Part shown: piece by piece, positions 1-64,000 of the stretch
Layout of the letters: every line of letters starts with the position of its first letter
Position numbering within the stretch: the stretch's first letter is position 1
Assembly: GCA_024710705.1 (NCBI GenBank)
Contig: JANJUF010000056.1
Coordinates: 10,582-74,581, forward strand
Direction: 5' to 3'
DNA from: Gemmatimonadaceae bacterium
Lineage (GTDB): Bacteria; Gemmatimonadota; Gemmatimonadetes; Gemmatimonadales; Gemmatimonadaceae
DNA length: 64,000 nucleotides
The notes under the pieces: model-generated
What the model saw: only the letters and a program-made list of their open reading frames with translations
The model's database searches: none
What the model was told of the DNA's origin: nothing
Translations under genes and position numbers: made by a program

Positions 1-1716
1 GGGGAGTCGCTGGCCGAGCGACTGCATCGCGAGGCGCGCCCGCCGGTGGAGATGGTGCGCCGCGTGCTGCGCGAGGTCTGCGAGGCGCTGGAGTACGCCC
101 ATCGCGAGGGCGTGGTGCATCGCGACATCAAGCCCGACAATATCCTGCTCGAGACGAGCACCGGACGCGCGATGGTCACCGACTTTGGGATCGCTCGCGC
201 TGCCGAAGGGGACGAGCGGCTCACGGCCACCGGCATCGCCGTCGGCACGCCCTCGTACATGAGCCCCGAGCAGGCCCTGGGCGAGCGCGAGGTGGATGGC
301 CGTGCCGACCTCTACGCGCTCGGGGTGGTGGGCTACCAGATGCTGGCGGGCGAGCTCCCCTTCCAGGCGTCGAACGCGCCGGCGATGCTGATGAAGCAGA
401 TCAGCGAACGGCCGCGCCCCCTCGTGCAGATGCGCGCCGATGCGCCGGCGAATCTCCTGCATGCCGTGGAGCGCGCGCTGGCGAAGGGGCGCGAGGAGCG
501 CTGGCCCGATGCGGCGCAGTTTCGCGCGGCCTTGGCGGAGGATGCGACGCTGCCGGCGTCCCCACGCCGGAGTCGCGCGTCGGGCGTGCAGGTGCAGGTG
601 GCGCTGCCGCCAGAGCCCGAGCCGGTCGTGGATCCGATTGACGACCTGCACCAGCGGACGCCCCTGCCGGGGCCGGCCTTCCCGAAGTTGCCGAAGGACT
701 GGATGTCGGACCCCACCGCGCGCGAGGACGGCAAGGAAGCGCTGCGCGTGTGGCGCGAAGAGGCGCGGCGCTGGCGCGAGCAGGTGCGCGGGCAGGCGCG
801 TCCGCAGCGCGAGGAACTGCGCGTGGCGGCCAAGCGGTTGAGCCAGATGCAGTTCCTCCAGCGTACGCCGGAAGAGCGGATCGCGTCGGTGCGCCGCCGC
901 ATCGGCGCCGGCGTGGTGACGGTGGGGATGCTCGCGTTCATCAATGCCATCACGTCGCCGCAGTTTCCCTGGGTGCTCTTTCCGGCCATCGGGATCGGCT
1001 ACGGGATCGTCCGCCGGTTGACCGATCTCTGGGCGGACGGCATCACGCTGCGTGACGTCTTCCGGCGCCCGGCGCGTTCGGCGGTGCGCGGGGACGAGCA
1101 GCCCCTGCGGCGTCTCGAGGCGAAGCTGCCGGCCCCGCCCGCGCAGAGCGTGGCCGAGGCCGTGCTCGAGGCGGTGCCGCGAGACGTGCTCGACGGGCCC
1201 CACGGCGCTGCCGTGCGCGAGGCCTACGAGGCGCGGGCGCGCATTCGCAGCGTGCTGGCGCGGCTGCCGGAGCAGGAGCGGCAGATGCTTCCGGAGATCG
1301 AGCCCACCGTGGAGGCACTGGTGGAGCGCGTGCGCACGCTGGCCATCGCCCTGCACGCATTGGATACGGATGCGTCGCCCGACGCCATCGTGCGGCTCGA
1401 GATGCGCATCGCACAGACCGAGGCGCTGGCGGCGGACGCGCCCGAGCGGACACGGCGGCTGGAGCTGCTGCTGCGCCAACGGTCCACACTCCTGGACCTC
1501 GCCGAGCGCCGTGCGACGCTGGCGCGCCAGTTGGAACAGGCGGTGTTGGTGCTCGAGACGATGAAGCTCGATCTCACCAAGATGCGCAGTTCCGGCGTGG
1601 CGTCGCGGCTGGACGAAGGGCCGCGCACCGAGGAACTCCGGGCCATCGCCCGTGATGTGGAGCGCGTGGCCGAGGCGGTGGACGAGGCGCGGCTAGACCG
1701 GGATTCGCGTCAGTAG
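1..1716 (+). CDS. Ser/Thr protein kinase (Hanks type) with 2TM segment and C-terminal helical/coiled-coil region; 5'-truncated by window edge
   Basis: Frame open from base 1 (GESLAERL...); HRDIKPDN, DFGIA, GTPSYMSPEQ motifs; hydrophobic MLAFINAITSPQFPWVLFPAIGIG segment. Confidence 0.9.
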   Translation, partial: GESLAERLHREARPPVEMVRRVLREVCEALEYAHREGVVHRDIKPDNILLETSTGRAMVTDFGIARAAEGDERLTATGIAVGTPSYMSPEQALGEREVDGRADLYALGVVGYQMLAGELPFQASNAPAMLMKQISERPRPLVQMRADAPANLLHAVERALAKGREERWPDAAQFRAALAEDATLPASPRRSRASGVQVQVALPPEPEPVVDPIDDLHQRTPLPGPAFPKLPKDWMSDPTAREDGKEALRVWREEARRWREQVRGQARPQREELRVAAKRLSQMQFLQRTPEERIASVRRRIGAGVVTVGMLAFINAITSPQFPWVLFPAIGIGYGIVRRLTDLWADGITLRDVFRRPARSAVRGDEQPLRRLEAKLPAPPAQSVAEAVLEAVPRDVLDGPHGAAVREAYEARARIRSVLARLPEQERQMLPEIEPTVEALVERVRTLAIALHALDTDASPDAIVRLEMRIAQTEALAADAPERTRRLELLLRQRSTLLDLAERRATLARQLEQAVLVLETMKLDLTKMRSSGVASRLDEGPRTEELRAIARDVERVAEAVDEARLDRDSRQ

Positions 1717-2523
1717 CTGCTCAAGCGCCCGCCGGAGTTGGTCGGGCGAATCCTCGGGGACGAAGTGCGCCGCGCCGGGAATCACCGTCAGCGTCGCTCC
1801 CGGGATGGCCTGCCGGAGGCGCTCGCCGAGCGCGCGCGGATAGAATGGATCCTCGGCTCCCCAGATCACCGCCGCGGGCACGTGGAGGTCGCCGAGCCGA
1901 GCCGACCACCGCGCGGTGTCGCAGGCGCCAAGGGCGCGCAGGTGTGCGGCCAGGGCGTCGCGGCCGCTGGTGGTGGTGAAGTGGCGCAGGCAGGTGTCGA
2001 GCGTGAGGCGACTGCGCGAGATGTCGGCGAAGCCGCGGCGGACCGAGCCGTGCACGAAGCCAGCCAACAGGGTGGGTGGCGTGACGCGCGTGAGGGGACC
2101 GAGCGCGCGCGCGAAGCGCACCATGCCGCGAGGTCGCGCGCCGAAGGCCGCACTGCTCACGAGGGCAAGCGCTGACACGCGCTCGGGCCACTGCACCGCG
2201 AAGGCCTGCGCGACGCCACCCCCCATCCCGTGGCCGACGAGGATGGCGCGCTCCACGCCGAGGTCGTCGAGCAAGGCGCGCACTGCGTCGGCGTGCGCGC
2301 CGCAACTGTGGGCACCGGCGCGCGGAGGATCGCTGCGCCCGAAGCCCGGCAAGTCGGCGATGATGAGGCGGTGTCCCGGCGCGAAATCCGGCACCAGCGC
2401 GTGCCAAAGTCTCGACGATGTCGGGAATCCGTGCAGCAACACGACGGGATCTCCGGCCCCGCGGGTGCCGGCAGCGTAGTAGTACAGGCGTGCACCGGCC
2501 ACGTCCACGAATTCACCGCGCAT
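1693..2523 (-). CDS. Alpha/beta fold hydrolase
   Basis: LHGFPTS, DLPGFGRS, GHGMGG elbow (Gly at the nucleophile position), GAED and AAHF motifs; start placed at ATG 2523 (MRGEFVDV). Confidence 0.85.
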   Translation of the reverse strand: MRGEFVDVAGARLYYYAAGTRGAGDPVVLLHGFPTSSRLWHALVPDFAPGHRLIIADLPGFGRSDPPRAGAHSCGAHADAVRALLDDLGVERAILVGHGMGGGVAQAFAVQWPERVSALALVSSAAFGARPRGMVRFARALGPLTRVTPPTLLAGFVHGSVRRGFADISRSRLTLDTCLRHFTTTSGRDALAAHLRALGACDTARWSARLGDLHVPAAVIWGAEDPFYPRALGERLRQAIPGATLTVIPGAAHFVPEDSPDQLRRALEQLLTRIPV

Positions 2524-2638
2524 CACGGCAATCTGGCGGATTGCCCGCAAAATGGTATCCTTTAGGGTCCCTGCAGTGTAGAGGGAACTCCAGGCCGCAC
2601 ATGCTGTTGTCCCATAAGGCGTTAGCCACGGATATCCG

Positions 2639-3778
2639 TTGACGATCCCGATCATCTCCCCGACGTCGATTTTTGCCCCGCCCCCGCCCCCCCAGGCGGA
2701 ACTCTCGTTCCCGATCGGTTGGCTCCTTGAGCACGCGGCACCACCGATTCAGTATCGCGCCATCATCGAGGTAGCAAAGGCGGGTCACCAAGTCACTCCG
2801 CACATCAACAAGCTCCCGCTGACCTACCGGCCGGCCCTCGAGCTTGCCGTGCAGTCCGACGTCAACGGCGTATGGAACGGCTCGATGCTTTCGCTGCCGT
2901 CCTCGCGCGCCGAGCACTTCGAAGGCATCGGGACCATCCCGGCGGTCCGCCGCATGCTCGAATACGGCTGGGACAAGGACGCCCCGCCGCTCGTGCACAC
3001 CAAGCGCGTGCTCTTCCGGCTCCTCGCCGAGGACAGCGATCCGACGCAACTCTACGAGCTGCGCCCCACCAAGGCCAAGGTCGAGGAGGAGTTCATCCTC
3101 GCGCAGCGGCAGTTGCTGCGCGAAGCCGCCGCCGCCGCCCTCGCCTCCATGGGCTTCGAAGGCGATCCGCGACTCCGCGGCGTAGCCCATCGCGCCATCG
3201 AGCGCATGGCGGAGTTTCTCCGCTCGCCCTTGGCCGAGAAACCGTGGATCCGCATCGGCAACCGGCAGGTGCTGCATCCCGAGGCCGCGCCGCCGAGCAT
3301 TTACCTCCTCCACCTCATTGCCCACATGCCGCTCTTCCAGAGCGAGCATTACGAGGCGATGGAACTGCTCTACGCCCATCTCTCGCGCCCCCTGCCACGC
3401 CAGGATTCGGTGCAGCAGATCGGCACGCAGCTGCTGGCGCAGCCCTACGCCGTGCTCGGCGACCAGTTGCCGCACCGCAACGCCGTGGAGGACGACGTCC
3501 CGAAGGCGCTGGCCTGGCTCGAGCTGATGGCGCGCCTCGGCTTCCTGCGCCGCAACGAGACGTGGACGAAGATGTACGAGCGCTTCATTGACGATTGCGG
3601 ACGCGATGGCGTGTGGCACCCACACAAGGGCATGGCGATGCCGAAGAGCTCGGATCCCTACGTGTGGCCGATGTTCCCGCTCGAGGTCGCCCACGGCGGC
3701 GAGGAGCGCTGGTGCGACGTGACGTTCCGGATCGGCCTCATCGCGCGGCTGTCGGGGCGTCCCGTCACGCTGATTTGA
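2639..3778 (+). CDS. Conserved hypothetical protein, probably all-helical
   Basis: 379-aa ORF with host-like codon usage; stop overlaps the next TTG start; start position uncertain. Confidence 0.7.
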   Translation: MTIPIISPTSIFAPPPPPQAELSFPIGWLLEHAAPPIQYRAIIEVAKAGHQVTPHINKLPLTYRPALELAVQSDVNGVWNGSMLSLPSSRAEHFEGIGTIPAVRRMLEYGWDKDAPPLVHTKRVLFRLLAEDSDPTQLYELRPTKAKVEEEFILAQRQLLREAAAAALASMGFEGDPRLRGVAHRAIERMAEFLRSPLAEKPWIRIGNRQVLHPEAAPPSIYLLHLIAHMPLFQSEHYEAMELLYAHLSRPLPRQDSVQQIGTQLLAQPYAVLGDQLPHRNAVEDDVPKALAWLELMARLGFLRRNETWTKMYERFIDDCGRDGVWHPHKGMAMPKSSDPYVWPMFPLEVAHGGEERWCDVTFRIGLIARLSGRPVTLI

Positions 3779-4650
3779 CCACGCGGCTTCCCCCGTCGGA
3801 GTGGTTCCCGGCGGGGGTGGCGGGCATCACCGTCCGCCGCGTCACCACGGCCTCGGGACTCACGCTCCGGGTGCTCGAGGCCGGCCCCGCCGATGGGTCG
3901 GTGGTGTTGCTCGTGCACGGCTGGGCCGTCACCGCGTATCTCTGGCGGCACAACATCCTGCCGCTCGCGGCGGCCGGGTATCGCGTCTACGCGATTGACC
4001 TGCCCGGGCACGGCCTCTCGGATACGCCGTCCACGCCGGGGACGTACACGGTGCGGGGCTTCACGCGGCACCTACTCGAGCTGCTCGATGCGCTGGGCGT
4101 GCAGCGCGCGGCCGTCTGCGCACAGTCAATGGGCGGGAAGATCGCCGTCCAGGCGGCGCTCGACGCCCCGGAGCGCATCCGGCGGCTGACACTCTTCGGC
4201 GCGGTGGGCTTCGGGCTCATTCCGCCGTGGCAGTCGCTCTCGCCGATGCTGCCCGCGCTCCCGGGCGAATGGCTGTCGAAGCTGATTCCCCGCGAGGTGG
4301 TGGCCTTCGTGCAGCATCGCGTGTACGGCAAGCTCGGCTTCTTCACCGAGCGGGACGTGGACGAGTACTGGGCGCCGACGCAGTTCCCGGGCGCGGTACG
4401 GGCGGCGTTCCAGATGCTGCAGGAGTTCCACTGGGGACTCTGGGACGAGGCCACCCTGCGGCGATTGCCGATGCCGACGCACGTGGTGTTCGGCACCCGC
4501 GACCGTACCGTGCGCCCGCGAGACGCCAAGCGCCTGGCGGCGGCGCTCCCGAATGGCCGACTGACCTGGATCGAGGATGGCGGGCACGTGGTGATGGAGG
4601 AGGTGCCCGAACGGGTGAATGCGCTGATGCTCGAAGACCTGCGCGAGTAG
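3775..4650 (+). CDS. Alpha/beta fold hydrolase
   Basis: VHGW, DLPGHGLSD, AQSMGG nucleophile elbow, GTRD, GGH; TTG 3775 overlaps upstream TGA. Confidence 0.88.
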   Translation: MTTRLPPSEWFPAGVAGITVRRVTTASGLTLRVLEAGPADGSVVLLVHGWAVTAYLWRHNILPLAAAGYRVYAIDLPGHGLSDTPSTPGTYTVRGFTRHLLELLDALGVQRAAVCAQSMGGKIAVQAALDAPERIRRLTLFGAVGFGLIPPWQSLSPMLPALPGEWLSKLIPREVVAFVQHRVYGKLGFFTERDVDEYWAPTQFPGAVRAAFQMLQEFHWGLWDEATLRRLPMPTHVVFGTRDRTVRPRDAKRLAAALPNGRLTWIEDGGHVVMEEVPERVNALMLEDLRE

Positions 4651-4659
4651 GTTTAGGGG

Positions 4660-5940
4660 ATGACGACGAAGAAGAAAGCCGCGGCGAAGCCCGCGAAGGC
4701 CGCGAAGGCCGCGAAGGGGGCGAAGGGGGCGAAGCGCAAGGCAACGGAGGTCCAGGGTCTCGACCCGGCGGAGGTGAAGTCACTCGCCGAGCAGGAAGCG
4801 GCCACGGTGGGCATCACCTTCGCCGAGCTCGGCCTCAGTGAGAAGATGCTCGAGTCGCTGCGCCGCGCCGGCTACAAGCATCCCACGCCGATCCAGCAGC
4901 AGGCCGTGCCGCTGGCGCTCAAGGGGCGCGACCTGATGGGCCTCGCGCAGACGGGCACGGGCAAGACGGCTGCCTTCACGATTCCCATCATCGAGCGGCT
5001 GATGGGCGGCCCGAAGCGCACCCGGGCGCTGGTGCTCACCCCCACGCGTGAGCTCTGCCAACAGGTGGAGGCCAGCGTGCGGAAGTACGGTGAGGGGACC
5101 GGCCTCGACGTGATCTCGGTGTATGGCGGCGTGGGCTACGAGCCGCAGGTGGCGGCGCTGCGTGATGGCGTGGACATCATCGTCGCGACGCCGGGGCGGT
5201 TGATCGACCACTTGGAGAAGCAGAATGTGGTCTTCGACGACATCGAGGTGCTGGTGCTCGACGAAGCCGACCGCATGCTCGACATGGGCTTTGCGCCGCA
5301 GATCAACAAGATCGTCGCCGAGATCCATCCGTATCGGCAGACCCTCCTCTTCTCGGCGACGATGCCGCCGGAAGTGGAGGCGTTGGCGCGGAAGTACCTG
5401 CGCAAGCCGGTGGTGGTGCAGGTGGGGCGGCGCTCGCAGGCCGCGGCCACCGTGCGCCACTTCGTGTACCCCGTGCCGGGCCACCGGAAGACGGCCTTGC
5501 TCACGCACCTCCTCGGCGAGATGGCCGCCGATGATTCGATCCTCGTGTTCAGCCGCACCAAGCATGGCGCCGACCGCGTGGTGCGCCATCTTGAGGAGAA
5601 GGGCGTGAACGCCGACGCCCTGCACGCCGACAAGTCGCAGTCACAGCGCGAGCAGGCGTTGGCCCGCTTCAAGGCCGGCAAGGTGCGTGTGTTCGTGGCC
5701 ACCGACATCGCCCAGCGCGGACTCGACATCTCGGGCATCACGCACGTGGTGAACTACGACGTGCCGACCCAGGCCGAGGACTACGTGCACCGCATCGGGC
5801 GCACGGGACGCGCGGCGAAGGAAGGCGACGCGTTCACGTTCATGAGCACGGAAGAGATCGGGATGGTGAGGACGATAGAGCGCGTGATTGGGCAGGAGAT
5901 CCCGAGGATCTCAGTTCCCGGGTTCGATTTTGGGACCTGA
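4660..5940 (+). CDS. DEAD-box ATP-dependent RNA helicase (RhlE-like)
   Basis: Q motif PTPIQ, AQTGTGKT, PTREL, TPGRL, DEAD, SAT, HRIGRTGR. Confidence 0.95.
   Translation: MTTKKKAAAKPAKAAKAAKGAKGAKRKATEVQGLDPAEVKSLAEQEAATVGITFAELGLSEKMLESLRRAGYKHPTPIQQQAVPLALKGRDLMGLAQTGTGKTAAFTIPIIERLMGGPKRTRALVLTPTRELCQQVEASVRKYGEGTGLDVISVYGGVGYEPQVAALRDGVDIIVATPGRLIDHLEKQNVVFDDIEVLVLDEADRMLDMGFAPQINKIVAEIHPYRQTLLFSATMPPEVEALARKYLRKPVVVQVGRRSQAAATVRHFVYPVPGHRKTALLTHLLGEMAADDSILVFSRTKHGADRVVRHLEEKGVNADALHADKSQSQREQALARFKAGKVRVFVATDIAQRGLDISGITHVVNYDVPTQAEDYVHRIGRTGRAAKEGDAFTFMSTEEIGMVRTIERVIGQEIPRISVPGFDFGT
4684..4734 (+). repeat. Imperfect 9-bp tandem repeat (GCGAAGGCC/GCGAAGGGG) encoding a Lys/Ala-rich N-terminal tail
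   Basis: gcgaagccc gcgaaggcc gcgaaggcc gcgaagggg gcgaagggg gcgaag. Confidence 0.75.
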
Positions 5941-5943
5941 GCG

Positions 5944-6018
5944 CTAGAGAGTGGACGGAAGACGGAAGGAAACCGCAGTGACCTTCCCTCTTCCGTCTTC
6001 CGTCTTGTCTCTCCCTAG
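5944..6018. repeat. GACGGAA/TTCCGTC heptamer inverted-repeat hairpin between convergent genes (REP-like, possible bidirectional terminator)
   Basis: 2x GACGGAA at 5954-5967 and 2x TTCCGTC at 5991-6004, plus outer CTAGAGAG/CTCTCCCTAG pairing. Confidence 0.8.
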
Positions 6019-6452
6019 TAGCTTCTTCGCGCGCGGCCAAGCCGGCTCACCGTGACCGTCTCCGCCCGCTGTCCCAGGCTCACGATGATCGTCGAGTTTG
6101 CGACTCCAAACCCCATCCCGTTCGGCGAGTAGGTGATGGTGTCGCGCGAGGCGCGGAGGGCGACGTGATGGAGCCTGCGCAGGTCGCGGCGGAGGAGGGT
6201 GTCGCCGCCGGCTTCGATGTGCAAAGTGCTGCGGGTTGGGTCGACGATGAGCCGGGCCTGCTCGCCGCGACGGAGGGCAGCGGCCCGCGTGAGCGTCACG
6301 GCACCGGACACCTCGTGCGCGGCCTGCCGGATGCGGATGCCATCGAGCACCCACCGGGTGCGCGGGACGGCGACGCCAGCGGTGAGGGCCACCAAGGTGC
6401 AGACCACCAACAGTTCGGCGAGGGTGACGCCGGGGCGTGGGGTGACGGGCAC
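6015..6452 (-). CDS. Prepilin-type N-terminal cleavage protein (GspH/FimT-like pseudopilin)
   Basis: G|VTLAELLVV class III signal followed by hydrophobic helix; C-terminal VSRLGRAR. Confidence 0.85.
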   Translation of the reverse strand: MPVTPRPGVTLAELLVVCTLVALTAGVAVPRTRWVLDGIRIRQAAHEVSGAVTLTRAAALRRGEQARLIVDPTRSTLHIEAGGDTLLRRDLRRLHHVALRASRDTITYSPNGMGFGVANSTIIVSLGQRAETVTVSRLGRARRSY

Positions 6453-6552
6453 GGAAGCTCCTGGCTCGGGTCGCCGCGAGGATGGCTAGATTCGGCTAGG
6501 GCAGGGACATCCTCCCCCCGCCGCCATCACCCGATCCACCCGGAGCCCTCCG

Positions 6553-6816
6553 ATGCGCCGTGGTCCCCGTCTCACCCTCATCACCGCCATCGCCCTCGTC
6601 GCAACGCTCGCCGGCGGCACTGCCTGCTACCAGGACCCCGAAGAACTGATCGCCCAGCAGCAGCTCATGATGGATATGTCGGATGCCATCAACGAGATCG
6701 GCCTGCAGATCGCCGACCTGAACGCGGCGGTGGACTCGCTGAAGGGCGTGGTGGCGAAACAAGACACCGCGATATACAGGATGGCGAACGTGACTGGAGT
6801 CCCGTATGTGAGATGA
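6553..6816 (+). CDS. Small putative lipoprotein with coiled coil
   Basis: Basic N-terminus, hydrophobic stretch, GTA-C lipobox-like site, heptad-rich body; GGAG upstream. Confidence 0.7.
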   Translation: MRRGPRLTLITAIALVATLAGGTACYQDPEELIAQQQLMMDMSDAINEIGLQIADLNAAVDSLKGVVAKQDTAIYRMANVTGVPYVR

Positions 6817-6924
6817 GACGGAAGACGGAAGACGGAAGGAGTTGTCGCCCCCGCATCGCGGTGGCACCTTTCTTCCGTCTTCCGTCTTCCGTCTTCCGTC
6901 TTCCGTCTTCCGTCTTCCGTCTCA
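6814..6924. repeat. GACGGAA x3 / TTCCGTC x7 heptamer inverted-repeat element
   Basis: GACGGAA at 6817-6837; seven perfect TTCCGTC at 6873-6921; outer TGAGACGG/CCGTCTCA. Confidence 0.9.
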
Positions 6925-6938
6925 AGTCCAGCAACCAC

Positions 6939-7175
6939 ATGAAGCTTGATATCGAGTATTGCACCGTTTGAAACTACGAACCCCGAGCCGTCAGTTTGGC
7001 GGCTGCGCTTCGTGAATCCTTCCCCGCCGCGGACGTCACGCTCACGTCGTCGGGGGGCGGTGTGTTCGAGGTTCGGCTCGACGATGTGCTGGTGTTCTCC
7101 AAGAAGCAGCTCGGGCGCCACGCGCAGCCGGGAGAGATTCTCGCGCTGCTGCGGGCCGCGATGACCAAGGAATGA
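6939..7175 (+). CDS. Rdx/SelT-SelW-SelH family selenoprotein (CxxU), 78 aa, UGA at 6969-6971 read as Sec
   Basis: MKLDIEYCTV-U-NYEPRAVSLA...SGGGVFEVRLDDVLVFSKKQLGRH; family motifs continue in frame past the UGA; SECIS-like hairpin follows. Confidence 0.88.
6986..7004 (+). promoter_or_regulatory. Putative bacterial SECIS element
   Basis: AGCCGUCA-GUU-UGGCGGCU 8-bp stem (one U-G pair); loop starts with G, 22 nt after the UGA. Confidence 0.7.
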
Positions 7176-7203
7176 TGTCCCCCACCATTTTCCCGTAGGC
7201 CGC

Positions 7204-8286
7204 TTGCGCATCGCGATTTCCACCGGCGGCGGTGACGCGCCTGGACTCAATGCCGTCATCCGTGCCGCCACGCTCTCGGCCATCGGGCGCGGATGGACGG
7301 TACTCGGCATCAAGCGCGGCTATGCCGGACTGCTCGGCGAGGACGAAGTTGTCCCCCTCACCGCCGAGAGCGTGCGCGGCATCGCCCACCTCGGCGGGAC
7401 GATCCTCCGTACCACCAATCGCGGGAATCCCTTCGGCTTCCCTGTGCAGCAGAAGGACGGCTCGTGGAAGGAAGTGGACCGGTCGGGCGAGCTCATCGAG
7501 AACGCACGCAATCTCGGTATCCAGGCCCTGATCTCCATCGGGGGCGATGGGTCGCTGGCGATCGCGCAGCGACTGGTGGAGAAGGGCATGCGCATCGTGG
7601 GCGTGCCGAAGACCATCGACAACGACGTCTCCGGGACCGTCACGACCTTTGGCTTCGACACGGCGGTCACGACGGCCATCGAGGCGATCGACAAACTGCA
7701 TACCACGGCCGAGAGCCACGATCGCGTGATGGTGCTCGAGGTCATGGGGCGCGACGCGGGCTTCATCGCCCTGCATTCCGGTGTGTCGGGCACCGCCGAC
7801 GTGATTCTCATCCCCGAGATTCCGTGGAAGCTCGAGCACGTGTGCGAGGCGGTGATGGAGCGCGATCGCAGCGGGCGGAAGTTTGCGATCATCGTCGTGG
7901 CGGAAGGGGCCGCCGAACAGGGTGGCGTGGCGTCCATCATCGGCGAATCCATGCCGGGGCAGAACCGTCGGGTGGGCGGGATCGCCCAGCGGCTGGCCAA
8001 GTCCATCCAGGACCGCACGGGCAAGGAATGTCGGTCGATGGTGCTCGGCCACCTGCAGCGCGGCGGGATGCCCACGGGGTATGATCGGTTGCTGGCCACG
8101 CGCTTCGGTGGTGCGGCGACGCAGGCGGTGGCCGACGGCAAGTGGGGCCATATGGTGGCCCTGCAGACGCCGCACATCGTGACGGTGCCGATCACCGAGG
8201 CGCTGGCGGTGGCGAAGCGCGTGGATCCGGACCACGATGTGGTGCAGACGGCTCGCCGGATCGGCATCAGTTTCGGGGACCGATGA
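7204..8286 (+). CDS. pfkA: 6-phosphofructokinase
   Basis: TGGGDAPGLNA, GGTILRT, GGDGS, PKTIDND, EVMGR, LGHLQRGG. Confidence 0.93.
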   Translation: MRIAISTGGGDAPGLNAVIRAATLSAIGRGWTVLGIKRGYAGLLGEDEVVPLTAESVRGIAHLGGTILRTTNRGNPFGFPVQQKDGSWKEVDRSGELIENARNLGIQALISIGGDGSLAIAQRLVEKGMRIVGVPKTIDNDVSGTVTTFGFDTAVTTAIEAIDKLHTTAESHDRVMVLEVMGRDAGFIALHSGVSGTADVILIPEIPWKLEHVCEAVMERDRSGRKFAIIVVAEGAAEQGGVASIIGESMPGQNRRVGGIAQRLAKSIQDRTGKECRSMVLGHLQRGGMPTGYDRLLATRFGGAATQAVADGKWGHMVALQTPHIVTVPITEALAVAKRVDPDHDVVQTARRIGISFGDR

Positions 8287-8317
8287 ACGCGCCCGCGGGT
8301 ATGAGGACATCCCTCCA

Positions 8318-8782
8318 ATGATTCCTTCCACGCGCTCTTTTCCCGGCCTGTTTGTGGTCGCGTCGCTCTCGGTCGTCCTGGTCTCGCCATTGGCGAGGCC
8401 TTTGGCCGCGCAGGGGCGTCGTGCGCCGACACAACCCGCGTTGCCAGCGCACTTGATGCCGCCGGCCGGCAAGTGCCGGATCTGGATGGAAGGCGTGCCG
8501 CCGGCGCAGCAGCCCGCGCCCACCGATTGCCAGACGGCGCTGCGGCAGAAGCCGTCCAATGGCACGGTGATCTTCGGCCCGACGGTGCGGCAGGAGGCGG
8601 CGCGCGGATTCCGTCCAACCGCACGTCCGGCATCGCGCGATACGGTGAAGCGTGACACCACGCCGCCGCGCGCGACGCCGGCGCGCGCGCCGACGCCGAC
8701 CAAGGCGACGTCCCGTCGCGATACGACGCGTCCGCCGGTGCGTCGTCCCGCGCGACCCGACTCCTCGGGGCGGCCGTCGTAG
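8318..8782 (+). CDS. Secreted Pro-rich hypothetical protein
   Basis: GAGGA SD; signal peptide ending LAA-Q; PPAGKCRIW..GVPPAQQPAPTDC motif; low-complexity basic tail. Confidence 0.65.
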   Translation: MIPSTRSFPGLFVVASLSVVLVSPLARPLAAQGRRAPTQPALPAHLMPPAGKCRIWMEGVPPAQQPAPTDCQTALRQKPSNGTVIFGPTVRQEAARGFRPTARPASRDTVKRDTTPPRATPARAPTPTKATSRRDTTRPPVRRPARPDSSGRPS

Positions 8783-8796
8783 GCCCTTCCGCTCCC

Positions 8797-11448
8797 CTGC
8801 GCCCGGTCCGCGACACGTACCTGCCGCCGGACCACGAGGCGTTCGTTCGCAGCGGCGGTGCGCGTGGCCGCATCATCGTCATCGCCCCGACTCGCGCCGC
8901 CTGCGAGACGATCGAACTGGCCTTCGGGCTCGACATCGAGACCGTGCTCTGGAAGTCGAGAGGCACGGAGATGAGCGCGTTGGCGACGAAGCTCGCCGAA
9001 TCGGACGTGCGGCCGCGGCAGGGGTTCGGCATCGTGGCCGGCACGGGCACGGGGAAGACGCTCAGCGTGAAGCCCATTGCCAAGCTGCTGCTCGACACCG
9101 ATGAGCTGCGTGTGGGCGTGGTGAACCGCGAGCGCGAGGCCACGCCGGAGACGCCGAGTTGGAATGTGGTGATCGTCACCACCGGCATCGCGCGACGCTG
9201 GTTCCAGGATGGCGACATCCGCCCGCACGACACGCTCGTGGTGGACGAGATCCATCAGACGAGTGCGGAGCTGGAGTTGTGCCTCTCGCTCGGCAAGCGC
9301 ACGGGATGCCGCTTCGTGTGGTTGAGTGCGACGGTGGACCCGAGCTTCTACGCGCGCTACCTGAACGCGGCCGCGGTGGTGGAATCGAGTGCATTCGATC
9401 CCGCCAAGGCCGCCAAGGTGGAAGTGGAGCGCAAGAAGCCGGTGAACTTCCTCGACGATCGCTTCATCCAACGGGCCATCAAGGAGAAGCGCGGGATCGG
9501 CGTGTTCCTGCCGACGCGCGCCGGCGTGGAGGAAGTGGCCACGGACGTGGGCGCGCGCTATCCGCGGATGCAGGTGGCCTTCTATCACGGCGGCGAGCCC
9601 ATCCGCGTGATCCGGCCCTTCCTCGAGGGCGAGGTCGAGAAGCCCTTCCTGCTCGCGATGACCGCTGCCGGCCAGAGCGCGCTCAACGTGCAGGGGCTGG
9701 ACACGGTGGTGATTGACGACACGCGCTTCACCAACGTGGTGGAGCGTGGGCGCAACGTGCTCACGCGCCTGCACCTGGGCGCCAACGAGATCCTGCAGAT
9801 GGCGGGGCGCGTGCACGGCCGCGTGGCCGGCGGGCGGGTGTTCATCCTCTCGGACCGCGACATTCGGTTTGATCGCCTGGAACCGACGTCGCCCGAGTTC
9901 CAGCTCGCCGGCGATTCCGAGCGCGTGGCGCTCACCTGCGCGGCCCTGGGCGTGCGGGCGGACGAACTCGACCTGCCGGTGCCGCTCGACAAGCTCTCGT
10001 ACCGCAACTCGGTGGCCTTCCTCGAGAGCCGCGGGATCATCGAGAACGGGCGGCTCACGGAGTATGGCAAGGCGGTGGAAGCCATGCCGGTGGATCGCTC
10101 GTGGGCCGAGCTGCTCGTGCACTGCAGCGATGCGCTGCTGCCGTACGTGGCGGTGATGGCGAGCGTGGAATCGCTGCACCGGATGACGCGCGAGGATCGC
10201 GACCTGACCGGGTTGATCGTGCCGGGCAGCGATCATCTGACCACGTACAACGTGTACGCCGAGGCCTTCACCAAGTGTGGGTACCTGGGTGAGGTGTACG
10301 GCTTGCCGCGGCAGATGTTCGACGAGAGCATCGAGCGATGGGCCGAGGGACGCGGCGTGCTGGTGAAGTCGGTGGAGGATTCGGCGCTGGCGATGGCGAG
10401 CATCTATCGGTCGGTGGGGCTTCCGTTGCCGACGGTGATGCCGCGGACCACGCCGGCCATCGAGAAGCAGTGGATCGAGCTGTTGGCGAAGATCATGCCG
10501 TTCTCGCTGGTGATTGACGAAGCGACCGCCGATGGCGATGAGGCGCGCGTGTCGAAGACCAGCGTGTGCGGGAGCTGGGGGCCGATCGCGGGGACGCTGC
10601 GCTACTTCGCCGACAAGTTCGGCGTGGCGCGGGCGGGCATCGAAGGGACGCAGTTGCCGCGGGATCTGGTGCGGGCGATGGCCACCGGGCACACGCCGCG
10701 CCTTGTGTACGATCCATCGCATCGCGAGCGGCCGTTGGCGCTTGAGCGGCGGCTCACGTACTTCGGGTTCGAGTTGGAGCGGGAGCGCGAGCCGGTGCAG
10801 GACTTCCCGCCGGGGCTGGAGGCCGAGGCGCGGAAGGTGCTGGCCGAGGCCTTGGCGCGCGGGGAGGCACGGCATCCGGCGATTCCGCGCAACCGGCCGT
10901 TGATTGATGAGGTGCGCGAGGTGCGGCGGCGCAGTGGTGGGCGGACGGCGCGGCTCTCGCAAGCGGACCTTGCGGCCTGGTACGAGCGGGAGCTCGCCGG
11001 TGTGACGGGGCTCGCCGAGTTCAGGTCAGCGCCGCTGCGCTTCGATGCCGATGCGTTCGTGCCGGCGGCGGAGCGGGCGAAGTGGTTGGCGCTGCCGTCG
11101 GAGATTCGCGTGCGCGATCGCGACGTGGAGCTGCATTACGAGGTGGAGGAGACGCCGGACGGTCCGCTCGGCGTCGTGCGATTGCACATGCCGGAGAAGA
11201 TCGCGCGGTCACTCGTGAAGGAAGAGCTGCCGACGCTGGATCGCCCGATGCGGTTTGCCGTGGCGCGCGGGGCCCGCGGGACGATCAAGGCGGACACGCT
11301 GGAGGAGGCGCAGGAGGAGCTGCGGCGGCCGTGGATGCGCGAGGAAGCCGAGCCGAAGCGCGGGAAGCAGCCCGTGCACGGGCGGGCGGATGGTCGGGGG
11401 CGGGGGAAGGGGAAGCCGCCGTTTCCGAAGGGGCGGCGGAAGCGATAG
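8797..11448 (+). CDS. DExH-box (HrpA/HrpB-related) helicase; start probably CTG 8797, upstream of the track's GTG 8944
   Basis: GTGTGKT, DEIH, SAT, FLP, QMAGRVHGR; in-frame IIVIAPTRAACET at 8872-8910 lies upstream of the first canonical start. Confidence 0.8.
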   Translation: MRPVRDTYLPPDHEAFVRSGGARGRIIVIAPTRAACETIELAFGLDIETVLWKSRGTEMSALATKLAESDVRPRQGFGIVAGTGTGKTLSVKPIAKLLLDTDELRVGVVNREREATPETPSWNVVIVTTGIARRWFQDGDIRPHDTLVVDEIHQTSAELELCLSLGKRTGCRFVWLSATVDPSFYARYLNAAAVVESSAFDPAKAAKVEVERKKPVNFLDDRFIQRAIKEKRGIGVFLPTRAGVEEVATDVGARYPRMQVAFYHGGEPIRVIRPFLEGEVEKPFLLAMTAAGQSALNVQGLDTVVIDDTRFTNVVERGRNVLTRLHLGANEILQMAGRVHGRVAGGRVFILSDRDIRFDRLEPTSPEFQLAGDSERVALTCAALGVRADELDLPVPLDKLSYRNSVAFLESRGIIENGRLTEYGKAVEAMPVDRSWAELLVHCSDALLPYVAVMASVESLHRMTREDRDLTGLIVPGSDHLTTYNVYAEAFTKCGYLGEVYGLPRQMFDESIERWAEGRGVLVKSVEDSALAMASIYRSVGLPLPTVMPRTTPAIEKQWIELLAKIMPFSLVIDEATADGDEARVSKTSVCGSWGPIAGTLRYFADKFGVARAGIEGTQLPRDLVRAMATGHTPRLVYDPSHRERPLALERRLTYFGFELEREREPVQDFPPGLEAEARKVLAEALARGEARHPAIPRNRPLIDEVREVRRRSGGRTARLSQADLAAWYERELAGVTGLAEFRSAPLRFDADAFVPAAERAKWLALPSEIRVRDRDVELHYEVEETPDGPLGVVRLHMPEKIARSLVKEELPTLDRPMRFAVARGARGTIKADTLEEAQEELRRPWMREEAEPKRGKQPVHGRADGRGRGKGKPPFPKGRRKR

Positions 11449-11478
11449 GATTGCGGTAGTACTGGCGGACCAAATCAC

Positions 11479-11517
11479 AGGACCAGACTTCGGCACAGAT
11501 GTCTGGTCCTATTTTTT
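11479..11517 (+). terminator. Intrinsic terminator-like hairpin after the helicase
   Basis: AGGACCAGAC-N12-GTCTGGTCCT followed by ATTTTTT. Confidence 0.6.
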
Positions 11518-11527
11518 GTCCAGCAAT

Positions 11528-11552
11528 TAAACTGTTGTCATATAACAACTTA
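11528..11552. promoter_or_regulatory. AT-rich symmetric site resembling back-to-back IHF-type sites
   Basis: TAAACTGTTGTCATATAACAACTTA; GTTGT/ACAAC dyad; CAA-N4-TTA on minus strand. Confidence 0.4.
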
Positions 11553-11574
11553 AGTCCAATTAGTTGACCTGTTA

Positions 11575-11603
11575 TTGTCCTTAGGACCAAGTAGTCCTAT
11601 TCT
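11575..11603 (+). promoter_or_regulatory. Sigma70-type promoter with palindromic operator in the spacer
   Basis: TTGTCC-N17-TATTCT; palindrome TAGGAC-N6-GTCCTA at 11582-11599; -10 ends 6 nt before GTG 11610. Confidence 0.7.
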
Positions 11604-11609
11604 TCGCTC

Positions 11610-12206
11610 GTGACCCAGAAGCGAATTCAGATCCTCGACGCCGCGGCAGAACTCATCGCCGACAAGGGCTTCGTGCACACGTCCGTGGACGACGTCATCG
11701 CGCGCGCTGGCCTCAGCGGCAAGAGTCACTTCTATCACTACTTCAAGTCGAAAGAGTCGCTCGGCCACGAAGTGCTCGCGCGCCAGTTCGATGTGCTCGC
11801 CGAGCGCGGCCTCGCGATCCTCCGCGAACCGACCCTCGAGCCGCTCGAGCGCGTGAACGTCTTCATCGACTCCGTGGTGGCGCTGCAGGCCGAGCGCGGC
11901 GGACGCTCGAGCTCGCCCTTCGGGGCGCTGGCCACCGAGATGGCGGCCATGGACGAGGGGTTCCGCGTGCGCATCGCGCGCGTGTTCCGCTCCTGGACCG
12001 AGGAGATCGCCGGCCTGTTGGGGCAGGTGAAGGACCAGCTCGAGGAAGACACCGACCCGCTGCGCCTTGCGCGCTTCATCGTGGCCACGCTCGAGGGGGC
12101 CACCACGATGGCGCGCATGAAGCGGGATGTGAGCCTGATGCACGGGGTAGCGACTGATCTGAAGCGCTTTGTGGCGGGGCATGTCCGCCGCAGCTTGTCC
12201 ACGTAG
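11610..12206 (+). CDS. TetR/AcrR family transcriptional regulator (NemR-like)
   Basis: N-terminal HTH ILDAAAELIADKGF...FYHYFKSKE. Confidence 0.92.
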   Translation: MTQKRIQILDAAAELIADKGFVHTSVDDVIARAGLSGKSHFYHYFKSKESLGHEVLARQFDVLAERGLAILREPTLEPLERVNVFIDSVVALQAERGGRSSSPFGALATEMAAMDEGFRVRIARVFRSWTEEIAGLLGQVKDQLEEDTDPLRLARFIVATLEGATTMARMKRDVSLMHGVATDLKRFVAGHVRRSLST

Positions 12207-12228
12207 TCGAAGTCCAGGGAGAACGCGC

Positions 12229-12861
12229 ATGGCATCGATGGCCGCAGGATTCAACATGTTCGGGGTGGACGACCGCGCGAACGAGCGCGAGCGGACGGAG
12301 CGCCGGGCGCGCTTTGACGCCGAGGCGATGGCGCAGCTCGACGCGCTCTACTCCTTCGCGCTCAAGCTCACCCGCGGGCGCGACGACGCCGAGGACCTCG
12401 TATCCGACACGCTACTCCGCGCCTTCCAGCGCTGGGAGCAGTACCGCCTCGGCACCAACATTCGCGCCTGGCTCTTCACCATCCTCTACCACGCCTTCGT
12501 GAGCCGCAAGCGCCGCATTGACGCGCGCGAAGTCCAGCCGCTCGAGGACGAAGACGGCCGCGAGCTGTTCGAGCCGGTGGGCGAGGCCGATCCCGAAGGC
12601 ACCTTCTACGACTCGTTCGTGGACCAGGAGATCGTGGACGCCATCCACGCGCTGCCGGAGGAGTACCGCGCGGCGGTGGTGATGAGCGACCTGCACGGGC
12701 TGCGCTACGGCGAGATCGCGCAGGTGCTGGGCGTGCCGGAAGGGACGATCAAGTCGCGCCTCTTCCGCGGCCGGCGGCTGCTGCAGGCGCAGTTGCGCGA
12801 GTACGCCGAGGCGATGGGCTACATCAAGCGCGGTGCTTCCGTCGCGACCGCAGGGCTTTAG
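12229..12861 (+). CDS. ECF RNA polymerase sigma factor (SigH/SigR-like)
   Basis: DAEDLVSDT, GTNIRAWLFTIL, LPEEYR, YGEIAQVLGVPEGTIKSRLFRGR; AGGGAG SD before ATG 12229. Confidence 0.92.
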   Translation: MASMAAGFNMFGVDDRANERERTERRARFDAEAMAQLDALYSFALKLTRGRDDAEDLVSDTLLRAFQRWEQYRLGTNIRAWLFTILYHAFVSRKRRIDAREVQPLEDEDGRELFEPVGEADPEGTFYDSFVDQEIVDAIHALPEEYRAAVVMSDLHGLRYGEIAQVLGVPEGTIKSRLFRGRRLLQAQLREYAEAMGYIKRGASVATAGL

Positions 12862-13456
12862 CGCGATTCCCACACGTCGCCATGTCGCACCAGCGGCGCG
12901 TGTGGGAGCGGGTGACATCCACGAAGACCCGGGGGCAGCGGCGGTCGGCGCAGGATCGCACGCGTGCGAGTTCCCCGTTCACGAGCGAGTCCACCGCGGA
13001 CTCCACGATGGGGATGATGAGCCCGCCGAAAGCATCCCCGACCGCCACGAAGCTCCTGGCATAGCCGCCGGCATCCGTCGTCTCCACACGCCGGGTGCCG
13101 GCGGATCTTCCAAGGACGCGGTTGATCTCCGAGAGCGCGTGCTCGCGCGCCCGGGCGCCGCTGTCGCTGCGGCCCTGCTCGGCGAGGGAGCGCAGCGCAG
13201 CGCGCATGCGCCGGGCCTCCACGAGCGCGGCGGCCGCGCCGGAGGGCTGCTCGACGGCGCGGCGCTGCAGTGCCGTGGCCCGGTCGGCATCCACCACGCC
13301 GGTGGCGGCGAGCCAATCCACGTAGCGCTCGAACGAGGCGATGGTCTCCACGCGCTCGCCGAGCCGCGCATCGTCCGTGTTGACGAAATCGAGCCAGAGC
13401 CGTCCGCCGACGAGGACGAACGGGGGCTCAGAACTCGAAGTGCGTCGCAACGCCAT
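12824..13456 (-). CDS. ABATE / CGNR zinc-finger domain protein
   Basis: LDFVNT N-terminus; C-x4-C...RRWCDMATCGNRAK. Confidence 0.92.
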   Translation of the reverse strand: MALRRTSSSEPPFVLVGGRLWLDFVNTDDARLGERVETIASFERYVDWLAATGVVDADRATALQRRAVEQPSGAAAALVEARRMRAALRSLAEQGRSDSGARAREHALSEINRVLGRSAGTRRVETTDAGGYARSFVAVGDAFGGLIIPIVESAVDSLVNGELARVRSCADRRCPRVFVDVTRSHTRRWCDMATCGNRAKALRSRRKHRA

Positions 13457-13492
13457 ACCGCGAAGATAGCGCGTGGCGTCTAGATTCGTCGC
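13457..13492. promoter_or_regulatory. 36-bp divergent promoter region with two back-to-back -10-like hexamers
   Basis: TAGATT 13481-13486 (+) and TATCTT 13468-13463 (-), each 6 nt from an ATG. Confidence 0.6.
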
Positions 13493-14026
13493 ATGATTTC
13501 AGACGTCCGGAGCGTGGCAGTGGGTTCGGGGAATCCGGTGAAGCTGGCGGCCGCGACGGCGGTGCTGGCCTGGGCCGCGCCGGGGGCGAGCGTGACGGCG
13601 CAGGTGGTGGCCAGCGGCGTGCCCGACCAACCATTCGGCGACGACGAGACCATCGCCGGCGCGCGCGAGCGGGCAGTCCGTGCGCGCGAGGCGCTCGACG
13701 CGGACCTCGGCGTGGGGCTGGAGGGCGGAGTGGTGGACGGCCCCTCCGGCATGCGCACCTGCGCCTGGTGCGTGGTGGTGCATCGCGACGGCCGCGAGGG
13801 CGTCGGCGGATCGCTGGCAATGCCGTTGCCCGATGCCGTGGCCGTGTTGATCCGCGGTGGCGAGGAGCTCGGCCACGCGATGGACCGGCTCGTGGCCGAG
13901 CGCGGCACCAAGCACGGCAAAGGCGCCGTGGGGATCCTCACCGCAGGGCGGATCGATCGCCAAGGCGCCTACGAGGTGCTGGTGACGTACGCGCTGGCGC
14001 CTTTCGTGACGCCAGCGCTGTACTAG
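13493..14026 (+). CDS. yjjX: Inosine/xanthosine triphosphatase (YjjX family)
   Basis: GSGNPVK, SGVPDQP, GLEGG, ELG, GAVGILT. Confidence 0.88.
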   Translation: MISDVRSVAVGSGNPVKLAAATAVLAWAAPGASVTAQVVASGVPDQPFGDDETIAGARERAVRAREALDADLGVGLEGGVVDGPSGMRTCAWCVVVHRDGREGVGGSLAMPLPDAVAVLIRGGEELGHAMDRLVAERGTKHGKGAVGILTAGRIDRQGAYEVLVTYALAPFVTPALY

Positions 14027-14027
14027 C

Positions 14028-14945
14028 TCAGTCCTTCATCGGACGGAGCACGAGCACCGGACAGCTGGCCGTGCGGATCAGCTTGTCGGCCACCGAGCCC
14101 ACGAAGAGGCGCGAGAGGCCGCGGCCCTGCGTGGCCAGGGCGAGGCAGTCGGCCTTGCTCTCGGTGAGATGCGCCTTGATGGCCTTCACCGGCGACATCT
14201 CCATGCGGACGATGGCGTGGGCCTTCACCCCCACTTCCGCAAGCCCGGCCACGACGCCGTCAATCGCCTGCTTCGCGTTCTGCATCTCGAGGTCAATGCC
14301 GAAGGGGTCGGGACGGTCACCCGTGAGCGGTCCGACGACATCGCCGGGGATGTAGGGGGCGACCATGCGCACGATGTCCACTTCGGCGCCGAAGAGCACG
14401 GCCAGGTCACGCGCGACGGGGATGATGCCGTCGGCGCGGGCGCTGCCATCGAGGGCCATCACGATCTTCCGTGGCACGAAGGGCTCGCCCTTGTGCGCAT
14501 CGTTCTCGGGCAGTGCGAGCACCGCGCGATGCGAGTGGCGGATGACGGCATCGGAGACGGACCCGAGCCAGCCGGGCGCGAATCCGCCGGCGCCGTGTGT
14601 GGTCATCACGATGAGGCCGGCCTCGACCTTGTCGGCGGCCTCGGTGATCACACCGGAGGGCGAGCCGTCGTCCACGCTGCCGTCCACGCGCACGCCCCAC
14701 TCGGCGGCCAGCCGCTTGGCGGTCTCGGTGATGTACTTCGTGGCCCGGTTGCGCAGGGAATCGTCGGCGGCGAGCATGTCCTGCGTGATCACGCCCTCGG
14801 CCGTGGCACCGACGATGGCCAGCGGGACGTGCGCGCGGATGAGATGGACGGCGCCGCCGGCGCGCCGGGCGATATCGAGGGCGATGGGCAGGGCGCGCTC
14901 CGCGAGGGGCGACCCGTCGAGCGGGACGAGGATGGAGCGTAGCAT
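14028..14945 (-). CDS. Tandem-domain universal stress protein
   Basis: Two USP repeats: ILVPLDGS...MTTHG..LGSVSD and MALDGS...ATQGRG..GSVADK. Confidence 0.92.
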   Translation of the reverse strand: MLRSILVPLDGSPLAERALPIALDIARRAGGAVHLIRAHVPLAIVGATAEGVITQDMLAADDSLRNRATKYITETAKRLAAEWGVRVDGSVDDGSPSGVITEAADKVEAGLIVMTTHGAGGFAPGWLGSVSDAVIRHSHRAVLALPENDAHKGEPFVPRKIVMALDGSARADGIIPVARDLAVLFGAEVDIVRMVAPYIPGDVVGPLTGDRPDPFGIDLEMQNAKQAIDGVVAGLAEVGVKAHAIVRMEMSPVKAIKAHLTESKADCLALATQGRGLSRLFVGSVADKLIRTASCPVLVLRPMKD

Positions 14946-15045
14946 GTGACCTCCGGTCCAAAGGGCGTCGAGCGGCCCGACCGGGGACCGCTGCCTGATG
15001 CTACCATTCTACACCGCGGGAATCCGTAAGACCTTCCCCGAACCT

Positions 15046-15501
15046 ATGTCAGGCGAATCCGTGACCGAACAGAGACCGCTCCCCTTCAAGATCCAGCAAC
15101 GCGTGCGGTGGAGCGACTGCGACCCGCTCGGGATCATCTGGTACGGGGCGTACCTCAAGTACTTCGAGTCGGCCGAGCACGACATGATGCGGGCATCGGG
15201 CCTGCCGTATGAGACGTTGCGGGTGGAGCGCGGGATCCAGCTGCCGCGGCGGGCGTTCCAGGTGGAGTTCCACTCGCCGGCGCAGATGGACGAGATGCTC
15301 GACATCGAGGTGGGCATCTCCAAGATCGGGCAGTCGAGCATCGCGTACGTGTTTGCCGCGTACCGGGCCTCGGACCGCAGCTTGCGCGCGACGGCCACGC
15401 TCACGGTGGTGGCGGTGAAGGCCGAGAAGGGCGCCCTCGAGAAGCGCGCGCTGCCCGAGTGGCTGCGCGAGGCGCTTACGCCCTTCCTGGTGGGGGCGTA
15501 A
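15046..15501 (+). CDS. Acyl-CoA thioesterase (4HBT/YbgC hotdog family)
   Basis: VRWSDCDPLGIIWYGAYLKYFE; start uncertain (14998, 15046 or 15061). Confidence 0.85.
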   Translation: MSGESVTEQRPLPFKIQQRVRWSDCDPLGIIWYGAYLKYFESAEHDMMRASGLPYETLRVERGIQLPRRAFQVEFHSPAQMDEMLDIEVGISKIGQSSIAYVFAAYRASDRSLRATATLTVVAVKAEKGALEKRALPEWLREALTPFLVGA

Positions 15502-16954
15502 CGGGCGTCCCCCTGGGCGCGGTGTTGGAACGGCTGCGCGCTTCCATCGCCTTGCTGACGCGCTTCTGGAGGCGCTGCAGGCCATCGTACGCCGCGTACT
15601 TGAAGGCGTCGCTGAGCGTAGGGTAGTTGAAGACGCTCTGGATGAAGTAGTCGAGCGTCCCGTTGAACTGCAGGACGGCGGCGGGAATGTGCACGAGCTC
15701 GCAGGCGCCCTCGCCGATGACACTCGCGCCGATAAGGCGTTGGTCGTCGGAGCGGAAGACGAGCTTCACGAAGCCCTCGGTGTCGCCGATGATCTGGCCG
15801 CGGGGATTGTTGCGGAAGGAGGCCTTGCCCGTTTCCACGGGAATTCCCTTGGCCCGCGCCTCGTCCTCGCCGAGCCCCACGGTGGCGATCTCGGGCACGG
15901 TCCACACGCCGTAGGGGAGGATGGTGGACATCGCCGTCTTGTAGCGCAGGTCGAAGGCGTGGCACATGGCCACGCGGGCCTGCTCCATGGCGGTGGACGC
16001 GAGGGCGGGGAAGCCCACGATGTCTCCGGCGGCGAAGATGTGCGCTGCGCTCGTGCGGTACTGGGCATCCACGGTGATGAAGCCGCGCGCGTTGGTCTTC
16101 ACGCCGGCCTTCTCGAGGTGCAGGCCGTCGGCATTGCCCTCGCGACCGGCGCAGTAGAGCACGCAGTCGGCGGCAAGTTGGCGTCCGTCGCCGAGGGTGA
16201 CCGTGGCGAGCTCACCCGCCACCTGCACGTCGGTGACGGCGGCATCGAGGATCACCTGCACGCCGAGCCGTCGCGTCATCTCATTGCGCAGCGCGTCGGA
16301 GAGGTCGGTGTCGAGCTGCATCAGCAGGCGCTCGCGGGAGTTCACGAGCGTGACGCGCACGCCAAGGGCGCCGAAGATGCCGGCGTACTCGCAGCCGATC
16401 ACCCCGCCGCCGATCACCACCAGGCGGTTGGGAATGGCGGGAAGGGTGAGCACGTCGTCGCTGTCCACGACGATGCGGCCGTCGAAGGGAATCTCCCTCG
16501 GATGAGACGGGCGTGAGCCGGTGGCCACGAGGAACACGTCCGCCGTGATGCGGCGCACGGGCTGCTGGAAGCGCGTGACGTCGAGCGTCCGCGGGTCGGC
16601 GAACTGGGCCGCACCCTGCACCTTGGTGATGCGGTGGCGCTCGAGGTTCTGGTCAATCAGCTGCCACGAGGACTCCACCACCGCCCGCTCGCGGTGCATG
16701 AAGTCGCCGATGGTGATGTCGGACTTCACCCGGTAATCCACGCCGTAGAGCCCCCGTTGGCGCAACCCGCTCAAGTAGAGCGCGGTCTCGCGCAGGGTCT
16801 TGGAGGGGATGGTGCCGGTGTTCACGGCGGCACCACCGGGCTTCGGGGCGCGTTCAACCAGGCAGACGGACTTCCCGAAGTAGGCGGCCTGCGCGGCGCC
16901 CTTCTCCCCGGCGGGTCCACTCCCGATGACGCAGAGATCGAAGTGCTCGGCCAT
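15476..16954 (-). CDS. sthA: Soluble Si-specific NAD(P)+ transhydrogenase
   Basis: GSGPAGEKGAAQAA, GTIPSKTLRE, GGGVIGCEY, GFPALAST, FNYPTL; real start ATG 16954. Confidence 0.9.
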   Translation of the reverse strand: MAEHFDLCVIGSGPAGEKGAAQAAYFGKSVCLVERAPKPGGAAVNTGTIPSKTLRETALYLSGLRQRGLYGVDYRVKSDITIGDFMHRERAVVESSWQLIDQNLERHRITKVQGAAQFADPRTLDVTRFQQPVRRITADVFLVATGSRPSHPREIPFDGRIVVDSDDVLTLPAIPNRLVVIGGGVIGCEYAGIFGALGVRVTLVNSRERLLMQLDTDLSDALRNEMTRRLGVQVILDAAVTDVQVAGELATVTLGDGRQLAADCVLYCAGREGNADGLHLEKAGVKTNARGFITVDAQYRTSAAHIFAAGDIVGFPALASTAMEQARVAMCHAFDLRYKTAMSTILPYGVWTVPEIATVGLGEDEARAKGIPVETGKASFRNNPRGQIIGDTEGFVKLVFRSDDQRLIGASVIGEGACELVHIPAAVLQFNGTLDYFIQSVFNYPTLSDAFKYAAYDGLQRLQKRVSKAMEARSRSNTAPRGTPVTPPPGRA

Positions 16955-16990
16955 TGGGCGCAATCTTACGACTTCCCTTAGATTTCTGCT
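16955..16990. promoter_or_regulatory. 36-bp divergent promoter region (sthA/ispH)
   Basis: TAGATT 16979-16984 is 6 nt before the ispH ATG; TAAGAT on minus strand (16968-16963) is 8 nt before the sthA ATG. Confidence 0.6.
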
Positions 16991-18205
16991 ATGTCGTCCG
17001 AGCCCACGTACGTCCGGAAGGGATTCGGCCTCAAGGCCGCGGTGCAGGACACCCTGACCGCCGACTATGATGGCCAGTTGGTGGATCTCCTCCTGGCCCG
17101 GGAGCACACCCTGGTGGCCGGGGAGGTCACGATCCGCCTCGCCAAGGAATTCGGATTCTGTTACGGGGTGGAGCGGGCGGTGGAATACGCCTACCAGACC
17201 CGCCTCAAGTTCCCGGACAAGCGGATCTTCCTGGCCGGCGAGATCATCCACAACCCGCACGTGAATGCCAAGCTCCGCGAGATGGGGATCGTGTTCCTCA
17301 AGCCGAGCGACAAGGGGTTCGACTACTCCGGGGTGGAGCCGGCCGACGTGGTGATCCTGCCGGCCTTCGGCGTGACGATCCACGACTTCGAGACGCTCCG
17401 CGCCAAGGGCTGCGTGATGGTGGACACCACTTGCGGCTCGGTGCTCAATGTCTGGAAGCGGGTGGAGGCCTACGCCAAGGACGGCTTCACGTCGCTGATC
17501 CACGGCAAGTACTATCACGAGGAGACGCGGGCGACGGCGTCGCAGGTGGAGAAGTATCCCGGCGGCACCTACCTCGTGGTGCGCGACATGGCCCAGGCCG
17601 AGGACGTGATGGCGTACATCGCCGGGAGCTTCGCAGGCGGACGGGACGCCTTCCTCACGAAGTACGCGCACGCCGCCAGCCCGCACTTCGACCCCGACAA
17701 GCACCTGCAGCGGATCGGCGTGGCCAACCAGACGACGATGTTGGCCCGCGAGTCGCTGGCCATCGGCGAGGCGGTGGGCGCGACGATGGAGCGCGTGTTC
17801 GGCGCCGAGCACCGCGCGGCCCACTTCCGCACCTTCGACACCATTTGCTCGGCCACCCAGGACCGGCAGGACGCCGTGAACGCCCTGCTCGCCGAGCCGC
17901 TGGACCTGATGCTCGTGATCGGCGGCTACAACTCCAGCAACACGATCTCGCTGGCGGCGCTGTGTGCCGAGCGGGTGCACACCTTCCACGTGGAGGATGC
18001 CACCGGGATTGACCCCGAGACCAAGGAGATCCGCCACCGCGCTCTCGCGACGGGGCAGGAAGTCTCCGAGACGTCGTGGCTGCCGAGCACCGGTGCGATC
18101 CGCGTGGGCATCACCGCGGGGGCGAGCACGCCGAACAACAAGATCGGCGAGACCGTCGCGCGCGTGTTGCTCACGCGCGGGCTGGATCCGGCGACCGTCG
18201 TCTGA
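16991..18205 (+). CDS. ispH: 4-hydroxy-3-methylbut-2-enyl diphosphate reductase, long (plant/cyanobacterial-type) form
   Basis: GFCYGVERA, IIHN, DTTC, HEET, QTT, TICSATQDRQ, SSNT, TAGASTP. Confidence 0.95.
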   Translation: MSSEPTYVRKGFGLKAAVQDTLTADYDGQLVDLLLAREHTLVAGEVTIRLAKEFGFCYGVERAVEYAYQTRLKFPDKRIFLAGEIIHNPHVNAKLREMGIVFLKPSDKGFDYSGVEPADVVILPAFGVTIHDFETLRAKGCVMVDTTCGSVLNVWKRVEAYAKDGFTSLIHGKYYHEETRATASQVEKYPGGTYLVVRDMAQAEDVMAYIAGSFAGGRDAFLTKYAHAASPHFDPDKHLQRIGVANQTTMLARESLAIGEAVGATMERVFGAEHRAAHFRTFDTICSATQDRQDAVNALLAEPLDLMLVIGGYNSSNTISLAALCAERVHTFHVEDATGIDPETKEIRHRALATGQEVSETSWLPSTGAIRVGITAGASTPNNKIGETVARVLLTRGLDPATVV

Positions 18206-18212
18206 CGCGGGC

Positions 18213-19187
18213 GTGAGCGCCGCTTCCCGCGCGGAACCTGGCTTCATCGCCCTCGAGGGGGGCGACTCGCGGATCGAAGTCGTTCCGTCGCAGGGCGGGC
18301 GCGTACGCGCGATGCATCTGTTCGGGCGCGAATGGTTGCTGCCAGGCGGCGAGGCGGAGCAACCGCGGCCGGGACGAGCGCCCATCACCGGCGCCGGCTG
18401 GGACGAGTGCGCACCCTGCGCCGGGGGCGGGCCGATGCCGAGCTGGGTGAAGGGGGTTGGCGGCAGTCCCCTGCCTGCGGGCGGCGAGGCGCGCGGCCAG
18501 CACGCCGACACATCGCTGGTCACGGACGCCGAAGGGCATAAGGTCGTCTGCGTGTGGCGCGGCGAGCGCATGCCGTGGGTGTTGACGCGCACGCTCCTCG
18601 TGCGCCCCGACGGCGCGATCGAAGCGCGATATGAGGCCCTCACGACCGGTAAGGATCGATTGCCATTCCTCTGGAGCGCCTGGCTTGTGTTCCCGCTCGA
18701 TGCGGGGACGAAGCTGCGACTGCCGGATGGTGGACGGCTGCGCATCGCTTCCCTCAGTGGTGCCGAGCAACGCGGTGGCGTGATGGAGGGCGATGGCAAG
18801 TGGCCGCGACTGGTGCTCGACAACAAGTCGCGCGACCTCTCGTCCCCGTGGACGGTGCCGAAGGCGACACAGCTCGCCGCCTGGCTCGACCTCGGCGCGG
18901 GGAGGTCGATGATCCAGCTCTGGCAGGCTGACGCACGGCTCACGCTGAGTTGCGACGGCGCCGGGGTCCCGTACTGCGGCGTGTTCATCGACCGGAGCGG
19001 GATGCAGCACCCACGCGGACGCGGGCTCATGTTGCGGCGCCGTGGGACGCCGGTGCTGGCGTTGGCTCCCTCGCTTGGCGCGCCCGACACCTACACCGAA
19101 GCGCTCGGCGATTGGCAGTCCATGACCTGGCTGGTGCCGGGCGAGCCGCGGCGCTGGACGATGACGATCCGCGGAGGCACGGGGTGA
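18213..19187 (+). CDS. Galactose mutarotase / aldose epimerase-like protein
   Basis: VVPSQGGRVR, GWDEC, LPFLWSA, beta-rich; GTG 18213. Confidence 0.6.
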   Translation: MSAASRAEPGFIALEGGDSRIEVVPSQGGRVRAMHLFGREWLLPGGEAEQPRPGRAPITGAGWDECAPCAGGGPMPSWVKGVGGSPLPAGGEARGQHADTSLVTDAEGHKVVCVWRGERMPWVLTRTLLVRPDGAIEARYEALTTGKDRLPFLWSAWLVFPLDAGTKLRLPDGGRLRIASLSGAEQRGGVMEGDGKWPRLVLDNKSRDLSSPWTVPKATQLAAWLDLGAGRSMIQLWQADARLTLSCDGAGVPYCGVFIDRSGMQHPRGRGLMLRRRGTPVLALAPSLGAPDTYTEALGDWQSMTWLVPGEPRRWTMTIRGGTG

Positions 19188-20068
19188 GTCACGCCCTCGG
19201 CACCCTGCTCGCGGGGCTCGTGGACTACGCCGGGCTCTTCCCGCCGGCGTCGCTGCCGATGCGGGAGGCGGTGCGCAACTACGGGCGCTACCGGGTGAGT
19301 GCGCATCAAGGGATGCTCGCGCGATTCGTGCTGCCCGTGGCGCGGCTCGGGGAGTTCGCCGAGGTCGCTCCGCTGGCGCGACATGCCGGGGATGTGGGAC
19401 CGTGGCCGCTGGCGGTGCTGGCCGCGGTCGCGGATGCACCGGCGCTCGAGGCCTTCGAGGCGGCGCAGGGCCCGGTGGCCCGCGCGGACTCAATCGAAGC
19501 CAAGGCCGAGGATGCGGCGACCATCGCCGCACTGGCGGCCGCCTTCCCGACGCGGACCGTGTACGTCGAGTTGCCGGTGCGGAGCGATCCCGCGGCGCTG
19601 ATCGCGGAATGCGGGGCGCGGGGCCTGCGCGCGAAGATCAGGACCGGTGGCGTCACCCCGGAGGCATTTCCTCGTCCGGACGACGTGCTGCGCTTCCTCG
19701 CCGCCTGCGTCGCACAGGACGTGCCGTTCAAGGCCACGGCGGGGCTGCACCATCCCCTGCGCGGGGAGTATCCGCTGACCTACGCGCCGGATGCCGAGCG
19801 CGGCACGATGTACGGATTCCTCAACGTGTTCCTCGCGGCGCTACTGCTCCGGGAGGGACATGCCGCGTCCATGGTGGCGCCGGTGCTCGAGGAGCGCGAT
19901 GCTTCGAGCATCCAAGTGAGCGCGGACGGCGTCACGTGGCGCGGCCATGCGGTGCCCACCGCGCGCATCGCCGAGGCACGTGCGGCCTTCGCTGGCTCCT
20001 TCGGCTCCTGCTCATTCGAGGAGCCGGTCGAGGATCTCATTTCGCTCTCCCTCCTTCCCAGCGCCTGA
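19184..20068 (+). CDS. Conserved hypothetical protein translationally coupled to fahA
   Basis: GLVDYAGLFPPASL, KIRTGG, FKATAGLHHP, GFLNV, FGSCSF; GTGA and TGATG overlaps. Confidence 0.8.
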   Translation: MSHALGTLLAGLVDYAGLFPPASLPMREAVRNYGRYRVSAHQGMLARFVLPVARLGEFAEVAPLARHAGDVGPWPLAVLAAVADAPALEAFEAAQGPVARADSIEAKAEDAATIAALAAAFPTRTVYVELPVRSDPAALIAECGARGLRAKIRTGGVTPEAFPRPDDVLRFLAACVAQDVPFKATAGLHHPLRGEYPLTYAPDAERGTMYGFLNVFLAALLLREGHAASMVAPVLEERDASSIQVSADGVTWRGHAVPTARIAEARAAFAGSFGSCSFEEPVEDLISLSLLPSA

Positions 20069-21387
20069 TGACGCTCGACGCGACCCACGATCCGGCACTG
20101 CGTAGCTGGGTGCCCGCGGCGCAGGTGGCCGGCACCGATTTCCCGATCCAGAACCTTCCGCTCGGCGCCTTCGTGCTCGGTGAAGGACAGGCCGCGCGGC
20201 TCGGCGTGGCCATCGGCGACCGGATCCTCGACCTGACCCGCGCCGCCGAGTCGGGCCTGTTGGACGGGCTGCACACGGCGGTGGTCGAGGCCTGCGCCGC
20301 GGAGTCGCTCACGCCACTCCTCGCCACGGGCCGCGGCGGGCTCAAGGCCCTACGCGGCCGGGTGAGCGCGCTGCTCAACGCTGAAGGCGCCGAGGGCGCG
20401 CGGGCCCGCGTGGTGGGCGCACTGACCGTCGCCATGGCGGATGTGCAGATGGTACTCCCGGCGACCATCGGCGATTACACGGACTTCTACGCCAGCATCG
20501 ACCACGCGACCAATGTGGGGTCGATGTTCCGTCCGGACAACCCGCTGTTGCCGAACTACCGACACGTGCCGATCGGCTATCACGGCCGCGCGTCGAGCAT
20601 CGTGGTGAGCGGGACGCCGGTGCGTCGTCCGCAGGGGCAGACCGCGGCCAAGCCCGAGGGCCCGCCGACGTTCGGGCCGAGCGCACGCATGGACTACGAG
20701 CTCGAGGTCGGTGCGTTCATCGCCAGTGGGAATGTCTTGGGCAACACCATTCCGCTCGGCGAAGCCGAGCATTTCCTCGGTGGGTTGGTGCTGGTGAATG
20801 ATTGGTCGGCACGAGACCTGCAGAGCTGGGAGTACCAGCCGCTGGGTCCCTTCCTCGCGAAGAACTTCGCGACCACGGTGTCGCCGTGGGTGGTGACGCT
20901 CGATGCGCTGGCGCCGTTTCGCTTGCCCGCGCGCGCTCGGGGTTCGGATGAGCCGACGCCGTTGCCCTATCTCGACGATGCGCACGACCGCAATGCGGGC
21001 GGGTTTGGTCTCACGCTCGAGGTGTGGCTGCGTACAGCGGCGATGCGTGAGACCGGCGAGGCGGCAGTGCGGCTCAGCCACGGCGATTTCACGCGCATGT
21101 ACTGGACGCTCGGCCAGTTGCTCACGCACCACGCCAGCAACGGCTGCAACCTGCGCCCCGGCGATCTCATCGCCAGCGGAACGGTGTCGGGGCCAACGAA
21201 GGAGTCGCGCGGGAGCATGCTCGAGCTGGCGTGGCGAGGGACGGAGCCGATCACGCTCCCGAATGGAGAAACGCGCGCCTTCCTCGCCGACGGCGACGAG
21301 GTGATCCTGCGCGGCTGGTGCGAGCGCGCCGGCGCGGTGCGGATCGGGCTGGGCGAATGCCGCGGGGTGTTGCTGGCGGCGGAGTAG
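20068..21387 (+). CDS. fahA: Fumarylacetoacetase
   Basis: DFPIQNLP, GDYTDFY, HATNVG, YHGRASS, DYELE, NDWSARD, WEYQPLGPF. Confidence 0.95.
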   Translation: MTLDATHDPALRSWVPAAQVAGTDFPIQNLPLGAFVLGEGQAARLGVAIGDRILDLTRAAESGLLDGLHTAVVEACAAESLTPLLATGRGGLKALRGRVSALLNAEGAEGARARVVGALTVAMADVQMVLPATIGDYTDFYASIDHATNVGSMFRPDNPLLPNYRHVPIGYHGRASSIVVSGTPVRRPQGQTAAKPEGPPTFGPSARMDYELEVGAFIASGNVLGNTIPLGEAEHFLGGLVLVNDWSARDLQSWEYQPLGPFLAKNFATTVSPWVVTLDALAPFRLPARARGSDEPTPLPYLDDAHDRNAGGFGLTLEVWLRTAAMRETGEAAVRLSHGDFTRMYWTLGQLLTHHASNGCNLRPGDLIASGTVSGPTKESRGSMLELAWRGTEPITLPNGETRAFLADGDEVILRGWCERAGAVRIGLGECRGVLLAAE

Positions 21388-21423
21388 GACCCAACGTTTT
21401 CACGACTTCTTGGAGATCGAACC

Positions 21424-22302
21424 ATGCGGCGGACAGTGCTCGGCTCGGCAATCGCCCTTCTCGGACTCGGTGCGGGCGCGCTCGAGGCGCAGGGCGGGAC
21501 GGACGTGTGGGTCGCGACATTCACCGAGCGCGGCAGCGCCATCAGCATCGGGCGACCGGTCAACGTCACGAACCGGCCGGGCTACGACAACCAGCCCGCG
21601 TTCACGCCGGATGGTGGGTCGGTGCTGTTCACGTCCATCCGCGAGGACGCGCAGGCCGACATCTGGCGGGTGAGCCTCGCTGACCTCTCCACCGCGCGAC
21701 TCACCGGCGCGCCGGAGTCCGAGTACTCGGCCACGCCGATGCCCGATGGCAGTGGCTTCAGCGTGATCCGCGTGGAGCAGGACAGCACGCAGCGGCTCTG
21801 GGCCTTCGACTGGCAGGGGAATCCGTCGCGCATCATCGTGCCGGCGCTCAAGCCGGTGGGCTATCACGTGTGGGTGGGCGAGAGCGTGCTCGGTGGCTTC
21901 GTGCTCGGCAGCCCGAACGCGCTGGTGTTGATGGATCCGCGCAGCGGTCGGGTGGACACGTTGGCGCGCGGGATCGGGCGCGCCTTCGCGCGCGTCCCCG
22001 GTCGTGACGCCTTCACGTTCATCCACTTCCACGGCGACACGTCAGTCATCGGCGAAGTGGACGTGCGCCCGAAGGCGGTGCGGCGGCTGGCCGTGGCGCC
22101 CGAGGGCGGGGAGTACCACATCTGGACGCCGGGTGGCGCGCTCATCATCACGGCCGGAAGTCGGCTCTACCGCTGGACCGATGGCCGCTGGGACGTGGTC
22201 GCCGACCTGGCGGCGTATGGCCTACGCGGGCTCTCGCGCATCGCCATCAATGCGCAGGGTGATCGCCTCGCACTCGTGTCCGCGGAGCCGCGCACGCCGT
22301 GA
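21424..22302 (+). CDS. Secreted TolB/PD40-like beta-propeller protein
   Basis: Signal peptide; GYDNQPAFTPDG, SEYSATPMPDG repeats. Confidence 0.8.
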   Translation: MRRTVLGSAIALLGLGAGALEAQGGTDVWVATFTERGSAISIGRPVNVTNRPGYDNQPAFTPDGGSVLFTSIREDAQADIWRVSLADLSTARLTGAPESEYSATPMPDGSGFSVIRVEQDSTQRLWAFDWQGNPSRIIVPALKPVGYHVWVGESVLGGFVLGSPNALVLMDPRSGRVDTLARGIGRAFARVPGRDAFTFIHFHGDTSVIGEVDVRPKAVRRLAVAPEGGEYHIWTPGGALIITAGSRLYRWTDGRWDVVADLAAYGLRGLSRIAINAQGDRLALVSAEPRTP

Positions 22303-23060
22303 GTGGACCGGAGGCTCCGCGCGACTTTGCGGCGCTCTTCTCCGGGCACGCGGCGGCGTACGCAGCGTTTCGACCGCGCTACCCGGTGGCGCTGTACGAT
22401 TGGCTGTCGCGGGAGGCGCCGGGCACCGCCTTGGCGTGGGACGCCGGCACCGGCAACGGCCAGGTGGCCGTCGGACTGGCCACGCGCTTCGCGCGCGTCG
22501 TGGCCACCGATCCCAGCGCCGAGCAGCTCGCGCAGGCGGAGCCGCACCCTCGGGTGCGGTACGCGCAGGGCCGTTACGAGCCGCCGGTGCCTGACGGGAT
22601 TGTGCAGCTCATCACGGTGGGGCAGGCGCTGCACTGGTTCGACCTTCCGGCATTCATTGCAGGCGCGCGGCGGGTGCTCACACCCGGCGGCCTCATCGCA
22701 GCCTTCGCCTATGCGCACAGCCAGGTCAGCTCGGCGGTCGATCAGGTGGTACGGCACTACCACGATGTCACCGTGGGCCCGTACTGGGCGCCGGAGCACC
22801 ATCTGATCCACGACGGCTACCGCACGCTCGAGTTCCCCATCGCCGAGCTGGACGCACCGGCGTTCGAGATCGCCGAGGAGTGGACGCTGGCGCAGTATGC
22901 AGGATTCCTGCGCACCTGGAGTTCGGTGCAGCGGCTGATTCGTGCCGAGGGCGACGGGAAGGTCACCGCGTTCGAGCAGGGGCTGGCCGAGGCCTGGGGT
23001 GCCGAGCCCAGGCGGACCGTCCGGTGGCCGCTGGTCATGCGGGTGGGTCCGCTGGCTTGA
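22299..23060 (+). CDS. Class I SAM-dependent methyltransferase
   Basis: WDAGTGNGQ, QALHWFD, YAAFRPRYP. Confidence 0.9.
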   Translation: MSGPEAPRDFAALFSGHAAAYAAFRPRYPVALYDWLSREAPGTALAWDAGTGNGQVAVGLATRFARVVATDPSAEQLAQAEPHPRVRYAQGRYEPPVPDGIVQLITVGQALHWFDLPAFIAGARRVLTPGGLIAAFAYAHSQVSSAVDQVVRHYHDVTVGPYWAPEHHLIHDGYRTLEFPIAELDAPAFEIAEEWTLAQYAGFLRTWSSVQRLIRAEGDGKVTAFEQGLAEAWGAEPRRTVRWPLVMRVGPLA

Positions 23061-23124
23061 GTGACGCCTTGCGCGAAGGCCGCGCCTCGGGTGAGGATTC
23101 ATTCTCCCACACCGACTTGGTCAG

Positions 23125-23592
23125 ATGCCCACGAAGCCTGCCCCACGTACGTCGCAGCCGAGCGCGCATCCTGTACGCGACGCGGCCGATGCCCTGCTCC
23201 GCGCCGCGAAGGAGTGCTGCCACCAGCACGACCGGCTTGCCCTTCTGAACAAGGTCCACGCCGACGATACCGAGTTCAGTGCGGCCTGGGATGTGGCGGA
23301 GATTTGCGAAGGGCAGTTGGCGGCACAGACCGCCCGGTACGAGGAGACAGCGCAACTCGGTCGCGGGGCGGAACCCGAGGAGCTGTGGAAGAGCGCCAAC
23401 GCACTCTGGATGGCCTGCCGCGAGTACGTGCGGCGCCACTCGGCGGGGAATGAAGCCGCCTCGCGCCGGAAGCGGCACGGCGCGGCCGAGCTGTCGGAGA
23501 TCACGATGGATTACGAGTTGGAGCTTTCGGCGCGCATCGCGGTGAAGCAAGCCATCAACGCGTATGCGGTGTTTCGGCCGGACGCGTCCTGA
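23125..23592 (+). CDS. Hypothetical helical protein
   Basis: 155-aa ORF with helical pattern and scattered Cys/His; fits the gap between neighbours. Confidence 0.65.
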   Translation: MPTKPAPRTSQPSAHPVRDAADALLRAAKECCHQHDRLALLNKVHADDTEFSAAWDVAEICEGQLAAQTARYEETAQLGRGAEPEELWKSANALWMACREYVRRHSAGNEAASRRKRHGAAELSEITMDYELELSARIAVKQAINAYAVFRPDAS

Positions 23593-23619
23593 GGCCGCGG
23601 CAGCGTTGAGCGAAGCGGC

Positions 23620-25554
23620 TCAGCGCGACTCGGCGGCCTCGGCCCAGGCCGCCAGCGCGTCATCCAATGCCTTCCGCGCCTTGGCCAATTCCTGATCCAA
23701 CTCGGCCGCGCGCCGCGCCGCTTCCGACGAACCATCGTACAACTCGGGATCGGCCAGTTTCTCCTCGAGCTCCGCCACCCGCGCCTCCCATCGCCCTGCG
23801 GCCTGCTCGGCGTCGTCCGCGGCGCGCTTCTTGGCCCGTTTGGTGGCCTGGTCGTCACTCTGCGACGACGCGCCCTTCTTCGCCTTTTCCTTCTCCTGCT
23901 GCCGCCGCTTGTCGGCCGCCTCGGCCTCCACTCGCGCAGCCTGCGCGGATTTGTCGTTGTGCCAGGTCTCCCACTCGACGAAGCTGCCGTCGAAATCCAC
24001 GAGATGGTTGCCTTCGAAGGCCCACACCCGCGTGGCCACTTCGCGCAGGAAGGCACGGTCGTGGCTCACGAGCAGCACCGTGCCCTCGTACTCGTCGAGC
24101 GCATCCTCGAGGGCCTCGATGTTCTCGACGTCGAGGTGATTGGTCGGCTCGTCGAGGATGAGCACGTTGGCGTGCGAGAGCGTAATCAGCGCCAGCGCCA
24201 TGCGGGCGCGCTCGCCGCCGCTGAGCGTCTTGATGTCGCGGAAGACCTCGTCGCCGCTGAAGCCGAATGCGCCGAGGTGGTTCTGCACGCCGCCGTGGCT
24301 CCAGAGCGGGCGATGGTCGAGCACCGCGTCCATCAGTGACTTGTTGAGTGGCAGGTCGGCGAGATCCTGCCGGAACCACGCCGGCGTGATCGCGCCGCCG
24401 ACGCGCACCTCGCCAGCGGCCGGTGCGCGCTCGCCGAGGATGGTGGAGATGAACGACGACTTGCCGGCGCCGTTGGGCCCGACCAGCGCGACGAAGTCGT
24501 TGCGGCGCAGCACGGCGGTGAACTTGTCCACCAGCACGCGGCCGGGAACCTCCACACGCAGATCCTTGATGGCGATGACTTGGTCTCCGCCGCGCTCCGC
24601 GGGCTCGAAACGAAGGTTCATCGCCGCCGGATCGCCGGGCGGGGGCGTGAGGCGGGGAAGTCGCTCGAGCCGCTTGCGCTTGCCCTTGGCCTGGAAGGAG
24701 TTCACGCCGGCCAGGTTGCGGCGGATGTACTCCTCCTCCTTGGCCACGTACTTCCGCTGGCGCTCCAACTCGCGCTCGCGCGTGAGCCGACGCTCGGCGC
24801 GCTGGGGCACGAACTGGCTGTAGTTCCCCTTGTAGGCCTCGCTGGTGCGCCCCTCGATGTGCAGGATGTGGGTGCAGATGGCGTCCATGAAGGCGCGGTC
24901 GTGCGAGATGACGATGATCGTCTCGTCGCACTCGCGGAGCCAGTCCTGCAACCAGGTGGTGGTGTCGAGGTCGAGGTGATTGGTGGGTTCGTCGAGGAGC
25001 AGCAGGTCGGCCGGTGCGATCAGCTGCGCGGCGAGGCCCACGCGGCCGCGTTCGCCGCCTGACAGTGACGACACGAGGCGCGTCTTCGATTCCTCGGCGT
25101 CGAAGCCAAGGCCCTGGAGCACGGCGTCCACGCGGGCGTGGTACACGTAGCCGCCGAGGTCGGCGAAGCGCTCTTGGTCGTGCCCGAACTTCTCGAGAAA
25201 GTCGTCGGGGATGTTCTCGCCGAACTCGCCCAGCTGCACGGCCTGCTCGGCGATGGATTTCTCGAGGGCCATGACCTCGCGCCAGGCGGCGGCCGCGGCC
25301 TCCCATACGGTCGTGGCGCCCTCAAAGGCGCGGTGCTGGTCGAGCAGCGCGTGGCGCAGCCCCGGCCTGCGCGCGACGCTGCCCACGGTGGGTTTCATCG
25401 CCTCGGTGATGATCCTGAAGAGCGACGACTTGCCGGCGCCGTTCCGTCCGATGATCCCCCAGCGGTCCCCGTCGCCGACCGTGAAGGTGATGTTCCTGAG
25501 GAGCTCCGTGGCGCCGAACGAAATGCCGACGCCGGACATCGAGATGCAGGTCAC
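23620..25554 (-). CDS. ABC-F family ATP-binding protein
   Basis: Two ABC domains (GRNGAGKS, LSGGE, LDEPTNHLD twice), no TM segments, C-terminal coiled coil. Confidence 0.95.
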   Translation of the reverse strand: MTCISMSGVGISFGATELLRNITFTVGDGDRWGIIGRNGAGKSSLFRIITEAMKPTVGSVARRPGLRHALLDQHRAFEGATTVWEAAAAAWREVMALEKSIAEQAVQLGEFGENIPDDFLEKFGHDQERFADLGGYVYHARVDAVLQGLGFDAEESKTRLVSSLSGGERGRVGLAAQLIAPADLLLLDEPTNHLDLDTTTWLQDWLRECDETIIVISHDRAFMDAICTHILHIEGRTSEAYKGNYSQFVPQRAERRLTRERELERQRKYVAKEEEYIRRNLAGVNSFQAKGKRKRLERLPRLTPPPGDPAAMNLRFEPAERGGDQVIAIKDLRVEVPGRVLVDKFTAVLRRNDFVALVGPNGAGKSSFISTILGERAPAAGEVRVGGAITPAWFRQDLADLPLNKSLMDAVLDHRPLWSHGGVQNHLGAFGFSGDEVFRDIKTLSGGERARMALALITLSHANVLILDEPTNHLDVENIEALEDALDEYEGTVLLVSHDRAFLREVATRVWAFEGNHLVDFDGSFVEWETWHNDKSAQAARVEAEAADKRRQQEKEKAKKGASSQSDDQATKRAKKRAADDAEQAAGRWEARVAELEEKLADPELYDGSSEAARRAAELDQELAKARKALDDALAAWAEAAESR

Positions 25555-27323
25555 ACGTCTGTGGGTGTGGGGACGGTGAGGTCCCCGGTGTCGTACGCCC
25601 GCTTGGCGAGGGCGCGCAGGCGGTCATCCTGATTGCGCTCGATGGCGCGAATGGCGCGTCGGGCGCGGCGCATGGACATCGGGATGAAGATCCGGGCGGC
25701 GTCGAGGTCGTCCTTGGCCCCGTCCACGCCGTGCTTCTGGATGGCGCTGGTGACGCGCGAGAGCACGGCGGTGCTGAGGTAGATGTCGATCGCGGCGTTG
25801 GCCATCCGCTCCTGGATCATCTGGCGCTCGATGATGTCCTTGCCGTGCTCGATGAGGGCCTTCTCGACCGAGAGCGCGAGGTCGTGGATGGCGGTGGCGA
25901 CGGCGTCGGCCTCGTCGTCCAGCTCCTCGTGCACCTTGGTGAAGTTCACCTTGGTGAGCGTGCGCTTGGCGCGCCCGGTGACGTAGCTGGAGATGGCGCC
26001 GATGTTCTTGAGGGGATTCTTGAACGCCTTGCCGACCTGCTTGAGCTCCTCGCCGGGCTGCTGCAGGCCCATGAGCGCGATGAGCGCCCGCAGGATCTCG
26101 TTGGTGCCCTCGAAGATCATGTTGATGCGCGAGTCGCGGATGGCGCGCTCGTAGTGGAACTCCTTGGAGTAGCCGATGCCGCCGGCCATCTGCATGGTGT
26201 CGGAGGCGGTGCGCCAGGCGAGCTCCGAGGCATACACCTTGCAGGCCGCGGTCTCGAGCGAGAAGTCCACGCCGCCGCGGTCCACCATGCCGGCGCAGAG
26301 CATCCAGCCGGCGTCCGAGGCGTAGCAGTCGGCGGCGGCGAGCGCGACCTTGCGCTGCATCATCTCGAAGCTGCCGATCGGGCGGCCGAACTGATGCCGC
26401 TCCTTGATGTAGGCAATCGAGTGTTTCATCATCTCGCGCGTGCCGCGGGAGGAGCCGGCGGCCAGGCCGAGGCGGCCGGAGTTGAGGATCTCGAGGGCGA
26501 TCTTGAAGCCGGCGCCGACGTCGCCGAGCCGGTCCTCCACCGGAACCTGCACGTTCTCGAAGGTGATGCTGCGCGTGTCGCTGGCCTTGATCCCCATCTT
26601 CTCCTCAATCTTGCCGAGCGAGATGCCGGGGGCGTGGGCGTCCACGATGAAGGCGGTCACGCGCTGCTTCTGCTTGCCGTCCACCATCACCGGCACCTTG
26701 GCGAAGACCGTCAACACGCCGGCGTACCCGGCGTTGGAGATCCACATCTTGGTGCCGTTCAGCGTGTACAACTTGCCGTCCTCGCTCGGGACGGCCGTGG
26801 CGAGCATGGCCTGGGCGTCGGAGCCCGAGCCGGGCTCGGTGAGGCAGAAGGCGCCGATCAGCTCGCCGCTGGCGCAGCGCGGGAGCCAGCGCTGTTTCTG
26901 GTCCTCCGTGCCGAAGAGGATGATGCCCTTGATGCCGATGCTCTGGTGCGCGCCGAAGTACACGGCCAGCGCCGCGTCCACCGCGCCCACCTCGCCGAAG
27001 ATGCGCGAGAAGACCATCGTGCTGGCGCCGAATCCGCCGTAGGCCTCGGGGATGTTGAGGCCCATCAGGCCGAGCTCGGCCATGCCCTGACGCACCTCGG
27101 GCGTGAACTTGCCGTCGTGGTCCATCTTGGCCGAGTCCACGGTGTCCGCCGCCCAGGAGCGGAAGGAATCGAGGATCTGGGTGAGGGTCTCCTTCTCCTC
27201 GGCGCTGGGCTCGGGGAAGGGGAAGACGAGGTCTTCGAGGATCTCGCCCTGAAAGACGCCCCGGGTAAACGAGGGGTTCTTGTCGGGGTCGGCGAGGTGC
27301 GGGGTGTGCTGCTGGGCGCTCAT
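25551..27323 (-). CDS. Acyl-CoA dehydrogenase (VLCAD/ACAD9-like)
   Basis: FCLTEPGSGSDA, GTKMWISN, IFEGTNEILR, long C-terminal extension. Confidence 0.93.
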   Translation of the reverse strand: MSAQQHTPHLADPDKNPSFTRGVFQGEILEDLVFPFPEPSAEEKETLTQILDSFRSWAADTVDSAKMDHDGKFTPEVRQGMAELGLMGLNIPEAYGGFGASTMVFSRIFGEVGAVDAALAVYFGAHQSIGIKGIILFGTEDQKQRWLPRCASGELIGAFCLTEPGSGSDAQAMLATAVPSEDGKLYTLNGTKMWISNAGYAGVLTVFAKVPVMVDGKQKQRVTAFIVDAHAPGISLGKIEEKMGIKASDTRSITFENVQVPVEDRLGDVGAGFKIALEILNSGRLGLAAGSSRGTREMMKHSIAYIKERHQFGRPIGSFEMMQRKVALAAADCYASDAGWMLCAGMVDRGGVDFSLETAACKVYASELAWRTASDTMQMAGGIGYSKEFHYERAIRDSRINMIFEGTNEILRALIALMGLQQPGEELKQVGKAFKNPLKNIGAISSYVTGRAKRTLTKVNFTKVHEELDDEADAVATAIHDLALSVEKALIEHGKDIIERQMIQERMANAAIDIYLSTAVLSRVTSAIQKHGVDGAKDDLDAARIFIPMSMRRARRAIRAIERNQDDRLRALAKRAYDTGDLTVPTPTDV

Positions 27324-27406
27324 GGGTCCGTCGCAGGGCTAGGGATGCCATCAAATCTAGCGGCGCGGAGGGTTGCCTTGCCGGGGTGCAGGGTCGAAGT
27401 TGCGAA

Positions 27407-29008
27407 ATGCCCCTGCTGAGACCGCTTCTGCTCCTCCTGTTGGCGCCGCTAACGCTGGCCGCCCAGGTCCTCTCACGCCCCGCCGCGGCGACAGCGGCCG
27501 GCCAGTCCGATTCGGTTCCTCAGGTCGTGGTGGACTCGGCCTCGCCGCGTGCGGCGCTGCAGGGATTCCTGACCGCGACGCGGGTGGGCGACTTCGGGCG
27601 GGCGGCCGCCTGGCTCGACCTCAGCTATCCCGAGACGGCCGACCGGGCGCCGGAACTGGCGCGCCGGCTGAAGTCGGTGCTCGACTCCAAGCTCTGGCTC
27701 GACCTCGAGCGGGTGTCGCCGCGGGCGACCGGCGCACTCGACGACGGGCTTCCGGCGGACCGCGAGCAACTCGGCCTCATCCGCACGGCCGATGGGCGCG
27801 AGGTGGCGATTCGATTGGCGAGAGTCGCGGTGGACGGCGAGCGGCGCTGGGTGTTCTCGCCGACGACGCTGGCGCAGGTGGACGCCCTGTACGCCGAGCT
27901 CCCGGACAACTGGATTCGGGAGCACCTGCCGGCGGCGCTCCTGCGGGCCGGTCCTTTCGACATCCTGTACTGGCAGTGGATCGCCTTGTTCGTGCTGATC
28001 CCGGCGGCGCTGTTCGTGGGGCTGACACTGGGCCCCCTGACGCGGGGGTTGCTGCGCAAGCTGACCGCGCGGACGGAGGTCGAGTTCGACGACCAGCTCG
28101 TGGCCGCGGCGCGCGGCCCGATCGTGCTGTTCTGGTCGGTGGTGGCCTCGCGCGTGTTGCTCCGGTGGGTGGCGTTGGCAGCGCCGGCGCAGGCCTTCAT
28201 CGTGGAACTGCAGAAGGCACTGCTCATCGTGGCCGTGTTCTGGATGCTGCTCAAGGCCATCGGCGTCCTGCAGGTCACGTTGCCGAGTGCCAAGTGGAGC
28301 GAGACGCATCCGGCGCTGCGCTCGCTGGTGCCGCTGGGGGCCCGCATCGCGCGGCTGATCGTCTTCGCCGCAGCCGTGCTCACGGTGATCTCGCAGTTCG
28401 GCTACCCGATCGCGACGATTCTCGCCGGCCTCGGCATCGGCGGTATCGCCATCGCGCTGGGCGCGCAGAAATCGCTGGAGCACTTCTTCGGCTCGATCAG
28501 CATCGGCGTGGACCAGCCGTTCCGCGTCGGCGATTGGGTGAACGCCAGCGGGACCGAAGGCGAGATCGAAGCCATCGGCCTCCGTTCGACGCGGATCCGG
28601 ACAATCAACCGCACCGTGGTGTCCATCCCGAACGGACAGCTGGCGGAGTCGCGCACGGAGAACTTCGGCCAGCGCGACCGCATCCGGTTCAGCACGGTGG
28701 TCGGGGTGGAGTACGGCACCACGGCGGCGCAGTTGCGGGCCATCCGCGACGGCATCGAGGCGGTGCTGCGGGCGCATCCGAAGACCTGGCCGGATCGCGT
28801 GCAGGTGGCCTTCTCGAACTTCGGGGCCTACTCGCTCGACATCGAACTATTCTGCTGGATTCAGACCACCGCGATTGACGAGTTCCGCACGATTCGGCAG
28901 GAGCTGATGTTCCGGATCATGGAGGTCGTCGAGCAGAACGGTGCCAGCTTCGCGTTCCCGACGCAGACGCTGCATCTGGCGCGGGGCGGCGAGCCGAATC
29001 GTCCGTGA
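27407..29008 (+). CDS. MscS family mechanosensitive channel with periplasmic N-domain
   Basis: Signal peptide; SPRAAL..FL; AGLGIGGIAIALGAQ; PFRVGDW; IGLRSTRIRT; FAFPT. Confidence 0.92.
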   Translation: MPLLRPLLLLLLAPLTLAAQVLSRPAAATAAGQSDSVPQVVVDSASPRAALQGFLTATRVGDFGRAAAWLDLSYPETADRAPELARRLKSVLDSKLWLDLERVSPRATGALDDGLPADREQLGLIRTADGREVAIRLARVAVDGERRWVFSPTTLAQVDALYAELPDNWIREHLPAALLRAGPFDILYWQWIALFVLIPAALFVGLTLGPLTRGLLRKLTARTEVEFDDQLVAAARGPIVLFWSVVASRVLLRWVALAAPAQAFIVELQKALLIVAVFWMLLKAIGVLQVTLPSAKWSETHPALRSLVPLGARIARLIVFAAAVLTVISQFGYPIATILAGLGIGGIAIALGAQKSLEHFFGSISIGVDQPFRVGDWVNASGTEGEIEAIGLRSTRIRTINRTVVSIPNGQLAESRTENFGQRDRIRFSTVVGVEYGTTAAQLRAIRDGIEAVLRAHPKTWPDRVQVAFSNFGAYSLDIELFCWIQTTAIDEFRTIRQELMFRIMEVVEQNGASFAFPTQTLHLARGGEPNRP

Positions 29009-29024
29009 GCGTCGGCGCCGCAGG

Positions 29025-29609
29025 TCAGCCGTTGTACACCAGCCCGCCGAGCGCCCGGTACCGCTCGAGCACCGCGCGCCCTTCGTCGCGCAGCACGCCT
29101 TCGACAATCACGACCCCACGGGCCCGAAGATAGGCAAACGACTCGGCGAACACCGGCCCTTCGTCAAAGCCGATGGCGATGGCGTCGTCGCGCGACGCAG
29201 CGATCACCACGCGGCTGACTCCGCTCCAGAGCGTGGCACCGAGGCACATCGCGCAGGGCTCGCAGCTGGTGAAGAGCTCGTGCGCGGGATGGCCGTCGGC
29301 GGCCAAGGTGTACGAGGCGATGCGCTTCTGCGCGAGCTGATAGGCCACCATCTCGGCATGCAGCGTGCAGTTGTTGAGCCGCACCACGGAGTTAACGCCG
29401 ACGCTGATGAGGCGGCCCGTGCCGCGTTCGAACACCGCCGCACCGAAGGGCCCGCCGGTGCCGCGCTCCACGTTCTCGTGCGCCAACCGGATCGCGAGGC
29501 GCATCCGCTCTTCGTCGCGCTCGTAGGGAACCGTGAAGTCCACCGCGTCGCGGACCCAGGCCGGGAGCGACACGGTCGCTTCATCCACGGGCGGCCGATC
29601 CCAGCGCAC
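29025..29609 (-). CDS. Zn-dependent nucleoside/nucleobase deaminase (guanine deaminase-like)
   Basis: GGPFGA, HAE, SCEPCAMC, GFDEG. Confidence 0.9.
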   Translation of the reverse strand: MRWDRPPVDEATVSLPAWVRDAVDFTVPYERDEERMRLAIRLAHENVERGTGGPFGAAVFERGTGRLISVGVNSVVRLNNCTLHAEMVAYQLAQKRIASYTLAADGHPAHELFTSCEPCAMCLGATLWSGVSRVVIAASRDDAIAIGFDEGPVFAESFAYLRARGVVIVEGVLRDEGRAVLERYRALGGLVYNG

Positions 29610-29611
29610 CG

Positions 29612-30757
29612 TCAGTCCCGGAACGGCGCGACGAGCGAGTCGTCGCCCTTGAGGACGAGGCGCGCGGCGCCGCGCCCGAGGACCGCACCGATGAGGTTGC
29701 CCGTGCCGCTGTAGGCACCGAGCACCGTCACCCCGCCGCCGAGGGTCTCGAGGAGCGGAAGTCCCGTGTCGGTAAAGGCCACCGATGCGGCCCAGCGGTG
29801 CGTGATCTCGCCCCGCACACCGAGCCGCTCGCGGACGGTCCGCGTGAGATACTCCTGCACCTTCGCGCTGGGGCTGTCATCGGTGGTCCATTCGTCCTCG
29901 AGCACGAGGTCGCGGCCGCCGCCGAGGAGGACGCTGCCATCGGGAAGCTGCTGCCAGTAGTCGAAGCCGTAGCGCGTGGAGACCGGACGCGGAAAGCGCA
30001 GGGGAAGCTCCGGCGCGGTGGCGAGCATCTGGAGGCGGGCCGTGCGCACGGATGACAGCAGTTCGGGAAACAACCGTTCCAGCTTGCCGTCCACGCAGAC
30101 GATCACGTGCCGCGCCGTGATGGTCTGCGACTCGGTCCGCACCCGACCTGGCTCGATGCTCGTGGCGGGCGTCCCCCCGAACAGACGGGCGCCACGCTCC
30201 CGAAGGGCCGTGGCGAGCATCCGGCAGCGTCGCAGCGGCTGCATCACGCCGTCGGTGGGGAAGAGGAGTCCCGTGCCCTCGGGACCCTCGTAGCGCTCCA
30301 CCGGGAGTCCGTCGGCACGCATGGCGTCGTACTGGCGCGCGCAGTCGTCGCGCTCGCCCGCGTCGGCGGCGATCCGCAGCGAGCCGGTGATGCGGACCAC
30401 GCCCGGCGTCTCGCGCGCGATCCGATCCCGCTCCTGTTCCGTCAGCGCGGTGATCGCTAAAGTGCGGTCGCGACCAAGCCGCTCGATGGCGTCGTGGTGG
30501 AAGTCCACGGGGCCTCCCAGCAGCAGGCCGCCGTTGCGTCCGGCCGCGCCGGCGCCGACGTCGTGCCTGTCGATCCCGACAACGGATGCCACGCCCAGTG
30601 CCAAGGCCTCGCTGATGCAGGAGAGCCCAGATCCGCCGAGTCCGACGACGCAGAGTTCGACGTCGAGGTCCTCGGACAACGGCGGGAGGGGAGCCCAGTC
30701 GTGGTCGTCCCAGCGTGGGCGATTGGCGGAAGGGGAGGTCACCTCGGGAGTATGCAC
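29612..30757 (-). CDS. FAD-dependent oxidoreductase (DAO family)
   Basis: VVGLGGSG, GAAGRNGG, YSGTG; start uncertain. Confidence 0.85.
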   Translation of the reverse strand: MHTPEVTSPSANRPRWDDHDWAPLPPLSEDLDVELCVVGLGGSGLSCISEALALGVASVVGIDRHDVGAGAAGRNGGLLLGGPVDFHHDAIERLGRDRTLAITALTEQERDRIARETPGVVRITGSLRIAADAGERDDCARQYDAMRADGLPVERYEGPEGTGLLFPTDGVMQPLRRCRMLATALRERGARLFGGTPATSIEPGRVRTESQTITARHVIVCVDGKLERLFPELLSSVRTARLQMLATAPELPLRFPRPVSTRYGFDYWQQLPDGSVLLGGGRDLVLEDEWTTDDSPSAKVQEYLTRTVRERLGVRGEITHRWAASVAFTDTGLPLLETLGGGVTVLGAYSGTGNLIGAVLGRGAARLVLKGDDSLVAPFRD

Positions 30758-30864
30758 TCCCGCTCGCGCCGGACGCTACCGCGCGCGGGCGCCAGCACCC
30801 ATCTTGGAAGCTGACTGCGCGCCCCTCCCCTGGCGGGCCTCCCCCTCACGTTCCGTGGTGCACC

Positions 30865-32151
30865 GTGGCCAGTACGATCCTCCTGCTCGGCCTGCTCTAC
30901 TTTGTCGCCCACTTCCTGTCGAACACCTTCGACCGGTCGAAGATTCCGGACGTGCTCGTCCTGATCGTCATCGGTATCCTCGCGGGCCCGGTGTTCGGTT
31001 GGACGTCGCCCGATTCGTTCGGGAATGTCGGACGCGTGTTGACGACGGTGGCGCTGGCGGTGATCCTCTTCGAGAGCGGCACGACGCTGAACGTGGGCGA
31101 CATCGTGCGCTCGGCGCGGTCAACGGTGCAGGTGACGTTGGTGACGGCCGGCCTCACCATCGCGGTGGTCGGCCTGCTCACCTGGTTGGTGCTCGACATC
31201 GGCTTCATGGCGGCGCTGTTGATGGGCACGATTGCCTCGGGGACTTCGGCCGCAGTGGTGATTCCGATGGTCAAGGTGCTGAAGATCAAGGAGCGCGCGG
31301 GGACGGTGATGATCCTCGAGTCGGCGCTCACCGACGTGACCTGTATCGTGTTCACCTTCGCGGTGCTCAACGCCGCGCTGCAGGGCGAGGTGCACGTGGG
31401 GCTGATGCTGGGACAGACGCTGTCGTCGCTAGTGTTCGCCGCGGTGATCGGCGTGGCCGGCGGCATCGGGTGGCTGCTGATCTGGGAGAAGGTGCGGGAG
31501 TTCCCGACGACGACGTTCACGACGCTGGCCTCGGCCTTCGTGCTCTACGGCCTTGCCGAGCTGTTGGGGTTCGCGGGCGCCATCGCCGTGTTGGCCTACG
31601 GCATCACGCTGTCCAACCACGAACACTTCGGCCTCAGCAAGTGGTTCAAGGGCCGGCCGTTCTCGGGCGTGACCCCGCTCGAATCCGACTTCTACAAGGA
31701 GATCGTCTTCCTGCTGAAGACGTTCTTCTTCGTGTATCTCGGCATCTCCATGCAGTTCGCCGATTCACGGCTCTTCGCGCTGGCGGTGGCGCTGATGCTA
31801 CTGTTGATCGGGCTCCGGGCGGGGCTGATGCCGTACATCCTGCCGCGCACCATCGCCCGGCGTGAGGCCGCGGTGATTGCGGTGATGATTCCCAAAGGAC
31901 TCGCGGCGGCGGTGCTGGCGGGGCTGCCGCTGGAGCAAGGGATTCCCGGCGGGGAGGTCATCCAGTCCACGATCTACGCGATCGTCCTCGTGAGCATCTC
32001 GCTGACGGCGCTGCTGGTGACGGTGAAGGACTCGCCGCTGATGCGCCCGGCGTTCGAGCGCGTGCTTCGCGACTTCCCCGAGGAGCAGCCGGACATGCGT
32101 CCCACGCCGTCGAAGGGCATGCCGCCCGTTTCGCCTCCGGCCACCGACTGA
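30865..32151 (+). CDS. Cation:proton antiporter (CPA1/NhaP-like)
   Basis: About 12 TM helices; ILFESG, TSAAVVIP, LESALTD, PKGLAAAVLA; GTG 30865. Confidence 0.88.
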   Translation: MASTILLLGLLYFVAHFLSNTFDRSKIPDVLVLIVIGILAGPVFGWTSPDSFGNVGRVLTTVALAVILFESGTTLNVGDIVRSARSTVQVTLVTAGLTIAVVGLLTWLVLDIGFMAALLMGTIASGTSAAVVIPMVKVLKIKERAGTVMILESALTDVTCIVFTFAVLNAALQGEVHVGLMLGQTLSSLVFAAVIGVAGGIGWLLIWEKVREFPTTTFTTLASAFVLYGLAELLGFAGAIAVLAYGITLSNHEHFGLSKWFKGRPFSGVTPLESDFYKEIVFLLKTFFFVYLGISMQFADSRLFALAVALMLLLIGLRAGLMPYILPRTIARREAAVIAVMIPKGLAAAVLAGLPLEQGIPGGEVIQSTIYAIVLVSISLTALLVTVKDSPLMRPAFERVLRDFPEEQPDMRPTPSKGMPPVSPPATD

Positions 32152-32166
32152 GCGCGCGGGGCGCGC

Positions 32167-33306
32167 TCAGCCGAGGACGCGCCGGAACACGTCCACGGCA
32201 CGCTCCATCTCGGCCATGGTGCCGATGGAAATGCGGGAGTGGTTGGTGAGGGGTGGGAAGGTGCGACCCACTTGGATCTCTTGCCGGGCGCAGGCCAGCG
32301 CGAAGTCGCCGGCTGGCCGCCGGACGTCCACCAGCACGAAGTTCGTTTGCGACGGCACCACGGTGTAGCCGGCGTCGCTGAACCAGCGGGCCGTGAAGCT
32401 GCGCGCCGCGCGATTGAGATCCTGCTCGCGCCGCATCTGCGCGCTGTCTTCGAGCGCGGCAATGGCCGCCACTTGGCCGAGCGTGCCGATGCCGTTCGGC
32501 AGACGCCACGCTTCCATCCGTCCGAGGGTGGCGGGCGCGCCGAAGGCGTAGCCGATGCGCAGCCCCGCGAGGCCGTAGATCTTGGAGAAGGTGCGCGACA
32601 CGAAGACGCGCGGCTCGGTGGCCGTGATGGGCAAGGCGCTGGCGTACGCCGGGTCGTTCACGAACTCGTGGTACGCTTCGTCCACGAGGATCACGACCTC
32701 GGGGTCGGCGGCAAGCGCGGCGCGGAGGAACGCGTCCACCGTGGCCTTGTCCAGTACGTGCCCGGTGGGATTGTTGGGATTGCAGAGGAAGACAAGGCCG
32801 GCGCCTCGGACTTCGCGCAGCATGCGCTCGGTGTCGATGCGGAGCTGGGCGTCGAGCGGGACTTCGCGCACGGCAACGCCGAGCTGCCGTGCGAACTGGG
32901 CCGGGGTCTCGAAGGTCGGGATGGCGGTGACGAGGTGCTTGCTGGGTGAGCAGAAGGCCTGGACGGCCACGCGGAGGATCTCGCCTGAACCGGAACCCAC
33001 CATGATGCGTTCTTCCGGCATGCCATTCGCCTTGGCCAGCGCCGCGATCACGCGACGCTCGAGACTCGCCGGATAGAACGCACTCTCGTGCATCGCCGAG
33101 TGGATGGCCCGGATCGCTGCCGGCACCGGTCCGTTGGGGTTCTCGTTCGAGTGCAGCCGGATCATGCCGTCGCGCAGGACACGGGCCGCGGCGGCGTCGC
33201 CGCGGGCGCCTTCGAGGCCGCGCGCGTGGATCCACGACGGGATGGCGAGCGTTCCGGCACCGCCAACGCCAAGTGCGCGGACGAACGAGCGACGGGACAG
33301 CGGCAT
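32167..33306 (-). CDS. HisC-like PLP aminotransferase with Tat signal peptide
   Basis: SRRSFV twin-Arg signal; SNENP, CNPNNPTG, DEAY, RTFSKIYGLAGLRIGY. Confidence 0.88.
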   Translation of the reverse strand: MPLSRRSFVRALGVGGAGTLAIPSWIHARGLEGARGDAAAARVLRDGMIRLHSNENPNGPVPAAIRAIHSAMHESAFYPASLERRVIAALAKANGMPEERIMVGSGSGEILRVAVQAFCSPSKHLVTAIPTFETPAQFARQLGVAVREVPLDAQLRIDTERMLREVRGAGLVFLCNPNNPTGHVLDKATVDAFLRAALAADPEVVILVDEAYHEFVNDPAYASALPITATEPRVFVSRTFSKIYGLAGLRIGYAFGAPATLGRMEAWRLPNGIGTLGQVAAIAALEDSAQMRREQDLNRAARSFTARWFSDAGYTVVPSQTNFVLVDVRRPAGDFALACARQEIQVGRTFPPLTNHSRISIGTMAEMERAVDVFRRVLG

Positions 33307-33365
33307 GCGGGCTCCGGCAAGGGGGATGCGGAGAAACTACCGCGCCAGGTTCCCCACGCCAGCGG

Positions 33366-34556
33366 TCAGCCGCGGAAGAGCTGGGGGAGGTCGCGCCAGA
33401 TCACGTATGCGCCGGCAATCGCCATGGCCCCCGTCGCGACGATGCCCGCCAGCGTCAGCGCCCGCGGTTGGCGATACGCCCCCACGATCTGCACGCGATA
33501 GGCCGCGACCAACATCGTGCCCAGCGCCAGCGGCAGGATCAGCCCGTTCAGGGTGCCGACGACCACCAGCGTTCGCACCGGACGCCCGGTGAGCACGAAG
33601 ATCACGGTGGACAGCAAGATCATCGCGATCACGGCGCGTTGCCAGTGGCGGTCAATCGCAGGATGCAGGTCGCGAAGGAAGGAGACCGACGTGTAGGCAG
33701 CGCCGACCAACGAGGTGACCGCGGCGCACCACATCACGATCCCGAAGAGCCGGAAGCCGATCGGACCGGTCGCGTGCTGGAAGACGCTGCCTGCGGGATT
33801 CGTGGGATCGAGTGCCAGCCCCTGGTGCACCACGCCGAGGGCGGCGAGGAAGAGTACGATGCGCATCACCGTGGCCACGCTGATGGCGGTGATGGCCGAC
33901 CGCGTCACCTGCGGCACCGCGCCGAGGCCGTGGACTCCGGCGTCCACCAGGCGATGCGCGCCGGCGAAGGTGATGTAGCCGCCCACAGTGCCACCGACGA
34001 TGGTGACGATGGACAGTGCATCCACCTGGAGGGGCAGCACCGCCCGCAGCGCCGCCTCGGCCACCGGCGGGGCCGAGCTCAGCGCCACGTAGAGCGTGAG
34101 CAGGATCAGCGTGAAACCGAGTGCCACCGCCAGGCGATCCATCGTGCGGCCCGCCTCCTTCACCACGAAGATCGCGATGGCGAAGGCGGCGCTGGCGATC
34201 GCGCCCGGAATCACCGGAAGACCCAGCGCGCCCTGAAGCCCGACGCCGGCCCCCGCGACATTTCCCACGTTGAAGGCCAGACCGCCAAGCGCGACCAACA
34301 CGGCCAGCATCGTGCCGAGGCGCGGGAGCACGGCATTCCCCACGCTCGTCGCGCGCAGTCCCGAGATGGTGAGCACGCGCCAGACGCTGACCTGCGCGGA
34401 GATGTCGATCAGCACGCTGACGAGGATCGCGAAGGCGAAACTCGGGCCGAGCCGCTCGGTGAAGACGGCGGTCTGGGTGAGGAACCCGGGTCCGATGGCG
34501 GAGGTCGCCATCAGGAACGCCGCGCCGATCAGGACGCCGCGGCGTCGATCAAGCAT
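33366..34556 (-). CDS. NRAMP-superfamily transporter (YcsG-like)
   Basis: GAAFLMATSAIGPGFLTQT, GGTVGGYITFAGAHRL. Confidence 0.88.
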   Translation of the reverse strand: MLDRRRGVLIGAAFLMATSAIGPGFLTQTAVFTERLGPSFAFAILVSVLIDISAQVSVWRVLTISGLRATSVGNAVLPRLGTMLAVLVALGGLAFNVGNVAGAGVGLQGALGLPVIPGAIASAAFAIAIFVVKEAGRTMDRLAVALGFTLILLTLYVALSSAPPVAEAALRAVLPLQVDALSIVTIVGGTVGGYITFAGAHRLVDAGVHGLGAVPQVTRSAITAISVATVMRIVLFLAALGVVHQGLALDPTNPAGSVFQHATGPIGFRLFGIVMWCAAVTSLVGAAYTSVSFLRDLHPAIDRHWQRAVIAMILLSTVIFVLTGRPVRTLVVVGTLNGLILPLALGTMLVAAYRVQIVGAYRQPRALTLAGIVATGAMAIAGAYVIWRDLPQLFRG

Positions 34557-35902
34557 CCGATCCCCCAGGTGACGAGTGCGGCGAGCAACGAGAGCAGGAA
34601 GGGCGTTTCGAGGCCCCCGATGGACGCTGCAAGGTAGCCCACCAGTCCCATCACGAGGGTGGCGGCCGCCGTGCGCGCCGAGCCCAGCCCGGTGAAGAGC
34701 GCGAAGAGCGTGGTGACGACGACGCCTGCACTTCCCAACGAGGATGCCAACTCCACCAGCGCGAACACGCCTTCTGCCGATAGGGCGATGGCGAGGGCAA
34801 TGATCCCGAATGCCAGCACGCCGCCGCGGGCGACGCGGACCTTGGTGCGCTCGTCAACTGCGCGCAGGTGCGGAATGATGAGATTGTGCGAGAGGAGTCC
34901 CGACGACGCCAGCAGGGTGGAGTCCACCGTCGAGAGGATCGCCGAGACGAGCCCGCCAGTGAAGAGCGCAAAGGCGAGGGGCGGCAGGAGGTCGCGGGCG
35001 ACGGTCGGCAGCAACTGCTCGGCGTTGGCCAGTGGGCCCACGAGCGGGGCGGCGAGTAGCGCGATCAGCACCGGGATCGACCCGACGACGAGATAGAGAC
35101 CGCCCGCACCGAACGTGGAGCGCTGGGCGACCTCGCCGGAACGCGCGGCGAGCACCCGGCCGATCACCTCGATGGACACGAGCGATCCAAGCATCGGAAT
35201 CGCCCACGCTTCGAGGGTGAGATACCAGGGTCCGGCCTCGGCCAGCGACAGCGAGATGCGCTCGCTGGCCATGAGCGTGGCGACCGCCTCGCCGGGACCG
35301 CCAACCCGCAGCACGACCAGTGCGAGCATGATGACGAGTCCGAGGGAGAGCACGGCCCCCTGCACGACGTCCGTGATGGCATCGGCGAGGAGTCCGCCGA
35401 AGGCCGTGTAGGCGATGACGAACAGGGCGGCGATGCCGATGCCGACCGAGATGTCGACATCCCCCACGAGGGCGACCACCGAGCCGAAGGCGCGGATTTG
35501 CGCCGCCGCCCACAGCACCGACGGGGGAATCAGGAGAATCGCCACCAGGCGTTCCACGCCAGCGCCGAATCGCACGCGGTAGAGGTCGGCGAGCGTGGTG
35601 AGACCGCGTTTCCAGAGCGGCTTCGCGAGGAGCAGTCCGACGAGCACCAAGCACAGGCCATAGCCGAAGGGCTCGGCTGAGCTGAGCGAGAGGCCGTGCT
35701 CGAACACCTGGCCCGCGGAACCGATCACCGATTCGGCGCCGAACCAGGTTGCGAATATCGATGTGGTCGCGAGGAGGTAGCCGAAGCGTCGTCCGCCGAC
35801 GAGGTAATCATCCTCGGTGGCGATGCGGCGAGAGACCCAGACACCGATGCCAAACTGCAGGAGAAGGAATCCGAACAACGCCGCCAGGGATGCGCTCATC
35901 AC
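34529..35902 (-). CDS. Sodium:solute symporter family protein
   Basis: DYLVGGR, FATWFGAES, YTAFGGL, SAILSTVDS. Confidence 0.9.
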   Translation of the reverse strand: MMSASLAALFGFLLLQFGIGVWVSRRIATEDDYLVGGRRFGYLLATTSIFATWFGAESVIGSAGQVFEHGLSLSSAEPFGYGLCLVLVGLLLAKPLWKRGLTTLADLYRVRFGAGVERLVAILLIPPSVLWAAAQIRAFGSVVALVGDVDISVGIGIAALFVIAYTAFGGLLADAITDVVQGAVLSLGLVIMLALVVLRVGGPGEAVATLMASERISLSLAEAGPWYLTLEAWAIPMLGSLVSIEVIGRVLAARSGEVAQRSTFGAGGLYLVVGSIPVLIALLAAPLVGPLANAEQLLPTVARDLLPPLAFALFTGGLVSAILSTVDSTLLASSGLLSHNLIIPHLRAVDERTKVRVARGGVLAFGIIALAIALSAEGVFALVELASSLGSAGVVVTTLFALFTGLGSARTAAATLVMGLVGYLAASIGGLETPFLLSLLAALVTWGIGCLIDAAAS

Positions 35903-36807
35903 ATCAGCGCGTCGAGCAGGGCAGGGTCGAGCCCTCCAAGCGCCGCGGCGCGGGCGAGCACGTCGTGGGCAGCGATACCGCTGGCGCGCAGCTCACGGAT
36001 GCCCGTGTCGCCGGCCGACTTGCTGAGCTTGCGACCATCGGGATGTCGGATGAGGGGATGATGCAGGACGCGCGGTGGTTCGGAACGGCCGAGCAGCCGC
36101 GCGAGGCGGAACTGGCGTCCGGTGGAGGCGAGAAGGTCCTCGCCGCGGATGATGATGTCAATGCCTTGGTCCAGGTCATCCACGACGACGGCGAACTGGT
36201 AGGTGAAGTTGCCCTGCCGATCGCGGGCGAGCAGGTCACCGCACTGCCTCGCGGGATCCTGCGTTTGCGCGCCGAGCCGGAGGTCGTCGAAACGCTCCGG
36301 CTCCGGGCCGTCCATGTGGATACGGCGCGCGGCCGTCGCGTCGGCGGGAAGGCGCCTCGTGCGACAGGTTCCGGGGTAGCGGATCTCGAGTCCCTCGACG
36401 CTGTCGTCGCGCGAGGCCTCGACGCCTGCGCCGCGTGCGATGTCGGTGCGCGAGCAGGTGCAGGGATAGGCGAGCCCGCGACGCTCGAGGGCACCGAGTT
36501 GGGTCAGGTAGCGCGCAAGGTTGTCGCTCTGCCGCTGCGGGTGCGCACCGCGGCGGAAGTCGTCGGTGCCGGCACCGTCGGGGCGCAGGCCGAGCCAGTC
36601 GAGGTCGTCGAGGATGCTGGCTTCGTATGCCGGGAGACAGCGGCCGCGGTCGTGGTCCTCCAGCCGGAGCAACACGCGTCCGCCCTGTGCGCGCGCGAGT
36701 CCCCAGACCCAGACGGCGTTCACCACGTGCCCGAGATGCAGGTGTCCGGTCGGCGCAGGGGCGAAGCGCGTGGTGAAGCCGCGAGGGAGTACGCTGGAGA
36801 GAATCAC
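35899..36807 (-). CDS. gluQ: Glutamyl-Q tRNA(Asp) synthetase-like protein
   Basis: RFAPAPTGHLHLGH, LRLEDHD, RGEDL, KLSKS; no anticodon-binding domain; GTG 36807 overlaps upstream stop. Confidence 0.8.
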   Translation of the reverse strand: MILSSVLPRGFTTRFAPAPTGHLHLGHVVNAVWVWGLARAQGGRVLLRLEDHDRGRCLPAYEASILDDLDWLGLRPDGAGTDDFRRGAHPQRQSDNLARYLTQLGALERRGLAYPCTCSRTDIARGAGVEASRDDSVEGLEIRYPGTCRTRRLPADATAARRIHMDGPEPERFDDLRLGAQTQDPARQCGDLLARDRQGNFTYQFAVVVDDLDQGIDIIIRGEDLLASTGRQFRLARLLGRSEPPRVLHHPLIRHPDGRKLSKSAGDTGIRELRASGIAAHDVLARAAALGGLDPALLDALM

Positions 36808-37289
36808 GCGAGCGCGAGGAGTTCGTCGAGGTCGAGCCGTCGCGTGAACATCGTCAGTGAGCCGTCGGGATTCCGCGGCCACTCGGCGCGCGGCCGGTCG
36901 CGATACAGCTCGATGCCGTTGCCGTCCGGGTCGTCGAGGTAGATCGCCTCGCTGACGCCGTGGTCGGAGGCGCCCGTGAGGGCCACGCCCTTCTCGAGGA
37001 CCCGTCGCACCGCCGCGGCCAGGTCGCGGCGCTCGGGATACAGGAAGGCGACGTGGTAGAGCCCCGGCGCGCGACGCGGCGCCGGCTCTGCGCCAGCGCT
37101 CTCCCAAGTGTTGAGCCCGACGTGATGGTGGTAGCCGCCGGCCGAGAGGAAGGCGGCCTGGTCGCCGTACATCATCTGCAGCTCGAACCCGAGGACATCG
37201 CGGTAGAACGCCACCGAGCGCTGCAGGCTCGAAACCTTGAGATGGACATGCCCGATGGTCGCGCCAGCGGGAATGGTATAGTCGGACAT
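36804..37289 (-). CDS. VOC/glyoxalase family protein (CatE-like single domain)
   Basis: IGHVHLKV, GGYHHHVGLNTW, DHGVSEAIYLDDPDGNGIELY. Confidence 0.9.
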   Translation of the reverse strand: MSDYTIPAGATIGHVHLKVSSLQRSVAFYRDVLGFELQMMYGDQAAFLSAGGYHHHVGLNTWESAGAEPAPRRAPGLYHVAFLYPERRDLAAAVRRVLEKGVALTGASDHGVSEAIYLDDPDGNGIELYRDRPRAEWPRNPDGSLTMFTRRLDLDELLALA

Positions 37290-37356
37290 CGGGGAATCCC
37301 GGAATGGGGTCAGCGGATTATGCTTCCTTCACCCACCAATCCGCGAGTTCCTGTCC

Positions 37357-38229
37357 GTGTCCTCAGATGCCACGCCCCACGTCACCATCGTCGAGGTCTC
37401 CCCGCGCGACGGGTTGCAGAACGAGAAGGGGGTGGTCCCCACGGACGTGAAGGTGGCGCTGGTGGACCGGCTCAGCGCCGCCGGGCTGCCCGTCATCGAA
37501 GTGACAAGCTTCGTCTCGCCCAAGGCCATCCCACAGCTGGCCGACGCCGAGGCCGTGATGGCGGGCATCACGCGGCGGCCGGGGACGCGGTACACGGTGC
37601 TGGTGCCGAACGCCCGTGGACTGGATCGCGCGCTACCGACGCGTCCCGATGGCATCGTGGTGTTTGGCGCGGCCAGTGAGACCTTCTCGCAGAAGAACAT
37701 CAACTGCTCGATCGCCGAGTCCATCGAGCGGTTCCGGCCGGTGGTGGCGCGGGCGAAGGCGGCGGGACTGCACGTGCGCGGCACGATCTCCTGCGCGCTC
37801 GGCTGCCCGTACGAGGGAGACGTTGCGCCGTCCGCCGTCGCGAACGTCGCGTCGGAGCTGCTCGCGCTTGGCGTGGACGAGCTCTCGGTGGCGGATACCA
37901 TCGGTGTGGGCACGCCGGCGCAGACATCGAAGGTGTTTGAAGCCGTGCTGGGACTCGTCGGCGCGGAGCGGCTCAACGCGCACTTCCACGACACCTATCA
38001 TCGCGCACTGCTGAATCTCGAGGCCTGCCTGGCACTGGGCGTGCGCAGCATCGATGCCAGCGCAGCGGGGCTCGGCGGTTGTCCGTTTGCGCCCGGGGCC
38101 ACGGGGAACGTAGCCAGCGAGGACGTGCTCGCGATGCTCTCGACGCTGGGCTACGGCACGGGAGTGGACGCCACGGCAGTGCGTGCGGCAGGACAGTTCA
38201 TCCGGGACGAACTGGCACGGTTCGCCTGA
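37357..38229 (+). CDS. Hydroxymethylglutaryl-CoA lyase
   Basis: PRDGLQNE, ADTIG, HFHDT, GLGGCPFAPGATGNV. Confidence 0.93.
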   Translation: MSSDATPHVTIVEVSPRDGLQNEKGVVPTDVKVALVDRLSAAGLPVIEVTSFVSPKAIPQLADAEAVMAGITRRPGTRYTVLVPNARGLDRALPTRPDGIVVFGAASETFSQKNINCSIAESIERFRPVVARAKAAGLHVRGTISCALGCPYEGDVAPSAVANVASELLALGVDELSVADTIGVGTPAQTSKVFEAVLGLVGAERLNAHFHDTYHRALLNLEACLALGVRSIDASAAGLGGCPFAPGATGNVASEDVLAMLSTLGYGTGVDATAVRAAGQFIRDELARFA

Positions 38230-38238
38230 GCGTCGGGC

Positions 38239-38862
38239 TCAGTATCCTGCGCCGACGCGCTTCTGAAGGTGCGTGCCGTCGCGCAGTGAGGCGAGCAGGA
38301 AGTCGGCCACGTCCTCCACGCTGATCTTGCGCGCCCCGTCGGGGAGGAAGTCCTCGAGCGTGCGATAGACGCCGGTGCGCTCTCCCGGCACGATGTCGCC
38401 GGTGGCGACCATGGTCCAGTCGAGCCCACTCTCCTGCATGGCGAGCCAGGCTTCCTTGTGGCGGGCGCTGACCTTCTTGAAGACGGCGGGGAAGCTGGGC
38501 TGGTCGTGACGCAGCCCGCCAGCGGTGGAGTTGAGGATGCCGCCGCCCGCCACGCCCAGCACGCGGCGCACGCCGTGGCGCTTCATCCCGGCGATGATGT
38601 TGCGCATGCCCTGCGACTGGGCCTCGCCGGGATCCTCGACGCCGGCGCCGCCGAGGCCGGAAATCACGGCGTCGGCGTTTTCGATGGCGCGCGCGACGGC
38701 CGGTGCATCCAGCACGTCACCCTGCACGATCTCGAGGCCGGCTCGCGGCGCGAGTTTGCTGGCGTCGCGGACGAAGGCGCGGACGGAATGTCCGTCGGCC
38801 AGTGCGTATTCGAGGACGCGCCCACCGACGCGGCCGGTGGCACCGAAGAGCGTGATTCGCAT
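38239..38862 (-). CDS. NAD(P)H-binding flavin/biliverdin reductase-like SDR
   Basis: FGATGRVG, GDVLD, SGLDWTMV, ISVEDVA. Confidence 0.88.
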   Translation of the reverse strand: MRITLFGATGRVGGRVLEYALADGHSVRAFVRDASKLAPRAGLEIVQGDVLDAPAVARAIENADAVISGLGGAGVEDPGEAQSQGMRNIIAGMKRHGVRRVLGVAGGGILNSTAGGLRHDQPSFPAVFKKVSARHKEAWLAMQESGLDWTMVATGDIVPGERTGVYRTLEDFLPDGARKISVEDVADFLLASLRDGTHLQKRVGAGY

Positions 38863-38868
38863 GTCTAC

Positions 38869-41814
38869 TTACCGCGATCCCTGGGCCTTTAGTTCCGCAA
38901 GCCGTGCGCGCGCCTGTTCCACCTCGGCTTGCAGGTGCGGCTCGGCCGAGACCCGCATATCCACGAAATACTGCAGCGCCGTCATCTCATCGTCGCGGCG
39001 GCCGAGCTGGCGGGCCAGGCGCGCCGTGCGACGCATGCGGTCGGCGTTGAACATCGAGTAGCCAAACTGTCCGTCGCGGCGCGTGATGGCGCGGAGGGCG
39101 CGATCGGGCGCGCCGGCGCGCTCCCAGAGCTCCGCGAGCACGAAGTTGCCCAAGGTCCGCCCGGAGCGGCGATCAAGCGCCGGCGCATCCAACAGGAGGC
39201 TGTCAATGCGCTCGAGGCGGCTCTGGATATCGGGGGCGCGGCGCGAGGCGGCGAGCTGGGCGCTGACGAGCGCCTCAAACAGCGTGGCGGTGTTCGCGAT
39301 GGACGGGCGGTCACGGGGCGGCGTGATCCCGCGAAGCCTTTCGACGCGGCGCTCGACCTCCACCGTATCACCGCGGGCAAGCGCCCACTGCGCCAGCGCG
39401 AAGTTGGCGGTGGCGAGCGTGGGCGAGGGATCACTCGGCCGCTGGGCGGTGACGTACGCGCGCAAGGTCGCGACGGCGCGTTTTGCGACGGAGGAATCGC
39501 CTTCGACCAGCAGTGCCGCCATCACCTCTTCCGTCAGGCTGAGGATGTCGTCGTTCGGCGTGCTCTGCGCGCGCGATGGACGTCCGGCGTTCCACTCGAT
39601 TTCCCTCATGAATCGTGCGCCGATCTCGCTGTAGGGCGGCGGATTCGGCAAGCGCTTGTAGCGCGCGAATATGGAGTCGGCGATGGCCATGCGGATCGGT
39701 GCCTGCGGGACGAAATCCGTGGCGGGCACGCCGACGGCGAACGGGATGCTCGCGGGGACGCGTCGCTCGAGGTCGTCAATCGCTCGCGCGATCTCGGCAT
39801 CGCTGCCGAGCGTCTGCGTCATCACGAAATCATTCATGTAGAAGAAATCGCCCGTCGAATCCACCTGCGCTTGCCGCCGGTGCGCGGCGCGGGCCCGGAC
39901 GGAGTCGCCGAGCACGAGGTGCAGCTGCGCTTGGTGCTCCAGGGCCGGCGCGAAGCTCGAATCGATTGCCTCGGCCCGCTGGAAGCCCTCGAGCGCGCGG
40001 GCGTCGGCGTTTGGCTCATCCACGGCGTGGCCAATGTGGAAGAGGTAGTCCGCGAACGCGTACCACACCTCGGCCGAGTTGCTGCGGTTCGCGAGGGCTT
40101 CGAGCGAGCGGATGCGCGCCCGGATGGGCATCGGCTCGGGATAGGTCTCTCCCGTGCTCGACAGGAGCACGAGGGAGTCGGCTCCGCTGAGGCGCGCGCG
40201 GTGCCGCCACGCGCGATCGATCCAGTCGCCAGGATAGCCCTCGTCGAGCGTCCAGCCGTTCGTGAGCTCGACCCTGAGCGCTGCGAGTGCGAAGGTGGTG
40301 TCGGCGCTGTAGGCGGTGAAGAACGCGGTGCCGGCGTCAGCGTAGCGCCCACGCCGGTACAGCTGCTCGCCGGCGAGATACGGCGCGATGGCCTCCGGGC
40401 GCGCCGAGAGCACCGTGCGCAGGCGTTCCTGAGACGCGCCTTCGCTGATGGAGAGCAACGTGGTGACTAGACGCGTCGCCAGCGAGAAGACGCTGTCGGC
40501 GGTCCCTTCGATGCGCGCCCGCGAGAGTTCCCGGCCATCGCGTGCCCGGACCAACCGCGCCGACACGGCGAGCCGGTCGCGCGTGCCCACCACTTCACCG
40601 AGAATGAGCCGCCCAGCGCCCGCGGCGATGGCCGCCCGTCCGGCGTCGGCGTCGTCCAAGTCCTCGTCCACCGAGCCGGCGATGCGGCGCCAGCGATCGA
40701 GCATCACGCGCATGCCGGCCGCCGAGGCGTCGGGAAGCGTCTGAATCTGCGGCACGATGATGTCGCCGAGTCCTTCGCGCAGATAGCGCGTCTCGGGTGC
40801 CGCGCCTCCAACGCGGAAGGGCGCCACGGCAATCATTGCCTCGTCGGCGCCACCGGGACCACGGCCGAACACCCACCAGGCGCCGAGGGCGAGCAGGGCC
40901 CCCGCAGCCACCCCGATCGTCAGGCGCGTGCGCGACGGCGGCGTCGGCACCGCATGGGACTCGCCGGAAGGCAGGTCCAGCACGCCGAGCAACTCGGCGG
41001 CATCCTGGGGACGCCCGCCGGGTTCCTTGGCAAGGCAGCGCATCACCAGATCGGCCAGCGCCCTCGGCACCTGCGGTGCCACCGATGCGAGCGCCGGCGG
41101 CAGCGTGCCCAGTTGGGCTTTCATCAGGGCCGTGCCCGACAGCTCCGCGAATGGCCGCTGGCCCGCGAGCAGCTCATAGGCCACGAGTCCCCAGGCGTAC
41201 AGATCGGCGCGGTGGTCGAGGGCCGGGTCGGCGATGATCTGCTCGGGCGACATATAGGCCGGCGTGCCGATGGACACGCCGATGCCGGTCATCGTACCGG
41301 CCGCTTCAGGCCCCTGCGTGGCGGCCGACACGGCCTTGGCCACGCCGAAGTCCGTGACCAGCGCGGCCCCCGACGAGAGCAGGATGTTCTCCGGCTTGAT
41401 GTCGCGGTGCACCACGTTGCGGGCGTGCGCGGCACTGAGCGCGCGCGCCACATCGCGCAGGATGCCGATTGCCTCACCGAGCGGAATCGGACCGCGCGCG
41501 ATCCGCTCCCGCAACGTGGCCCCATCCACCAGCGGCATGGTGAAGTACGGCATCCCCTCGGCGTCGCCAGCCGTGAGCACGGGCACGATGTTCGCGTGCT
41601 GCAGCTGTGCGGCAGTCAGGATCTCACGACGGAAGCGATTGGCGGACGAGGCCGTCCAGGAATCGTCGGGAAGCGTCTTGATGACGACCTGCCGCCCCAG
41701 CGCCCGCTCGGTGGCGACGAACACGCGGGCCATGCCGCCCCCGCCGAGCTCACGCTCGACGGTATGTGTGCCGCTCAGGGCTGTGCTGATGCGATCGCGG
41801 ACCGGGTCTGACAA
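38869..41814 (-). CDS. Ser/Thr protein kinase with TM segment and TolB-N/TPR-like sensory region
   Basis: LGGGGMARV, HRDIKPEN, DFGVA, GTPAYMSPEQ; TM after the kinase; helical repeats; TTG 41814 chosen as start. Confidence 0.9.
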   Translation of the reverse strand: MSDPVRDRISTALSGTHTVERELGGGGMARVFVATERALGRQVVIKTLPDDSWTASSANRFRREILTAAQLQHANIVPVLTAGDAEGMPYFTMPLVDGATLRERIARGPIPLGEAIGILRDVARALSAAHARNVVHRDIKPENILLSSGAALVTDFGVAKAVSAATQGPEAAGTMTGIGVSIGTPAYMSPEQIIADPALDHRADLYAWGLVAYELLAGQRPFAELSGTALMKAQLGTLPPALASVAPQVPRALADLVMRCLAKEPGGRPQDAAELLGVLDLPSGESHAVPTPPSRTRLTIGVAAGALLALGAWWVFGRGPGGADEAMIAVAPFRVGGAAPETRYLREGLGDIIVPQIQTLPDASAAGMRVMLDRWRRIAGSVDEDLDDADAGRAAIAAGAGRLILGEVVGTRDRLAVSARLVRARDGRELSRARIEGTADSVFSLATRLVTTLLSISEGASQERLRTVLSARPEAIAPYLAGEQLYRRGRYADAGTAFFTAYSADTTFALAALRVELTNGWTLDEGYPGDWIDRAWRHRARLSGADSLVLLSSTGETYPEPMPIRARIRSLEALANRSNSAEVWYAFADYLFHIGHAVDEPNADARALEGFQRAEAIDSSFAPALEHQAQLHLVLGDSVRARAAHRRQAQVDSTGDFFYMNDFVMTQTLGSDAEIARAIDDLERRVPASIPFAVGVPATDFVPQAPIRMAIADSIFARYKRLPNPPPYSEIGARFMREIEWNAGRPSRAQSTPNDDILSLTEEVMAALLVEGDSSVAKRAVATLRAYVTAQRPSDPSPTLATANFALAQWALARGDTVEVERRVERLRGITPPRDRPSIANTATLFEALVSAQLAASRRAPDIQSRLERIDSLLLDAPALDRRSGRTLGNFVLAELWERAGAPDRALRAITRRDGQFGYSMFNADRMRRTARLARQLGRRDDEMTALQYFVDMRVSAEPHLQAEVEQARARLAELKAQGSR

Positions 41815-41880
41815 AGCAGGCGAGGTGGGTGGAGGACGCGTAAAGGTGGCTCCGAACCCCACGCTCCGCGAGTAGTTCCC

Positions 41881-41901
41881 TTCCGTCTTCCGTCTTCCGT
41901 C
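41881..41901 (-). repeat. GACGGAA x3 heptamer (third copy of the family, no inverted arm)
   Basis: TTCCGTC x3 on plus strand, 7 nt after the dnaE2 stop. Confidence 0.8.
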
Positions 41902-41908
41902 CCAAGTC

Positions 41909-44900
41909 TCACCGGTAATTGTGCCCCTTCACCGCATTCTCCCCCGCTCCGGCTTTGAGCGCCGTGAACTCCTTGGCGCGGATGTTGTACACCCCCTTCT
42001 CCACCTGCAGCGTCCCGCGCACCAACAGCAGCGGCGTGCGCGAGATCAGCATGGCCTGCGCCTCGAACCGCTGCGGGGTGATCACCACGTTGATGGTGCC
42101 GGTCTCGTCCTCGAGCGTGAGGAACACGAAGCCCTTCGCCGTGCCCGGGCGCTGGCGGCAGATCACGAGTCCGGCGTGGGCCACGGCATCGCCATCCTGC
42201 AGGCTGTGGATCTCGCGGGCGGTGCGCACGCCGTTGGGGCGCAGCAACTCGCGCACGTGCCACATGGGATGGCCATTCAATGAAAGGCCCGTCAGGCGAT
42301 AATCGGCCTCGGTGAGCTCGGGCGCCGAGAACCCGGGAAGCGCCGCCGGCACCTGCGACTCGGGAAAGAGCGCCAATGGCCCCGGTGCGCCACGTTCGGC
42401 TTCGAGCACCCGCCAGAGTGCCACGCGCCGCCGCCGCGCCGGCGGCTCGTCCTGCACGAAGGCATCGAACGCGCCCGACTCGGCGAGCGCGCGGAGCGCG
42501 CGGCGGTCGAGCTGGGCGCGCTGCACGAAGTCGGCGATCGATGCGAACGCGTTGGCACCCGTCTGCAACGCGCTCGCCAACTTGGCCTTGGCCTGCGAAC
42601 CCAGCCCGAGCACCGAGCGCAGGCCCAGCCGCACGACCGGCGCCGCGTTGCGTCCGGTGCCGGGTTCCAGCGTGTGGTCCCACTGGCTGCGCGTGATGTC
42701 CACGCCCCGCACCTGCACGCCGTGGCGCTTGGCGTCCTCGATCAACGTGCCCGGCGCGTAGAAGCCCATCGGCTGCGCGTTGAGGATCGCACAGAGGAAC
42801 TCGGGCGCGTAGTAGTGCCGCAGGAACGCGCTGGCATAGACGATGAGGGCGAAGCTCGCGGCGTGGCTTTCGGGAAAACCGTAATCGGCGAAGGCGTTGA
42901 TCTGGTTGTAGATCCTGAGTGCGATGTCCTCGGGGATGCCGTTGGCGCGCATGCCGTCGATCATGCGTTGGCAGATGTCGGCCATGCGCTCGCGGCTGCG
43001 CTTGTGCCCCATGGCCTTGCGCAGGAGGTCGGCCTCGCCGGGCGTGAATCCTGCCGCGGCGATCGCCACCTGCATGCCCTGTTCCTGGAACAGCGGCACG
43101 CCGAGCGTGCGCTTGAGGATGGGCTCGAGCGAGGGATGCGGATAGGTGACGTCCTCCTCGCCGGCCTTCCGGCGCAGGTAGGGATGCACCATGTCGCCCT
43201 GGATGGGGCCGGGGCGGATGAGCGCGACTTCCACGACGAGGTCGTAGAAGCAGCGGGGCTTGAGGCGCGGCAGCGTGTTCATCTGCGCGCGGCTCTCCAC
43301 CTGGAACACGCCGATGGTGTCGGCGCGGCAGAGGTCGTCGTACACGGCCTGGTCGGCGCAGTCGAGCTGGCCGAGGTCGAGGGTGACGCCGCGGGTGCGC
43401 CGGATGTACATGAGGCAATCCTGGACCACGGTGAGCATGCCGAGCCCGAGGAGGTCGATCTTCACGAGGCCCACCGGGTCGAGGTCGTCCTTCTCCCATT
43501 GGATGACGGTGCGGTCCTCCATGCTGGCGGGCTCGATGGGGACCACGGTGCGGAGCGGTTCCTGGGTGAGCACGAAACCACCGACGTGGATGCCGCGGTG
43601 GCGCGGCGCGGCGTCGAGCTGCTCGACGATGTCGGCGAGCTTGGCGACGCGTGGGTCGCTGGGGTCGAGGTTGGCGCGCTCGAGCAGTGTGGGTTCCTGC
43701 TGCGGCGGCCGCGCCGCTGACGGGCCGGCGGCGCCCGCGCTGGTGCGCCGCACCGCCTCCGGCGCGCCGCTGCGCACGGCCCGCAGCTTGCGATGTTCGT
43801 CGCGCGAGGCCTTGAGCAAGGTGCTCGCGTGCGTGCCCACCACGAGATCGCTCGATACCGCGTCCACGAGCGTCGCCGGGCGCAGCGCCAGCGCGCGCTT
43901 GGAATAGTTGGCCGGCCCCATGGCGTCGGCGCGCTCGGGTGCGAACGGATCGGACGCCTTCGCCGCGGCCTGCGTTGCTGCGTCGGCCTCGTGCCCCGGC
44001 GTGCCCAGGCGCAGCGCCGCCGCCGTGGCCTTGGCGCTGAAGCGATCGCTGAAGCTCGCCAGCACGCCTGCCTGCTCGGACGAGAATCCCAGTACGCGCG
44101 CCGCATCACGCACGGCACTGCGCCCGCGCCACGTGATGTGCTCGCACACCATCGCGGCGTGCTCGCGCCCGTAGCGCGTGTACACGTACTGCAGCACCCG
44201 CTCCCGCTCGCGGTGCGCAAAATCAATATCAATGTCCGGCGCCTCGGCGCGCTCCTCGCTCAGGAAGCGTTCGAACAGCAACTCCAGCTTCACCGGATCC
44301 ACCGCCGTGATGCCGAGGCAATAACACACCGCGCTGTTGGCCGCCGAGCCGCGCCCTTGGCAGAGGATCCCCTCGCGGCGCGCGAAGCGCACGATGTCCC
44401 ACACAATCAGGAAGTAGCCCGAGAGCCCGAGCTTGGCGATGAGCGTGAGTTCGTGCTCGAGCTGCCGGTCGTGGCGCGCCGTGCGACGCCATCCCCAGCG
44501 CTCCTGCGCCCCGTCTTCCACCAAGCGCGCGAGATACTCATCCTCGCTCACGCCGGGCGGCAAGGGAAAGTGCGGAAGCCGCGGCTTCAGTGCATCCAAC
44601 CGGAACGCGCAGCGTTCGGCGATGGCGAGCGTCGCCGCGAGCCCCGCCTCGCGACCGCTCCAGCGCTTGGCCAACTGCGCATAGCCCTTGAGATGCCACT
44701 CGCCGTTCGGACGCAGCTTGGTGCCCATCTCGTCGAGCGTGGCGCCGTGGCGCAGCGCCGAGAGCACGTCGTGCCCGAGTCGTCCCTGCGGCAAGGCGTA
44801 GTGTACGTCGTTGGTCACCACCCAGGGGAGATCGAGCCGCTGCGCCATCGGGATCAGCTGCTGCACCAAGACGCGCTCCTCGGGCAGCGCGTGGTCCCAG

Positions 44901-45469
44901 CACTCGATTGCCACGCGTCCATCGAAGAGCTCCCGGAGCTGGCCGGCTGCGTCCTGCGCCCGCGTGGCATCGCCGAGCGTGAGCAGTTGCGGTACCCAAC
45001 CGCGCGGGCAGCCGGTGAGGGCGAACAGTCCCGCCGTGTGCCCGCTCAGTTGCTCAACCGTCACGCGGGGTTCGCCGCGCGGATGATCCAGCCGTGCCCG
45101 CGTGATCAGCGAGCAGAGATTCCCCCAGCCCTCGCGCGATTCGCAGAGCAGCACGAGATGCGTGCGCAGGCGCGGCACGCCATCCTCGCCCACGACGCGC
45201 CCGGGAATGGCCACAACCCCGCGCTCGAGCCCCGGCGGTAGCGGCACATCCACCGTGAGCTCGGCGCCATGCAGGCCAGCAAGCCGCGCCTCCTTCGCGG
45301 CCGTCGCAAAACGCACCGCCCCGCCCACATCGTCGTGGTCGGTGAGGGCAAGGGCGTGCAATCCCAGCGCGAGAGCCCGCTCCACCAGGCGCTCCGGGTC
45401 CGACGCCCCATCCAATAAGGAGAAGGTGGAATGGCAATGCAGCTCGGCGTACCCGCCCAACGGGGTCAT
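41909..45469 (-). CDS. dnaE2: Error-prone DNA polymerase III alpha subunit
   Basis: YAELHCHSTFSLLDG, GRGSAANS, PDIDIDF, HVGGFV, KIDLLGLGML, YGFPESHA, LNAQPMGFY; ATG 45469. Confidence 0.95.
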   Translation of the reverse strand: MTPLGGYAELHCHSTFSLLDGASDPERLVERALALGLHALALTDHDDVGGAVRFATAAKEARLAGLHGAELTVDVPLPPGLERGVVAIPGRVVGEDGVPRLRTHLVLLCESREGWGNLCSLITRARLDHPRGEPRVTVEQLSGHTAGLFALTGCPRGWVPQLLTLGDATRAQDAAGQLRELFDGRVAIECWDHALPEERVLVQQLIPMAQRLDLPWVVTNDVHYALPQGRLGHDVLSALRHGATLDEMGTKLRPNGEWHLKGYAQLAKRWSGREAGLAATLAIAERCAFRLDALKPRLPHFPLPPGVSEDEYLARLVEDGAQERWGWRRTARHDRQLEHELTLIAKLGLSGYFLIVWDIVRFARREGILCQGRGSAANSAVCYCLGITAVDPVKLELLFERFLSEERAEAPDIDIDFAHRERERVLQYVYTRYGREHAAMVCEHITWRGRSAVRDAARVLGFSSEQAGVLASFSDRFSAKATAAALRLGTPGHEADAATQAAAKASDPFAPERADAMGPANYSKRALALRPATLVDAVSSDLVVGTHASTLLKASRDEHRKLRAVRSGAPEAVRRTSAGAAGPSAARPPQQEPTLLERANLDPSDPRVAKLADIVEQLDAAPRHRGIHVGGFVLTQEPLRTVVPIEPASMEDRTVIQWEKDDLDPVGLVKIDLLGLGMLTVVQDCLMYIRRTRGVTLDLGQLDCADQAVYDDLCRADTIGVFQVESRAQMNTLPRLKPRCFYDLVVEVALIRPGPIQGDMVHPYLRRKAGEEDVTYPHPSLEPILKRTLGVPLFQEQGMQVAIAAAGFTPGEADLLRKAMGHKRSRERMADICQRMIDGMRANGIPEDIALRIYNQINAFADYGFPESHAASFALIVYASAFLRHYYAPEFLCAILNAQPMGFYAPGTLIEDAKRHGVQVRGVDITRSQWDHTLEPGTGRNAAPVVRLGLRSVLGLGSQAKAKLASALQTGANAFASIADFVQRAQLDRRALRALAESGAFDAFVQDEPPARRRRVALWRVLEAERGAPGPLALFPESQVPAALPGFSAPELTEADYRLTGLSLNGHPMWHVRELLRPNGVRTAREIHSLQDGDAVAHAGLVICRQRPGTAKGFVFLTLEDETGTINVVITPQRFEAQAMLISRTPLLLVRGTLQVEKGVYNIRAKEFTALKAGAGENAVKGHNYR

Positions 45470-45527
45470 GTCGGGGTCCCGGCCCGGGCCGCGCAACAGG
45501 GGGTGACTCCTCTCACAGGACCCACCT

Positions 45528-46499
45528 ATGGCCCGCCATCGCCACTCTCTCCCCCAGCTCGCCCCCGTCCCCTTCGTCACCGATGGCGGAATCGAGACCT
45601 CCATGATCTACCACGAGGGACTCGACCTGCCCGACTTCGCCGCCTTCCATCTCCTGCGTGACGCCGACGGCACGGCCGCGCTGCAGCGCTACTTCCATGG
45701 CTACGCGAGCATCGCGGTACGCCACGGGATGGGACTGATCCTCGAGAGCGCGACTTGGCGCGCCAGTTTCGACTGGGGCCGACGGCTCGGCTACTCCTCG
45801 TCGAGGTTGGTGGATGTGAATCGCCGCGCCATCACGATGCTCGAGGTGATTCGCGCCGACGTCGCGACCTCGCGCACGCCGGTGGTGATCAGCGGTTGCG
45901 TGGGTCCGCGCGGCGATGGCTACGTCGTGGAGCGCGCGATGACCGCCGCTGAGGCCGAGCGCTACCATCGCCCACAGATCGCGACCTTCGCCTCCACCGT
46001 GGCCGATATGGTCACCGCCATCACGATGAACTACAGCGCCGAGGCCATCGGCATTGCCCGCGCGGCGCGCGCGGTGGGGATGCCGGTGGCGCTCTCGCTC
46101 ACGGTGGAAACCGACGGCCGGCTGCCCACCGGCCAACCCCTCGCCGCCGCCATCGCCGAGATTGACGCCGCCACGGAGCACTATCCGGCGTATTACATGG
46201 TGAACTGCGCGCATCCCACGCACTTCGCGCACGTGCTGGGCGACGGAAACCCGATCTGGATGCGCCTGCGCGGGATCCGCGCCAATGCGTCCCACGCGAG
46301 CCACGCCGAGCTCAATGCCATGACCACGCTCGACGCCGGCGATCCCGACCAACTCGCCGCCGACTACGCCGCGCTCCGCGCCGAGCTGCCGTGGATCACC
46401 ATCCTCGGCGGCTGTTGCGGCACCGATCACCGGCACCTGGAGGCGATCGCGAGTCAATCGTACCATCCTTGGAGCCGCCAGCCGCTGGCGTCGCGGTAG
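45528..46499 (+). CDS. Homocysteine S-methyltransferase family protein
   Basis: TDGGIET, GPRGDGY, VNCAHP, GGCCGTD zinc ligands. Confidence 0.9.
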   Translation: MARHRHSLPQLAPVPFVTDGGIETSMIYHEGLDLPDFAAFHLLRDADGTAALQRYFHGYASIAVRHGMGLILESATWRASFDWGRRLGYSSSRLVDVNRRAITMLEVIRADVATSRTPVVISGCVGPRGDGYVVERAMTAAEAERYHRPQIATFASTVADMVTAITMNYSAEAIGIARAARAVGMPVALSLTVETDGRLPTGQPLAAAIAEIDAATEHYPAYYMVNCAHPTHFAHVLGDGNPIWMRLRGIRANASHASHAELNAMTTLDAGDPDQLAADYAALRAELPWITILGGCCGTDHRHLEAIASQSYHPWSRQPLASR

Positions 46500-48031
46500 A
46501 GCAGGAGGTCCTGGCCGAGTTCGTCGCTCTCGCAGCGCCAGTAATCGCGGGCAAAGGGACGGGTCTGCCACCATTCGCCGGAGAGTCGTTCGGGGCCCTC
46601 GGCACGCGTGAGGGCGAGGCGTCGGCCGCGCCAGTGCATCTGGAGCGGCCTGCCCTGCTTGTCGGTGGTGATGGCCACAGGTTCCGGCGCTTCCAGCAAT
46701 CGCGCCGCCGGCGCCGGGCGCGCTGCCGCGGCGCCGTGGGCGCCGCGCATGCCGCTCTGTGTGCGCCCGTGCACGAGCGTATCCACAGGAGCGGCGCGCG
46801 CCGCCTGTTCCACGTCCACCCAGCCGCCGGCGCGCTCCGGGGCGTGCGAGTCGCGGGCGATGGGACGCACCACACTGCCCGCACCGAGTGCGGCGCGCAA
46901 TCGCGCGAGTGCCGCCTCGGCCGCGCCGGGATCGCGCCACGCCGAGGCGAGTAAATCGCCCTGCTCGGCGGCCGAGGGGACGCTCTCGCTCACGCGGAGT
47001 TCCACGGCGGCGACGGCCGCTTCGAGCGTCCAGGTATCGAGTAGCGCGCGGCAGCGTTCGAAGAGCGGCACCACCCGGGCGATGGCCCGCGCCGGGCGCA
47101 CCTCGCGCGTGACGCGGCGGCCGTCGTCGAGCGTGAGCGTGATGGTGAGCGCGGCGGCGGCGAGTCCGTCGGCCGAGAGCGTGCGCATGAGGCGCTCGAG
47201 CGAGGCGCGCAGGAGGAAGAGCACCGGCTCGAGCGTGGGCGAACTCGACGCGAGTTCGTGCACCACCACGCGCGGGTCGTCGCTGCGGGCGAGGGAGGCG
47301 CGGCGCGGATCGTCGGCGCAGGCGAGTCGCCAGGCGGCGAGTCCATCGCTGCCCCAGCGACGTTCCACCTCGAGGGGATCGAGTGCGGCGAAAGCGCCAG
47401 CCGTGCGCAGCCCGAGTGCGGTGAGGGCCTCGCGTAGGTCCTCGTCCATCGGGAGGAGCGCGATGGGGACGCGCGCGAGGTAATCGCGGTCGCCGCCGCG
47501 GGCGACGTACACCGGTTCGGTGGCGGCGCGGGCGCTCCAGGTGGCGGCGTGCGCCGTGACGCAGGTGTCGGCGATGGCCACGCGCGCACGCGGATGCCAC
47601 ACCTGCGCCAACGCGAGCAGCGCCGTCCCGAGCGCGCGTTCGCCACCGATGGCCTCGAAGCCATCGGCGCCGATCCACCAGGTGCCTGGCGCATCGCGCA
47701 CGGGACTCACCTGCGGGCTGGCCGAGAGGAAGGCCGCGCTGGCGCGGGCGATCTCGCGGGCGATGAGGGCCTGGTCCCAGGGGAGCGTGACGAGCGCGGC
47801 GCATTTCGAGCGTCCCTGCGGGACGGACATGCCGCTGCGCACGCCGGCGCGCGCGGCGTCGGCGCTCACCGTGCGAAGCCGCGTGCCGTCCACGAGGGCG
47901 ATCGCGCGCGCGTCCCAGTGCGGATCGACATCGGCGCGCGCGTCAGCGCCGGCGGCGCGCTGGGCGAGCCACGCCGCGCCGATCGGGAACCGCGGGATGC
48001 GCACACAGGCGACGCGCGATGTCGTGGGCAT
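46454..48031 (-). CDS. imuB: ImuB, catalytically inactive Y-family polymerase
   Basis: Y-family fold without catalytic acidic motifs; QGDLL clamp-binding-like motif; GPERLSGEWW..RDYW; GGAGG SD before ATG 48031. Confidence 0.88.
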   Translation of the reverse strand: MPTTSRVACVRIPRFPIGAAWLAQRAAGADARADVDPHWDARAIALVDGTRLRTVSADAARAGVRSGMSVPQGRSKCAALVTLPWDQALIAREIARASAAFLSASPQVSPVRDAPGTWWIGADGFEAIGGERALGTALLALAQVWHPRARVAIADTCVTAHAATWSARAATEPVYVARGGDRDYLARVPIALLPMDEDLREALTALGLRTAGAFAALDPLEVERRWGSDGLAAWRLACADDPRRASLARSDDPRVVVHELASSSPTLEPVLFLLRASLERLMRTLSADGLAAAALTITLTLDDGRRVTREVRPARAIARVVPLFERCRALLDTWTLEAAVAAVELRVSESVPSAAEQGDLLASAWRDPGAAEAALARLRAALGAGSVVRPIARDSHAPERAGGWVDVEQAARAAPVDTLVHGRTQSGMRGAHGAAAARPAPAARLLEAPEPVAITTDKQGRPLQMHWRGRRLALTRAEGPERLSGEWWQTRPFARDYWRCESDELGQDLLLYRDASGWRLQGWYD

Positions 48032-48647
48032 GACCCACCTCCAGGGACAAGGGGACATGTTGATGGGGGCCGCCCTTCTCGACCGTCGCGAGCACGGTCC
48101 TGGCATCGCGCCGCTTGAGCACGAGGCGCAACGCGCCGCCGATCTCCGAGGCACGGGTGCCGTCACCCAAGAGCAGGAGCGCGGCATCGGCATCGCGCGC
48201 GAGCTGGGCGAGGCGCACGGCGATGCTACGGGGCAGCAACGGCGCGCCATCGAGCACGACGAGCGCGAAGGATCCGGTGCGCAGCAGGAGATCGGCGCAC
48301 CAGGCGGCGCGCGCTGGATCGCCGGGTCGCACCACCCAAAGCGCATCGCTGCCGGCCGGATCCACCGTCACCCAATCGCGCGGATCGAGGGTGCGGGTGG
48401 CGTCCACCCAGGCCACCGTATGCCCTGCGGTGAGGGTGGTGCTGGCGAGGGTTCGGGCGAGGGTGGTCTTGCCGAGTCCGGCAGGGGCGAGGAGTTCGGT
48501 GATCCGTCCGCGCGGCAGTCCTCCACCGGGGAGGGCGGCATCGAGTGCGCTCAGTCCGGTGGGGAGTCCCGGCGTCGCACTCGGCGTACCGGCGACGACC
48601 GCGGCGAGCTGCTCACGCAGGACCTGCAGGTTGTGGGCGAGGGCCAT
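47943..48647 (-). CDS. imuA: ImuA (RecA-like)
   Basis: PTGLSALDAALPGGGLPRGRITEL, GLGKT, WVD, LVVLD; directly upstream of imuB. Confidence 0.85.
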   Translation of the reverse strand: MALAHNLQVLREQLAAVVAGTPSATPGLPTGLSALDAALPGGGLPRGRITELLAPAGLGKTTLARTLASTTLTAGHTVAWVDATRTLDPRDWVTVDPAGSDALWVVRPGDPARAAWCADLLLRTGSFALVVLDGAPLLPRSIAVRLAQLARDADAALLLLGDGTRASEIGGALRLVLKRRDARTVLATVEKGGPHQHVPLSLEVGHAHDIARRLCAHPAVPDRRGVARPARRRR

Positions 48648-48655
48648 CTTTTGTG

Positions 48656-48707
48656 ACCGAACAAAGACCGAAACACACGGGTAGGTAATTACCGAATAAA
48701 CACCGAA
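48656..48707 (-). promoter_or_regulatory. Two direct-repeat operators ACCGAA-N5-ACCGAA (candidate LexA/SOS boxes)
   Basis: Copies at 48656-48672 and 48691-48707, both with 11-bp period, directly upstream of imuA. Confidence 0.65.
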
Positions 48708-48754
48708 TCCCGCAAGGGGCGTCCGGGGTTCTCAGAGGGCCGAAAAAGGGGTGT

Positions 48755-48877
48755 TTCACCACGAAGGCACGAAGGGCTCCGATGGCAGCTTCGGCTTCGT
48801 AGTTCCCTTCAGGCCAGATCTGAAGGGTGAACTGCAACCGCACCGCGCGTCGGGACCCTTCGTACCTTCGTGGTGAA
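48755..48877. repeat. Nested inverted-repeat element (REP/MITE-like)
   Basis: TTCACCACGAAGGCACGAAGGG (48755-48776) vs CCCTTCGTACCTTCGTGGTGAA (48856-48877), 21/22 match; inner CCCTTCAG/CTGAAGGG stem. Confidence 0.8.
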
Positions 48878-48887
48878 CGCCGTTGCG

Positions 48888-49481
48888 CTACGCGTGCGCG
48901 GCGAGCCGCTGCTCGAGCCGCGCGCGCACCGCCGGCCATTCGCTGGCCAGGATGCTGAACATCACGGTGTCGCGCGCCGAGCCATCGCGGCGCGCCTGGA
49001 AGTGGCGGATCACCCCATCGCGCTGGGCGCCGAGTGCGGCGATGGCCGCCTGCGAGCGCGTGTTGGCGATGTCGGTGCGCAGGCCCACCACCGCGCAGCC
49101 GAGCGTGTCGAAGGCGTGCGAGAGCAGGAGCAGCTTGCAGGTGGTGTTCACGTGCGTGCGCTGCCAGCGTGCGCCATACCACGTATAGCCAATCTCCACG
49201 CGATCGATGGCCGGGACGATGTCGTGATAGCGCGTGCTGCCGATGACGGCACCGCTCGCCGTGTCGCGCACGGCCCAAGGGAGCATCTGGCCCTCGGCCT
49301 GGCCTCGCAGGGCGTCAGCGATGTACGTCGCGACCTCGTCGGGGCGCGGCACCGAGGTGAACCAGAGTTCCCACAGCGCGCCGTCGCTTGCGGCGGCGGC
49401 GAGTCCCTCGGCGTGCGCCGTGCCGAGTGGTTCGAGTTGCACTCCACCGGCGGCGAGGGAGACGGGCGCTGGGACAATCAT
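48888..49481 (-). CDS. GNAT family N-acetyltransferase (RimJ/RimL-like)
   Basis: VEIGYTW, QRTHVNT, NTRSQAAIAALGA, RDTVMFSIL. Confidence 0.9.
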   Translation of the reverse strand: MIVPAPVSLAAGGVQLEPLGTAHAEGLAAAASDGALWELWFTSVPRPDEVATYIADALRGQAEGQMLPWAVRDTASGAVIGSTRYHDIVPAIDRVEIGYTWYGARWQRTHVNTTCKLLLLSHAFDTLGCAVVGLRTDIANTRSQAAIAALGAQRDGVIRHFQARRDGSARDTVMFSILASEWPAVRARLEQRLAAHA

Positions 49482-49496
49482 CAGGGCGCGCCCGAG

Positions 49497-51425
49497 TCAG
49501 CCGAGCTCGGCCAGGAGCTGGAGCAACTCGGCGGCGCTCCCGGGCCGCCCCTCCGGGGCCTTGGCGAGGAGCCGCATCACCAGCGCGGCGAGGGCCGGCG
49601 GCACGTCGGTTGCGCTGCCGCCGATTGGCGCCGGAGGCGTGGAGAGCACCTTCGCGATCAGCGACACCATGGACGTCCCATAGAACGGCGGCTTGCCCGT
49701 GAGGCATTCGTACAGCACCACGCCGAGCGCGTACAGATCCGCGCGTTCGTCCACTTCCTCGCCGATCAGTTGTTCGGGCGCCATGTACGCCGGCGTCCCG
49801 ACCATCACACCGCTCTCGGCGTTGGCCGAAGCCGCCGCGATGCGGGCGATGCCGAAGTCCATGACCTTGAGCACGCCGGCGTTGTCGAGCAGGGCGTTCT
49901 CGGGCTTCACGTCGCGGTGGATGATGCCGGCGAGGTGCGCGACCACCAGCGCCTCGGTGAACTGCCGCGCCACGGCGAGGGTGCTGGCGGCGCCGAGTCG
50001 GCCGCGCGTCTCGAGGAGTTCGCGCACGGTGAGCCCTTCCACGAACTCCATCGTGACGAAGGCGATGCCGTCGGCCTCGCCGAGGTCGTGGGTGCGCACG
50101 ACGTTGCGATGCGAGATGCGCCGCGCGAGACGGATCTCCGACTTGAGCTGTTCGGCGAGCACCGGATCGCCCGAGAGCAGGTCGCGGCGGATGGTCTTGA
50201 TGGCGACGTCCTCGTCGAGCTCGCGGTCGTGGGCGCGGTACACCACGCCCATGCCGCCGCGGCCGACGACGCCGCGGATCTCGTAGCGGGCGGCGAGCAG
50301 GGCGCCCGGACTGAGGGTGTCGGTCTCGCTGTCGGTCGATGCCAGCACGGTGCGATGCTCGTTGGTGGCCATCGAGACGTCGGCCCGAAGCTGACTGAGC
50401 TGTTCGCGCAGCTTGGACTCGCGGGCGCGCACGCCGGCGGCCATGGCGTCGAACACGCGGGCGAGGCGCCCGAGTTCGTCGTCGCGGGCGCTGATGGGGC
50501 CGAGCGCACCGGACTCGTAGGTGCCCTTCTCGACCGCGGCGGCGGCCTCGATGACGCGCGTGACCTGGCGCAGGTAATCGGCCTCGCGGTCGTGCCAACG
50601 CTTCTTCTCCAGCGAGGCGCCGATGCGCGCCCGGAGCAGGACCTGGTCGAAGGGCTTGGCCAGATAATCCTCGGCGCCGTGCTCGATGCAGCGCACCACC
50701 GAGGCGATGTCGTCGAGCGCCGAGATCATGATCACCGGGAGATTCCGGGTGGCCTCGTGGGATTTGATGCGCTCGAGGACGGCGAAGCCGTCGAGGTCGG
50801 GCATGCGCACATCGAGGAGTACGAGGTCGAACCCTCCTTCCGCGACGCGCGCGAGGGCCTCAATGCCGCCGGCGGCGCCGTCCACCTGGTAGCCCTCGCG
50901 CGCGAGCCGCCGCGAGAGCACCGCGCGATTCTCTTCGACGTCATCCACCACCAGGATGCGTCCCCGCCGCTCGGCGACGGCCACGGCCAGCGGCGTCGAG
51001 TGGCGGGGCAGGGGCGGCGCGGAGGGCTGCTCGACGATGTGCGCGCGCTCGTTGGCCTCGGGGAGCGAAAGCAGTTGCTGCGCGGCACGGGCAATCTTCT
51101 GCACGTCGGCGGCGAACTGGGCCTCGGGTGAGCCATCGAGGAGCGCCGACGTCGCCAGCAGGATCGTCGCTTGCGGCGAACGCAGCTTGGCGAACAGGCG
51201 CGGCAAGGCATCCTCGGCGGCGACGCCACTGGGTGGCAGGGCCGCGTTGATCAGCACCAGGACCTCGTGCGCCGCCACGCCAATCGTTCGCAGCGCCTCG
51301 GCCGCCGCTGAGTTCGGCTCCACGTCCTCGGCGAGGAGCTCGGCATATCCGAGGATGTGATTGACCGGAGTGCGCAGTTCGTGCCGGAGCTCGCCGGTGG
51401 CGTGCGCGTCGAGCACGTCGCTCAC
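49497..51425 (-). CDS. HisKA(DHp)-receiver-HAMP-like-Ser/Thr kinase fusion protein
   Basis: HELRTPVNHILGY; REC VDD...LLDVRMP...AKP; RDDELGRLARVF; kinase GRGGMG, VAIK, HRDVKPEN, DFG, APE. Confidence 0.9.
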   Translation of the reverse strand: MSDVLDAHATGELRHELRTPVNHILGYAELLAEDVEPNSAAAEALRTIGVAAHEVLVLINAALPPSGVAAEDALPRLFAKLRSPQATILLATSALLDGSPEAQFAADVQKIARAAQQLLSLPEANERAHIVEQPSAPPLPRHSTPLAVAVAERRGRILVVDDVEENRAVLSRRLAREGYQVDGAAGGIEALARVAEGGFDLVLLDVRMPDLDGFAVLERIKSHEATRNLPVIMISALDDIASVVRCIEHGAEDYLAKPFDQVLLRARIGASLEKKRWHDREADYLRQVTRVIEAAAAVEKGTYESGALGPISARDDELGRLARVFDAMAAGVRARESKLREQLSQLRADVSMATNEHRTVLASTDSETDTLSPGALLAARYEIRGVVGRGGMGVVYRAHDRELDEDVAIKTIRRDLLSGDPVLAEQLKSEIRLARRISHRNVVRTHDLGEADGIAFVTMEFVEGLTVRELLETRGRLGAASTLAVARQFTEALVVAHLAGIIHRDVKPENALLDNAGVLKVMDFGIARIAAASANAESGVMVGTPAYMAPEQLIGEEVDERADLYALGVVLYECLTGKPPFYGTSMVSLIAKVLSTPPAPIGGSATDVPPALAALVMRLLAKAPEGRPGSAAELLQLLAELG

Positions 51426-51793
51426 GATCCCGGACCGAGGAGTGCGGCCATCTTCCCGAGGAGCCGTTCGAGGTCCACCGGCTTCGTGTCATAGTCGTTG
51501 CAGCCGGCGTCGAGGGCCTTGTCGCGGTCGCCCGACATCGCGTGGGCGGTGAGGGCGATGATCGGCACGTCCCTGCCGCGGGCATCGGCGCGGATCCGGC
51601 GCGTGGCTTCCCAGCCGTCGATCTCCGGCAGGCTCATGTCCATCAGGATGAGGTCCCAGCCCCCTTCGAGTGCCCGGGTGACGCCCTCGGCGCCGTCCAC
51701 GGCGATCTCCACCACGTGTCCGCGTCGCACCAAGCGACGCGAGAGCATGTCGCGGTTCATCTCATTGTCTTCGACGAGCAGGATTCTGGGCAT
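51422..51793 (-). CDS. Single-domain response regulator (DivK-like)
   Basis: VEDN, LMDMSLP, LTAHAM, TKP. Confidence 0.93.
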   Translation of the reverse strand: MPRILLVEDNEMNRDMLSRRLVRRGHVVEIAVDGAEGVTRALEGGWDLILMDMSLPEIDGWEATRRIRADARGRDVPIIALTAHAMSGDRDKALDAGCNDYDTKPVDLERLLGKMAALLGPGS

Positions 51794-51800
51794 CAGTCGG

Positions 51801-54800
51801 TCAGGGCGTGGACGGTTCGCGACGGCGCATCAGGAGGCGGATGTCCCGCACCAGGTCGAACTGCGAGTAGGCTCCCTTGGTGAGCACGTCGCTGACGTGG
51901 CCGTTGAGCCGCTCGCGCTCCTCGCGCGTCAGGTCCTTGGCCGTGACGACGACCACGGGGATGTTGCGCCAGGCCTCGACTTGCCGGAGTTCGGAGACGA
52001 ACTCGCCGCCGTCCATCACCGGCATCATGAGGTCCAGCACGATGAGCGCCGGCGTGACCTCCTGCAGGCGCTCCAGGGCCACGCGGCCGTTCTCCGCCTC
52101 GACCACCGTCCAGCCTTCGCGCTCGAGCCCCCGACGGAAGGTCTGCCGCACGGCGATGTCGTCTTCGACCACCAGCACGACGCCATCGGCTGGGTCGGCT
52201 CGGTGTTGGCGAAGGATGCGGCGTAGCTGGGCGCGGTCGATCGGCTTGGTGACATACTCGGTGGCGCCGAGCGCGAGTGCCATCTGCTGCTCGTGCAGGA
52301 CCGAGAGCATGATTACCGGCACGTCAGCGAGGGAGTCATCCTCGCGGATGCGCTGCAGCACCTCCCAGCCGTCCATGCCCGGCATGAGGATGTCGAGCGT
52401 GATGGCGTCGGGGCGATCGGCGCGCGCCATCTCGAGGCCGACCACGCCGTCGGTGGCTTCGAGCACTCGGAAGCCGTCGTTGGCGAGCACGGTCCGGAGC
52501 AGGCGCCGTGCGTCGGCGTCGTCATCGATGATGAGGACGGTGCCGGCGCTCCCGTCGCCCTGCAGTTCCGGAATGTCGATCGCCCGCAGGGAGGTCGTGA
52601 CACGTCGCGCGGTCTCGACGCGCAGCGGGAGGCGCATGGTGAAGGTGGATCCGATGCCGGGTTGGCTCTCCACCGTGACTTCGCCGCCCATCATCTCGGC
52701 GAAGCGCCGGGTGAGGGCGAGGCCGAGCCCGGTGCCGCCATAGCGACGCGCGGTGGAGGACTCGGCCTGGCTGAAGGCCTCGAAGAGCCGTCCCATCTGC
52801 TCGGGCGTCATGCCGATGCCGGAATCGCGCACGGCGAACTCGAGCATCGGGCCACGGGCGCCGTCGCTGCGACGCACGGCAATGCTGATGCGGCCATTCT
52901 CGGTGAACTTGCAGGCGTTGGACAGCAGGTTCAGCAGCATCTGCCGCACTTTCACGAGGTCGGCGTGCATCAGACCGAGTTCGCTGTCGCGCGTGAGCGT
53001 CAACGTGTTCGCATTCTTCGCGACCATGGGACCGATCGTGGTGCGCACCTCCTCCAGCATTTCGGCCACGTCGAAGGTCTCGAGCACGAGGTCCATCTTC
53101 CCGGCCTCGATCTTCGAGAGGTCGAGCACGTCGTTGATCAGCGCCAGCAGGTGCTTGCCGGCGGTGTTGATCTTGCCGAGGTCGGCGATGAACGAATCCA
53201 GGCCCGCGTCCTGCGCCTCCTCCTGCAGCATCTCGCTGTACCCGATGATGGCGTTGAGCGGGGTGCGCAGTTCGTGGCTCATGTTGGCGAGGAACTGGCT
53301 TTTGGCGCGATTGGCCCCTTCGGCGTCGCGGCGCGCCTCGGACAGTTCACTGATGTCGTGGTACATCCCCATCAACGCCACGCGTGACTCGTCGGCAATG
53401 ACGGGCACGCCAAGGATCTCGACTTCGACGAAGCTGCCGTCCTTGCGCCGCCGCCGACCGATGCCCTTCACGGCGCGGTCCACGGCGTCGCGGCTGTACT
53501 GCGCCGCCTCGCCGAGGGTGGCGGGGTCGGTGATGAGCTCATCGAGATTGCGGCCGCGTGCTTCGTCCTCGTCGTAGCCGAAGAGCTGTTCGAACGCCGG
53601 GTTGCACGACGCCACGTTGTAGTCGGTGTCCAACTGCACGATGGCGACGGGGGAGTTGTTCAGCAGGCTGCGGAAGAACTCGCGCTGCCGCGCGGCCTCC
53701 TCGTAGAGGCGTGCGCCCTCGATGGCGATGGCCGCCTGCGGCGTGAAGAGATTGAGCAGGCGGACGGCGTCGTCGGTGAACTCGCGCGTGGACTTGGCGT
53801 CCACCATGGCGATGGCGCCGACCAGTCGTCCGTCGATGAGCAGCGGGGCGGCGACCACCGACTTCACCGGTACATCGCTGTACTTGGCTGACTTGCCGAT
53901 CCAGGCGTGATAGTCCGGCACGATGAGCGGCTGCTTGGATTGCGCGACGAGCCCGAGTGCACCCTCGCCGAGCCTGAGCCGGATGCCGGACGTGTCGGTG
54001 CCGATCTGGTGGCTGGCGGCCACGTAGAGCTCGCCCCGCGCCGCATCGAAGATCGCCAGCTCGCCGCCGGTGACGCCGAGCAGGGCGACGGCGCGCTCGA
54101 GCGTGGCTTGCAGGGTGCGCGAGAGCTCTCGTTGCGTCAGGAGGTCGGACATCGAGGCGAGCACGGCCTCGTGCTCGTCGGCGCGTTGCTTCTGGGCCAC
54201 GATGAGGCGGGCCCGCGCGATGGCGATGCTCGCTTGGTTCGCCGCGGCCGTGAGGATCTCGAAGTCGCTCTCGTCGAAGGCGTCGGGTTCGGTGCTCTCC
54301 ACCGCCAACACGCCGATCACCTCGCCATCGATGACAAGGGGGATATCCACTTCGGAGCCGCTGTTGAGCGTGGGCTCGTAGGTGGATTCGCGACGCACCT
54401 CGGGCGTGTAGTGCAGTTGCTTCTCGAGTACGGCGCGCTCGGTGATGCCGTGACCCTTGGCGAGCCGGAAGCCGGGCTGCGCGGCGGTCCATCCCACCGA
54501 GGCCACCATCACGCGGTCGCCCGTGGGCGGATCGATGAGGAAGACGCCGAGGAAGGCGTAGCCAAGCGCATCGTCGCGGAGGCCGTTGACGACGCTTTCG
54601 CAGATCTCCTGTTCGTTGGTGGCGGCGGCGATGGCCGAGCTGAGTCGGAGCAGGGCCGATTGGCGACGGGCAATTCCATCGTCGCGGAACGCCGTACGCG
54701 CCTTTGCCTTGACCTTCGCCTTCGGCGGGGCCTTCACTCGCGCCTTGGCATTCGGCTTCGTGCCGCGCTTGGAAATGGCCTTCCGCTTCTTCGCCGCCAT
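51801..54800 (-). CDS. Soluble hybrid sensor histidine kinase GAF-GAF-PAS-HisKA-HATPase-REC-REC
   Basis: [30 protein letters not shown]; two REC domains; two GAF-like and one PAS ([10 protein letters not shown]) region; no TM. Confidence 0.93.
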
Positions 54801-54876
54801 TCGCCCCCCAGGAGATGCCCGCGTCGGGGGACGAATGTACGCCCCCGCGGCGACCCCCGATAGCGCGATGCCGTCG

Positions 54877-56004
54877 CTACACGGCGGCGGGCTGCGCGAA
54901 AGCCGGTGCCATCAACCCGGCCTTCGAGCGCCCGTGCGGATCCTGGCCGGCGCGGATGCGGTTCACCATCTCCAGCGCGGTTTCGGTGAGCGGCGGCAGC
55001 TCCATCGGGCTTTCCCCCACAGGAGTCACCCGCGTCCCCCACTTCACCAGGAGCGAACAGTACGTAAGCCCACCGCCGAAAGCGGGCATCAGGAGCCAGC
55101 TCCCGGGTCGCACGCGCCCTTCCTCCAGCGCTTCCACCAGCGCCACCGGTACGGTCGCGGCGCTCATGTTGCCGTACTTCTGCACCGTGAGCATCACTTT
55201 CTCCATCGGGATGCCGGCGTACTTGGCCACCGCCTCGATGATTCGCAGGTTGGCCTGGTGTGGTACCACCAGCGCGATCTGCTCGGCCGTGACACCCTGC
55301 GCCTCGAGCACCCGCTTGGAGGCGTCGGCCATGCCGTGGACGGCGCGCTTGAAGATCACCTGGCCGTCGAAGTCCCACAGCGTGTCGCCGAAGGTGATGC
55401 CGAGCCCGGAGTAGCCGCAGCCGAAGCCGCGCACGCGGAGCGAATCACGCGCCTCGGCGTCGCAGCCCATCACGGCGCCGAGCATGCCTTCCTCCTTCGC
55501 CGAGGCCTGCAGCACCACCGCCGCCGCGCCATCGCCGAACAGCACCGCCACGTTGCGGTTGCTCCAGTCCATGTAGCGGCTGATCAGCTCCACCCCGATC
55601 ACCACGGCGTTCTTCACCAGCCCGGTGCGGATCATGGACGTCGCCGTGGCGAGCCCGTAGCAGAAGCTCGTGCAGGCGGTGTTGAGATCGATGCTCGCGG
55701 CCTTCGTCGCGCCGAGCGCGAGCTGCACGCCGGACGCGGAGTTCGGGCAGAGCTCCTCGTTGCTGACGCCGCCGTAGATGATGAGATCCACGTCGGCGGC
55801 CGCGAGCCCGGCGCAGGCCAGCGCCCGCGACGCGGCGATCGTGCTCATCTCCACCGCGCTGACGTGCGAGATGCGGCGCTCCTTCATCCCCGTCCGCGAC
55901 GTGATCCACTCGTCGTTGGTGTCGAGGAAGGTCGCAAGGTCCTCGTTGCTGAGGACGGCGGGTGGCATGCACTTGCCCCAACCGGTGATGGCGGCGTAGG
56001 TCAT
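54877..56004 (-). CDS. 3-oxoacyl-ACP synthase III (FabH-family condensing enzyme)
   Basis: Cys-His-Asn triad: ACTSF, PHQAN, GNMSAA; LFGDGA. Confidence 0.9.
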
Positions 56005-56017
56005 GGTGGGCGACGGC

Positions 56018-56419
56018 TCAGGCGTTGGGGACGATGGCAGTGGCTTCGATCTCGACGACGGCGCGCGGTTCCATCAGCGCCGTGACTTCCACGGCGGTCA
56101 TGGCCGGGAAATGCCGGCCGATCACCGCCCGATAGACTTCGCCGAGCTCGCGTCCGGCCGCAAGGTAGGCGGCCCGATCGGTGACGTACCACGTGAGGCG
56201 CACCAGGTGTTCGGGGCGCGCCCCGTCGGCCGCCAGCACGGCGACGATGTTCTCGAGCGCCTGCTTGGCCTGCGCCACCAGCGCATCACCCACCAACCGC
56301 TGCTCGGCGTCCCAGCCGATCTGGCCGGCCACGAAGATCGTGCGGCCGCTGGCGCTCACGCCGTTGGCGTAGCCCTTCGGGCGCGCCCAGCCTTCGGGCT
56401 GAATCACACGATGGTTCAT
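56018..56419 (-). CDS. RidA/YjgF family protein
   Basis: KGYANG, VAGQIGW, FPAMT, VEIEATA. Confidence 0.9.
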   Translation of the reverse strand: MNHRVIQPEGWARPKGYANGVSASGRTIFVAGQIGWDAEQRLVGDALVAQAKQALENIVAVLAADGARPEHLVRLTWYVTDRAAYLAAGRELGEVYRAVIGRHFPAMTAVEVTALMEPRAVVEIEATAIVPNA

Positions 56420-58074
56420 TGCGGCTCCTTGAGGCGGAAGCGCTGCAGCTTCCCGGTGTCGGTCTTGGGGAGCGCGGCCACGAACTCCACGAGCCGCGGA
56501 TACTTATAGGGTGCGATGGTCGCCTTCACGAACTCCTGGATGCTCCGCGCGAGCGCGTCGCTCGCCTCCACGTCGGGTTTCAGGACGATGAAGGCCTTCA
56601 CCGCCTGCCCCCGGTCCTCGTCGGGCACGCCGACCACCGCGCACTCGAGCACGGCCTCGTGCTGGAGCACCGCCGACTCGACCTCCGGCGCGCCGATGTT
56701 GTAGCCTGAGGAGAGGATGAGATCGTCGGTGCGCGCCTTGAAGAACACGTAGCCCTCGCCGTCCATCATCGCCGCGTCGCCGGTGAGGTTCCATCCGTCG
56801 CGCACGTAGTCGCGCTGGCGCGGGTCATTCAGGTAGCGGCATCCGGTAGGGCCGCGCACGGCGAGGCGCCCCACCGAGCCCATCGTGACCGGCTGCAGCT
56901 CGTCGTCCACGATGGCGACTTCGTAGCCCGGCACGGCGCGTCCGATGGCGCCGGGGCGCACATCCTTCCCTTCGGCGGCGATGAAAATGTGGATCATCTC
57001 GGTGGCACCGATGCCGTCGAGCATCTCGATGCCCGTCTCCTGCCGCCAGAACGTGCGCGTCGCATCCGGCAACGCCTCGCCGGCGGAGACGCTGGCCCGC
57101 AGCGACGCGGTGGACCAGCGCCCACGCCCACGGGCCAACGCCAGCGCCATCTGCCGGTAGAACGTTGGCGCGGTGAAGCTGATGGTGGCGCGCGTGGCCT
57201 CGATGGCGTCGAGCAGCAGTTCGGGCGTGGCCTTCTCGATGAGCACCGCCGCACCGCGCGCCGCCAACGGGAAACAGAGCAGGCCGCCGAGCCCGAACGT
57301 GAACGCCAGCGGCGGCGTGCCGATGCAGCGATCGCTGGCCCGCGTGCGCAGTACCTGCGCCGAGAATCCGTCGCACATCGCCATCACGTCGCGATGGAAA
57401 TGCATGCAGCCCTTCGGCAATCCCGTCGTGCCCGAGGTGAAGGCGATCAGGCACACGTCGTCTCGGCTGGTGGCAACGGGCACGAACGGCGCCGCGTGCT
57501 TCGCCATCCGCGCCTCGAGTCCGTCGGCGCCATCGCCGCCCCAAAGACAGACGGCGCGCACGCTGCTGTCAGCGTCGATCGCCTCCTGCAGTTCGGCAGC
57601 GAGCCGCGCGTCGCAGAGCGCCGCTTGGCACTTGGCTCGCTCGATGATCACGCGCAGTTCCTTCGTGCGGAGCAGCGGCATGGTCGTCACCGCAACGAGT
57701 CCGGCCTTGATCGTCGCCAGCCAGGCCGAGGCCATCCAGCGGCCATTGAATCCGCGCAGGAGCACGCGATTCCCTGGCACAAGGCCGAGCTCCGCCGTGA
57801 GCACGTGCGCAATGGCGTCCACCTGGCGTTGGAGCTGCGCGTAACTCACGTCCACCCAACTATCCCCCGCCGGCACCACCAGGGCAGGGGAATCCCCGTG
57901 CCCCTCGCGCACCGCATCGTCGAGCAGGCGCTCGGCGGCGTTGAGGCGCTCCGGGTAGTCGTACGGTGGCTCGCGGTGCATCACCGGCCATTCCTCGGCC
58001 GGTGGAAGCTGTTGGCGCGGCCAGTGGTCCACGTGCGCGCTGGGCGCGAGATCCTTCGGGGCGGCGGTGGGCAT
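56416..58074 (-). CDS. 2-aminobenzoate (anthranilate)-CoA ligase-like AMP-binding enzyme
   Basis: FTSGTTGLPKG, PPLAFTFGLGG, DGIGATEMIHIF, RGPTGCRYL, KYPR, TGKLQR; abm-type context. Confidence 0.85.
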   Translation of the reverse strand: MPTAAPKDLAPSAHVDHWPRQQLPPAEEWPVMHREPPYDYPERLNAAERLLDDAVREGHGDSPALVVPAGDSWVDVSYAQLQRQVDAIAHVLTAELGLVPGNRVLLRGFNGRWMASAWLATIKAGLVAVTTMPLLRTKELRVIIERAKCQAALCDARLAAELQEAIDADSSVRAVCLWGGDGADGLEARMAKHAAPFVPVATSRDDVCLIAFTSGTTGLPKGCMHFHRDVMAMCDGFSAQVLRTRASDRCIGTPPLAFTFGLGGLLCFPLAARGAAVLIEKATPELLLDAIEATRATISFTAPTFYRQMALALARGRGRWSTASLRASVSAGEALPDATRTFWRQETGIEMLDGIGATEMIHIFIAAEGKDVRPGAIGRAVPGYEVAIVDDELQPVTMGSVGRLAVRGPTGCRYLNDPRQRDYVRDGWNLTGDAAMMDGEGYVFFKARTDDLILSSGYNIGAPEVESAVLQHEAVLECAVVGVPDEDRGQAVKAFIVLKPDVEASDALARSIQEFVKATIAPYKYPRLVEFVAALPKTDTGKLQRFRLKEPQ

Positions 58075-58086
58075 CGGGGATGTCCT

Positions 58087-59244
<1,158 letters not shown>

Positions 59245-59245
59245 C

Positions 59246-60094
59246 TCAGTTCCCCTCGAACTGTGGTGCCCGCTTGGCCGCAAAGGCTTCGTAGGCGCGT
59301 CGGAAATCCTGCGTCCCCATGCAGATCGCCTGCGCCTGCGCCTCCATCTCCAACGCCTGCTCCAGCGGAAGGCTCCACTCCTGCAACAGCATCCTCTTGG
59401 TCATTGCGTGCGCGAAGGCGGGCCCGTTGGCGAGCGCCGCGGCGCGCCCCTGCGCCTCGGCGAGCAATGCGTCGGGTTCGACGATGGCATTGAAGAATCC
59501 CCAACGCTCTCCTTCGGGGGCGTCCATGTCGCGGCCGGTGTAGAGCAACTCGGCGGCGCGTCCCTGTCCGATGATGCGTGGAAGGATGGCGCAGGCACCC
59601 ATGTCGCAGCCGGCGAGTCCCACCCGCGTGAAGAGGAAGGCCGTGCGCGCGCGGGGTGTGGCCAGGCGCAGGTCGCTGGCCATCGCGAGAATGGCGCCGG
59701 CGCCCGCCGCCACGCCATCCACCGCGGCGATGATCGGTTGCGGCGCGCGGAGCATCGCCAGCACGAGGTCGCCGGTCATGCGGGTGAAGGCGAGCAGCTC
59801 GGGCTCGCTCATCTCCGTGAGTGGCGCGATGATCTCGTGCACATCGCCGCCGGAGCAGAAGTTGCCCCCGGCGCCGGTGAGCACGATGGCCCGCACATCC
59901 GACGCGTACGGCAGCTCGCGGAAGAGGTCACGCAGTTCGGCATAGGACTCGAACGTGAGCGGGTTCTTTCGTTCCGGCCGGTTGAGCGTGATGGTGCCCA
60001 CCCGTCCGTCGGCGGAGACCGACCATTGGAAGTGGGCGAATGTCCGTGCCGCGAACGGGCGCCGCATCGCGGTGATGGGATCAGGAGCGCTCAT
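59246..60094 (-). CDS. Enoyl-CoA hydratase/isomerase (abm cluster)
   Basis: [31 protein letters not shown]; ATG 60094. Confidence 0.9.
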
Positions 60095-60587
60095 CGGGTC
60101 TCCGGGTGGGGCGCACGCGCTGCTTGAGGGTGCCAAGCGCGCCCTGCAGGGCGCGTCGTTCGGCGGGAGCCAGGGTGTCGAACAGGTCGGCGATCAGTCC
60201 TTCGTGCATGCGGGCCATGGCCTCGAAGTGGCGTCGGCCCGCCGTGGTCAGCCGGACGACGGTTGCGCGGCGGTCATCTGCATCGGGGCGCCGCTTCACC
60301 ATACCCTCGCGCTCCAACGCCGCCACGAGCCACGTCACATTCCCGTTGGTGGTCAGCGTCCGCTCCGAGAGTTCCCCCATGCGGAGTCCGTCAGGCACGC
60401 GGTGCAACTGCGCCAAGAGGTCGAAGCGCGGAAGCGAGGAGCCGAACTCCCGCTTGAGCGCGCTGTCCACGGTGCGCTGCACCATCGTCGTGGCCGTGAA
60501 GAGCCGCAGCCAGAGGCGCAGCGCATCGTGGTCATCGTGCGCGAGGCGCGACTCGGGATCCAGCAGGCGGGCTGCCGTCGCGCCCAT
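60081..60587 (-). CDS. MarR family transcriptional regulator
   Basis: [31 protein letters not shown]. Confidence 0.9.
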
Positions 60588-61354
60588 CAGCCGTCAATCC
60601 CCATCACGACCTTGGTCTCGCCCGTGCGCGTTGCCGCGTCGGGCAAAAGGTACGCCACCACCGCGTCCGCCACCTCCTGCACCGTCACGAGCCGCGGCTG
60701 GCGCGCGTCGGCCAGGATCATCTGCAGGGCCTCGGCTTCGGAGCGACCGGTCTTGGCCGAGATCCTGGCGAGCGAGCCGGACACCAGATCGGTGTCCACG
60801 TAGCCCGGGCAGACGGCATTGACGGTGATGCCCTTCGTGGCGAACTCGGCGGCGAGCGCGCGCGTGAGGCCCACCAACGCGTGCTTGGCGGTGACGTAGT
60901 GCGCGACGAACGGGGCCCCGGCGAGCCCGGCGATGCTCGCCACGTTCACGATGCGGCCGCTGCCGCGCGCGAGCATCCCCGGAATCACCGCCTGCGCCGT
61001 GTGCAGTGCCCCGAGCACATGCACGCTGAACATCTCCATGAAGAGTTCAGGCGTGGTCTTGAGGAAGGGGACGGTCTCCACGCTGCCGGCATTGTTCACC
61101 AGCAGGCTCACCGGCCCGAGCGCGGCTGCGGCGTCCGTGCATCCCCTTACGACGGCTGCGCGGTCGCTGATGTTGCCGACCTGCACGATGTGGGTGCGCG
61201 TCCGCACCCCGCTTGCCACTCGCTCGGCGCCGGCGCGATCCCGCACCATCAGCGTCACGTCGGCGCCGAGGGCGGCGAGGGAGTGGACGACCGCCGCGCC
61301 AATCCCGCGGTTGGCGCCGGTGACGAGGGCGTGCTGGCCGGCAAGAATGCTCAC
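60587..61354 (-). CDS. Short-chain dehydrogenase/reductase (abm cluster)
   Basis: TGANRGIG, NNAG, YVTAK, NAVCPGYVDT; GTG 61354 overlaps upstream stop. Confidence 0.9.
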   Translation of the reverse strand: MSILAGQHALVTGANRGIGAAVVHSLAALGADVTLMVRDRAGAERVASGVRTRTHIVQVGNISDRAAVVRGCTDAAAALGPVSLLVNNAGSVETVPFLKTTPELFMEMFSVHVLGALHTAQAVIPGMLARGSGRIVNVASIAGLAGAPFVAHYVTAKHALVGLTRALAAEFATKGITVNAVCPGYVDTDLVSGSLARISAKTGRSEAEALQMILADARQPRLVTVQEVADAVVAYLLPDAATRTGETKVVMGIDG

Positions 61355-63711
61355 GTCAGTTCCCCCTTCGGCGGTGCGGTGACGGCGGCGGCGAGGGTCG
61401 CACGCTCGCGTTCCATCAGGCGGTCGAGCTGCTGTTTGGCCGCGCGATACTGTGGTGGCCACAGTGCATCGCTGCCAGGATAGCCCACGCGGGCCGATTC
61501 GGTCAGCGTCCATCCGGGGTTCACCAGGTGCGGCCGGCCGATGGCCACCAGGTCGGCGCGGCCTGAGGCAATCACGCCGTTGGCCTGGTCGGCATCGGTG
61601 ATGGCCCCCACCGCGATGGTCGCGATGCCGGCCTCCTGGCGCACACGGTCGGCGAAGGGTGTCTGCCACATCCGTCCGAAGACCGGACGTTCGGCCTTCA
61701 CCACCTGTCCGGCGCTCACGTCAATCATGTCGGCGCCTGCGGCCTTGAAGCGCCGGGCGATGTCCACCGCATCGTCGCCCGTGTTGCCCCCCTCGGCCCA
61801 ATCGTGCGCTGAGATGCGCACCGACATCGGGCGATCGGCGGGCCAGACCGCCCGCATCGCAGCGAACACCTCGAGGGGGAACCGCGCACGCGCCTCGGGG
61901 CTGCCGCCGAAGGCGTCGCGGCGCGTGTTGGTGAGCGGCGACAGGAACGCCGAGAGGAGGTAGCCGTGTGCGCAGTGCAGTTCGAGCCAGTCGAATCCTG
62001 CCTCGGCGCCGAGCCGCGTGGCGCGGACGAACTCCTCGCGCACGCGATCCATGTCGTTGCGGTCCATCTCGCGGGCCGTTTGCGAAATGCCGTCGAGGTA
62101 TTGGATGCGCGATGGCGCGATGAGGGGCCACTCGCCATCGGGCAGGGGCTGGTCGATGCCTTCCCACATCTTCTGGGTGGCGCCCTTCGCGCCGGCGTGC
62201 CCAAGCTGCAGGCCGATGCGCGCGCCGCTCTGCTCGTGCACGAAGCGCACGATGCGCGCCCAGGCGTCGCGATGGCGTCTGTTCCAGAGCCCGGTGCACC
62301 ACGGCGTGATGCGGGCGTCGGGGGCGGGGCAGGTCATCTCCGTCATCACGAGGCCGGCCCCTCCCAGCGCGCGGGCGCCGTAGTGCACGAGATGCCAATC
62401 GGTGGGCATCCCGTCGGTGTCGGCGCTGTACTGCGCCATCGGAGAGACCACCACGCGGTTCCGCAGCGTCACACCACGGAGCGTGAACGGGGTGAGCAGG
62501 GCGGGGGGCGCCGGCACCGCGGGGTCCACCGGCAGCCCGGCCTGCTGGGCGAACCAGCGTTCGAAGGATGCCACGTAGGCCGGATCGCGCGCGCGGAGGT
62601 TCTCGTGGGAGATCCGCTGCGAGCGCGTGAGCAGGGAGTAGGCGAACTGCTCCGGTGCGAGCCGCGCATAGCGGTCCACGTGCTCGAACCACTCGGTGGA
62701 GTTGCGGGCGGCGTTCTGCAGCTTGAGCACCTCCACCGAGCGCTCGGCCTGATAGCGCTGCAGGGCGCGCGGCAGGTCGGGCTCCTCGGCGAGGATGGCA
62801 TCGAGGGCGATGGCATCCTCGAGGGCGAGCTTGCTGCCCGAGCCGATGGAGAAGTGCGCCGTGTGCGCGGCGTCTCCGAGCAGGACGACCGGGACGCTGC
62901 CGATCCAATGCACCCAGGACCGGCAGGTGATGCGCGGGAATCGGATCCATTGCGCTGAGCCGCGGAGGTGCGTGGCGTTGCTCATCAATGGCGCGCCGTC
63001 GAGACGGTCGGCGAAGAGCCGTTCGCAGAAGGCAATCGCGTCCGCGGCGTCCATCGCGTCGAGTCCGGCGCGTTCCCAGACGTCCTGCGGCGTCTCGACG
63101 ATGAAGGTGCTCATCGCGCCGTCGAACTGGTAGGCGTGGGCCTGGAACCAGCCGTGCTCCGTCTCGCGGAAGGCGAAGGTGAAGGCATCGAACTTCCGCG
63201 GGGTGCCCAGCCAGACGTAGCGGCAGAGGCGGAGGTCGGTATCGGGGCCGAACGAGTCGCGGTAGCGCTCGCGGATGCGAGAGTTGAGCCCGTCGGCCGC
63301 GATGATGAGGTCGGGCCGTTCGGTGGCGACGATGGCGTCGAGATCGGCGGGGAGCTCCGTCTGGAACTGCAGCTCGACACCGAGCGCCGTGCACCGCTCG
63401 TGGAGGATGGCGAGGAGTGCCTTGCGTCCGATGCCGCTGAAGCCGTGGCCACCGGAGCGGATGGCGCGGTTGGCGAAGTGGATCTCGATGTCGTCCCAGT
63501 GGTGCAGGGCGCGGGCGATGCGGGCAGCGCTGTGGGGATCGGCGGCGCGGAGGTTGTCCACCGTCTGGTCGGAGAGGACCACGCCCCAGCCGAAGGTGTC
63601 GTCGGGGCGATTGCGCTCGCCGACCGTGATCCGGGCATCCGGATGGCGGCGCTTGAGCAACAGGGCGGCGTAGAGGCCGCCGGGTCCACCACCCACCACG
63701 AGCACGCGCAC
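61351..63711 (-). CDS. abmA: Bifunctional anthraniloyl-CoA monooxygenase/reductase (salicylyl-CoA 5-hydroxylase family)
   Basis: N-terminal FAD monooxygenase (GGGPGG, DTFGWGVV, GDAAHTAHFSIGSG) fused to OYE domain (SPMAQYS, HCAHGYLL). Confidence 0.88.
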   Translation of the reverse strand: MRVLVVGGGPGGLYAALLLKRRHPDARITVGERNRPDDTFGWGVVLSDQTVDNLRAADPHSAARIARALHHWDDIEIHFANRAIRSGGHGFSGIGRKALLAILHERCTALGVELQFQTELPADLDAIVATERPDLIIAADGLNSRIRERYRDSFGPDTDLRLCRYVWLGTPRKFDAFTFAFRETEHGWFQAHAYQFDGAMSTFIVETPQDVWERAGLDAMDAADAIAFCERLFADRLDGAPLMSNATHLRGSAQWIRFPRITCRSWVHWIGSVPVVLLGDAAHTAHFSIGSGSKLALEDAIALDAILAEEPDLPRALQRYQAERSVEVLKLQNAARNSTEWFEHVDRYARLAPEQFAYSLLTRSQRISHENLRARDPAYVASFERWFAQQAGLPVDPAVPAPPALLTPFTLRGVTLRNRVVVSPMAQYSADTDGMPTDWHLVHYGARALGGAGLVMTEMTCPAPDARITPWCTGLWNRRHRDAWARIVRFVHEQSGARIGLQLGHAGAKGATQKMWEGIDQPLPDGEWPLIAPSRIQYLDGISQTAREMDRNDMDRVREEFVRATRLGAEAGFDWLELHCAHGYLLSAFLSPLTNTRRDAFGGSPEARARFPLEVFAAMRAVWPADRPMSVRISAHDWAEGGNTGDDAVDIARRFKAAGADMIDVSAGQVVKAERPVFGRMWQTPFADRVRQEAGIATIAVGAITDADQANGVIASGRADLVAIGRPHLVNPGWTLTESARVGYPGSDALWPPQYRAAKQQLDRLMERERATLAAAVTAPPKGELT

Positions 63712-63893
63712 GGTTGGTCGGCTCCACTCGGGACGGGGACAAGGGTACGGCGCAATGGTTCAAAGTTCAAGTAAATCGCGTAGGGGCGACCGGACGCGGC
63801 GGTCGTGGAGGCCGACTATCTTCCGTGCGTGACCATCGAATCGACGGCCCGTCGCGGCCATCTATATGAAGTGGCCCGCCCCGGAGTCGGGTG

Positions 63894-64000
63894 ATGGCGG
63901 CCAAACGGAAGCGCGGGGGCAGGGCGCGGCGCGGCGGCGGAGCGGGATCCAAGGCCGCGCCGCGGCAGTCGGCCCTCACCTCCCACCCCACGGGACGCGC
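63894..64000 (+). CDS. Possible start of a gene running off the window (MAAKRKRGG...)
   Basis: GGAG at 63883-63886, ATG 63894, frame open to window end; too short to identify. Confidence 0.35.
   Translation, partial: MAAKRKRGGRARRGGGAGSKAAPRQSALTSHPTGR

Follow-up and report, generated by a model that had tools for sequence, protein, structure and literature searches.

A conserved three-gene cassette of Gemmatimonadota in which a tandem DHp pair, a receiver and a Hanks-type Ser/Thr kinase share one chain: a possible four-step phosphorelay

The window analyzed here is a stretch of 64,000 nucleotides from a Gemmatimonadaceae bacterium, in which three intact open reading frames follow one another on the minus strand (51801-54800, 999 aa; 51422-51793, 123 aa; 49497-51425, 642 aa). 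Seven bases separate the stop codon of the first, a sensor kinase gene, from the ATG of the second, a single-receiver gene, which runs into the third, a fusion gene, through a GTGA overlap. According to Pfam, the sensor kinase is a soluble hybrid histidine kinase composed of GAF, GAF, PAS, HisKA (499-567), HATPase_c (614-727) and two Response_reg domains; its His509 lies within an HELRTP box, with N/G/Y at His+7/+11/+12, and both C-terminal receivers keep the Asp/Lys motifs. The 123-aa product is a single-domain receiver (Asp52, Thr82 and Lys104 by Pfam and alignment), likely a phosphate shuttle, and the 642-aa product combines, by Pfam and modeling, a tandem DHp unit, a linker, a receiver (REC), a HAMP-like coiled coil and a Hanks kinase. 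An earlier sequence-only reading had described the trio with the same gap and overlap, a GAF-GAF-PAS hybrid kinase with two REC domains and a 642-aa fusion with H-box, receiver and Ser/Thr kinase but no HATPase; ORF positions agree with it, and Pfam finds exactly these domains. None of the 25 best-listed NCBIfam models per protein reached its cut-off. A promoter and terminator scan returned no promoter-like and one terminator-like site, numbers in the range expected from shuffles, and two short contigs (256 and 182 bases) of one metatranscriptome run map to the sensor kinase gene alone and do not demonstrate transcription.

The fusion is real and conserved. HisKA, REC and Pkinase are listed together in 118 of the 120 best relatives of its residues 1-345 (one of these records being the window's own); the kinase is in the same frame as the H-box in 42 of the 44 genomes checked, the remaining two loci stopping at a contig edge; and contigs assembled from a run of a second study bridge the H-box to the REC (50726-51422) and the end of the REC to the HAMP and kinase (49852-50723). 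Together, these three observations rule out a misassembly or a chance fusion. The single receiver lies directly upstream of the fusion in 43/44 genomes and is preceded by one to four kinases, with several GAF-PAS kinases in a row in most relatives. On the other side of the cassette no conserved substrate gene was found: 156 candidate ORFs were compared, four from the window and 152 lying up to 3.5 kb downstream in 16 loci, and a single cross-locus pair matched; the adjoining GNAT gene had no match.

The single receiver (51422-51793) shares 60-87% identity with 32 counterparts from several phyla, and E8, D9, D52, T82 and K104 are invariant in the 33 sequences. It had been called a DivK-like single REC protein; the receiver assignment stands, while "DivK-like" is loose, DivK being one of its 24 PDB matches (E 1.8e-19) and not the best one. 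The FATGUY motif after beta-4, a feature reported for several shuttle receivers of the SdrG/MrrA type (PMC9981736), is absent from it, and IALTAH, invariant in the 33 sequences, stands in its place. An "ALTA motif", considered as a marker of relay receivers, did not turn up in the literature searched and was left unused.

At the N-terminus of the fusion, Pfam HisKA matches residues 13-61 with 41.8 bits against a cut-off of 26.9. Pfam, alignment and model delimit a first DHp hairpin at aa 7-62 (51240-51407, minus strand) that carries His15 (codon 51381-51383), and His15, Thr19 and Asn22 are invariant in 116/116 aligned sequences. The earlier reading had overlooked a second, His-less hairpin, a degenerate repeat at aa 73-117 (51075-51209, minus strand) with Ala79 at the His position, which aligns with the DHp of the upstream kinase (score 49, z 6.0, 0/1000 shuffles); in cyclase-type relatives, Pfam itself finds two HisKA stretches in 6/7. 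The monomer model of aa 1-126 is compact, with four helices (pLDDT 92.8, pTM 0.87), and the two hairpins probably form one single-chain four-helix bundle. The top fold matches of this model are generic single-chain four-helix bundles (Z up to 13.7); Foldseek at E 0.001 gave no match, and neither HPt nor DHp occurs among the 50 VIA-align fold matches listed, a result that neither favors nor excludes either fold. The Hpt profile has no match in the fusion at E 0.1, HisKA matching instead, and no HATPase is found by Pfam at E 0.1. In the model, a disordered linker (124-150) leads to the receiver with no catalytic domain between, and where a degenerate catalytic-domain remnant could follow the DHp there is the second helical hairpin instead. 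The His is found on either hairpin or on both among relatives, and a detected His is missing from the ATPase-less hairpins of only 4 of 150 representatives (patterns xx, xxH and ?x) in a sample that is His-biased.

The receiver of the fusion (aa 157-268; 50622-50957, minus strand), identified by Pfam and alignment, has PleD REC1 as its nearest solved relative. D161, D162, D205 and K257 are invariant and S/T at 235 (Ser in the window) is kept, each in 116/116. Neither GGDEF nor a second receiver is found in the fusion by Pfam, and the PleD model scores 122.9 bits against a cut-off of 474. The following helical linker (aa 286-333; 50427-50570, minus strand) is continuous in the model with the last REC helix and passes into a long helix that reaches aa 357. 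Its description as HAMP-like by the earlier reading is apt and goes no further than that, the Pfam HAMP match at 286-333 scoring 18.3 bits, below the cut-off of 25; two kinase-less relatives (P0148 and P0128) exceed it with 27.4 and 29.6 bits.

The C-terminal domain (aa 381-635; 49521-50285, minus strand; Pfam E 1.4e-48) is a PknB-like Hanks Ser/Thr kinase of the RD type, with a PknB-type structure as best PDB match (6b2p, E 1e-54) and with GRGGMG, K410, E430, HRD, N510, DFG and APE all present. K410, E430, R504, D505 and N510 are invariant in 116/116, and strong selection on His15, Asp205 and the kinase motifs can be read from these alignments. As in PknB-type kinases, this is an RD kinase with all core motifs; unlike them, and unlike the membrane HAMP-kinase receptors of the same genome, in which the HAMP lies directly upstream of the kinase, it has no membrane anchor or PASTA domain and takes its input from a receiver domain. 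The fusion kinases group with these HAMP-kinase receptors (100/99), and the kinase lineage therefore already sits below a HAMP. The activation-loop Thr536, kept in 113/116, is Ala in the window fusion and its two closest relatives, and DHp-REC-HAMP proteins that stand alone, ending in a short tail instead of an enzyme, are common, so that one may ask whether the kinase is constitutive, weak or dead in the window lineage, the upstream module acting through a scaffold role or another partner. We consider this very improbable: all catalytic residues are retained, Ser533 and Ser538 of the activation loop are present, and the REC-HAMP-kinase spacing is retained in 42/44 genomes.

The tandem-DHp-REC module occurs in many phyla with different outputs (cyclase, PP2C, a second histidine kinase), and the Hanks kinase output was seen only in Gemmatimonadota among the matches listed; the guess of the earlier reading that the output domain is exchanged among homologous cassettes was thus borne out. 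Genome contigs were scanned, 80 of at least 607 stretches being retained and 48 of these 80 examined (L071-L118), so that the loci seen are a sample. Among the matches listed, one locus (L088) pairs a kinase and a single receiver with a REC-cyclase of the same recognition code (see below) and has neither a DHp nor space for one, and in another (L090) a REC-PP2C of this code, also without a DHp, lies 3 kb away; the bundle is therefore dispensable in some cassettes. A third candidate of this kind (L105) was discarded, its output receiver having a different helix-1 code.

The specificity of EnvZ is reported to be set by three kinase positions, T250, L254 and A255 (PMC2991266). At the equivalent positions, N/G/Y is found in 54/57 kinases and 39/45 ATPase-less hairpins, the loci being kin, and the extended code N/G/Y-E-M in 32/36 kinase DHps and 15/17 bundles. 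N and G at +7/+11 are widespread among hybrid-type kinases, and N/G/F stands in another kinase of the window genome. On the receiver side, at helix-1 positions that were picked after the match had been seen and that we take to map onto those of OmpR, N/R/R occurs in 36/39 single receivers, 30/46 output receivers and 0/53 kinase-internal receivers, again in loci that are kin, and among 44 receivers parsed in the window genome it is confined to the two of the cassette. The upstream kinases and the bundle have these recognition residues in common, and so do the single receiver and the fusion receiver. Complex prediction for bundle and single receiver gave 0.41 against 0.10 for the best control, at or above a mark that was reached by 116/157 solved and 2/215 mismatched pairs, although, of the pairs that reached it with a score no higher than 0.60, only 18 were solved ones and two were the mismatches; the runs share 94% or more of their contacts, with partner pLDDT of at least 87. 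The prediction lends weak support to docking of the single receiver on the bundle, and the passing score may stem from likeness to already solved DHp-REC complexes.

The same counts bear on the identity of the phosphate donor. The earlier reading had implied the hybrid kinase's own receivers, as in a CckA-ChpT-type route in which they would pass phosphate to His15 and the single receiver would be a side branch; the two receivers of the window kinase do have intact Asp/Lys motifs, and C-terminal receivers of hybrid kinases are described as typical relay intermediates (PMC9981736). We judge this route improbable, because none of the kinase-internal receivers carries N/R/R and 17/36 kinases of the kinase-output loci lack a built-in receiver, one locus (L052) having, within the 16 kb examined, a receiver-less kinase as its only kinase. 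Since so many kinases have none, the likely donor is the single receiver.

Taken together, the trio could form a four-step His-Asp-His-Asp phosphorelay with its last two steps and its output in one protein, a reading to which we give about an even chance. One to four sensor kinases would phosphorylate the single receiver, the GAF-PAS kinases arrayed in most relatives converging on this one shuttle; phosphate would then move to His15 of the predicted bundle and on to Asp205 of the tethered receiver, which by prediction acts on the Ser/Thr kinase by way of the HAMP-like coiled coil and switches it. Phosphorylation would turn the kinase on as the coiled coil dimerizes or changes register, in the manner in which PknB-like kinases are activated. 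The bundle may also keep the fusion receiver from being phosphorylated directly, a protection that PhyT gives PhyR. Domains, catalytic residues, gene order, tandem repeat, recognition residues and output swapping can be read from the sequences themselves; we infer the direction of phosphate flow, and the same residues would also fit a drain or phosphatase role.

In Bacillus, such a relay runs from KinA-E through Spo0F and Spo0B to Spo0A. There, and in CckA-ChpT-CtrA of Caulobacter (for ChpT, PMC9981736), flow is His-Asp-His-Asp by way of a DHp-type four-helix bundle, as proposed for the trio. Spo0B and ChpT, named as dimeric degenerate kinases (PMC5898713), are homodimers and separate proteins derived from whole kinases, whereas the fusion has two hairpins in one chain, one His left and an enzymatic output. 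The claim that the ATPase-less DHp is a ChpT/Spo0B-like transfer site thus holds for the role, for which PhyT is a close precedent (PMC5898713), and does not extend to membership in that family, because the pair is tandem, probably single-chain and has no catalytic-domain remnant. The Pak-SdrG-PhyT-PhyR system of Sphingomonas melonis, as reported, resembles the trio in its several soluble kinases, single-domain receiver, non-autophosphorylating His-bearing DHp protein and terminal receiver, and also in having kinases that recognize either receiver and a transferase that holds on to the terminal one (PMC5898713). PhyT, however, sits in the membrane as a protein of its own, belongs to the HWE/HisKA_2 type and has a degenerate ATPase domain, whereas the transferase of the trio would be a tandem HisKA pair fused to the terminal receiver without an ATPase remnant, and the output is sigma-factor mimicry in the PhyR system versus a Hanks kinase here (PMC5898713). 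CbbRRS of Rhodopseudomonas palustris likewise comprises three proteins, namely a hybrid kinase, the phosphotransfer-plus-receiver protein CbbRR1, which is likened to the fusion by layout only, and a further regulator; the available text of the sources describes no Ser/Thr kinase output for it (PMC3018481, PMC2755868). Among archaeal proteins, a census class "HisKA, no HATPase" has ATPase-less HisKA with a conserved His, the HisKA-REC layout included, for which a role as phosphoacceptor, transferase or phosphatase was proposed; tandem hairpins and kinase output are not mentioned in the available part of that source (PMC5847659).

Because the kinase and the bundle carry one code and the two receivers another, the sensor kinase should also fit the fusion receiver directly. 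The main alternative, which we hold to be less likely than the relay, is that Asp205 and the single receiver are both direct targets of the sensor kinases, side by side, and that the tandem DHp takes phosphate off Asp205, either hydrolyzing it or sending it back through His15 to the single receiver, which would then be a sink. The kinase would in this way gain a threshold or a timed shut-off. The E-x-x-T box, whose Thr19 is invariant, is also used by HisKA phosphatases, and both the shared codes and the two DHp-less cassettes fit a drain. RedE of the RedCDEF system of Myxococcus xanthus, a kinase-like protein whose His accepts phosphate from one receiver, controls a single-domain receiver and is a phosphatase for RedF; it differs from the fusion in keeping its HATPase domain, and in vitro its phosphatase activity needed ADP/ATP and not its His (PMC2755868), whereas the fusion has no nucleotide-binding domain and keeps the His, as do nearly all of the His-biased representatives. 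PhyT was first read as a phosphatase and proved to be a forward transferase (PMC5898713).

DivL, which binds DivK~P, is among the PDB sequence matches of the bundle profile (E 1.4e-5), and the likeness of the fusion receiver to PleD REC1 echoes the divK-pleD pair. The bundle might on this basis be an allosteric sensor or clamp that docks to the single receiver or to the receiver of the fusion and regulates the kinase through this contact alone, His15 being no phosphate carrier. We hold this to be of low probability, His15 being invariant, and the movable His of the relatives fits selection for chemistry better than a fixed contact.

The literature search found no study of tandem DHp-REC proteins and no tested REC-Hanks kinase; supplementary census tables could list the architecture. 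Response-regulator censuses by Galperin (2006 and 2010) reportedly list REC-Ser/Thr kinase fusions as rare outputs, and the bare REC-kinase layout may already be catalogued. As for the suggestion of an undescribed signaling system, its relay logic as such is already known. A wider proposal, which we put somewhat below an even chance, is that tandem DHp pairs are undescribed, widespread single-chain histidine phosphotransferases that arose by duplication of a kinase hairpin and serve as a portable last half of a relay in front of a receiver; in Gemmatimonadota they would convert the combined signal of as many as four sensor kinases directly into the activity of a Hanks kinase, in the first His-Asp relay to end in a Ser/Thr kinase of the same chain. 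Such a coupling would join the two main phosphorylation systems of bacteria within a single protein. If the trio works in this way, a phosphorelay would set a eukaryote-like kinase directly in a small system of three soluble proteins, and the coupling could be reconstituted and measured there. Domain censuses score the putative phosphotransfer unit as a lone or incomplete HisKA; in many phyla it precedes cyclases, PP2C phosphatases or second kinases, and the direction of flow, once established biochemically, would annotate all tandem-DHp-REC proteins. The natural variants that carry the His on the first hairpin, on the second or on each of them may record the passage from a symmetric DHp dimer to an asymmetric one-chain carrier. 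In two relatives (P0085 and L060), the single receiver is itself joined to the N-terminus of the fusion.

The three-gene minus-strand trio described in the sequence-only reading was found as open reading frames separated by a 7-base gap and then a GTGA overlap, and Pfam agrees with the architecture read for it: a hybrid sensor kinase (999 aa, 51801-54800; GAF-GAF-PAS-HisKA-HATPase-REC-REC), a single receiver (123 aa, 51422-51793; a lone REC) and a fusion protein (642 aa, 49497-51425) with HisKA (13-61), REC (157-268), HAMP (286-333, a match below the Pfam cut-off) and Pkinase (381-635), in which the scan found no HATPase. The first ~38 residues of the sensor kinase (54687-54800, minus strand) form a basic low-complexity leader rich in Lys, Ala and Pro, and its true start codon may lie further downstream than 54800.

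Among relatives found with residues 1-345, 118 of the best 120 have HisKA, REC and Pkinase together; of the other two, one is a partial record and one a 432-aa fragment stopping in the kinase N-lobe. The relatives that carry names are Gemmatimonadaceae or Gemmatimonadota. Among 44 distinct genomes, whose loci were gathered from the relatives search and a phylum profile scan, the kinase is in frame with the H-box in 42 and the single receiver lies directly upstream of the fusion in 43, the misses being loci that end at contig edges; contigs of a second study also span the domain junctions. These observations contradict a misassembly, the concern raised with the original description, and the fusion is real and lineage-wide. 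Of 301 genomes from the phylum, with 15 candidates scored in each, 55 (this one included) match the profile of the N-terminal domain at E 1e-12, 45 across its full length. In the alignment of 116 full-length members His15, Thr19, Asn22, D161, D162, D205 and K257 are invariant, as are the kinase residues K410, E430, R504, D505, N510 and T544. Activation-loop position 536 is Thr in 113 of the 116 and Ala in this fusion and its two nearest relatives, so this protein may be a poor choice for a first assay.

By alignment, the N-terminal unit of the fusion is a tandem DHp, and by sequence it is not an HPt. Residues 66-130 align with the sensor kinase's own DHp (score 49, z 6.0, with none of 1000 shuffles as high), which puts Ala79 at the His position of hairpin 2; the two hairpins align with each other weakly (z 1.9). 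AlphaFold2 places four helices (7-32, 40-62, 73-97 and 102-117) in the full fusion (pLDDT 87.7, pTM 0.68) and folds residues 1-126 as a compact monomer (pLDDT 92.8, pTM 0.87), whose fold matches are functionally unrelated four-helix bundles, each made of a single chain. An ordinary DHp bundle requires two chains; here, the two hairpins of one chain would reconstitute the predicted bundle with one active face. Of seven cassettes belonging to other families within the class, six also show two HisKA stretches in Pfam; the His is in hairpin 1 in five of the seven, in both hairpins in locus L064 and in hairpin 2 alone in L062. Among 150 representatives from a search of 1.84 billion proteins, a sample biased to His-bearing, double-match proteins, the hairpin patterns are HH (67), Hx (28), single H (19) and H? 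(13), the rest being other, and the His went undetected in the ATPase-less hairpins of only 4. Some have two or three DHp pairs in series, as in P0244, P0250 and P0284, where the pairs precede a REC-cyclase and the His is on the second hairpin of each.

Across the cassettes, one to four GAF-PAS kinases in series precede the single receiver, and in 17 kinase-output loci 17 of 36 kinases lack a receiver of their own. Positions His+7, +11 and +12 are those reported to dominate EnvZ/RstB specificity (PMC2991266). Over a set of 44 loci, 54 of 57 kinases read N/G/Y there, and so do 39 of 45 ATPase-less hairpins; of the 7 H-boxes parsed in this genome, N/G/Y is confined to those of the cassette kinase and the fusion, and a third has N/G/F. 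On receiver helix 1 (+5, +11 and +12 from the first acidic residue, which we take to be equivalent to the mapped positions of OmpR), N/R/R marks 36 of 39 single receivers and 30 of 46 output receivers but none of the 53 kinase-internal ones, the positions having been picked after the match was seen and the counts, from kindred loci, not being independent. Of the 44 receivers parsed in this genome (48 found), the 2 with N/R/R are both cassette members. Read plainly, the two His sites appear to have one docking code and the two Asp sites the matching one, with the hybrid's own receivers outside it. P0085 and L060 have the single receiver joined to the N-terminal end of the kinase fusion; beside this fusion, and transcribed away from it, L060 encodes a 2041-aa Pkinase-AAA-GAF-HisKA-HATPase-REC-REC protein (8730-14852), a kinase-histidine kinase hybrid sharing the cassette type of receivers.

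A code of this kind poses the same puzzle as the closest tested system, Pak-SdrG-PhyT-PhyR, that of kinases fitting both receivers: in vitro, SdrG and PhyR both receive phosphate from Pak kinases, yet PhyT holds PhyR, so that the flow runs Pak-SdrG-PhyT-PhyR (PMC5898713). In the fusion, the proposed holder is instead tethered to its receiver by a flexible linker (residues 124-150, low pLDDT). By a route that we consider about evenly balanced between right and wrong, His509 of the sensor kinase would give phosphate to Asp52 of the single receiver, which would hand it to His15 of the fusion and thence to Asp205 of the fusion receiver, whose state would be relayed to the kinase by a presumably dimeric, HAMP-like coiled coil. 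In the fusion model the last receiver helix (261-300) continues unbroken into the HAMP-like segment, and another long helix (317-357) connects to the kinase. PknB-type kinases are activated by dimerisation, and the kinase might be switched on in the same way. Docking of the single receiver on the bundle is weakly supported by a complex prediction scoring 0.41 (best control 0.10; runs agreeing in at least 94% of contacts, partner pLDDT at least 87). Of the reference pairs, 116 of 157 solved ones attained this mark and so did 2 of 215 mismatched ones; among those that did so with 0.60 or less were 18 solved pairs and the two mismatches. Likeness to solved DHp-REC pairs may account for the score. 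Alternatively, the sensor kinase may activate the fusion receiver directly, the bundle serving as a drain. As L088 has the same trio but no DHp at all, direct phosphorylation would work in this family; the E-x-x-T box suits a phosphatase, and such proteins can serve as erasers, as in RedE (PMC2755868). On these grounds direct activation is rated possible, if rather unlikely.

The proposed relay would work like Pak-SdrG-PhyT-PhyR or Spo0F-Spo0B-Spo0A. The reading of the ATPase-less DHp as a Spo0B-like phosphotransfer site holds as a proposed likeness in working and not as family membership: with no catalytic-domain remnant and apparently one chain, the fusion's putative transferase falls outside both the PhyT and Spo0B families. 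Phosphotransfer-plus-receiver proteins are already known (CbbRR1; PMC3018481), ATPase-less HisKA proteins have been catalogued from sequence (PMC5847659), kinase-histidine kinase hybrids are long known (PMC1183210), and response regulators with enzymatic outputs have been linked to Ser/Thr phosphorylation (PMC9953108); in the parts available of PMC12189002 and PMC9953108 no such fusion is described. Searches of main texts in the open-access literature turned up no study dealing with the tandem module or with a HisKA-REC-Hanks kinase fusion. The trio is apparently an unstudied variant of a known relay type, with two unusual features: the predicted carrier is a tandem DHp within a single chain, and that chain also bears a Hanks kinase as its output. 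REC-Ser/Thr kinase fusions reportedly appear in response-regulator censuses, and since L100 (Holophagales) has an unrelated REC-GAF-Pkinase protein, receiver-kinase fusions of other builds exist.

The suspected swapping of output domains was borne out, as the same DHp-REC module precedes cyclase, HATPase, SpoIIE/PP2C and Hanks kinase. Of the 150 representatives, 61 have at least 400 aa, carrying adenylate/guanylate cyclase (24), HATPase, a further kinase (23), SpoIIE/PP2C (6, one also cyclase), Hanks kinase (3) or AAA_35 (1), and five show no output domain at E 1e-8. Among the matches listed, with 48 of 80 named-genome loci examined, the gene order of kinase, then single receiver, then DHp-REC-output is seen again in, among others, a deltaproteobacterium, Methylocystis, SAR116 and Bryobacterales, and the last two genes occur on shorter contigs of Chthoniobacterales, Beta- and Gammaproteobacteria and Opitutaceae, with mostly cyclase and one SpoIIE output; the six DHp-REC-HAMP-Hanks kinase loci among these matches are all Gemmatimonadota. 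Loci L063-L068 come from other families within the class and have as last gene a tandem-DHp-REC-cyclase, which lies mostly on the opposite strand and converges on the kinase array; an N-terminal membrane-like segment is present in most of these copies, and the cyclase domain of several is weak (62-84 bits) and may be degenerate. Open reading frames in L079 (4902-6413) and L095 (648-2111) continue after a tandem DHp-REC with ~200 residues of similar look, a putative output domain with no Pfam match at E 1e-6.

DHp-REC-HAMP proteins of ~350 aa without kinase are present in other phyla; these and the REC-HAMP proteins (together P0129, P0148, P0157, P0180 and others), many with a single hairpin, end in a conserved tail of ~35 residues, which in P0148, the one scanned, has no Pfam match. 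The segment from the REC tail to HAMP of the fusion scores 224 and 219 against kinase-less proteins, values that include the shared receiver tail, versus 65 and 59 against membrane HAMP-kinase receptors of this genome, and so lies much nearer to the former. A tree of 41 kinase domains unites the 16 fusion kinases with two such receptors in a single clade (100/99), which excludes 23 further kinase domains from this genome; as branch order inside the clade is unsettled, the tree does not tell which way domains were exchanged. Among kinase paralogues, the fusion is closest to these two receptors (C69:31869-33893 and C33:1967-4222; 52-56% identity), which combine an extracytoplasmic region with a HAMP-like segment and a Hanks kinase.

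The genes flanking the trio are unrelated to it, and G+C is uniform over the window (~0.66-0.74). Upstream lie a 3-oxoacyl-ACP synthase III gene and a cluster (54877-63711, minus strand) encoding a flavin monooxygenase/oxidoreductase fusion, a short-chain dehydrogenase-like product, a MarR regulator, enoyl-CoA hydratase, acyl-CoA dehydrogenase, an AMP-binding ligase, a RidA-family protein and a FabH-like product, which resembles aromatic-acid CoA catabolism, the pathway name being tentative. Downstream, a GNAT acetyltransferase gene (48888-49481, minus strand) begins 15 bases past the fusion stop; in 16 other loci the region after the fusion gave no GNAT counterpart, and the downstream ORFs of those loci and the window included no conserved neighbour hinting at a kinase substrate. 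It is followed by an imuA-imuB-dnaE2-like mutagenesis cassette (41909-48647, minus strand; RecA-like, IMS and DNA polymerase III alpha). A homocysteine S-methyltransferase gene (45528-46499) sits on the plus strand between imuB and dnaE2, and the DNA polymerase III alpha of the cassette carries a long insertion within the NTPase domain, which Pfam matches in two stretches.
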